DNA of 63,765 nucleotides, the filler included, from Hausera hauseri (lineage: Eukaryota): NCBI GenBank assembly GCA_046269625.1. It is 12 parts of 12 records of this genome, joined end to end, with 100 filler letters (N's around TTAATTAATTAA, not from the genome) between each part and the next. Parts side by side here need not be neighbours in the genome. Positions count along the whole stretch, not along the records: positions 4,728 to 10,256 come from JBJURY010235629.1; 11 more parts are not named here. One strand, given 5' to 3'. The position numbers were made by a program, and so were the translations under genes. Below are positions 1 to 63,765 of this stretch, piece by piece (position 1 is the stretch's first letter; every line of letters begins with the position of its first letter). The notes beneath the pieces were generated by a model. The model was not told the DNA's origin and made no database searches. It worked only from the letters and a program-made list of their open reading frames with translations.

Positions 1-994
1 AGCGTTCTTAGAAGATACCTCCATCCAGATGTTTCGCTCTTAAAAAATGTAACTTTACTATTCTATGGGAAGAACAGAGGATTACTAGTCCTCGTCATTG
101 TTTCTCTTCTGTGTTCCTTCATGTGTGTTTCTGCCTGCAGGGATCATGTTAGTGTCTGCCATATATATATCCATATAGGGCTAAACACACCGCAGGAGGC
201 GTGCCCTCAGCCATGAACTGTTGGCCGCCATCACTGTCACCCTGATCCCCTCTTGTGTTTGGGGACGAGCTGCAGCTGTCCGCACAGCTGGAGGTTTCAC
301 TGTGTTCTTCTTCTTCCTACTTTAATCTACCTTTGACACACTCACCCCATCACCCCTTTAACTCTCATACTTTCCATCCTGCATGCGCTTCCCTGCTCGC
401 TGCCAAAGAAAGCAACAAGAGTCTAGAGGGAATAGTTTGTACCTGGTTCACTGTCAATCAGCCTCAAAGAAGAAGAGCAGACAGTGGTTCTAACTAGGAC
501 ACATGCTCTTTTTACATCTTCAAGAGTCAGCTCTGGGGGCAGCCTCTCAGAAAGATTTAGGATGATATTTTAAGGGATAGGAATAAGTGCATGCACTAGT
601 GAGCATAAGCCTATGCAGGCATAAAAGGACACTTCATAGGCAAATCCTAAATCTACTAGACATTTTTCAAGTACATCTAAGTTGTGTGTTTTCTGCTAAC
701 AGCTACAAAACATCACGGATAGTATGTCGGTTTCACACACAGGGAAGTGAAGCTGCGGAATTTCAGACAAAGACTTCAGAAAATGTGTTGGAAGGTATTT
801 CTGCGAGGGAAGTAAGGCTAGCTAACAAACTTTTCGAAGGAGTAGTAAATATTTTTCAGAAAGATAACTCGGTCAGTAAAATCCTATTCCCATCTCCTCG
901 TGGTGCCGGCTGGATAACCAACCAACGGGGAAGGTCTTCGACGTCAGACGGAGCGACGCGTCGGTCGAAGTATTTTCGGTCGCACCAATATGCA

Positions 995-3955
995 ATGTGT
1001 CTTCAAAATTTGGATCATACGGCTAGGGCGTCCCCCGTAAGCGACGCGCGTCGTCCTCGCCCGAACGGCGCGAGACATGTACGAGGGCTCCCCGCTAATG
1101 GACGGAGCGGGCTGAAGAAGCAAGTCCAAATGAGAGTGGTCACCATTAACATCGGTACAATGACTGGAAGAAGTAGAGAGCTGGCGTCCGCCCTGAAAGC
1201 GCGCGGCGTCGAAATCGCATGCGTTCAAGAAACGAAATGGAAAGGAGCCAAGGCCAGGGAGATCGGAGAAGGATACAAGCTCTATTACAACGGAGCACGG
1301 ACGAAACAGAACGGCGTTGGCGTCATCGTCAATAACAAACTGCGTGACGCTGTCGTCGAGGTCATCCGCACTTCCGACCGTGTGATGTCTATCAAAATCA
1401 ATGCCAACGAGACAACCCTCAGGGTCATTAGCTGTTACGCTCCGCAACCAGGTTGCTCCGATGATATCAAGGATGAGTTCTGGGAACAGCTGGATGACCA
1501 TATTCGATCGGTGGGTCCGGAAGAACACCTGCTGATTGGCGGTGATCTGAATGGCCATGTTGGATCCTCGCGTGATGGCTATAGGCGTCAGCATGGCGGA
1601 CATGGGCATGGCGTTCGCAATGATGATGGGGCGCGTGTCCTCAACTGTGCGGAGGCACATGATCTCGCAGTGGCGAATACGTTCTTCAGGAAGAGGCAAT
1701 CACATCTGCTCACATATGCCAGTGGTGCACGTGCGTCCCAAATCGACTACTGGATGACGCGCAGACGAGACCTCGATCTCGTGGTCGATGTAAAAGTCAT
1801 ACCATCTGACAACGTCGCCCCACAGCACCGCCCCCTTTTCATGGACTTGCGACTTGACATTGGGCAACATCAACGAGTGCGCAAGACTGGACTGACTCAT
1901 ACCAAGTGGTGGCGATTAAACGAGAACAAAAATCAACTGAAGATGGCTCTCGAACATCTGAGTGTCAACCCTGATCTGCCAGTGGCTCATGTATGGCGCA
2001 ATGTGGAAAACCAAATCCAAAAAGCCGCATGCAAGGTACTTGGGCAAACAAAACCTGGAGCGCGCTTCATCGATAAGCAAGTGTGGTGGTGGAATGAAGA
2101 CGTGCAGCGCGTCGTTAAAGAAAAGAAGATGGCCTTCAAGAAATGGCGCGAGACGAGCGATATTGCGGACTACGATCATTACCGCACAAAGAAATCAGCC
2201 GCAAAACGAGCAGTCGCTGAAGCAAAGACAGCACACTACGACCAGCTGTACGACGACTTGGACGCAACAGGGAAGACGAATAAGATCTATCGCCTCGCCA
2301 ACTCTCGACATCGGGCAACCCAAGATATCGGACAGGTCAAATGCATCAAAAGCAAAGATCACCAGATGCTGCTAGATTCGCCCTCTATCCTTCGGCGCTG
2401 GAACGAACACTTCTCGAGCATCTGCAACACCGAATTCCCCCATCCGCCGATTATTAGCGCGGACCCTGTGCTCGGACCTGTACCATACATCAGTGAAGTC
2501 GAGGTAGCCGACGCTATCAAGAGGATGAAGAATGGGAAAGCAACAGGCCCCGACGACATTCCAGCAGAGGTATGGAAGCTGCTTGGCCGCGACGGCGCTG
2601 CCATCCTCGCCAACTTATTTAACAACATCACGATTGACGGAGAGGTTCCCGACTCCTGGCGAACCAGCAGGACTGTGCCAATCTGGAAAGGCAAGGGTGA
2701 CATCGCGGAGTGCTCCAACTATCGCCCGATTCGGCTTTTATGTCACACTATGAAAATATTCGAAAGAGTGATTAACGCCCGGCTCAGGGACATTGTCCGC
2801 GTCACGCCCAACCAGTGTGGATTTGTAAAGGGGAGGGGCACAACGGACGCAATTCACGCGGCTAGGCTGCTCTTAGAGAGACACCGAGAGAAGAACAGGA
2901 CAGTACATCTAGCTTTCCTCGATCTGGAGAAGGCCTTTGACCGCGTACCACACGACCTTATCTGGCATGCCCTCAGATCACACGGCGTTCCTGAAGCTTA
3001 CGTGTCCTGGGTGAAGCTTCTTTACACCAACGTCACCAGCTCCGTCCTCTGCCCATCAGGAATATCGCCACCTTTCCCAATCACTGTTGGCGTTCACCAG
3101 GGATCGGCTCTCTCTCCACTCCTCTTCATCTTGTGCATGGACACGCTCACGGCTGACCTCCAAGGGTCACACCCATGGTCGCTACTGTTCGCCGATGACG
3201 TCTTCCTTGCCAGCACCACCAGGCACGAATTGCAGCAGCAAACTCAACAATGGAAGGCGCGGCTTGACGACTATGGGCTACGGTTAAACATCAGAAAGAC
3301 CGAGTACATGGAGTGTGGACCTCAAACCGATGGCACGATCAACATCGACGGCGAGGACCTTGAGAAGGTCGAGGAGTTCAAATATCTGGGCTCTGTCATC
3401 AGCAATGATGGAAGCGCGGCCGCTGATGCGCGGGCTCGAATTAGCGCAGCATGGCTAAAGTGGCGCCAGGTGACCGGCGTGTTGTGCGACCGTCGAATGC
3501 CCGACCGACTCAAGGCCAAGGTATACAAGACAGTGGTCCGACCAGTGGCCCTATATGGAACGGAATGTTGGCCGGCCACAGCAGAACAGGAGCGGGCCAT
3601 GCACGCCATGGAGATGAGGATGCTACGATGGAGTTTTGGTATCTCCCTACTCGATCATATCATGAATGAAGACATTCGTAAAAGAATGGGAGTTGCGCCG
3701 ATCACGGACAAGATGCGGGAGGCTCGACTACGATGGTATGGACATGTGGTGAGAAGCGACGAGAACTCTGTGGCGAATACAGCGATGAGGCTGAGCCCTG
3801 AGGGGCGTCGACCAAGAGGACGACCTAAGATGCGCTGGCGTGATAGAATTAGAGCAGACATGAAGATCGTCAACGCCAGACCAGAAGACGCCCTGGATCG
3901 AGCCAGGTGGAGAGGACTGAGCAGAGCTGCGGACCCTGCAATTGCGCGGGACTAA
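995..3955 (+). CDS. RTE APE endonuclease-reverse transcriptase (likely start Met at 995; ORF track extends to 587 through flanking DNA)
   Basis: APE motifs NIGTMTG, CVQETKW, GDLNGHVG, QIDY, PQHRPL. RT motifs KATGPD, NYRPIRLL, FLDLEKAFD, GVHQGSALSP, FADD, FKYLGS. RTE C-terminus RLRWYGHV..GRRPRGRPKMRW. Confidence 0.95.
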   Translation: MCLQNLDHTARASPVSDARRPRPNGARHVRGLPANGRSGLKKQVQMRVVTINIGTMTGRSRELASALKARGVEIACVQETKWKGAKAREIGEGYKLYYNGARTKQNGVGVIVNNKLRDAVVEVIRTSDRVMSIKINANETTLRVISCYAPQPGCSDDIKDEFWEQLDDHIRSVGPEEHLLIGGDLNGHVGSSRDGYRRQHGGHGHGVRNDDGARVLNCAEAHDLAVANTFFRKRQSHLLTYASGARASQIDYWMTRRRDLDLVVDVKVIPSDNVAPQHRPLFMDLRLDIGQHQRVRKTGLTHTKWWRLNENKNQLKMALEHLSVNPDLPVAHVWRNVENQIQKAACKVLGQTKPGARFIDKQVWWWNEDVQRVVKEKKMAFKKWRETSDIADYDHYRTKKSAAKRAVAEAKTAHYDQLYDDLDATGKTNKIYRLANSRHRATQDIGQVKCIKSKDHQMLLDSPSILRRWNEHFSSICNTEFPHPPIISADPVLGPVPYISEVEVADAIKRMKNGKATGPDDIPAEVWKLLGRDGAAILANLFNNITIDGEVPDSWRTSRTVPIWKGKGDIAECSNYRPIRLLCHTMKIFERVINARLRDIVRVTPNQCGFVKGRGTTDAIHAARLLLERHREKNRTVHLAFLDLEKAFDRVPHDLIWHALRSHGVPEAYVSWVKLLYTNVTSSVLCPSGISPPFPITVGVHQGSALSPLLFILCMDTLTADLQGSHPWSLLFADDVFLASTTRHELQQQTQQWKARLDDYGLRLNIRKTEYMECGPQTDGTINIDGEDLEKVEEFKYLGSVISNDGSAAADARARISAAWLKWRQVTGVLCDRRMPDRLKAKVYKTVVRPVALYGTECWPATAEQERAMHAMEMRMLRWSFGISLLDHIMNEDIRKRMGVAPITDKMREARLRWYGHVVRSDENSVANTAMRLSPEGRRPRGRPKMRWRDRIRADMKIVNARPEDALDRARWRGLSRAADPAIARD

Positions 3956-3972
3956 CGCAAGGATGAAAAAAA

Positions 3973-3994
3973 ATATATATATATATATATATAT
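3973..3994. repeat. (TA)n microsatellite at the RTE 3' end
   Basis: Seen directly. Confidence 0.9.
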
Positions 3995-4244
3995 TTTTGG
4001 CACAAATGCTTGGCACTATGTTGTGTTGCAAAACTAAAGCTGTCTTTATTTTCTTTTTTTAGTAGAAAATGTAAGAGGCAGCGAATTTGCACACTCATTT
4101 TCTATATTCTTGTGGACATGGAGGATAAATCTTCTCAAACGATTATTTTTTAAGCTTTAAGCTGACATTTATTAAAGTTTTCTTAATTATTTCAAAAGCC
4201 TAAATACCCCAAATCAGGGTTAACAGACAGGTGCCTCTCTCCTA

Positions 4245-4410
4245 CAGTTGGCGAGAAATGGGGTACACCCTGGACAATCACATTCTCACACACACCTAGT
4301 ATGACTTAGTGTTACCTGAAGAAAACAAACTCAAAACAGAAAGGCTGGGTTTTGATCCTGCAACCTTCTTGCTGTGTGGCAACAGCTCCAAACGCTGCAC
4401 CGCCGTGCAT
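4245..4410 (+). repeat. Degenerate teleost-type SINE/repeat remnant
   Basis: GGGGTACACCCTGGACA..CACATTCTCACACACACCTA..GATCCTGCAACCTTCTTGCTGTGTGGCAACAGC resembles abundant fish repeats (recalled, not searched). Confidence 0.5.
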
Positions 4411-4627
4411 CGGTTCATGTTTACCGAAATATTTATCTGTTTATCAGGTGGCAAACATTCCCGATTTTTTTCCCTCTCTTCTGCTGTACTTGCTGATTTT
4501 TTTTTTGCCCAAAAAGGCAGAGCTTTGTGGAAATCAACACAGGAAAATTGACAGGATGCTGTTTCTCAGACTGACCACATGTTGAAACTGTATATTTTCA
4601 AACCGAGAGTAAACATCCAGTAAACAT

Positions 4628-4727
4628 NNNNNNNNNNNNNNNNNNNNNNNNNNNNNNNNNNNNNNNNNNNNTTAATTAATTAANNNNNNNNNNNNNNNNN
4701 NNNNNNNNNNNNNNNNNNNNNNNNNNN
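4628..4727. other. Artificial contig-joining spacer (N44-TTAATTAATTAA-N44); identical spacers at 10257-10356, 15027-15126, 23563-23662, 28241-28340, 33326-33425, 39784-39883, 45454-45553, 49827-49926, 54553-54652, 59589-59688
   Basis: Identical 100-nt block 11 times. TTAATTAATTAA gives stops in all six frames. Sequence content changes abruptly at each spacer. Confidence 0.98.
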
Positions 4728-5167
4728 ACCAAATCCTTCTTTCAACATTCCCATTATTGTTTCATTATCCTTTTTCAGTTTCAATAAACATTTGATGACA
4801 CTGCGAACTTTAAAAGAATCAAAATCAGACATGCTTCCAAAATCAACAAAAAACATCAATTATTTTTAAAAGAGCCACCAAAATATGATAAAGTCGTGTA
4901 AGTTTAATTTTACTAAACAAAACAAACTAATGCGTACAATTTCTGGTCTAATCGCATTAACTTATCCAGAACCAAGTTCAGATGCAAACATATAACAATG
5001 TCGTCTGACATGGAGGCAATAACAAGCAATTTGAAAGACACAAAATAGACAATACGCTAGTTGTTACGTGGGTTACTATAGATATTGTCGTCAAGGGTTG
5101 TTTAAATAAATGGATTTTTGGCGTCTGGTCTGATTTAAATTTTCATTAGTAATTTGGATACATAACA

Positions 5168-5860
5168 ATGGCCTCACTCAGATTTGGCGAACCTTTGGAT
5201 TTGACAGACGATCACAGAAAATTACAAATAACCAACGCATTCATTACAACATGTGGCGTCGATACATATATAAAACTGGAAACGTTGATGGCATTCGATG
5301 CTCTAGATACTGTAATGTTCATAGAAGTAGAAGCGAAACGTTGAACATTTCTACCAAGAAGCTCCTATTAATCACTGAAATGATCAAATTTCATTGAATT
5401 CATCAAAAAGAAGTCAAAAGCTTAATGGACTTTTATTGCCAACTGAAAGATACGGTAAAAATTGTCAATTCAACGATTTGAAGAGGGCAGCAAGTTGAGA
5501 ATCCGAAATTATCAAAATGGAATTAATTTCGGTATTACAGGATTCCAAATGCAAACGATACATTGCGGATCTAATAGAATCGAATAGCAAAGATTTATCG
5601 GCTGATGATACATTTGAAAAAATTCGAACCTAATGCCTTATCGACCAATTCGCGTCCCAACTAGAGGCAAGAAAGCAATAGATAAATGCATTTAACATTT
5701 CACTCAAACATCAATCGAAAGATAGAAACGTATGCACATACAATCACAGTAGACACAACAAAGAAAACTGTCCGGCATTTGGTATGATATGTCGAAGATG
5801 CAATGGCCGCAACCACTTTGCGAATACTTGCCAAAACAGTGAAAAAAGTTTACTTGGTTT
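5168..5860 (+). pseudogene. Decayed Ty3/Gypsy gag (Mag-like) with C-terminal zinc knuckle
   Basis: CPAFGMICRRCNGRNHFANTC at about 5768-5830 matches CPAxGxxCxxCxxxNHFAxxC. The upstream frame is broken by stops and frameshifts. Confidence 0.65.
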
Positions 5861-5930
5861 AAGAAGATCTGGAAAACACAATATGCCTGAAGATATGGTT
5901 AGTCTTACAATAGCTCAGTCGAAAGAAAGT

Positions 5931-6160
5931 GTTACAGTTGGGGTGGTCCTTACTGTCTCCCACTATAACAATAGTTTATTTCAAGTTAAATCGCTTTTCA
6001 GCAGGTGTTCTCCAGGACTTCTCTTGCCGGGGAAAGCTTGATAAAAAACAGTTTCTTTTATTGTCTTTTTACTATAGTACCTGGTAGTTATCAGCATTTT
6101 AGGGAAATCTTGGGCTGTTCTGCAATGTATGTCTTCTTTTTTTCTTTTCCCTATTAGGGC
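5931..6160 (-). repeat. Possible polypurine tract and 3' LTR of the FN3-bearing Gypsy element
   Basis: Minus strand purine run AGGGAAAAGAAAAAAAGAAG (about 6158-6135), AATAAA near 5975 and terminal TGTAACA at 5931. No second LTR copy available to confirm. Confidence 0.35.
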
Positions 6161-6251
6161 ATTGATTTCCGTTATTATGGGACTACTAATCCCTTTTTTA
6201 ACGGTTCTATGCTTTGAGAGGCACTCGGCCCGTTTTGTTGGCTCTCGCTCC

Positions 6252-7705
6252 TTACCTCTCATCTTCCTTTTTCTTCTTGAATAGATAGTTGTAAATGGAT
6301 GATGTCTTCTTGGGTAGGGGTTTCTCTTCTAACTTCATCTTTTTAATTATTGTTTCTGGCCTAGGTTCCTCTTTTTGTTCCTTTTGAGACTTTGATGTTC
6401 CTGCTAATGTCCTGTTTCCTTTAATTATCGGTAACTTCATCTCATTTTCCTGTTTTTATTCCATAGTTTCGCGGACTGTGATCATAAGGCGATGCTTGTC
6501 TGTAGATTGGATGGTTCTAATTGGAGAGTAGGGCTTGAAGTTTTTCCGATATTTGATATCTATCTGTTCGGTTTCCAAGGAATTGTGTAGTTTGTATATA
6601 GGGTTTTTAGGTATTCATTCATGTGCCCACTTTAACATCTTATAAATCTCCTGTAAATATTGGGAACGCTGGCTAGCCGTTAAAAGTCTTGGAATTCTAT
6701 TTGGGTTTTTGGTCATTGCTTCGACTGTTATCTTGAAGAAGGCTTCTGGCGCGGTTGGTCGATTTTGTCCTTGTAGGATCTTCTCCATTCGCTGTTGGAC
6801 TACTGGATGAGTAGCTATTTCTCTAAGTCCGGCAATATTTGCATCGGATATCCCTAATAGCTCAATTTCCCCTTTTACATTGTATCCTGTTATCATACAA
6901 CCATAAAACAATAGCTTACCTCTGAACGGACCTGTAGAATATCTTTTCCATTTATCAGTTGTTCTTTTCTTAGTCCAGTCACTTCCACATATGATTCCTG
7001 AACATGTTTTCGAGGGTTTATAATGGTTGAGTATAATTCAGTCCCATCTATTTCTCAAATAGATATCTCGATCGGTATTCCATATCCATCGTCTTCTCTA
7101 CCGTAGTTCGTGGCCAGGACCCTTATGTTGCGACCGTCTTAGTTTAACCTATACGATTGCAGATGTTCATCCTTTCCTGCCTCTGTTGGGGTTTGTTCAA
7201 ACTGTAGAACTGGCAAGTCTAAGTTCCAGCCATCTTTATAAGTCATTTCGAACATTAGTTTAACCGGTAAGGCTGCTACTCTGAATTCTAATGCATAATC
7301 AATAGCTTCTAAGCCTCGTCCACTTATTCTAAACGTGCTAAATCGGTATTGGCGCCCTTCGTTACAGTCCCATTGCTAATTCTTTATTCTGTAGTAAACT
7401 TCTCCGTCGACCAAATGAATGAATATATCTTGCACTTGGGCAGTTCTATTCTAGATTAGTTCCTTAAGATTATACGATTTAGCTTGATTGTTATCGCGCA
7501 TTGCGTATAGCAGAACTGTGCGATTCCTTTCGGTGGTCCCTTTTAAGTCGTTGGGTATTTCATTTGCTTTTCGATATTCGACATATGTTTCTGTCCGTAG
7601 TGCGTCGTTTATTCTTCGGTATATGGCTTTCGATCTGGGGATAAAACTGTTTCGTATGTCTGTAAGAAGTCGTCGATTCTAGGTCGGCTGCTCGTACTTA
7701 TCATT
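6252..7705 (-). pseudogene. Decayed long ORF of unknown function downstream of the env-like ORF
   Basis: Long frame 7705-6910 broken by a few stops, one frameshift near 6910, then 6911-6615 and 6440-6252 in one frame. Same A-rich coding strand as pol. Confidence 0.5.
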
Positions 7706-7806
7706 TTGAAAGAAAATACAAAATAAAGGTCAATCCTAAAACAAAGTATTGTTCGAAATTTGAACCAATTTTTTGTTTGATAGTGGAATAACCCGATCTG
7801 TAGTTG

Positions 7807-9205
7807 TCAGGTTATTCCATCATTGATTTCGTATTGGGGTACCATCACTCTTAATTCCCTCTCGACTATTTTATGACGCTTATTATAGCAACTTTTGGTA
7901 ATCAATCGACAAAACGCAACTAGAATTATGAGAGCAAATATTGATGTTCCAATAATCGATATTAACGACAAAGTTGCCTGTTCGGTTAATTTTTCCATTT
8001 TAACAGTAGTTGTCACTTCGTCTTCCGTTTCGTCATTGGTTAATGATTTTGTTGAGACAATTTCATTTAAGGTTCGTACCGTGAACGTTCTACTTTGTCT
8101 ATTCTCTGCGTCCACTTGTACAATGTAATCCGTTTCAGGCTTCAAGTAGGTACATTTGATTCGATCGCTATCTTTCGCCAATATTACTTTCTGATTATTA
8201 TATGATGTTCGGCAGCTTATTTTTACGTCGTAATTAAGTACTTTATCCACAACAAAGGTTATCTCGCGTTGTTGTGTGCAGTATTTTAACGGAATTATTT
8301 CTATTTCCTTCTGAGGTAATCTATTCATTGGAATGATTCTGATNNNNNNNNNNTGCAGGAGTGGTATCCTTTGTTTTCGCAGTTGTAATTCTACTTGTTG
8401 TCATTCTAAGCGAATTCTGGTCTATTGGATTTCTAAATTGGTAGCTTCCTATATAAATACTCGACTGGTTTGGTCTAACTTCATATAAATCTAACCGAAT
8501 CCTATATCTATATTTCTGGGGCAACTTACAACATCTCTTCGGCCGCTCAACATCAATTTAACAATATTGTTGGTTGTGGACTGGTTCGTCCTTTTTCAGT
8601 AATTGAACCGTGATTACTCGACCGCTAATTAATCGTCCTTTTGTATTTATTTGAATACAGTTGACATTTGGGTTTTCTGTTATACTGGCGATATTTTCTT
8701 CCAGCATCGGCTTTACTGGGTCGACGAATTGGAACATTTCGTTAGGTTTTATCCCATGATGCTTGTTCCAAGCAGGGATAACTAATTGAAATTGTGGTTT
8801 TATTTCATAGATTCTAGATGATTTCGGTGAGTACAGTCGATTGGTAATGTTATAAGTATGTCCGAAATCCGTACTGCAATATTGCATATGTTTTCCATGC
8901 TCGAAATCACAATTCCTTGTTTCTTTTGTCATTATATCATCTAGGACAATTTGAATTCTTCCAACATTGTGGTGCAATCTCTGTACTTTAAATCCAACGC
9001 ATGTGGAGTTCGGCGAATAATAATGAATTTTGACTGATTGTAACAACGTCATTCCTTCTTGTCTTTGGATTTCTTCTAATGTTGGTATCTTTTCCGTTTT
9101 ATTAACTTCGTATGCATTTTTTAGTGTAGATCCGTCGTGCCACCATTTAGTTTGTGCTCTCGGAATACAAGAAGCAATTAAAGATAATGCTAAAACTATC
9201 TGCAC
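7807..9205 (-). pseudogene. env-position ORF of the Gypsy element: type I membrane protein (signal peptide, FN3-like domains, Thr-rich stalk, TM helix, short tail); one in-frame TAA at 8558-8560 and an N gap at 8344-8353
   Basis: N-terminal VQIVLALSLIASCIPRAQT. FN3 signature LKPETDYIVQVDAEN. TM LSLISIIGTSIFALIILVAFC. ORF pieces 8558-9205 and 8321-8524 share a frame. Frame across the N gap cannot be verified. Confidence 0.7.
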
Positions 9206-9208
9206 ATA

Positions 9209-10256
9209 CTATATGGGTCTGGTGATAATCGATGAGGTCTTGTTTTCTCGTGGTCTTAGATTGTAATGTTTAGCTGGCCTTATGTCTGTTTTAACTAATC
9301 TTTGAATCGATACAACTTCCTCTTTTCCGTTTTTATTGACATAAACCGTGGTTGGTGTAGTACGGATGATTTCATATGGTCCTCTTCCAGTACGTGTTAA
9401 TTTCAAGGATGTACCTTTCTTTGCGACTGGATAATGTATATAAACCCAATTTCCCTTTTACAGATTACGAGGTTTGATCTTTTTATCATATTGTTTTGTA
9501 ATTTATTTCTGGTATTCTAGTGATAACGCTTTTGCAACTTCCCAACATTTTTGTAATCTTGTCTGTAAGACTTCGGCAAAGTATTGTTCTAATTCTTCAA
9601 GGTTCTTTTCGTACGGCGTCATGACTAGATAAGTAGGTAAGATTGCCTTTTGTCCATACATCATAAAAACGGCATAAATCCTGTTGTTGGATGTGGAGTC
9701 GTATTATTTGCGAATTGTGTTCCTTCTAAGAATTCATCTCAATCCTTTCGGTCCTTTGCCACTACTGTTGATAATATTCGAAAAACTGTTGCGTTCATTC
9801 GCTCGACCACTCCATTACATTGGGTATGGTACGCTGTAGTGGTTAACGTTTAATTTTAAATATTTTGGTAATCTTTTCAAATAATTCGCTTGTAAAGTTC
9901 CTTCCTCTATCCGTTAAAATCTGTTCTGGTAGTCCGTATCTGCAGATTATTTTTCTTACTACTGCGTCGGCTAAAGTTTCAGCCTTTTGATCCAACAGTG
10001 CTACCAATTCGACGAAGTGTGTGAGTAGATCTACGCATGTTAAGATATATCTGTTATTCTTGTGAGTTTTCGGCAACGGTCCTACTATATCCATAGGCAT
10101 TGCTTGCATGGGCCTGTCTGGTACGTTTATTGGTTTTAATTCTGCTACGTAACCTTTTGTTTTCTTCTGTTTTGTTGCACAAACTTCGCATGCTCCTATC
10201 CAATTCTTTACATCAATATAGATGCTTGGCCAATAATATTTATTTAGTATCCTTTC
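9209..10256 (-). pseudogene. Ty3/Gypsy integrase (3' part of pol; truncated by contig end; one frameshift and stops)
   Basis: YYWP..CEVC zinc finger half, MDIVGPLP, ILTDRGRNF, TTAYHTQCNGVVERMN, and GPY motif (GRGPYEII). Confidence 0.93.
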
Positions 10257-11264
10257 NNNNNNNNNNNNNNNNNNNNNNNNNNNNNNNNNNNNNNNNNNNN
10301 TTAATTAATTAANNNNNNNNNNNNNNNNNNNNNNNNNNNNNNNNNNNNNNNNNNNNTGACAAAGTGAGGACAAACGGATTCTCACTGTATATACACTAAA
10401 CTATTTAGCTCAATCTTTTATTAATGATTATTTCTTTAATTAAACTGAACTGAACCTCACTTCGCGATGAACTGCTGCCCCATCCAGGGTGTTTCTGTGT
10501 GCCTTGTGCCGATTGAAAAACAGCTGTACAAGCATCTCACTGTCTGTCATCCTAGATATGATCCATGTGTTCAATAATAAGACACTAAAGCATACACACA
10601 ATATTTTGTAACTTAAACTGAACAAACATTCTCTGGTATGTAGATGGACATTTTCTTAAACTTTTGAAAAAGGTGAGGAAAAATGCAGAAGTTTTGTTTT
10701 TCTTAGAATAATTAGTGCATTTCTATTGGACTGGGCTACCAAATAGGAGGTTTATTACTTCCAAAATACATGATGCCTTAAAAGGTTTTGCTTTTTAGTT
10801 TTAAAACTGAGGTCTTGCGTGTCATTTTGACCCAAGGTCAGCAGGAGGGTATGGTTTAAGGCCCCTAGTTAACTTACCATGAAAGGTAATGCCCACTTTC
10901 TAAAGAAAACTGCAAGCTTACTCCTTCTAGCTTGACTCATTTTTATTTTATTTTTTTTATTTTTATTTATTTAGGGTCCCCATTAGTTTCTACCTCAGCA
11001 GAGACTATTCTTCCTGGGGCCCAACAACATTAAAACATAAATAACACTTCAGAAAAAAACAGCAAAATTAAAAACAAAATTAAAAAGAATGAAAAAAATA
11101 ATAATAAAATAAAATAAAAATATAAACAAAAAGAAAGGCAGTTCGAACCTCAATAGACAACATCCACAAAAAGATCACAAAAACAAAAATTAAAAACCAA
11201 AATTCTTTCCACACCTAATGGAGGACTTGGATAAAGTACAACTTGAACACCATCACTTCCAAAC

Positions 11265-23766: not shown

Positions 23767-26700
23767 AAATGTTTACAATATCCCATGTATTGCGTCTCCT
23801 GCATACATGAGGGTGGACAATGTCACAAGGAAATGGCCAAATATTATTCAGTGGTCAAGGACACGTACCTGTGTCCCGTGTGTTTTATTCAAAACACATG
23901 CCCGTACTCCAACTTTTATGAGATGCACAAGCATCATCTCGGTCCGTTCACGCGGTCCAAGAAAATGATGCATGTGTATTGCCCCACATACCCACGTTAC
24001 TGTACTTGTAAGGTGCATGCCTTTATATAGTGCGGTACTATGGTACAACAAAAACAACAACACAACAACAACCACAACGGTGCACGATAAACGGGCCTAT
24101 GTATGTTCCGGTTGTTCTATAGTTGAGAAGCATATCAACTATGAACAATTCTGTAAAAACCACGTTGGCCACTTGAACCAGTTTCAGAGGTACAAAAAGG
24201 AAATATTATTGGACGCGGCAAGAAGCAGTAACAGGAAACGTTAAGCATCAGCAAGCCTTGACAAATATTTTTAAACAACAGAAGTCAGAAACAGCAACAG
24301 CAGCAGCAGCATGAATGTGAATCGCCCATAACTGTCAAGTACAACCTGAACAGGTTGTACGTGGACATGAAGGTGGACATGTCGGCGAAAGCACCAACGC
24401 AATTGAAGGATGTACCCGCTAATGTGCGTAACCGGTTGGAATCATAAGTGGCCAAATTCCAACAACATTACTGCAAAGTGCAGTATTATACACTTGCAGA
24501 ATTTGAAAATCTGCAGGGTGACAGAAAACAATGGTACCTGTCACATCGATCCGTACCATACTTTGAGGATTTTATTGCCAATGTATGCGAAAAGCGTGAC
24601 GAAAAAATCGCCAACTACATCAAAAGGAGCAGTAGTTGGCGAGTTGTAAAGATTGTCACTCTCGGCTTTATTCTGACCAAGATGAGTGACATGATTTACC
24701 TGTCTGGACGTTCATTCATACCGACACCTGCATCCTTGTAGCAGTCTCTGGCGGTAGTGAATGTACAAAATATTAACGACGAATACGGCTTCATTTACAT
24801 CATTCTGGTCATATTGAAATATAATCAAGTGTTCAGACATCATGCAAATTGTGCAAAGCAGTACAGTAAGTATTTTTCAGAATTGGACTACGACGAGTGT
24901 TGTATGCCGATAAAACTCAAAACCATTCCGACTTTTGAACGGCGTAATTCGACACTGGCAATTAACGCGTTCCGGTTCAACACAATCGTAGAGATACCGG
25001 TGGATGAGGAAATTTACAAGAATCCTCATGTGGACATAATTTTCCGCAGTGGAAATCCAACTGGAAGCCCAGTAAATTTGTTGCTGTTGGAGAATGAAGA
25101 AAAGTTTCAATACACTGCCGTGACCAATTTGGACAGATTGTTGAACATGGAGCGTATACGGTTCAAATGGTGTCCCGTGTGTCTGCATAGATTCCGGTCA
25201 AATGAGACATGGGAAAAGAATGTGGCGCTGTGCAGGCAAACTTCATCAGGAACCACAATGTACGTTATGCCAGTCAAAAAGGAGTTGAGATTTAGCAACT
25301 GGTTAAAAACGGACTGTCCTGCACATGTGATGTATGCCGATATCGAAGAAATTCTACCACGCACAATGTATACAATCAAAAGCGCGTTCCAATTGCCCTC
25401 AGTATGTTGCTAGTACCATGGTTAAAACTGTGTACGTGATTTTCTGTAGCAGTTGGAAACCATAGTGGAAACGGAAATCGTGCCGTGGTATCGCAACAAT
25501 TGCAATAAGCCATTGATTTCCGCATACAAATATCAACTGTTGCTTTTTGCTGTTACCGATGAATGCTATCTGTACCACAAAATAATATCATTTGATGCAC
25601 AGAAACGGCTCATACCGGATCACGACCATTTCATCGGTCGATACTTGGGAGCAGCATGCAATTCACGCAATTTAGCAAGGCGAGTGCGACCATTCCTGCC
25701 GGTGATCTTTTATAATTTCCGAGGTTATGACTGTCACATTATTCTCAAATGGGCCATTAACGGCTTTCCGCACTGCGAACTCTCCATAATTCCCACTACA
25801 ATGGAGAAAGACCTGTTACTGTCTGCTGGTATTAACCGGTTTCAGGTACGCTTCCTTGATTCATTGCAATTTCTCAATGAATCTCTGGCAAAGCTGGTAA
25901 ATGCCTTGCCAGATGTGCCGCTAACATTAACTCAGTTCCCACACATTTTGCACGTAGCAAAGGTATATTCCCGTATGATTTTGCGATATTGTACGAGCGG
26001 CTCCAGATGACAGACGAATTGCCACCGCAATGGTCCGGTATCACAGAAGAAGAATATCACAAAACAAAATCGTTTTGATTAGATCTGGGCTGCAGAAAAC
26101 TGTTGGAGTACATGCTTCTGTATCTGAAATTGGACGTGTACCTGTTAGCCTATGTGTTTCAGACATTTCCAGCTAAAGCGTTGGCAGGAGATAATCTGGA
26201 GCCACTTAACTTTTACTCAATATCTGAAATGAGTTGGACATCAGCCCTAATGTCACTGGATCGGGATATTGAGCTGTTGGAAGACCCGGAAATGTATCGA
26301 ATGTTTAATGGTGGTATTTGTGGCGGCATAACATTTGTCAAAAAGCATCACTTAACCAGTGATGATACCACATCACTGTTGTATATCGACGTTAATAACC
26401 TGTATGGCTAAGCGCTTTCACAACCCTTGCCGTACGGTTTTTTCCAATGGGTAGTTGACAAACAGGACCTGGACACAGTACTGGAAAATCTGTCGAAAGC
26501 AGACACGACAGCAGGAAACAGTTCAATCGGATACCTAATGGAAATCGATCTTGTGGTACCAGATGAGCTGCATGACATTCTGGATGAACTGTCAGTCGCA
26601 CCAATTAGACAATATCCTCCGGGCTCGAAGGTGAAAAAGCTGCTTATGACGCATGAACCCAAGTAAAATTACATAGTTCATTGGCGTCTGTTGCAATTTT

Positions 26701-27298
26701 ACATGCAGCTGGATGTACGAGTCACACGGCTGCATCGCGCAATTCGATGCGCACAAGCTCTGATATTCAAGCCGTACAACACTCGGAATTTTGAAAAATG
26801 AGCTGCAGCTTGTGCGAAATTTAAAAAAGACTATTACAAACTGAAAAACAATTCTATCTACGGGAAAACAGTAGAGAATCTGAAAAAGCGACTCAATGTA
26901 CGGCTATGTAATATCGAAAAGCGGTTGGTCACGTACACGAGCAAGGCACAGTTCAGGCGATCAACGCACATTGCCGATGGATTAGTTACCGTGCTTTTGA
27001 ACAGGGAAGACGTCGTACTGGACCGGCCAAGTTATATAGGACAAGTGGTATTGGATCTAAGCAAGTTGCGGATGTATGAGCTACAGTATCGCGATTTGGC
27101 ACCTTACCGGCAAATGTTTAGCAACGGCAACTGCAGCGGCGGCGGCAGCGGCGGATGAAGGATCAATATAATTGCTCGTGACACAGTTAGGTTTTTCTTT
27201 AAACTGGAAAACGTCAATCCCGAACAACTACTGCGGCTGTTTCAAGGATGAAAGTGAAGGTTCGGTTCAATATCGGGAATGGGCATTTCTACGGCCAG
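23767..27298 (+). pseudogene. Polinton/Maverick protein-primed DNA polymerase B, copy 1 (decayed), with N-terminal Cys/His domain
   Basis: LSGRSFIPTP, VNVQN, YADIE, DHDH..YLGAAC, YNFRGYD, FLDSLQFL, YLKLDV, GICGG, YIDVNNLYG, KLKNNSIYGKTVEN, YIGQVVLDLSKLRMY. Confidence 0.92.
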
Positions 27299-27414
27299 CT
27301 TTTGTTTTATTATCATTTAATTTATCTATTTAACTTAATATGATGAGAAACAACATAAAGAACAAAATCAACAAAATTTATTAATCATAACCTGAAATAA
27401 AAAAGAAGGTGAGC

Positions 27415-27852
27415 CCAATCAGCGTAAACTTTCCCAGCTTCCGTATTGGTGATTTAACGCCGTGCAGATCCATATATCCTTTCAACTTCAATGTTAGATG
27501 ATCTTTAGCTCCTTCTGATGGCAAAACTGCTGCTGCTGTTTCTCCGCCATGTGAACTGACAATTTTTTGCCATTTTTGCTTTGAGAAAAATCGTCACTAA
27601 ATCACTGTCAACTTTTCTAATTGTTTCTTCCATTGTATCATAATCATCGTCGCTGATCTTTTTCACCAATAGACCGTGTTTCACCGGTTTGATTTTGACC
27701 GTTTGCGTCAATGGCAATTGAATAGCGTTGCACAGATAATGTAAGTTGTATCCATTATACAACCGGGAATTTCTGAGCGAATATTCGCTGTACCTTGGCT
27801 TTTTTGAGATACTCGCGGAACTGTCACCTGCTGAATTGATTTCCAAAGATAT
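27415..27852 (-). pseudogene. Polinton accessory ORF convergent with PolB (homolog of 55524-55989); possible OB-fold ssDNA-binding protein
   Basis: Clear DNA and protein similarity to 55524-55989. Function is inferred only. Confidence 0.6.
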
Positions 27853-27997
27853 TTTTTAAATAAGACTAACGTGAAATGAAATTGCATCCATATTTATACC
27901 AAATTTGTTCATACCGGTTTGGCTTCATTGTAAACATTAGACATTTACTTTGTGAGTTTTGTCTCATATCACAATGATACAAATTACCTCTACGTCA

Positions 27998-28240
27998 TTA
28001 AAGCCCATGACACTGTTTCGTTCCGTTATTGAAGAAGTCATTCGTAATGTGTACAATTTCCATTATACAACATTTACATTCTGAACATTGGTGGGTTACT
28101 TTGGTGGTGGAACACATTTGACAAACAACGAGATGGCCGTACATTAAGAATACCGTATCCACTTTTCCATGTTTACATAGTACACACATAAACTTACAGT
28201 CTCGTACTTTGTCCATTATTTTCACTTTCAGGTTCTTTAA
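27998..28240 (-). CDS. IAP/MDM2-type RING finger protein fragment (5' truncated by contig end)
   Basis: CVLCKHGKVDTVFLMYGHLVVCQMC..CSECKCCI fits CxxC-x8-FxPCGHxxxCxxC-xn-CPxCRxxI with PC degenerate. Confidence 0.72.
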   Translation of the reverse strand, partial: LKNLKVKIMDKVRDCKFMCVLCKHGKVDTVFLMYGHLVVCQMCSTTKVTHQCSECKCCIMEIVHITNDFFNNGTKQCHGL

Positions 28241-28424
28241 NNNNNNNNNNNNNNNNNNNNNNNNNNNNNNNNNNNNNNNNNNNNTTAATTAATTAANNNN
28301 NNNNNNNNNNNNNNNNNNNNNNNNNNNNNNNNNNNNNNNNTAGGATTATGTTTAATGTTTATGTATTTTAATTTATTTTATTTATAATTCTAATCTATTT
28401 TAAATGTTAATTGTTTAAATTTAG

Positions 28425-31400
28425 AAATGCAAGCAATATTCCATGTATTGCATCTCTTGCATGCATGCGGAGGGAATCAGTGCCATCAACAGATGTAGAA
28501 ATATTACAAAATTGGCACGGACACGTATGTGTGTTCAACGAGTGATCTTCCAACCCAATGTCCGTACCCCGACTTTTATGAGATGCACAAGCATCATCTC
28601 GGACCGTTAACTCGGTCTAAGAAAATGATGGTTGAGCATTGCCCCACATACCCACACTACTGCAGAAATAAAGTGCACAACGTTAGTGGTTGTCATAGTT
28701 CAATGGAGCAGTACTATAGCACCACAACGCTGCACAATAAACGGGCCTATGTTTGTCCCGGTTGCTCAATAGTTGAAGCTGAAATCAACAATGAATAATT
28801 TTATAATTTGCACAAGGTCCACTTAAACCAGCTTAAGCGGTCGAAAAAACAATTAGTTATGTACGCAACTAAAAGCAGCAACATCCCCTCAACAACCAGT
28901 AGGAAGCGTCAGGCCTCAACAAGTCTTGACGAATTAATCAGAAATAGTACCTAGCAGCAGCAGCAGCAGCAGCAGAAGCAGAGCCAGGAGCAGCAGGAAC
29001 AGGATCAACAACAACAACAACAATAGGAGCAGCAGGAGGCCAATATTCCAAATATTACAGTCAGGCACGGTCTGAACAGATCGTATGTGAACACAAAAGT
29101 GAACATGTATGCGAAAACAACAACATCGCAGTTGAGACATGTTCCGCAAAATGCCCGCAACCGGTTGGAATGAAAAGTGGAGAAATTCAAACATCATTGC
29201 AAAGAGCAATATTACGCACTTGCAGAATTCGAAAACGTACAAGGTGATAGGAAACAGTGGTACCTGTCACATCAAGCTGTACCATACGCCGAAGATTTTA
29301 TTGTCGATGTAGGCAAAAAGCTTGAGGAGAAAATGACCAACTACACAGAAAATGTAGTGGATGGTGAATTATAAAAATTGTCACCCTTGCCTTTATCATA
29401 ACAAAGTCGAGTGACATAATATATTTATTTGGCCGATCATTCACGCCGACACCTGTAGCTTTAAGGCAGTCTCTGGCAGTAGTGAATGTTAAAAATACTA
29501 ATGATGAATACTGTTTTCTTTACAGTATTCTGGCGGTATTGAAATATGACGAAGTGGGCAGCATAGTGCATTTCGTCCAAAACAGTATCAGAAATATTTT
29601 TCCTAATTAAATTGCGATGGATGCTGGATGCTGATGAAACTGAAATCCATTTTGACATTTTAACGGCGTAATCCAACACGAGCAATCAACGTGTTCCGGT
29701 ACAACACAATAATAGAGATACCGGTGGATGAAGAAATTTACAAAAATCCCCATGTGGATATAATCTATCGTAGTCGAAACCCAAATGGCCACCCAATATA
29801 TTTATTGCTGTCAGAGCAAAAGGAAAAATTCCATTACGTTGCCCTGACAAATCTGGACAAACTGCTGAACATTGAACATGACGAGTTCATCAAAAACGTA
29901 TACGGTGTAAATAGTGTCCTGTATGTCTGCGTGGATTCACATCAGAAACAACATGGGAGAAACATGTGGCTTTGTGGAGACAAAATTCGTTAAGAACCAC
30001 AATGTAGGTCATGCCAGTCAAAAAGGAACTGAGATTCAGTGATTGGTCAAAATCCGATAGTCCGACATACGTGGTATATGCTGATATTGAAGCCATTCTA
30101 CCACGGTACAATGTACACGACCAAAAACGTGTTCCAATCGCTGTCGGTATGTTAATAGTCCCAGTAAAAGCCGCAGCTCAACCTCAATATTACGTTTTCC
30201 GCGGCTGGTAGTGACCAATAAAGGCCATTGGACAGCTGTATTATTACGTTTTTCATGGTTGGAACTGTATTCGTGATTTCCTCTAGCAGTTGGAAATAAT
30301 AGTAGAAACTGAAATCGCACTGTGGTATTTCGGTAATGGCATCAATCCTTTGATCTAGACAGATGGAGATAAACGCCTGACGTTTACAATAACGGATGAA
30401 TGTTACCTGTGCCACAAAATATTACCGTTTGATGCACTGGAACGGCTAGTACCGCATCACGATCATTTTATTGGTCAATATCTCGCAGCAGCATATAATG
30501 TATGCAATTTGGCAAGGCGTGTGCGACCATTCCTACTGGTAGTATTTCATAACTTCAGGGTTATGATTGTCACCATATTTTAAAATGGGCACTAAACGAT
30601 GAAAGATTCTGTTTTGGAACGAAAATTGTCATTGAAGTTTGGAAGATTTTTGGACACTTGAATTGTTGGTTGAATACTGGAAAAGTTTTGTTTTCTAAAT
30701 ATGCTTTAAAGTTGCTCAAAAAATCGTATGTGAACGAAATTTATAACGTTGACGATAAAACTGAATTTAAAGAATGAATTAAATGAGAAACATACCACCA
30801 ATTTCCGTGCAAAAACAATGTTCTAAAAGGTGAAGAATAAAAAAGTCCCAAAATGTCTGTATTTTTTTTCAACATTTTTTTACAAGTTGCCGTCACGAAT
30901 ATTTAAACAAAAAAAGAATCATGACTATACAATCCAAAAATATTTTGTTATTTTTTGGTTGGGCCAATGTTGGCACATCAAACGGATCTCCGCATTGGGA
31001 ACTATCCGTAATTCCGACTACTATAGAGAAATACTTGTTACTGTCTGCTCGTACAAATCGGTTCTAGGTACGCTTCCTCAATTCATTGCAATTTCTCAAT
31101 AAATCTTTGGCAAAAATGGTGAATGTCTTGCCAGATGTGCTGCTAACAATGACTCAGTTCCCTGTACATATTTCGCGTATCAAAAACATATTTCCATATG
31201 ATTTTGCAATATCGTACGAGCGGCTCCAGGCGACAGACGAATTATCACCGCCATGGCCCGGTGTCACAGAAGAAGAAAGTAACAAAGCACAGTCGTTTTA
31301 GTAGAGCTCGGCTTCAGAAACCTGTTGAAATACATGCTTCAGTATCTGAAATTGGATGAATACCTGTTAGCCGATGTGTTTCAGACATTTCGAGCTAAAG

Positions 31401-31880
31401 CGTTGACAGAAGACAGGCTGGAGCCATTCAACTTTTACTCAATAGCCGGAATGAGTTGGGCATCAGCTCTGATGTCACCGGACCGGGATATTGAGATATT
31501 GCAAGACATGGAAATGTACCGAATATTTGATGTTCGTATTCGTGGAGGCATGACATTTGTCAAAAAGCATCACGTAGCCAGTGATGATACCACATTACTG
31601 TTTTATATCGACATTAACAAGCTCTACATCTGGGCGCTTTCACAACCCTTGCCGTACGGTTCATTCGAATAGACAGTCGCTAAGCAAGAGCTGGACGAAA
31701 TAATAGAAAATCTGCCGAGAGAAGACACAACAGAAAGCAGCTTAATCGGATACCTGATGAAAGTCGACTTCGTGGTACCAGATGAGTTGCATGACTTTCT
31801 GGATGAACTACCGGTCGACCAATTAACCAATGTCCGCCGGGTTTGAAGATGAAGAAGCTGCTTATGATGCATGAACTTAA
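28425..31880 (+). pseudogene. Polinton PolB copy 2 (decayed, interrupted by a 382-bp insertion, 3' truncated)
   Basis: Colinear with copy 1: YADIEAILP, HDHF, IFPYDF, YLKLDEYLLADVFQTFR, IRGG, YIDINKLY, KLLMMHE. Confidence 0.9.
30598..30979. mobile_element. 382-bp insertion in PolB copy 2 with a 4-bp target-site duplication (AAAC) and GATG...CATC termini
   Basis: Removing it restores KWALNGSPHWELS, matching KWAINGFPH(C/W)ELS in the other copies. AAAC at 30594-30597 and 30980-30983. Confidence 0.7.
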
Positions 31881-34142
31881 GTGTGGTGCCCACCGCGGCC
31901 GGTGCCCTTCGACCCATTTTGGTCGAGCACGGTCGGGCGTCCGTTATCGCCGTGTCGGATCAATAGTGGGGTCCGACTCCCCGCTTTAAGAATTTAATCC
32001 GTCGATTTAGACGAGAATACTATGGAATATCTCCCAGTGCTACATTCAGACCCACTATCCGACCAACAGTTCCTCATCACTTTATCACACATCTCCATTT
32101 CAACCCAGATAACAAGCACTACTCAACCAGCAACAACAACTCATTCCCGGCAATCTGACTACCGATGGTGTTATTGGAACCAGTCAGTACGGCATATTCA
32201 ATTCAACTTTAGGTCCGTCCGATGTGTCAACAAATAACGATTTACCGGACTTCCATGGACAACCGAAACCGCAAACCCACAGCAATATCATGCATGGAGT
32301 AAATGGGTCGACATTTATGCTACCGCCAAAATTTCAATATTCTTACGAAATCCCCGCTATTCGCTACCAATCAACAGTACAGTAGTCCCACACCGCCTAC
32401 TCAATCGAGTCTACTGAACTTAAAACTGAGATTCGACAATCATTCAGGTTTTAGAATAATCGATAAGTCTCTATTACATTCACTCTTACAATTTCCTTTT
32501 CATGTTGTCATGGTATATCACATTGTTCAAATGTTTAAATGCGTCCTCAAAATTATCTCCTTCAATACAAGCTGATATTTCACTGATAATCATATCGCAT
32601 TTCTGCTCGACAATCTTCGCCAGACGATTCTAGTCAGCACTGCTCCTTATTTCCGCAATTTGCTCGTTCAGCTCCACAACGTCTATCAACGTATCTGAAT
32701 CGACAGACATTTTACTGCCCTTCAATTCGTACCCTTTCAATTTCAGCACATAAATTGCACGCGTCACTGAAATGGCCTCCTCTCTCTGTGACATCATTAA
32801 TTTGTCCAAAGACAGCAATGGATATTTTACTTCACTCAATCGTCTAATTTTATCCGGATGGACTAGCTGCTAAAATTGTTTCCATCGTTGTTAATGAAAT
32901 CCAAATTCATATCAAACTGAGTTTCAGGAATTCCGAACAAATCAAAATATAAAAATTCACATTTGCACAATTTCTCATCGCAATTCCAACAGCTTCGATT
33001 GACTACTTCGCATGTGTGATTTGATGCCGTAAAAATGTTGAACAATTTTACCGGATTTACTTCCCCTTTGTAAACATTGTTTGTGGCCTTGTAAGATTGC
33101 TAATTCAAGTTTGATTATGCCATCATGTTTAAAAAAGGATTTAATTTTTCGATTTTGAATTTCATTCTACATTACGAACATTTTGCAATTTCAATACGAA
33201 TTTGATTTCCATATATTTTATAAGCAGTTACGTTCTAATTTCGATTTCTACTTTTGGTGTTAAATGCCTTCACATATGACCGGATACAAAATTCTTTTGC
33301 GAAATCATGTCATTGTTAGTCATAGNNNNNNNNNNNNNNNNNNNNNNNNNNNNNNNNNNNNNNNNNNNNTTAATTAATTAANNNNNNNNNNNNNNNNNNN
33401 NNNNNNNNNNNNNNNNNNNNNNNNNAATATTAGTAAAATTTGCAAAAAAATTATTGCAGTGCATGTGAAAAATTGTTTAGATGATAATATTTGGCCGAAA
33501 TGAAACTGTTTTATTATTGGTGACTGGATTATTTTTTATGAAACTTTAGTAAAAAAAAAGGGATTTCAGATGGAATTTTTTGTCGAAATTAGTGAAAGTA
33601 TGAAAAATTGCTGTTTTGTCTAGTTTTTGGGGTGGGAAAGTCAATATTGCTATATACCACAGTCAAAATTGATGAGCGAAGAACTATTAGAAATGCGATT
33701 AAAAACTAGACAATACATCGAAGCATAGAATAACATTGTTGGCATGCTAGAAGTAAAACCGAAATTAAATATTCATTGAAAAACGTATCGAAAATTGTTT
33801 GTAATTTCAAAATTCCGTACGTAAGAGGAAATTGAAGTGTTTAAGGACCAATCGTATCTGTGTTTCCAAAAATATTTCTCACATAACTAAAATGTTGTAC
33901 TTTTATAACAAAACTAGCAGTACGAAATATAATTATACACACAAATTTTATAGATGGCACTTATTATTTTGCAATCAGTATAATTAAAAAATAAAGGATA
34001 ACGATAAAAGACGATAAAAATCAATGAATCATCGTATGATAAAATCACCAAAAGACAAGAACAGTCAGTGACACATTTTTATAGTGACTGATCTTACACT
34101 AAACACAAAATGACAAAAATCTGAAATTCAACTGCGTCTCTG

Positions 34143-37100
34143 TCAATAAACGTCGATGCCATCAGCAAAGGCATCCTGGAAATTTTTGCAAACTGTCGCT
34201 ATCTGACTCCGGCAAATACTGAACGAAATTCACATAAATACGCATAATGAAATAGAGTGAATTCCGTACATTTTTTCATCGCTACTTGTATCGAAATATT
34301 CGATGGACTGCAGCAATTTCGTTACATCGATCTGCAGCTTCTGTAATTTCCTTTCGATCTCATTCGGATCAGTAAGGACGGATGCATTCGTGGATGAGTC
34401 GATCAATATGGAATGATCCGTCAGTCGTCTCGTCAGACCGAGTGTCTTGATATCACTGGCCACTGACAGGTATCGTGCGTAGACTTCGCCACCGGAGGTC
34501 CATGAACTGAACGAGTGACATTCATCCTTGCTGGTGAACTGCTGTACGATGGACTTAATTTTGAGAAACTTATCTCCGATGAGCAATTTTGGCAGCACCG
34601 AGTTCACGTACAGACGGTGGCTCGATTCGTAATGTGTCGCTTGAAACCAATGATGGGCCTCCAACTCCACATTGCCGACATATTTGCAGTAGATGGCTTT
34701 GGACTCATGAATCCACGTCACTGGTACGCGCAACTGTTCAACGACGAACCGCTCGTCATCCGTTAATTCCTTCGAGTCGACGACGTGTCGGACAATCAGA
34801 GATCGCAACAGTGTCGTTCGGTTAGCATCATTTGTTATATGAGTCAGCACGAATGCAGCCAATCGTCAATGGCCACCCCTTTCCAACTGTGCAGCAAATT
34901 TAGCAGATATTTTATCACGGTTGTGGACCTGATAACCGAGAGATGATAAGATACAGCTGAGATGCCATGACGGAGCCCAGTCCTGTGCTAATCGATACTT
35001 GTTGTCACGGCCCATCGATGGTGGATCGAGCAATTTGTCCACGTCATGCAGTTGGTCACAGAACAATTTAATCAGATGATAGCAGCTATCGAAATATTGA
35101 TAATTGTCGTCTATTTTGTCGCCCGTGTCAGTGAATGGAAATGGTGAAGTCACATCTATACCCGATTGGAATTCATCGTCGTATATTTCCACTGTGGAAT
35201 AGATGGGAGCCAAGTACGATTGGACGTACCAATAGAAACAGCCAAATGTCTGGATCCAATTGAGTCGTTTCAAGGGTGACAAGACGGACCCATCTGATAA
35301 GACCATCGAGGTCTGACCAGATAGCAGCAAGTAGATGCTGAGTATGTTCCGTGGAATGTAAACATCGGTCCGTTTCAAGTGCCATAACTGCAGCTGCTCA
35401 CGCAGAACATCACGAGAATGCAGCGGACCACCGGCCTGAGCAATAAGAAGAGCCAAACGGTATTGTTTAATGAAGGCCGACAATTTAGCAGCGGTGGTAA
35501 TTTCCCCACAACATATTAGATCGAGAATGAGATCGTTGACATGATCCTTGTCTATTGTGTCAATGGTAGACTTCAGTACGGCAGTAACAGCATCCACCAA
35601 TTTTCCACGGTTTTGTTTCCTGATCCAATGAGACAAGGACTGTTTACGAGCTACATCTTGCAGACACCCGGGTAACGGGTCCTTCGACTCGACGTCCAAT
35701 CGGCCCCACAACGCGTGGCACATACTAACAATACGCTCAAATGTTTGTCGTTCATTAGTTAACTGACCGATTGTAGTGGCATGCACAGAAAGATACGCAG
35801 TCAGTACATCGATACCTTCCGTCGGCTGCATATGAGGACATCCGGTACTGGACGATGCTTCTGCATGATACGATGTGACCAATGACGATTCCAATAATTT
35901 CATCTGGTATTCGCTGATGTCATACGAATGACTGACGAATCGCAATGAGTTCGGCGCCGAAATTCGTTGCATAAATGGACGATGTTCCGTTTGTGGTTTG
36001 ATAACATTTTTCACAAGTAAATGAAGGCCGGGTGAGTCCCTCATTGCCGAATGGATCGCTGGACGAAATCTGCTACCAGTACAGAATGCAGGCTCCAATA
36101 AACATTTCTTGTACACATTAGCGTCTGTCGATTCCAAGTATTTCGTCAATCGCGTTGGCAGATACAAATGTGGCAACGATTTCACATCTCGCAGATAATT
36201 TGGAATTTCCAATCGCCGACACTTCTGTCCCTTTGATTGTACCGGAGTTGTCGATGACACAGCGTCCACCACGATGGATTTAATGGAACTGTCATCCAAA
36301 TCCTTAAACACAGTCATTTCCTTGAAACTAATAACGGCATTGGACTGTTCGACTTTATCCGAACTTCGTAATGACGATTCGAGAATTCTCTCGCCCATTT
36401 CCATCGATTCAAATTTTTTAGCAAACGGTTCACATTTATCAAAGCCAAACGAACGATTATCGATCGAACGACGAACAGGAAATATGCTGTCAGCCATACA
36501 CTCGTCATCATCACTGTCATACATCGGCAATCGATTTCCCATGTTGAACAAATTGCGATTTTTCGATATCTGCGCCAGTTTACTAATTGGCGTTAAAAAA
36601 CTCGCTTCTTCATTCGTCATTGAATCGGCTTCTGCCGATACCACTTCGTATTCGTCATGCGGCGATTTTTTCGCCAGTTTTGCCGGTTTTCGTCCAAACC
36701 GACCAGCGTCATTATTCGACAACGATTCATCGCCATTATCATCATTATCATCCGATTCATCAAATCGATATTTACTAAAGTGATCAACTTCAAATTCCCA
36801 CGAACCCGATTTCGGAATGTATCGAAGAAATCTGGCACCCATTTTATCCGTACACCGTTTCAATTTCTCTTCAAATTTCATTTCCCTCAGTCGATTGACA
36901 TCACGAATTTCGTCGTGCGTCGACTTGTCCGTCGGCCAAATCCCATGCAAAATGATTTGAGCCAATTTATTCAAACCGAACCCGTTTTCTGGCTTATCGT
37001 TTTCGTTCGGATATACAGTTACTTCCTTGTGTTCGATCATCACCGTTTCGTCAAAATCGATGCCGAATACGTTCGTCCAGTCGGGAAATCGAATAGAACC

Positions 37101-39245
37101 AACTCCTTTTCGTCCGATAATGAAATTTTCCACCCAACATTCCGATTCACCAGTCGACGTCGTTTCGACAATTTCGTTCAATTTTTCCAGTCGCGGTTCG
37201 ATATAATAATCGAGTTTCGTCAGTTTCACACCGCACACTGCCGATTTGTTGGTACCATCGCAGTCATTGTTGCTGTTGTTCAAAACGTCTTCGCTAAACG
37301 TTACGTGTTTTATCGGTTTGCAATCCAAGATTTCCGGTAAATTCTTGACAGCAACTGATTCGTTTTCGTTATTGCGTTTTTCGTCGATTTGTGACGCTTC
37401 ACTTTCGTTGTTGAAATAGTCCGGGAAAATCTCCTTGATTACCGGATATGAATGGGATTCGCTCGATCGATGTGTTGCGTCCGGATTAACATCGGTAACG
37501 CTGTTTCGGTTCAATTCCTTCAGAGATCTGTCTACAAATGATGGAATACTGGCTTCGGTTTTCAGTCTATCCATGGAAAATGAACTTTCATTCAACGAAT
37601 TGTTGCTATTGATGGATTTCCGGGATTTATCCAATATGGACGGTGGAAGATACGTCCAACATTCGCGTTTCGTGAAAAATGCTCGATCCAAACTCATGTT
37701 TTTTGTCGACGGCGAATCGTCATCGTCAAATCCACTGAAGACTTTCGACGGGTTCGTTACGCGCAAATTGGAATTCAAGATTTTCCGGCGGACATTCGAC
37801 GAATTGGCTAATTTGTCTGAATCGTTTCGTTTGATGGCTTGCGATAGAATGTTCATACAGCTGTTGTTTGCTTCTGGCATTGCTGTTCTGTCATTCGGCT
37901 GGGGCGATAAGAACAATTTGTTAACGCCATACGGTCGTGGAGATATCAAATTGAGAATTTTCTGCTGCTGCAAAAAGGAATCGCCCTGATTACCGATACT
38001 GATGGTCATTGAATTGGATGGTATCGACGAAACAATCGGTGCGCCAATTTGTTGACCGGTACCAAACCCACCGAATGTCGACGATGTCTGTGCACCAAAT
38101 CCTGTGCATGTTGTTGATGAATTGCCGAATAATCCTGGTTTATTCGTCGCATTGCCGAATAAATTCGATGTGGTACCAAACGTTGTATTTTGTGGTTTCT
38201 GTTGGTTACCAAACAAACTACCTTGTTGAGGAAACAATCCGACACTCTGTGTCGTTGCTGGAGTCACACCAAAGCTGCTAGATGCCGGAAAAACGCTTGG
38301 TTTCGATGTGGCACCAAATGCATTTGTATTCTGTGCGAATGAACCAAACAAACTGCCACTTGTCGATGTATTATTAAACAAAGAATTTGTAGTACTCGTA
38401 TTACTGGGAAACGAAAACGCCGTGCTTGTAGAACCGAATTGCTTCGACGTCTGGCTGGAATTAAACAAATTTGCTTGAGGCTGTGACGTGTTAAAGCCAA
38501 ATGAAGAATTGGTGAACATATTAGCGTTTGATTGTTGCTGTTGTGGTTGGGATTGTGACTGGATTCCGCTGAATAATCCTCCGCCTGACTGAACAGGCTG
38601 TGCTGAACTAAACAACGTCGGTTGAGTCGACTGTTGACTCGTACCGAACATCCCAATGGAATTTGTCTGATTTCCAAATAGCGGTTTCACAGTCGATGTG
38701 TTTGAAGTGCCAAATAGAGATGGTTTCTGTTGATTATTGGCAAAATTCCCAAACCCGGAGCTTGTTGATGTCGTCTGGGTACCAAACAAACTCCCACTAG
38801 TACCACCGAAACTAGTTCTTGACTGATTATTAGTGTTTCCGAAGAACGTCTGTCCAGGATTGGCGAATGAATTCTGTTGTTGATTGCCACTAAATGCATT
38901 AGTCGACGGCAATGATTGATTATTAAAAAACGAAGACGGCTGACTAGAAGCAAAAAAACTCCCACCCGTTCCTTTTGTACCGCTTATTCTATTTTCATGA
39001 TAGTCTTCAACTCGAAGTTCTTCTAATGATTTCAATTCGTATTCTTTCATTGCTGTTATACATTGCAATTTCGTATTGACAACCGTCGAAATGTTGTTCT
39101 TCTGAATATTATCCTGACTAGGAACCGGATTGAATGTAATTGTTGTCCCCTTAACTGGTTGACCAAAAAAACTCGTTTGATTTTGAAAAAAATTTCCACC
39201 CTGGTTACTTGCCCCGCCAAACATATTCGAATTTTGAGTAAACAT
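34143..39245 (-). CDS. NUP98: Nup98-Nup96 nucleoporin precursor: exon 1 39245-34270 (with in-frame TGA at 34866-34868), 51-nt GT-AG intron 34269-34219, exon 2 34218-34143
   Basis: FG repeats; GLEBS motif CITAMKEYELKSLEELRVEDY; autoprotease domain ending WEFEVDHF/SKY; Nup96 motifs RKQSLSHW, LALLIAQAGG, LNWIQTFG, WHLSCIL. Spliced C-terminus DEKIICRSQIA resembles the Nup96 end. Confidence 0.95.
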
Positions 39246-39892
39246 TTGAAATATTTCTCAGGATATTTTATGGGGTCTTTTGTATTGAGCAACTTGTATT
39301 CAGAATTTAAACAAAAAACAATTGATACAAAAGTTGATTAAATGCGGTTATTTTATTGGTACTTATTTATTATATTTCCGCTGAAATGAAAATTTTTAAA
39401 ATTTTCTTTTGATCGGTGCTCATTAGAAAGATGTTGGATTGTTAATTTAAAATGACTGAATTTTAGTTTTACTAACATTATTTTTATAGAACGTTTAAAA
39501 TATTTAGGATCTTATTTACTGTTCTTAATCTAAAATATCAACTGTTTTGATACATTTTATATTATATGTTCTTTATAATATTCTATCATATAAGTGCAAT
39601 ATCTTCATTAAAATTAGACTTTCCAACAGTTTGTTTGGGAATAAGCGTGCTTTTTTCGAAGTTCGGTATTAATACCAATTCCTGTTCCGTCTACATTTAT
39701 CACGGTACTGTCACTGTAGGTATCAACTTCCAACAATAAAAATTTTCATATACTTAATACCATCAAAATTTTGTATCTACAATNNNNNNNNNNNNNNNNN
39801 NNNNNNNNNNNNNNNNNNNNNNNNNNNTTAATTAATTAANNNNNNNNNNNNNNNNNNNNNNNNNNNNNNNNNNNNNNNNNNNNACAGTCGAA

Positions 39893-39993
39893 AAGCAGGA
39901 AGAAAACAGAGGCCTACCCGCAGAAATATATACCTAATTCAGTGAAGCAGGAAGAAAACAGAGGCCTACCCGCAGAAATATATACCTAATTCA
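39893..39993. repeat. 49-bp direct repeat (period 52)
   Basis: AAGCAGGAAGAAAACAGAGGCCTACCCGCAGAAATATATACCTAATTCA at 39893 and 39945. Confidence 0.9.
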
Positions 39994-40299
39994 AGTTGTT
40001 GTTATATGCGTATGTCGTACAGTTTAAAATGTACTTACATGGCCTTCACCTTCCCAGATCCGAATCATTCTGAAATATCTATCTTAGTTAATCGACAGTC
40101 ATCACTGCACACGTAAGAAGTCCGTACGTGTTTCAACCTCTTCCTCAAACACACAGCGACTAACAGTTCCAGTTCTGTTGATTAATTAACTTTTTAGTAC
40201 CTCGAGCATGTCGCTCATATATGGCAGCACCGCGCTTCATTCCAAGTTTATGCAATCTGGAAAGGGACACAGAGATTCTCACACTGTGCAAGAAAAATA

Positions 40300-40510
40300 T
40301 ATCCAGCCAGTTTCGCGGAGGGCATTGATATCAGAACCTACAACAATAGCTTGACTGACCAATCTGTCTGCTTGTTCGTTTCCCCTGACCCCCTCATGGC
40401 CAGGTACGGAAATGATTCTGTGCAGCCCTGTCTCTCTGGTGGACTCCAACCACTACCTGCGACGACAGCCTATTTCAATGTTTGGGAGCATACTCATTGA
40501 GTCTCTGAGA
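40300..40510 (-). pseudogene. RNase H domain fragment of a non-LTR retrotransposon (I-group-like)
   Basis: Minus-strand translation DSMSML..WLES..VPGHEGVRGNEQADRL. Confidence 0.7.
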
Positions 40511-42454
40511 ATACACACATCAGAACACTCTGTTTATGTAGTTAAACGAACGCCTACGAACTCCATAGTCATACAACTAGTAGTCACTGCAAAAGCAACA
40601 CTGTTCTCTTTAATGGTTCTTCAATTAAACTGGCCAAAGTTGACACTCTCAACTCGCAGAATTTTCGTACATGTACTTGAATTAATCAGAATGAGTGTTT
40701 GTTAGGTTGTGCGAGTAAGTATAGTATCTTGAAATATAATAGAAATAGTTAGGTAAATGAACTTTGCTCACCAAGAGGAGCGCAGAAGAACTGATAGTTT
40801 GTGAGATGATCCACATCGATAGTATGTAGGTATCCAAATTAAAGTCATTTCTAACTTAACCACAGCGATTCAGAGTGAGACTGCGCAGTTTATATTAAGT
40901 AAAGTTAACCTGCCTAATCAAAGCGATCTATCCCGGCTATAACTCAACTAAATCTGTGAATTGCGAATTTGTAACAAGCGTCTGTAACTATATGCTAGAC
41001 ACATATAGAATTCGTGACGTTAATAATTAAATTAATGGCATCAGATAAAAGCAATATCTTATGTCGACAGTGATATTAATGAGAACAGAAAACGAAATTG
41101 TTATAGTTTAATAAACTGTGCAATAATTAAAGAGTTAGATGGGTATTGTTGATATTAGTTGGACTGATACAAGAAAAGTCAGTATATTGTTAATTATCTT
41201 CTGGGCCCTCCCCTATCCCAGGCCCCCAGGCCAGAGTCACATCTGTACCTCCTATGTGGGGGCCATGCACCCAGGTAGTGAACTTCCTTTTTATATATCT
41301 TGCAAAAACCCATAGCCGACTTAAGATAAAGTTAAATTTAGCAGTTTAGCTTTGTTTAGGGGAAGGGTCAACATCTTCGCACATGGATATATATCCATAA
41401 ATCTCCGTGCTCCTCCATTCTGGAGGATCTCAGCTCAGTGCACGTACTCACTTGCAACGGCAAAGACCGCGTTAAGTTGGGTAAATTATTTCTATAATTT
41501 TTCTAGACAGCGACCGTTAGGCCTACTCTTTTTCGATTTCCAACTGCCAACAATGTACACGGACGTCGGATCTCACCACTCAGAGATCGGGGGAATTTTT
41601 TTAACACAAGGGTATTTTTTCCTATCAGATCCAGGAGAAGTACTTTCACAGTGATTTCAACCCCTTTACCTCTAGCACTCGAGACGGACATCTTACCCCG
41701 TGATCACTAAGGCCCCACAGTCGGCTGTGGGGACCTAACGCCATCTCCACTTTCCAAGTGTTCGCAGCTTTCCTTAATTGACTGACTTATACGACAAGAA
41801 CACGGAATGGGTATGTAAACGACAGAAACAAAATAGAAAAAAGAAAACGGCAGAAGAAGGAGAAACATTACTTGAATGGGAAGGGAATATCGCAACGGTA
41901 CTTTGTTTACGAACACCGGCACCAGGTACAGTTACTCTTACCTTGACCAAATTTTACCTGTAGTTTTCTTATCTCCCCATGTGACTTAAATCTTTGATGT
42001 GAACCATTGTGATTAATCATTAAATCATCAAGTTAATCACAGTGATTATAGCGTTAGCTCCAGAATGGAGTTGTATTTGTCGATTTTAATATTCCTGAAT
42101 GTTATTTGGACAGGTAAGTTCGCTAAAAACTAACAGAAACACCTGTGAATGAAAGTTTCAGGGTCAGGAAGTAATGGACTTCTCTTCCGCCTTCTTCCAG
42201 GTTGTTTTAAAATTGTTGTATTAGTATCACAATATTTGCCAGAGATCTGGAGTTCGAGACTTGAGCGCCTAGATACACGGAAAATGTGTTAACATCTATG
42301 ATAAGTTGAATTTTAAAAAGAACTTAGATAACGATAATAAAAACAGATACAAATAAAATTGGCTAGTCGCAGCTCACAACCGTCTTCGTCACAGTTCAGG
42401 AACTACACCTACCCTGTTCTGTAATCTTTAGTTATAGCCTAGTTTCGGGTTGAT

Positions 42455-42777
42455 ATATTTCTTTCTGAAAACAAATTAACACCCAGTTGACGAAGATGTT
42501 GAGCAAGAAGACGCAGGAAATGGATAGGACATACACTGCAAAAACCCCCTACAAATTGTACTAGACATGCACCAACCTGGAATCCCCAGGGAAGCAGAAA
42601 TGTAAGAAGACAACGAATTACCAGGCACAGTAACTTAGAGCCAGATACAAAAAAGTTTGGGTACACCTGGAATCAGATAGAAAGAAAAGCCCAGGACAGG
42701 AAAGATTGGAGAACTCTTGTAAACAACCTCTGATGCACAAAAGGGTCGCAGGGATATGTAATATTTCTTTCTGAAAA
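42455..42777 (+). mobile_element. 5'-truncated RTE insertion (42472-42760) with a 17-bp target-site duplication
   Basis: RKWIGHTLQKP..TWNPQGSR..AQDRKDWR is an RTE C-terminus. ATATTTCTTTCTGAAAA at 42455-42471 and 42761-42777. Confidence 0.85.
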
Positions 42778-43399
42778 TACATGGCACAATTTTTCCTGCA
42801 GATTGCATACCATGGGGCCCTGTAAGAGTTGTAGGAGCTCAGGTCAGGCACACAATTCTTGTGTATGAGAGGCAGAATGAAAAAAAACACTAAAATAGCA
42901 TTACAGTAATAGTACGGAAGGAACACACAAATCCCTACTGGTTCATAAAACAGGGGCACAATACTTGTCTTGGATTGAACAAAACAGCTCCGATTTTTAT
43001 AACTTTAAACAACAGTTTCATAAATACCAATATCTCAAACTGTTTTAGTCAGTTCTGTTTTTTTTTTCCGCAGGCAAATCCAAGAATTCTGTAGTGTTAA
43101 AGTTGAGTAAATATATACACTAAAACTACTTTCTGATCACTATGATTGGATCTGTTGATCTCTGATAGATTTTGCCTTTCCTGTTTTTTAAAACATATTG
43201 CATCTTGCTGGAAGCTATCAGTCTTGTCCCAGTAATGTCCCACCTGTCTGATGTTTGTATGATGGCCACACCGGAACCTAGGCTCTGTACACTAAGGCTA
43301 AAATGTGAAAACCTCAAACTATAACTGTGTCGTGCTGTATTGCGCGTGTTGATCTGTGTGTATGTTTGTTTCTTGTACACGCATGAAATCAGGACGTTG

Positions 43400-44471
43400 T
43401 TTGCATGTCAGTGTGATAATATAGTCGAGTTTGCAGCGTAGATCACGAATGTTTAGGCGGACTATCTTGATTTCTGTAGTGCGGTGCTTCTTCTCTTCTT
43501 TCTCTCTTGTTTTTTTGCAAAAGCGATTAGTTTATTTCTTCCTGGCAGTTGTCTTCTAGTGCGACACAAGTTTGGGATGTGTGTCAGATAGTGTTCTGTG
43601 GTGCGAACGGTTCTTCCATGCAGAAGGTGATGTCTGCGGTATTATGTGTGTTTCTTGGGTGTCTGTACCCTTGCCAGGTATTTGTTGTTTTGCCCGGTAT
43701 ACTTGTGCCCGAGTTTGGTCTTTGCTGTTTTGTGTGTACACGGGACTTGACGGGCAGAGTTGTGTCGTCTCCTCTTCTTTCCCACTAGTGTGAAAGCACC
43801 TGCCAGGGATGCTTCTTCTCCGGGCACAGGAAGATTGACTCCAATTCAGACTCCTCCGTCGACAAAGCAGCTTTTGGTTGTGTCTTCGTTCTTTCCTTGT
43901 TGCTTTGGGCTTCGTTGCTGCTTTTTTGCAGGTCTTTCCCGAAAGTGATTTGGCCAGTGGTCGGTCTTAGCGCAGTGGGGGCATACAGTGCGTGATCCTG
44001 GCACAGTGGTCATTATTCTGTGTGCATTTTCTTGTGTCGATGAAATGTGGCTTGGACATCAACACCCACCTTTCGGAGGCCTTCACTAATCTGAAAATCT
44101 TACTGTTAGGATCTCCTGACGCCAGGGTGGCAATTTCTTTAGCCACGTGTTTGGTGATGGTGTTGGGCATCCAGTGAATATAGGCCTTTTCCCTGTCCTT
44201 CTCAACATGTTCTACTAAATCTGATAACATCTGGTCTCCATATTTGAAGCGTTTTCCATGGAGCCTGAAGTATTGCGCTATGTGCGCGTTGAGCTTTAAC
44301 GTGGCATAGTACTTGGTTTGACTCTCGAAACGGTATATAGAGGTTATCCCTCCTAAAGGAACTCCGCACGGTCCGGAAAGCTATTCCAGGATAGGTCACT
44401 CTACCCACCTGAGGTCCAGAAATTGTCAAGACTATGGTTTTTTTAATGGAGTTATCCTCCTTCAAAGGCAT
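43400..44471 (-). pseudogene. Decayed L1/Tx1-like ORF1 (RRM-like region plus zinc knuckle)
   Basis: AYIHWMP, and VPGSRTVCPHCAKTDHW resembling the (I/V)PGRxxxCxxCxxxGH knuckle. Low-complexity tail. Several frameshifts. Confidence 0.5.
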
Positions 44472-45689
44472 TTTAAAAGTTCAGATTAACTCTGAAAACT
44501 GGTGAGACCATTTTCACAGGCTGCGTTTTATATTCCACAATGGAAAGTTGAAGTATATGTTCTACTTTTCCTGAATGTATCGATATAACCCACTTGATTA
44601 AAACAATAAGGTTACAGTTCCTATGAATTGCTACACTTACGCATTTCAAAATAATCTAGCTAACGTGTTATAAGCACCGCCTTGATCATCACGGTATGCT
44701 CCTGGAAGCACTTGGGATTTTTTTCTCCTGGACCTTCTAGTAATAAATTATATGTACGTATGTATGTATGAAGCCATGGCGGCCCTATTGGTTAGCACAC
44801 TCGCTGATTTCAAGATCAGGTTTGGCCCACCTCTCAGCAGGTGCAACAGGGAAATTCTCTGGGCAAGTAAAGCCCGCCTGGTATTATTTGCTGACCACAT
44901 AAACCAAATATGTGCAATAGGTCATGAGGAAAAAAAATTATGGACACTAACTTCACTTTCTTTTATGTTTTTAGGCACGAATGACTATCTTAATTTTTTA
45001 ATGCATAAAAATAATTTGGGTAAGATTAGCCGCGACAGCATAATGATTTTATCTTATGGTTGTGGGGTCAATCCTAGCTGTGGCGGGTTGAATTTTTCAG
45101 ACCAAAATGGCTCCGGGGGTCCACACAGCCTCAATAAATAGGTACAGCTTTCCTACTGACAAGCCAGATCCAGATTCCATGACTTCTTCAAAGCCCAGGA
45201 CCCCATGGCGCAATACTTAATTGGGTGCTAATACTGACAATGTTTTGTTTTAAAGTTATTTTACTGTATTAAATACATGAAGTTGTTGCAGGCATAACTC
45301 AGATTTCATGTATTTATTTTAGAAAATATTATTTCCAAAGAAACATGCTTAAAACTATGGAAGAATGCATAGCTTTGACCTGATCGTGCATCTCTTAATC
45401 AGGTGCTAAAGTGATGAATTTTTACTTTAAAGTTATTTTTTTTTGTTAAACACNNNNNNNNNNNNNNNNNNNNNNNNNNNNNNNNNNNNNNNNNNNNTTA
45501 ATTAATTAANNNNNNNNNNNNNNNNNNNNNNNNNNNNNNNNNNNNNNNNNNNNTTCAATTTTACAAAATACATAAAATAAAATATTTCAATAGACTTAGA
45601 AAATACGCGAGTAATATCACATAATAAGCTTTTTAAATATAATATTCAAAATTTTGTTGTTAGCATGGGGTTAAGCACAAGCCTTGGCC

Positions 45690-46701
45690 TCAACATACGC
45701 ACATATTGAATAATTCAAAGGATTCAAATCCAGAGTGCTGGCTGGCCACGTTGCTGTGGACCAGAAATTTTGATGTTTTTCTCAAGCCAATTCTGGACAA
45801 AGTTCGAAATGTGAGCCGGAGCTCTGTCCTGCTGGAACACGATGTTGGTCTCCTTTGTGTAGTTGTAGTCAATCTAGAATTTGACATGATTCTTCAGAAC
45901 CGCCAGATACACTTCCTTTGTCACTTTTTTGTTCTTTCTGAAGAAGACTGGGGCATTTTCTTACCATCGGAGGAGACCAGTCCAAACATTATAACTGAGG
46001 CCGGATTCTTTGTCTGGAATACATGTTTAACATTGTCAAGGACATCCTTTGGGTCCTCCCTGCTGATATACCTCTCATTCCGTCTGTTGAAGGTAGAGTT
46101 GATGGTGAAGTCTTTCTCATATGTGAAAAAGATGACATGCATGCCTCTCTTCAGAATCTATAGCAACTTCTTACTTCTTTTCAGTCTGGCTTCCTTCTGG
46201 TTTGTTGTAATTAGTTGTCTCTTTATCCTGGCCCTTGACTTGGCCTTGAAGTCCTCCTTCACCACCTTTCGAATAGTAAAATTGCTTACCCGGCCTCCTT
46301 GGCCATCTTCCTCATAGACCTGACTGACTGCCTCCAGATCTTCTCACGAACGGACCTAATCATGGTTTTGGTCAAAACTGATCTTGGTCGTCCACTTCCA
46401 GGCTTTCTTCCGGCACTGTCTGTCTCTTTAAACTTGTTCAGAACCCTGGTTACAGTGATCCGGACACACTTCAGCGCATCGGCAATGTCCTTTATGATTA
46501 TTCCGGCGTGAAACATATCAACAATTGATTGATTTGAGGGCATTTTCATATTATTTTATTGATTGTTTACAAATTAAAATATGGAGTTCAAAAGTACTAT
46601 ATTTGAACCAAAGATGTCTCATTTGGTGGGAAATTTAAAAATTTTTATACTTTTGTACTAAGCACTTAAAATAATGGAGAGATTTTTAATCGCTGCCTGT
46701 A
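45690..46701 (-). mobile_element. Decayed Tc1/mariner transposon, DD37D/maT-like
   Basis: HTH ..GRKPGSGRPRSV.., FFTYEKDFT (FSDEK), TKNPASVIMFG, FQQDRAPAH. Terminus TA-CAGGCAGCG at about 46701. Confidence 0.85.
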
Positions 46702-47079
46702 AGGTTAATTTTTATAATCTTAAATTATACGTTAAATTATTCATTAATTTTGGTCTTTTGAAATTCTTTACACTTGTTACTTAGTGGTACATGTTAATAA
46801 TATTCGTTTTTCTTTTTTTCGAATAATTCTCAACCTTCAACGGTAATTGACTTACCGGCTTATCATTACGGTGTGGGTTCGGCAAGGTCCGGTGGCGTAA
46901 ATGGTCACCTGCGCTTGTGAATATAACGTGAATGCTAACACCCTTGGGTTGTAAATAAGTACAGGGATTGTCTTCCTGGTTACAACTGCAACAATCGCCA
47001 TCTAACATCACATAATCACCTTTAAACTTATAAGGCCGAAAAGTGCACGGCAACCTCTAGTATATGCCTTAATAACCTT

Positions 47080-48385
47080 TTGCTGTTTATTCTTATACAA
47101 TCAGCTAAAACAGCCGTAAAGGCTGTCTTCTTTACTCAAGCAACCATCAACACCAGACAGTCTGACGCACCAATGTCTTTCCTTGCTGACACCGGTTCCG
47201 CAATTTCTTCTCTTCCCCTTTCTTACGAAGCAACAGATATCAATATTGTTTCTCACAGCGCACATGCTGCTAACGGTCCACCTATCGAAACTGCTGGTGA
47301 GCGAAATATATCATTTAAATTACATTCTTTAAACAATGCTTTTTCGTGGCAATTCATTGTTGCAGACATTCAGAAGTCAGTTATAGGCTCAGACGTCCTT
47401 CAAGGCTTTGACTTACTTGTTAATTGCAAACGCAGAGTGCTGTTATCTCGCGAATATTATGCTAGGCTAACAAATACTTTAAATCGACCATTAACTCAAT
47501 TCATAAATCAACTGAAAACACTAAAATAAGAAGAAAAATCATGTTTCATAGCAAAAGCCCATAGTAACAAAAACAAACGAGGAAGGCGAAAAGGTGTCAA
47601 CATCAGTCGTACCTACTGAACTGATGTACCTCCAGTCTTACAATGTTTTATTGTCACACATTGCACGAATAAACTGCAAAAGTCTATAACTTTTAAACCT
47701 GCAGCTTCAACATTTTATACTATTTACACGAGTACACACGCTCTCGTGGAACAACGCCGTCGTGAACTCCAATCAGAAAGCCTCAGCATTGTTGAAGCTG
47801 AATTTTTGCAACTTGAACGAGAAGGTATAATCCAACGATCCATCTCTCCTTGAGCTTTGCCACTTCACGTAGTACCAAAAAAGACGGTACGTTTCGGCCT
47901 TGTGGAGGTTATCTTCGGCTCAACACCTTAACTACACCAGATAGTTACCCTCTCCTTATGATCTTTAACATATTCCGCAGATTAGATTGTAGAAAAATAT
48001 TTTACACCATAGATGTGCACAGTCGGTCCGATAGATATTCAGAAGCCCGCTATAACAACGTCATTTTGTCTCTCCGAGTGCAGTTTGGACTTCGCAACGC
48101 TGCCCAAACATTCCAGAGGCATATAGACTCTATGCTCTCATATTTTCCTTTTGCATTCTTATATATCGAGGACATACTGATAGCCTCCGGAGACAAAGAC
48201 CACCACACGGGGTAAATATGCACTATTCTTAAGCGCCTCCACGATCATAATTTCCAAGTGAACTGAAATAAATCTCATTTCTTTGCTCAATCAGTCAAAT
48301 TCCTGTGCCATGCCATTTCAGCGCAAAGGCATATACCACTGCTTGAGCGATTACATTTAATTCGCAGCACTGCTTATTCATTGAC
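47080..48385 (+). pseudogene. Gypsy (CsRn1-like) protease-RT fragment
   Basis: FLADTGSAISSLP, IGSD, KKDGTFRPCGGY, FGLRNAAQTFQR, YIEDILI. Confidence 0.85.
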
Positions 48386-49826
48386 TGTGAGGAGGAATTT
48401 AAACGGATATTAAGGTTTAAATTTAATTCAAAGGTAATTCAGTAAACAGCCAACAAAAAGTCAGGAAATTCAAAAAAGAAGGAAAACAAGGCTCATTTCC
48501 CGAATGAAGGAGATAAATGTTATATAAATTTTTATAATAAATATCTTATGGATAAATAAATCTTACAATTATCAAATGATGTTGAGGTCGAGGTGGTAGG
48601 GACGCAATCTACTCACATGGTGATTAACGCTTCAAGGGACTTCTTCGAGAAGAAATTGATGCTAAAAGAATTCCAGAAAGGTGACAACGTGGAAACCTTT
48701 ATTGAAAAATGCGAGAGATACTTCGACTTTATAAAGGTGTCCGAGGCGGATCGGGGAACGGCGGTCCTGTGCCTATTGGAGGACGAAGCACAAGAAAAAT
48801 ACAAATTGCTAAGCCAGAAGGTGAAAGGTTACCAAAACTGGTTGAGAAGGAACTTTACAAAACCCACAACGCTGTGCGGAGATCTGCGGGAGGCATTGGA
48901 CTACAGAATGAATGGGGCCGAACCGGCCGCCTACTTCAACAAAATCTAACAGCTGGTGAAGGGCATCCTTAGCCACAAAATAACAGCGGAATCTCTAACA
49001 GAGGAATTAATGATCCACTGTTGCTACATTCCAGAAATGAGAAAGGAAATCTACAACAGTGACGAAAAAAACATCAAACAAATCAAAAAAAATACGGAGA
49101 GTGGCAACAAAGGCGGAAGAAATAAACAGTCAGAGAATATACTAGAGAGGGTCGACGGAGTTATCTAGATGTGGTGGTACATAAATTTGACAAACCAAGA
49201 CAGGAAAGAAAAGATTTCAAACTGCACAATACGCAGGTAAAGAGTGGGATTAAATGCTGGTCATGCCAGAAAAACGGGTATGAAAGTCGGACATGCAACC
49301 TCGAACAAGCACCAAGATGTTTTGGCTGCGGGAAAGAAGGACATATTAAAAGGAATTTCCCGGAAAGAAAACCCATAGTATGCTATAGGTGCGGTCAACA
49401 AGGGCATATAAGACGAAATTGCATAAACATAAAATGCAATAGATGTAACAATAGAGGTCACAGGGAAGAAGAGTGCTATACAAAATTGGACAAGAGCAGA
49501 AGAGAAAAAATACGTATACCGACAATTTCAAGCGTGCGGGGTATGGTCAGAAAAGATATGGAGAGATGGCGAACAGCAGGCATGAATACGTTGCAAATAT
49601 TGATGAGGATGTAGAATCCATCACAGAGTCGACAAACACAAAAGGCAGAGCCTCGACAGAAGTGGAGCTAGTCGGGCATTACATTAAACAAATCGGAAGG
49701 CTCCCAAAATATTCAAAGGAAAATACAAAGTATTGAAGAAATAAAGGAAATAACAGAGGAAAAGGTACGGATGTTCATAAAGAAGAGAACATTTGGAGAC
49801 AGAAACGAAGTAGTACAAATTACGGA
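48386..49826 (+). mobile_element. Nested LTR element: about 182-bp LTR (48386-48567) plus decayed gag with four CCHC-type knuckles
   Basis: TGTGAG...CTTACA termini with TATA and AATAAA. Knuckles CWSCQKNGYESRTC, CFGCGKEGHIKRNF, CYRCGQQGHIRRNC, CNRCNNRGHREEEC. Confidence 0.72.
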
Positions 49827-50479
49827 NNNNNNNNNNNNNNNNNNNNNNNNNNNNNNNNNNNNNNNNNNNNTTAATTAATTAANNNNNNNNNNNNNNNNNN
49901 NNNNNNNNNNNNNNNNNNNNNNNNNNCTGACGAACAAATTGACGTTATAATTTCAAATGATCCAAAATTGATCACATATGGAAATGAAACCCATTTCACG
50001 AGGTTTGATCTGTCGACTGACGAATCGTTTTGTCACATTCACAGTATCAATGCAACATGTCGTCGTACTATCCTGAACCCAACACTGCCGAAAATTTGAT
50101 TCAATAAAATTTTGCAGCCCAAATGTCGTTATTCTTTTCATTTTGTTTTAATCAAAAATGCTGCCGAGAAAAAATGTTAAAATTCTAATGGTAGGTTACC
50201 TAAGATTATTTGGTCACCTTTGTGGTTGTATTTTTAGTTTACATGAATTACTGTCGAACCCGCGTAATATCATGCCGTCGGTTCCAAAAAAATATGATAT
50301 TAACCGAAAATGCACCTAATACCATGTTCGTGATAATAAACAGTAGTAAAAATATTACATAATAACGTCAATATACAAATCACCTAAGTCTTATTTTGTA
50401 CTATTTTTGAATTACTATTATGCATAAACAGAGAACAAAAATTCAAATTATTTATTTTTTAATTGATTCAAACCAGACA

Positions 50480-51097
50480 TCCGATGTTAATTGGCGTGAT
50501 TTCATTGAACTGTTTGAAAACAGCACGTTGCACCCGAATTTCCAATTGACTAAAATGCCGCCAATCTTGAAAAACGTTTGATAAATTTGTAAAGATTTCA
50601 ATTCAAACTTTGCAGCAGGTGTTTCTAAATCTAACTATTCATCATCAGTGGACTTATTGGAAAAGTCAATGGTTTTTCTTGATATTATACTTTCAACAAT
50701 TTTTTCTTCATTTATTGGCTTTATACACTAAATTTTAGTCAACATCGACAAAGCATTTAAAATTAAAATCACGTATAGTCGTTGTAAAGGGAATAACGTT
50801 GTCTAGCATAAATCCCTTATCGTCTTGATAAAAATGAGCTTTTCTGAAGCAGTTCGCTATTGTATCGGCAGTAATAATGTCCCAAGATTCTTTGACTAAA
50901 CGAAAACAGCTCAAAAGATCAATCGTGCGAAATAAGTAAATAGCAGAAACATGTTTTTTCGATAATTCAATTGTTGCCAGAAGTTTTAGGTAAATCAAAC
51001 GCGGATAATTACACTTTAAAGCACGAATGATACCTTGCTTACAGGGCTGAAACAAGGTTGTTACATATGGTGGCAGGAAAAGCTTAATGGAACACAA
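50480..51097 (-). pseudogene. pogo/Tigger DDE_1 transposase C-terminal fragment
   Basis: FLPPYVTTLFQPCKQGIIRALK..ESWDIITADTIANCFRKAHF. Confidence 0.85.
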
Positions 51098-51206
51098 TTT
51101 TTAACACAATGACTATAATAAAATATAATTCAAAAATATTTTAGTAAATGTTGTGTTTATGCACCGTAGTGAAGAAGATCAGTTATAGAATGAGCTAGCA
51201 ATACAA

Positions 51207-51400
51207 AGTAAGTAGGTAGAAGTGAGCTCTCTACCGCACTCCTCTGATTGGTCAAAAAAACACTTTTCCCCACCTGATTGGCTACAACGATCATTTCACT
51301 AAGATTTTCCTACAAACCCCCACCCCTGGCCCTAAAAGGAGGTCAATCAATGGACTTTGGACCGAGTCAGATCGGTATTAAGCATAAGAAAAAAAATAAT
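51207..51400. repeat. Putative Polinton terminus / terminal inverted repeat
   Basis: Starts AGTAAGTAGGTAG (Polinton termini typically begin with AG/AGT repeats). Two CTGATTGG boxes. Lies between the MCP stop and unrelated pogo DNA. Confidence 0.4.
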
Positions 51401-51445
51401 AAATTACTTCATGGTACTAACAAAAAGAGAGACATCAGATTTTAT

Positions 51446-52659
51446 TTATACAATGACAGTTCGATTTTTCTTTACTTCCACCTCGGCATCAAATACACCG
51501 TAAATGTACATTACGGTGGACTGCTCCAACGCTTTAGCAAAGTGAACCTCCAGTCTCAGGTGTCCCTGCTGAGGTAGTTGTGACTGCTCAGCGTCATAAT
51601 CTGGACCCAGGACAAAGGTAGAGAACGGATAGGCAGACTTGAACAAATCCATAGATATGCGACTGTTGACGTTTCTGTTCAGCAAACCCATGTTACGCAC
51701 AATAGATTGCATATATGTGCAAACATTATCATCGGTCTCAAAATTTTGTTTATACGTCTCAAGGAAATCCGCATTCTTGCCCAAAAATATGTAATTTACA
51801 TTGCTATGGGTAAACGTTTCTGATTCAGTGGTATAACTGCCGATTTGTTGAGTAGTCGTTTGTAATGTAACAAGCACAAATTTTGGCAATCGCATATTGC
51901 CAAACAGCGCATCCTTTGGGTGTGGTGTGAAACACGAGTTTTGTGCATTGTAATGGATGACAGACATTTTGTGTTTCCAAACCCATTCAATGTCCCATGA
52001 GCACAGATGGTTCTGCTTTTACACGACAGACGTATAATTGTGTCTCGGTAATTTTCAGTATGGTTTTAAGATTTGCAACTGCAGTTTTCAGGCGAAAGAC
52101 ATTATAACTGCGTTTGAATCGAATCATGGCTTTAACATCAGGCAGTATGTATTTCGGCTGATCGAAAAAGTCGAAATACAGCTGTACACACATTGTAAAT
52201 GCTTTGATTCTGTCACCCATTTCTGACGATTTGCTGCTGTATCATCGTATCCGATTGTTTTTGTCAAGTTAGTCGTTTTCATGTCTGTACTGTAATTTAA
52301 CGCCGGTTCAGTGAGAGCTTTGATACCATACAGACTTGTATTGCCTTCAATTTTAACATTGTTTAGAATCAGTGAGGCTTCCTGGAACAATGTGAGGAAA
52401 TGGTAATTTGCCGGTCTGACAATGTCTGTTGCACTGAGAACCGTTGATGCATCCTTTATAACAATGACTTTTGCATACAGTAGCGTATCGTTCAAATCGA
52501 GATATTCATTGTCCGATGCCATTACATTGAACTGAATTTCAATGTTGTCGTCTGTTGAAACAGAATAAACAGGGTAGATTTCCTCAAAGCTGCATTGTCA
52601 ATAACAACTTGTGGCGCGGCTTTGTCAAATATACAAAATTCAGATTTTGTAGATTCCAT
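51446..52659 (-). pseudogene. Polinton major capsid protein (double jelly-roll), frameshifted
   Basis: KSEFCIFD..PQ, EIYP..IEIQF..EYLDLNDTLLY, DFFDQPKYILPDV, LFGNMRLPKFVLV, GHLRLEVHFAKAL..IYGVFD. Confidence 0.9.
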
Positions 52660-52667
52660 TACAATCA

Positions 52668-52935
52668 ATCGAAAATCGTACGATAACGACGTTTGTTTAT
52701 AGTTGAAATGTTCTATGATGCTCTACGTCGTTTTCTCAAGCCACTGCCGGTGAAATGTTTTTGGACTAATTCAACGACTTCCGGTGCAGCGCTTTTTATC
52801 TCTGCCGAGGTGTGTTCCTTTAACGATGACAGAATCGATTTGGTTTCACACTCTGTACTGTTTTTGTTGCAACAGCTGCAGTACGTTTCAATACCGGAAA
52901 TGCGAAACGTGCCAGTGTACGCAACCATTCGGACA
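52668..52935 (-). pseudogene. Polinton conserved basic core-like protein (5' end deleted)
   Basis: WLRTLARFAFPVLK..TGSGLRKRRR..RRYRTIFD, immediately upstream of MCP. Confidence 0.65.
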
Positions 52936-53740
52936 GATTGCACGGAGTAGTGGTATGCGTACTCCACTGACCAAAATCGGTTCGTTGACGTTCATGTAAA
53001 TGTACATTTGATGTAGTTCATTTATCAGTTTTAGTTTAAGTGTCGCAACATGTGTATTATTTGGCTCAAACCGCTGTTTTTTGAAACACAATACCATGGC
53101 CAAAGCTTTATCCAACGAAATTTCGACCACGTTTGTACAGTTCGAATGTGATGTAGCCATTTGTATCTGACGTTAAAGCTTCAAATATGTATTGGAAAAA
53201 TGTCGAACGAGATTTGTTGCAGATTCACAATAGACGTTTTCGTCAATTTAGATAGATGTATCATGCACCGTTTATATATTTTGTCCACTGAAAATAATGT
53301 CCACATATATACGATGTTTTTACCTCTGATTTCTGTAGTTTTGAATCCAAATATTTTCGCAACTTCAATGGAATTGAAGAATACAGTAAATTCACTTTTG
53401 TAATCAAATTGTACTGTGATTAAAGTCGCTGGTACAAATATAAAAGGTTCTGACTCACATTTTATTATTTTCAAATAGTAGTTGACATGGGTCATTTGCA
53501 GTGACCCGGTGAGTTATGCTGTATTGTATATTCATACTGCCTTTCAATGTCCCCGGTGCGTAGGGAAAGTTAAATTCCGTCAGTGCAACCTCCCATTGTC
53601 CATCAGATAAATCCAAAGGATTGTTCCAATCTACAACGTATTCACTAGCGGAATTGTTCGGACGAGTAGTCGGACAACTGTTGCTCGGCAACACTATGTA
53701 AATTCTAATGATCTCGATGACGATAGTGATGATTGTTATG
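52936..53740 (-). pseudogene. Polinton minor capsid (penton) paralog 2, 3' end deleted
   Basis: YIVLPSNS..NNSASEYVV..LDLSDGQWEVALTEFNFP and MYIYMNVNEPILVSGVRIPLLR. Confidence 0.85.
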
Positions 53741-53754
53741 GCGCAGTTTGTTTA

Positions 53755-54552
53755 TTATCGACGTTGACGACGTCGAACATGTAACGTCAAATGTGTCGTT
53801 GACCCGAACAGAAATTTAATGGGTTCCCAAAATTCATTAAACATATACACGGTAATACTGTGCACAATGTTTTGACACAATGGTAAGTACATGGATCCAA
53901 ACATAGTAATGCGAACAGTTTCACCAGATGATCTTTTGTGCGTTTGAGAATCCAGTTCGATAGAAGCCAGCAGTTGTTTACGTTCTCCAGCAACGAGTAC
54001 GGATTCGGTTAAGTCTGTTAAAATGTTGATTCGGTAAAATGCTCCATTGCGTTAGGGTTTGTATTTGGCAACAATAGATCGTACAACAATGTTTCCAATG
54101 ATTCCGATCCAATAATTCATCAAAGGCAAAATATGTAACATTGTCATAGACTGTAATCGAAATATGACAATCGGCGTTTATTTCACATGTCTTTACGGCT
54201 AATGTAGCCGTTTTCTTGACATTTTCACACAATTTCAGCTCCGTTTCCATTAGTAAATCATATGGTATAATATAATAGCGGAAGATTGATTCTGACTTAG
54301 TCCACTTTACTATAATATCATATTCCGCATTGGATGAAAGGTCCAATTTTTTACCAATTATAACATGTCGACATAGCCGTAGACATTTTCAGTGTACATT
54401 GATTGATTGAAAACCCCATGCCTGAGCATCATTTAAAAAATTAAACTTCATTTCCATGGGACTTCGATGCATTAATTTCATACGGTAGTTTGAAAAATAA
54501 GCATAAACCGAAAAATTTTCTCGCGAATAATTGCGAAGAACATATCGGTTAT
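53755..54552 (-). pseudogene. Polinton minor capsid (penton) paralog 1, 5' end beyond contig
   Basis: Hidden frame reads INILTDLTESVLVAGERKQLLASI..MYLPLCQNIVHSITVYMFNEFWEPIKFLFGSTTHLTLHVRRR*, a penton C-terminus. Confidence 0.72.
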
Positions 54553-55523
54553 NNNNNNNNNNNNNNNNNNNNNNNNNNNNNNNNNNNNNNNNNNNNTTAA
54601 TTAATTAANNNNNNNNNNNNNNNNNNNNNNNNNNNNNNNNNNNNNNNNNNNNGGAATTTAGTGTAATGTCCTCGGAACATTGGGGATTGTTTTGCATCAA
54701 TGAATCGACACGAAATTAACGAAAAGAATTTGGCTTTTGTGATATGGACAAAACCACCTATATTTAATAATTGTGATAACAATAATAATAATAGTTAGTT
54801 GTTTTGTTATTCCCGGTAAATAATAAAGGAATTATGCATTATGGACGTCGGTAACATTTTCGAACCGCTTGTATACATATTCAAACCCGGTATTATGTGT
54901 AAAGACCTGAAGAAAGAGAGAAAAATACAAATGGATTTCTCTTTCGATATCATCAAGGACTTCACTGGTATGAAAGCAATTCAATTTTCTGTGTGGCATG
55001 TATTATGGAAGAGATTTGTCATCGTTTTGACATTTAAAATATTGTATTTTATATTAAGTATCACATTGGCGGAAAAACTTTTACACAATTCCATTCACAG
55101 TTTTCCGACTTGCGAATGACGACGTATTCAACAACATCGAACAACGCGATGTCCATATCGTTATCATGGACAACATTGTGCTTATAAAAAATGTCTACGA
55201 CTTTGTGTTGACTATGTTTCATGCAAATAAATATATGTGCGTATTTCCTTTTTTCGATAAGTAATGTTCACGTCATGTTTAGCAGTATTTGTCAGTTGAA
55301 TAATTCAAAAACCATAAATACGGGTAGGTGATAATAATAATAATTTTGGACTATAATGGAAATTGTACACATTTATTACAAATAACTTCAGTAAAATGGA
55401 AGTAATTTGTATCATTGTAATATGAGACAATACTCACAAAGTAAATGTCTATTGTTTACAATGAAAACAAGCCGTTGTATAAATATGGATGCAATTTCAT
55501 TTCACATTTGTCTTATTTAAAAA

Positions 55524-55989
55524 ATGTCTTTGGAAAACATTTCAGCAGGTGACAATGTCTTCAATAAGCCATGGTACAGCAAACATTCGCTCAGAAATTC
55601 CGGGTTGTATAATGGATACAACTTACATTATCTGCGTAACGCTATTCAATTGCCATTGACGCAAACGCTGAAAATCGAACCGGTGAAATATGGTCTAGTG
55701 GTGATAAATATCAATGACGATAATTTGGAAACAATGGAAGACATTATTGGAAAAGTTGACAAAGATTTGGCGTTGAGTAACGATATCCGAGACACATCTT
55801 CGAATTTTTTCAAAGGAAATAATGGAGAAAATTGTCAGTTCACATAGTGGAGAAACAGCAGCAACAACAAAAGTGGTTTTGCCACCGGTAGTAGCTAAAG
55901 GCCATGTAATATTGAAGTTGAAAGGATACAAGGATCTGCACAGCGTTAAATCACCAATATGGAAGCTGGGAAAGTTTACGCTGATTTGA
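55524..55989 (+). pseudogene. Polinton accessory ORF, putative OB-fold SSB (homolog of 27415-27852)
   Basis: MSLENISAGDNVFNKP..IQLPLTQTLKIEPVKYGL..(frameshift)..LKLKGYKDLHSVKSPIWKLGKFTLI*. Confidence 0.6.
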
Positions 55990-56217
55990 CTTACTTTGTT
56001 TTTGATTTTAGATTATGATTATTAATAAATTTATCGATTTTGTTTGTTTGTTTTTCATACTGTTTCTTGTTGCATTAAATTAAATAGATAAATTAAATTA
56101 TAATAAAACAAAAGGCAAAAACAATGAATAATATACATTATTTATACAAAACAAACAGGTCGCAATGAATTGTCACAGTAATATAATCTGTCTGCACCAA
56201 ATTGACGCGTGCGTGTT

Positions 56218-59200
56218 TTATTCCAAACGCCAATCTCCGTACGCCTAACTCTTATTTCGCCCTACCCACTTAGACTTATTATTATTGCATGATAAATCGA
56301 CTTTTGTGTTGATCACAATATACAGGTGGTGCTTAATCTATCGGATGATCATTTGTGACACAACAGCCTTTGATTGTCTTTCATATTCTTCTTCATAGAT
56401 ACGGTGATAATCAACGTGGTTTATTTCAGTCTTGGCCAACTGAACCCCTTGGCGCGCATTTTCGGTCCACCGTCAGTTAAAAGGCTATAACATTTTGGCC
56501 GTGAGAAAATTTATTGCCGATACTGAACCCGACCTTCACTTTCATCCTTGAAGCAACCGATTTTAATGTTAATCGCGCTACTATACAACGGATGATCCGG
56601 TGGATAGTTGGACGTGTACAATAGTCCATATGACTAAATTTGCTGCAGTAGCTGTTCGCGATTTACTTTTTCAGCAGAAGCATAAAACTGTCTGTGTTAT
56701 CGGCAATTCTACTAATGTCACAGCTGTCAAACATTTGCCGGTAACGTGTCAAATCGCGATATTGTAGCTCATACATCGGCAACTTGCTGAGGTCCAATAC
56801 CACTTGTCCGGTGTAACTTGGCCTGTCCAAAACGACTTCTCTGTTTAACAGCAACGCAACCAATCAATCGACAATGTGCATTGACCATCAAAACTGTGTC
56901 TTGCTGGTATTCGTAACCAGCTGCTTTTCCGAGTTACATAGGCGCACATTGAGCCGAATTTTCAGATTCTCCACTGTTTTTCCGTACAGGGAATTGTTTT
57001 CCATCGTGTAGTAGTCCTTTGTGTACTTTGTACAAGCTGCGGCTCGTTTCTCCTAATTTCCATTTATGTACGCCTTGAATATGGATGCCTGAGCAAATCG
57101 CATTGCACGTTGCAGCTCTGTGACGCGTACACTGAGCTGCATGTAGAACTGTAGCAGACACCAATGGACCACCTAATTCAGCTTGGGTTCATGGGTGATG
57201 AGCAGTTTCTTCACTTTTGAGCCTGGGGGATATTGGTTAAATGGTACCACCGGTAAATCGTTCAAAACGTCATGCAGCTCATCTGGTATCTCGAGATCGA
57301 CGTCCATCAGGTATCAAACTAAGCCTCCAATGTCTGATAGTGGTAGGTTGACCATTATGTCCTCCAGATCTTGTCTGCCGATTACCCATTCAAATGAACC
57401 GTACGGCAATGGTTGCAAAAACGCCCAGCCATAGAGGTTATTATTATCAATATACAGCAGTGATGTGGTATCGGTAGCATGGACCTGATGATTGTTGACA
57501 AATGTCATGCCACCGCGAATACCAACATCAAACATTCGGTACATTTCCGGGCCTTGCAGCAGCTCAATGTTTCAATCCAGTGACATTAGAGCTGACGCCC
57601 AACTCCTTTCCGGTATGGAATAAAAGAAGAGTGGCTCCAACCTATCTTCCTCTATCGCTTTTGTCCGAAATGCTTTGAACACGTCGGGTAATAAGTACAC
57701 GACCACTTTAAGATACTGCATCGTGTAATCCAACAAGTTTCTACAGCCCAGTTCTGTCCAAGATTCTTGTGCTTCACGATATTCATCTTCTGCGACACTT
57801 ATCAATCGCGGTGGTAATTCCTCTGTTGTCCGTAGTCGCACATATTATGTTGCAAAGTCATATGGAAATATGCCTTTGCTGTGTAAAATATGTGCAGGGA
57901 ACTGCGTCAGTGCTATGGGCACATCTGGTAAGGAATTTAGCAGATTTGTCAATGATTCATTGAGAAATTGCAATGAATCAAGGAAGCGTGCCTGGAATTG
58001 ATTTACTCGTGACGACAGCGATAGGTATTTCTCCATTGTAGTTGGGATTATGGACAGTTCCCAGTGCGGAAAGCCGTTAATGGACCATTTGAAAATATGG
58101 TGACAGTCATAACCTCGGAAATTATGAAAGATCCGTGGCAGGAATGGTCGCACTCGCTTGGGTAAATTGCATGAATGGCATGCTGCTCCCAAGTATCGAC
58201 CGATGAAATGGTCGTGATCCGGTACGAGTTGTTCCTGTGCATTATACGGTATTATTTTGTGGCACAGGTAGCATTCGTCGGTGACATGGGAAAGCAACAG
58301 TTGATATTTGTCTGCCCAAATCAATGGCTTTTTGCAATTGTTGCGATACCACGGCGCGATTTCAATTTTCACTATGGTTTCCAATTGCTGCAGGAAATCG
58401 CTTACACAGTTCCAACTATGGAAAACGTAATACTGCGGCTGTTCGGCGGCTTTTATTGGTACTAGCAGCATACCGACGGCAATTGGAACGTGCTTTCGAT
58501 CGTATACATTGTGCCGTAGTAGAATTGCTTCGATATGGGCATACACCACATATGCCGTACTGTCCGTTTTTGACAAGTAACTGAATCTCAACTACTTTTT
58601 GACTGGCATAACATACATTTTAGTTCCTGATGAAGTTTTCCTGCACAGTGCCACATGCATTTTCCATTTTCATTTGACCGAAATCCATGCAAACACAGGG
58701 GACACCATTTGCACCGTATACGCCTTTTGAAGAACTCGTCATGCTCCATTTTCAACAATCTGTCCAAATTGGTCACGGCCGTGTAATAAAACTTTTCACT
58801 CTCCAACAGCAATAAATTTTCTGGGCGTTTAATTGTATTTTTACTATGGTAAATTATGTCAACGTGAGGAGTCTTGTAAATTTCCTCATCTACCGATATC
58901 TCTACGATTGTGCTGAACCGGAACATGTTGATTTCCAGTGTCGGATTACGCCGTTCAAAAGCCGGAATGGTTTTGAGTTTCATCGGCATCCAACATTCGT
59001 CGTAGTTCAATACTTACTGTACTACTTTAAACAATTTTCATGATGGCTGGACACTTGATCATATTTCAATATGGCCAGAATGCTGTAAATAAATCAGTAT
59101 TTTTCGTTAATATTTTGTACATTCAACTACCGCCAGAGACTGCTTCAAGGATGCAGGTGTCGGTATGAATAAACGTCCGGAGAGATAAATCACGTCATAC

Positions 59201-59588
59201 GCCTGGGCCAGAATAAAGTCGAGAGTGACAATCTTTACAATTTGCCAACCACTGCCCTTTTCGGTATAATTGGCGATATTTTCGTCAAGCTTTCGCCTAT
59301 ATCTGCAATAAAATCCTCGGAGTATGGTACGGCTCGATGTGACAGGTACCATTGTACATGTTTCACATCACCTTGCAGATTTTCAAATTCTGCAAGTGCA
59401 TAATATTGCACTTTGCAGTGGTGGTTGTGGTGTTGGAATTTGTTCACCTCTGATTCCAACTGGTTACGCATATTAGCGGGTACATCTTTCAATTGCGTTG
59501 TTGTTTTCGCCGACATGTCCACCTTTATGTTCACGTACGATCTGTTCAGTTCGTATTTAATAGTAATGGGCGGTTCACTTTCCTGCTA
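56218..59588 (-). pseudogene. Polinton PolB copy 3 (decayed; includes the C-terminus)
   Basis: KGSGWQIV, DHDH..CHSCNL, KGIFPYDF, GIRGG, YIDNNNLYG, NSLYGKTVEN, NTDSF, FKDE, RPKCYSL, AYGDWRL*. Confidence 0.92.
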
Positions 59589-61379
59589 NNNNNNNNNNNN
59601 NNNNNNNNNNNNNNNNNNNNNNNNNNNNNNNNTTAATTAATTAANNNNNNNNNNNNNNNNNNNNNNNNNNNNNNNNNNNNNNNNNNNNCTGGGACAGAAA
59701 GATGAAAACCATGCACCCATATCGCCGAATCATCATATACTTACCGTCATTGTTTATACTATGTTCCGCCAATGAGTCCACCCAGTAATGTTGTCCCCAG
59801 TAAATTATACAAAACGTTATATAAATTAACAAAATTATAAAATAACAATCGACAACACAGATTCGATCAAAATAAAATATATCAAAAGCAAATAAAAATC
59901 ACGGATTCCTCCCAAACAAACAAGAAAATCCAAACTTCTTAAGGAATCCGTCTACATAAAATACAAAACAGAAAAATTAAAAGTCGGAATTACGAGTGCC
60001 GAAGTGACAAGCATTTGTAACAATAAAAAATTAACAATCGAAATCTGTGGATTCAAATCCATTTGTTTGAATGCACAGTTTAAGAAAATTTAGTAATATT
60101 TAAAAATTATGTACAAAATGTCCGAAGTAACGAAAGCAATGGGCCAAACTACAGCCACTAGGGATCAAAAAATCAATGCATATGCCACTAAACCTCGTCA
60201 ACCGATAACCCGAAAAAACGAAAGGGAGACCGCGCCAAGTCGTGCCACGGAAATCAAACGAAGAGAAAAACCCGCTCAACCTTACGTTCCCGTCGATTTA
60301 GACGAAAGTACAGATATGGCTTCGGGGTACAAAGGCCCGGAAGTGACTTTGACCGTATGTATGGATAGCTTAACGAGTCCTGCGGGGATGGATAAGACCA
60401 CGGACAACCCTCAACGAGATGGTCCTGGCACCGGAGAATCCAAAACTACAAATCAGGGGTACTGAATCCCGAAGATATCTCGAACAGTCCGAACTCAAGA
60501 CAATGTTCCACCATCTCACGATGGGCCACGCAAAGAGCCGTCGGTGCGCGACGATACACACCACGCTGGGCGAAGCGACCCAAGATCGAGACGGGAAATT
60601 GTTGATGCGCCCAGGAAACGACACTGCAACACCGGCAATGGAGCCCGTACCGGTCCTACTCGAATTTTCTGACGGTAGGGGAGCTGCTGCAACGGAGCCG
60701 CTTCATACAACACCTAGTCAGGTTGGGGCGGGATGACCCCTACTCTTTACCCTTGAAAACACTCCATCGATTCTATGAGTACTGGGAAAATCGACGTCTC
60801 TTTGAATCGTCGGTTTTCCTGCCGGTTTTCCTTAGATTGATGGAGGCAGCTATCCGCCTCTACGAGTCCTTGGCTCCCTCGGAAAATCAATTAATTCCAA
60901 GTCGCCGAACCATCAAAGCACTACGAACACGGACGTCGGGCTCCTGCTCGGACGACATTCGAGCCCATCCACGACGACTTCGCATACTTAGGCCGTTTCG
61001 ATCCACTACCGAGGACTCGAATGCCTCAGTAAACGGCGGTTGTCATGATAATAAACGTTTCGACAATTATCTAGCTTTGTTACTTTATTTTTTTTGTTTC
61101 CGTCTTGTTTTATTGTTTTGGTGCCACGATGTTATGGGACATAGCTAAGGCCTTCATCGAGGCAACATTATTGTCCTCTAAAAGACTTTATTTTGTTTAA
61201 TAATATATCATTGAATGTTGCTCCTAAAGAACTTTCATATTTTATATAATTTACTTTTCTTCTTATGCATATGTAGGTTTTATAAGGCGCTGTACCATGT
61301 AGTATTATTGACTAATTTACCACTTAAATATTTTGCTGAATAAACATAATTTATGTAAAATATTAGTAACAAAAAAGAA

Positions 61380-61943
61380 ATGGAATTAAATAAGGATGCC
61401 ATTTTTCAAGTGGTAGGTCCGAGTGTTAGTGGCAAGACCCATTTTGTATGTAAATTATTACAGAATCAAAATAAATTTAAAAGTACATTTAATAAAACAT
61501 ATTGGTATCAAGGTGGTGGTGGTGAAAACGGATTAACGAACAATGCATTTCAAGAAGCAAACAAGGAAAGTGAATTTACAAAGTTATTTACCAAGATAGG
61601 AAGACTTTGTGAAGTGACTGTAATCTTCAATACACAAAATGTATTTCATCAAGGTGGACATCATAAATCGTTTAATCTGAATGTTCGTTATTTAGTTTTA
61701 TTTAAAAATCCTCGTGATCAAACTGTAATAGATTTTGTTGCTCGTCAGCAATACCCATATGATAAGAAATATTTAGTCGATTCATTTAAAAATGCTACAA
61801 AACATGCTCGTGGATATATTTTTATTGATTTTACTCAACAATGTCCAGATGATGAACTCGTAAAAACCGATATATTCAGCACGAAAGTTATAACTTTATA
61901 TAAGCAGCTTAATAATATGAACAAAAGTAAATTAAAGAAATAA
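61380..61943 (+). pseudogene. Polinton A32/FtsK-like packaging ATPase, Walker B region apparently deleted
   Basis: VVGPSVSGKTHFV, TQNVF, LNVRYLVLFKNPRD, ATKHARGYIFID. No hhhhDD motif between Walker A and LFTK. Confidence 0.88.
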
Positions 61944-62106
61944 TTTGTAATATGAAATTCAAAAAAGTTATACTTAAACCGAAGTGATAAATTAGAAAAA
62001 GAAGAAGAATATCTCCAAAAACGTGTAATTAGTAGAAGACAAACAAGGTTACCAAAGCGTTTGATTATAATATAAACGAAAAATGACATAATTCAACAGT
62101 AGCGAA

Positions 62107-62615
62107 ATGAAAAGATTGAGAAGAAGTTTACCATATTTCCAAGCTATGGTTAAATCACCAAACAGATTTAGATGGGAACTTTTACATTCCATGCCCAAAT
62201 GTGTATTACATGATTTCTATGAGGTTTTGCTACATATTATTGAAAGTCGTATAGATATAGGTAAAAAGAAACCGTTATTAAAAATATATAAAAATGTATT
62301 AATGAATTTTGTGAACAAGTGATCATTGATTAAAAAGAGACGAGTACTTCTAGAACGTCTTTCATTGAGACTAATGAATGAAACTACATATAACCGAATG
62401 AAATCAGGCACAAGTATCAAAGAAGGTAAAAAAGGTCAAAAGTGGGTGATGCAACATTTAGGAACAAAATTAGGATAGCAAACTGGAGAAGGATTTTCTT
62501 TTTTCACAATTACAGCAGTAATCGCAGAACTAAAAGCCATTGGCTTAGATGTAGCTGGTGGATTAGGAACAGCAGCTGCGGGGGCTGTAGTTGACAAAAT
62601 TAAAGTGGAATAGAA
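62107..62615 (+). pseudogene. Polinton conserved small ORF(s), core-like
   Basis: RWELLHSMPKCVLHDFYEVLLHII and QTGEGF..GG motifs. Sits between the ATPase and the integrase. Confidence 0.5.
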
Positions 62616-62708
62616 CATAAGCAATAATAAAGGTATACTCTGCTATTATGGGCAATGTACCGCAATATTTACCGAATTTTAGTTTTAATATAAAATCAGA
62701 CTGTTGTA

Positions 62709-63745
62709 ATGGAAAAAGATATTCAGATGAAGAATATATGGTTTGAACCAAAACACCCAGCTGGTTTTGCAGGAGTTTTAAGTCTGAAAAAGTGGTGAAA
62801 TTGTCGAAAAAGCAGACAAAGAGTTGGTTAAGCGACAAGATCTTGTACAGTTTCCACAGACCGATGAAGAAGCGGTTCCTAACAATGAAATATCTAGCTA
62901 AACATGTTGATGGATTTTGGCAAATGGACCTACTGGAAATGCTACCTTTGATAAAGTAAATAAAGGTTAAAAATATATCCTTAATTGAATCGATATATTT
63001 AGCCGATTTGAACGTGCTCTATCTTTAAAATCCAAGTCAGCAAAAGATGTAGCTTAAGCAATTGAAACAATGCTAAAAAATAAACAATCGCATCACACTC
63101 AAATGGATTTAGGTAGAGTTTTATAATTCTGCAATTAAAGCCGTTTTGAAAAAATATAATATAAATCATTATTTGGTATTTTCACAATAGAAAGCAGCAG
63201 TGGTTGAACGATTCAGTAGAGCATTAAGAAATCGACTAACAAAGTATTTAACTAGTTAAGGAAATAAAATTAGGACAAATGTATTACCAAAAATAATTCA
63301 TGCGTATAATCACTCAGAACATCGTGGACTCAATGGTTTGCGACCTGTTGATATAACAGTAAAAAAGTTAAAATTAAACGGTAAAATATTACGCAAAATC
63401 CAAACCAAAATATAAAGTTGGTGATTTTGTGCGGATTTCTAAGATAAGTGCCTCATCATTCGCAAAAAATTTTGAACAAAATTGGAGTGACAAAGTTTTG
63501 CAAATATCTGACATAAATTCGAAACAATCACCTGTTATGTATGTTATCAAATATGAAAATAATGATGTAATTTAAGGTAAATTCTATGAAGAAGAATTAC
63601 AACTTTTACCTAGAAAACCTGATATATATCGGATTCAATCTATTCTCAGAAGAAAAGGAAAAGGTAAGAATAAACAATTTGTCGTAAAGTGGCATGGATA
63701 CTCTACTCCAAGTTGGATTTACGCATCACAAAAGAATGAAAAAAA
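62709..63745 (+). pseudogene. Polinton retroviral-like integrase with C-terminal chromodomain (many stops)
   Basis: HPAGFAG, WQMDL, IDIFSRF, KAAVVERFSRAL, YNHSEH, KYKVGDFVRIS, GKFYEEELQ, VKWHGY..SWI. Confidence 0.93.
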
Positions 63746-63765
63746 AAACACATTTTATATGGTAA

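Follow-up and report, generated by a model that had tools for sequence, protein, structure and literature searches.

The window, a stretch of 63,765 nucleotides from Hausera hauseri, consists of ~5-kb contigs strung together via N-padded linkers, and the element of interest lies on the minus strand of one of them (4728-10256). Since this contig ends within the integrase, it contains neither gag nor RT nor the 5′ LTR, and the part seen is the 3′ half of one copy. The Gypsy-type integrase (9212-10256, minus strand), which is cut by the contig end, has an H2C2 zinc-binding end (Pfam Integrase_H2C2, E 3e-7), an rve core (Pfam rve, E 9.7e-13) and a tail that we take, from its motif, to be of the GPY/F type; it is the last domain of pol, as in Gypsy. 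An integrase scan returned three loci (L001, and the short L002 and L003); L001, the only one with ORFs listed, is an element with an F-type env, and its integrase is 35% identical to the one described here. The integrase is followed by a TAG (9209-9211) and by a surface-protein gene whose ORF has its stop at 7809-7807. This copy is decayed: its integrase contains stops as well as two or more frame breaks, and its surface-protein ORF has a second in-frame stop and an N gap. Given the decay of the integrase, the TAG is one of several lesions.

Toward the 3′ end of the element, we identified a polypurine tract (PPT; 6262-6278, minus strand) in which 17 purines are followed directly by TG, the only such run within 5800-6700, and a candidate 3′ LTR of 332 bp (5930-6261, minus strand) that runs from TG to TGTAACA and has AATAAA at 6062 and 5980. 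These are the one candidate LTR and PPT within the contig, with the second LTR and the PBS beyond it. We aligned contigs from two public runs of two studies, X1 and X2, to this contig (8996 and 741 records; share of sampled words 0.26 and 0.09, respectively), where the depth of aligned contigs is not copy number and is never used as such, and where support from X1 is not independent, since X1 is possibly from the window's own species. Depth in X1 was 16-148 left of 5838, and 485-43,000 from 5838 to the contig end, surface-protein gene included. Between the bins 5653-5837 and 5838-6022, depth stepped from 97 to 2485 in X1 and from 2 to 27 in X2, and the TGTAACA end at 5930 falls inside the bin of the step (chance of such a 7-mer in the interval, ~0.03). 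Single sites had variants shown by up to 95 different contigs, which indicates many divergent copies. Thus, the surface-protein gene belongs to the element, because it lies upstream of the PPT and candidate 3′ LTR and because thousands of contigs cover it along with the integrase. By the preliminary description, an ORF outside the LTRs would have told against the reading; here the ORF lies ahead of the candidate 3′ LTR, and a host gene adjoining the insertion is rejected on the same position and shared coverage.

A further broken ORF inside the element (6252-7704, minus strand), absent from the preliminary description, opens with an ATG at 7704, 102 nt past the surface-protein stop, and runs toward the LTR, with an uncertain end at 6456 or 6252. 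Its frame breaks near 7642 and near 6907, and at both places length differs in some of the other copies. The stretch 7138-6618 weakly resembles DnaQ/DEDD exonucleases (PHROG_192, E 0.0019; NCBIfam DnaQ-type, E 0.025 and 0.037; PolC exonuclease 2p1j, E 0.57), its halves having been scored apart on either side of the frame break. We found no Pfam exonuclease match in this stretch, comparison with phages and plasmids gave nothing useful, and what we take to be the first acidic motif appears degenerate by eye.

Layout and predicted fold of the surface protein

The surface-protein gene, all on the minus strand, opens with an internal signal-peptide-like segment (9149-9208; hydropathy 2.8 over 12 residues) that has small residues before a cleavage point predicted by the textbook rule. 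It continues with domain 1 (8765-9052), which has conserved Cys and a predicted FN3 fold; domain 2 (8423-8719), an internal duplicate of domain 1 that holds the private in-frame stop 8560-8558; and a Ser/Thr-rich linker (8354-8422; S+T 0.39 both here and in the homologue P0004). The frame then changes across a 10-N assembly gap (8344-8353), where P0004 is continuous, the upstream piece aligning to its residue 308-310 and the downstream piece from 310. Beyond the gap are an FN3-like domain 3 (8065-8343), a Thr-rich stalk (7972-8064; S+T 0.31), a predicted TM helix (7909-7971; hydropathy 2.6-2.7 over 19 residues, best 2.72; helix 433-465 in the P0004 model), and a short cytoplasmic tail with a juxtamembrane Cys, a basic patch and the stop (7807-7908; 10 of 29 residues identical to P0004). 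This is the order that the preliminary description had given, namely Cys-containing beta-rich domains, Thr-rich linker, FN3 motif, Thr-rich stalk, TM helix and a tail with YEI. We rejected YEI as a conserved signal, since its Tyr is out of register with the Tyr of the P0004 tail.

P0004 (479 aa, E 6e-31) is the sole homologue among 1.84 billion representatives; it is intact and natural, and a singleton from one 4939-nt contig. Its identity to the two pieces of the window protein is 30% and 28%, and at this distance the layout is kept: signal segment, three beta-sandwich domains (ectodomain ~390 aa), Thr-rich linkers, TM helix, basic tail and conserved Cys. The signal segment is the best-conserved part (13 of 21 residues identical, 62%, compared to 25-36% elsewhere), and both homologues have this segment and one C-terminal TM helix, as judged by hydropathy. 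The N-terminus of P0004 has three Met in its first ten residues and is unlike the integrase tail of the window, so that the gene may start separately in that lineage, or the P0004 copy may be broken. Longer proteins gave no match for either half of the window protein, a profile search of 4424 candidates returned P0004 alone, and there was no homologue in viral contigs or JGI metagenomes; likewise, these sequence comparisons identified no host parent gene.

We found that domains 1 and 2 are duplicates, with z of 5.0-9.2 in all four cross pairs, values that no more than 1 in 1000 shuffles reached. The relation of domain 3 to either of them is marginal (z no higher than 2.3; one pair with a profile E of 3e-4). 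Domain 3 matched Pfam fn3 at E 0.0031 when searched alone (18.1 bits vs a gathering cut-off of 25) and at E 0.0085 within a 178-aa piece, and it matched two further FN3-clan families, also below cut-off; there was no Pfam fn3 match for domain 1, domain 2 or P0004. Thus, the FN3 motif that had been called canonical is indeed present, but scores below the Pfam cut-off. By language-model likeness (ESM Atlas), the nearest clusters to domain 3 were FNDC9 and FNDC5 (0.92-0.91, of weak recognition value), and whole P0004 reached at most 0.88, with FN3 proteins among the named rows. A PDB sequence search with alignments A1 and A2 gave no match, and domain 3 gave rows at E 0.5-0.7 only, one of them a consensus FN3.

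Domain 1 of P0004, folded with two related domains, gave a model of seven strands (pLDDT 68), for which the best match in VIA (48,161 chains) had Z 8.2, rmsd 2.7 Å and 84 residues aligned, a Z value that is close to the VIA range for common arrangements (under 8) and that comes from a model of pLDDT 68. At least 45 of its best 50 VIA matches are FN3 domains or FN3-built proteins, as judged by title or general knowledge (Z 8.2-6.8, rmsd mostly 2.4-3.0 Å, 75-93 residues, structural identity 4-14%). The whole-protein P0004 model was poor (pLDDT 46); its top Foldseek rows were tandem FN3 proteins (best E 1.8e-3), and VIA returned mixed Ig-like folds (best Z 6.5). The FN3 assignment therefore has a different basis in each domain: domain 1 was modeled, domain 2 follows by homology, and domain 3 by the weak Pfam match. 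With moderate confidence in the fold, we conclude that the protein is predicted to be a tandem FN3 type I membrane protein of three modules. The preliminary description had proposed an FN3 surface protein in the env position; the FN3-type membrane protein stands, with no signal of an F-type env, but the modules predicted are three and not one.

The open frame from integrase into the surface protein

In the window copy, on the minus strand, the integrase ends in RPI at the TAG and the same frame runs on into the hydrophobic signal-like peptide without an ATG of its own, as had been described. We found that this TAG is private to the copy. Its middle base was another letter, giving a sense codon, in 1351.4 of 1391.9 depth in X1 (42 contigs) and in all of 63.9 depth in X2 (8 contigs), P0004 aligns through the position, and there was no insertion or deletion listed within 9140-9270 in contigs of either run. 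Moreover, all four stops of the window copy in the frame 9703-8354, the TAG included, differ in other copies; at the stop 8560-8558, another codon was present in all 87.8 depth in X1 (6 contigs), with no X2 coverage. With the TAG and the three other stops private, and with no listed indel, a single frame in the family stays open from the integrase across the signal segment and into the ectodomain. When bridging was taken to require at least 31 letters on each side, the junction was bridged by 4 of 8 X1 and 0 of 8 X2 records among those listed, with 224 further records in existence. Around the junction, third codon positions of the shared frame accounted for 10 of 15 variable positions (P = 0.0085); a longer alignment had 8 of 19 variable sites at third positions and no such bias, as expected if these sites are mostly the window copy's own mutations. 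Thus, other copies encode the integrase and the surface protein as one in-frame fusion. There is no in-frame ATG between 9622 and 9150. An out-of-frame ATG at 9207, considered as a frameshifted start, opens three codons only and has no indel listed at the junction, and was rejected.

Two other means of expression can be weighed against this frame. Readthrough in the manner of Sirevirus env-like ORFs would call for a stop between pol and ORF that is conserved among copies, and the preliminary description had proposed readthrough of the TAG by analogy with Sireviruses. The frame of the window copy does continue past a single TAG, and ~3% of X1 depth retains its base, but 97% of the depth in X1, and the entire depth in X2, has a sense codon here, the other three stops of this frame are private as well, and no stop conserved among copies lies between pol and the ORF in the contigs of X1 and X2. 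Programmed readthrough of a conserved pol stop is thus refuted for the family, and we accord it next to no probability. We give a modest chance, well short of even, to the second possibility, that the FN3 protein is made mainly from a spliced subgenomic message in which an upstream start codon is joined to an acceptor that lies at 9201-9200 or within the tail of the integrase, the Pol fusion being a by-product. Errantivirus env is made from a spliced message, and the F-type env of L001 likewise has no ATG ahead of its signal; consistent with splicing, no in-frame ATG is found near the signal segment here, the AG at 9201-9200 has no listed variant in X1 or X2, and several other AG dinucleotides lie just upstream of it. 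Against it, no stop separates pol from the gene in other copies, which means that a fused product exists unless Pol is cut, and the candidate acceptors have weak pyrimidine tracts.

Comparison with viral envelope proteins and other elements

We compared the protein with each of the known kinds of envelope protein. Pfam Baculo_F gave no match for P0002, P0003 or P0004, compared to E 3.4e-26 for the control env of L001, and a tblastn search of the window with the F-type env of L001 found nothing; by sequence comparison with a positive control, an F-type env is excluded. The furin-type motif R-x-K/R-R is absent from P0004; the window copy matches it once, within domain 2, at a site that is not conserved. 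For the gB type, we found no Pfam match and no gB among the listed fold matches, in a comparison that used the poor whole-protein model and had no positive control; the layout of tandem duplicated beta-sandwiches argues against a gB fold. Among viral models (BFVD), nothing reached E 0.001 for domain 1 or the whole model; the structure prediction that had been suggested for deciding between FN3 and a fusogen favors FN3 for domain 1 (Z 8.2). The best 50 BFVD rows for domain 1 include nine bunyavirus glycoproteins (TM 0.37-0.47, rmsd 3.7-5.3 Å), the best by E having E 0.022, TM 0.41 and rmsd 4.9 Å, and three rows of the African swine fever virus CD2 homologue (TM 0.49-0.52). No viral glycoprotein was among the best 50 VIA matches of domain 1. 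Finally, no class II fusogen Gc follows the gene, which ends in TM helix, tail and stop, with the exonuclease-like ORF next.

The bunyavirus rows bear on a further explanation, in which a Gn-Gc env lost its fusogen half and the protein is what remains of the companion glycoprotein, of the bunyavirus Gn or alphavirus E2 type. Besides these nine rows, the whole model had two weak alphavirus E2 rows, and the available text on Atlas virus describes a Gn-Gc env at the end of a single polyprotein (PMC9094657). However, none of these matches has E below 0.001, and the fit is far worse (TM 0.37-0.47, rmsd 3.7-5.3 Å) than that to FN3 (2.4-3.0 Å, 84-89 residues). Furthermore, domains 1 and 2 are tandem duplicates, domain 3 has a cellular-type FN3 motif, no Gc-like gene lies downstream and the integrase is of Gypsy type. 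We therefore consider such a remnant improbable.

The element shares features with several known systems. Like errantiviruses, as described in the parts of PMC13524379 available, it has, after an integrase of Gypsy type, a gene whose product has a signal segment, an ectodomain and a TM helix at the C-terminus, and it is multi-copy in animals; unlike their F- or gB-type env, the protein here has three predicted FN3 modules, no furin site, and a frame shared with pol. That survey of 1512 elements describes no env types other than F and gB, and since it used F and gB baits, an FN3 gene would have gone unrecovered; in its available text and seven supplementary files, "fibronectin" and "FN3" occur 0 times, and "exonuclease" is in none of the supplements. 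Atlas virus, a hookworm belpaovirus, similarly has its surface protein at the end of one Gag-Pol-Env frame, and domain III of its Gc has an FN3-like topology, the sole mention of fibronectin in the text available; unlike the present case, it is a Bel/Pao element with a Gn-Gc env and a class II fusogen, whereas here the element is Gypsy, there is no Gc-like gene, and the FN3-type modules stand alone (PMC9094657). MDG1-group elements with sORF2, which are Gypsy-type, likewise encode a membrane protein with a basic patch past the TM helix and, according to the portion of PMC11952523 available, use it to move between cells in the absence of a classical env; unlike the protein here, with its ~470 aa and large folded ectodomain, sORF2 is short and is a FAST-like fusogen. 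In bdelloid rotifers, too, LTR elements have cargo other than env behind pol, among it TM proteins and DnaQ-like (DEDDy) exonucleases (PMC5408684, available text). Their TM ORF3s are of 210-230 aa, and the present element differs in having both a surface-protein gene and an exonuclease-like ORF.

Cellular FN3 type I proteins (FNDC5/FNDC9, cytokine receptors, LAR, L1CAM and Tie2) resemble the protein in the fold of domain 1 and in the language-model likeness of domain 3 plus TM helix; unlike them, it is encoded by a retrotransposon, has 4-14% structural identity, and has no parent found at the sequence level. The available texts contain 0 occurrences of fibronectin in PMC5408684 and none in PMC11952523 or PMC6338049. 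The preliminary description knew of no account of such an architecture, and our literature search likewise turned up none of an LTR element that carries an FN3 surface protein, with paywalled reports, repeat databases and unpublished annotation aside. The protein is env-like in position and topology, yet outside the known env families, and the element is among the LTR retrotransposons with an extra ORF.

A putative attachment protein and its alternatives

The architecture by itself is highly probable. The fuller reading, which we regard as evenly balanced, is that of a many-copy Gypsy-type element in which pol is open into a triple-FN3 protein, likely made as the end of Pol, cut free at its signal and likely serving in non-fusogenic attachment. 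In the predicted topology, Pol is in the cytosol, the FN3 modules are outside and the tail is inside. A ribosome would run from Pol into the internal signal and the ectodomain would enter the ER, after which signal peptidase would free the surface protein from Pol; alternatively, an uncut signal segment could tether Pol to the ER. The protein might then be displayed at the surface of the cell that makes it, or on a membrane that has budded, and bind a receptor on neighboring (germline) cells, with particle entry by host endocytosis or a host fusogen. Precedents can be found, in the parts of these sources available, for infectious LTR elements that are free of a fusogen and have a membrane protein (PMC11952523) and for a single Gag-Pol-Env polyprotein (PMC9094657). 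A stronger version, in which a Gypsy lineage swapped its fusogen for a captured triple-FN3 adhesion or receptor protein that is co-translated with Pol and allows docking and entry without an element-encoded fusogen, plus an exonuclease-fold accessory, seems to us possible but doubtful. Since Pol is usually scarce, fusion to it would be a poor means of supplying a surface protein, which counts against Pol-fused production.

The role in attachment is putative, and we hold the case for and against it to be about equal when it is weighed against spliced expression, a Gn-like remnant and a decoy receptor. In the last of these, the protein would act on the surface of the host cell as a decoy receptor, a modulator of immunity or signaling, or a block to the re-entry of related elements. 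The FN3 modules that domain 1 matches include those of cytokine and guidance receptors and also of adhesion proteins, tied within 1 Z unit; conserved Cys pairs are a trait of cytokine receptors, which the pairs in domains 1 and 2 resemble; and the exonuclease-like accessory ORF may act on host defense. But the env position, the Pol fusion and the short tail with Cys and basic residues resemble viral surface proteins, and no ligand or host parent gene has been identified, such that we think a decoy role unlikely, if conceivable. Far less probable, and already unlikely from its position in the element, is that the gene is a fragment of a host FN3 gene beside, or passively carried by, the element. 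FN3-TM proteins are common among host genes, and one homologue only was found, P0004; however, the gene is intronless and placed between integrase and PPT/LTR, many divergent contigs cover it in two runs, variation at the junction is biased to third positions, and the layout is kept at 30% identity.

If the reading of a non-fusogenic attachment protein is true, retroelements also recruit adhesion or receptor folds in the env position, and docking free of a fusogen would be a third route for their spread from cell to cell, beside classical env and sORF2. P0004 is a concrete protein with which to ask whether attachment alone moves a retrotransposon between cells. Surveys of env that are based on baits would miss a class of surface genes.

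We also note the surroundings of the element. Past the candidate LTR is an older gag-like gene fragment with a zinc knuckle (5682-5929, plus strand; weak, Pfam zf-CCHC E 0.17), which is interrupted by the element, and separate X1 contigs terminate near 5880, within this flank. That the host is likely an animal is indicated by neighboring contigs of the window, which carry LINE-type elements and a Nup98-96 gene, nearer to vertebrate than to yeast sequences in a PDB comparison.

An F-type env element on a metagenome contig

We found a gag-pol-env element with an F-type env at L001 (L001:937-7941), a locus from the integrase scan that lies on a metagenome contig. The assignment of its env as F-type comes from the Baculo_F score (E 3.4e-26), and the element is apparently intact. 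There is no ATG upstream of the signal segment in the L001 env.

Insertion site and second extra ORF of the FN3-carrying element

The FN3-carrying element is inserted within the gag-like gene (5682-5929, plus strand) of an older repeat, which is present in lower copy and lies on the opposite strand. The second extra ORF of this Gypsy-type element (6252-7704, minus strand) has a weak DnaQ/DEDD exonuclease-like region, in which the acidic motifs appear degenerate; its product is possibly an RNA-binding accessory protein.

Other elements and genes in the window

Two more Gypsy-type elements (15127-23562 and 45554-49826) are both decayed, with no env-like gene evident in either; the former has integrase sequence in two places, one spanning 16399-17016 and the other where the contig ends. 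Two LINE-type elements encode endonuclease and RT, one with an intact ORF2 (587-3955, plus strand) and one with a single stop at 11936-11934 (11265-14944, minus strand). Decayed Polinton-like genes on several contigs (23663-33325, 49927-63765), recognised by eye, comprise what we take to be protein-primed polymerase fragments and capsid-like and ATPase-like ORFs; three contigs of this set are 75-86% alike.

The Nup98-Nup96 gene (34233-39257, minus strand) runs for 1463 codons without introns. It has a TAG at 34868-34866, beyond which 211 further codons are open in frame, and this TAG is either a sequence error, the mark of a pseudogene or a recoded stop.
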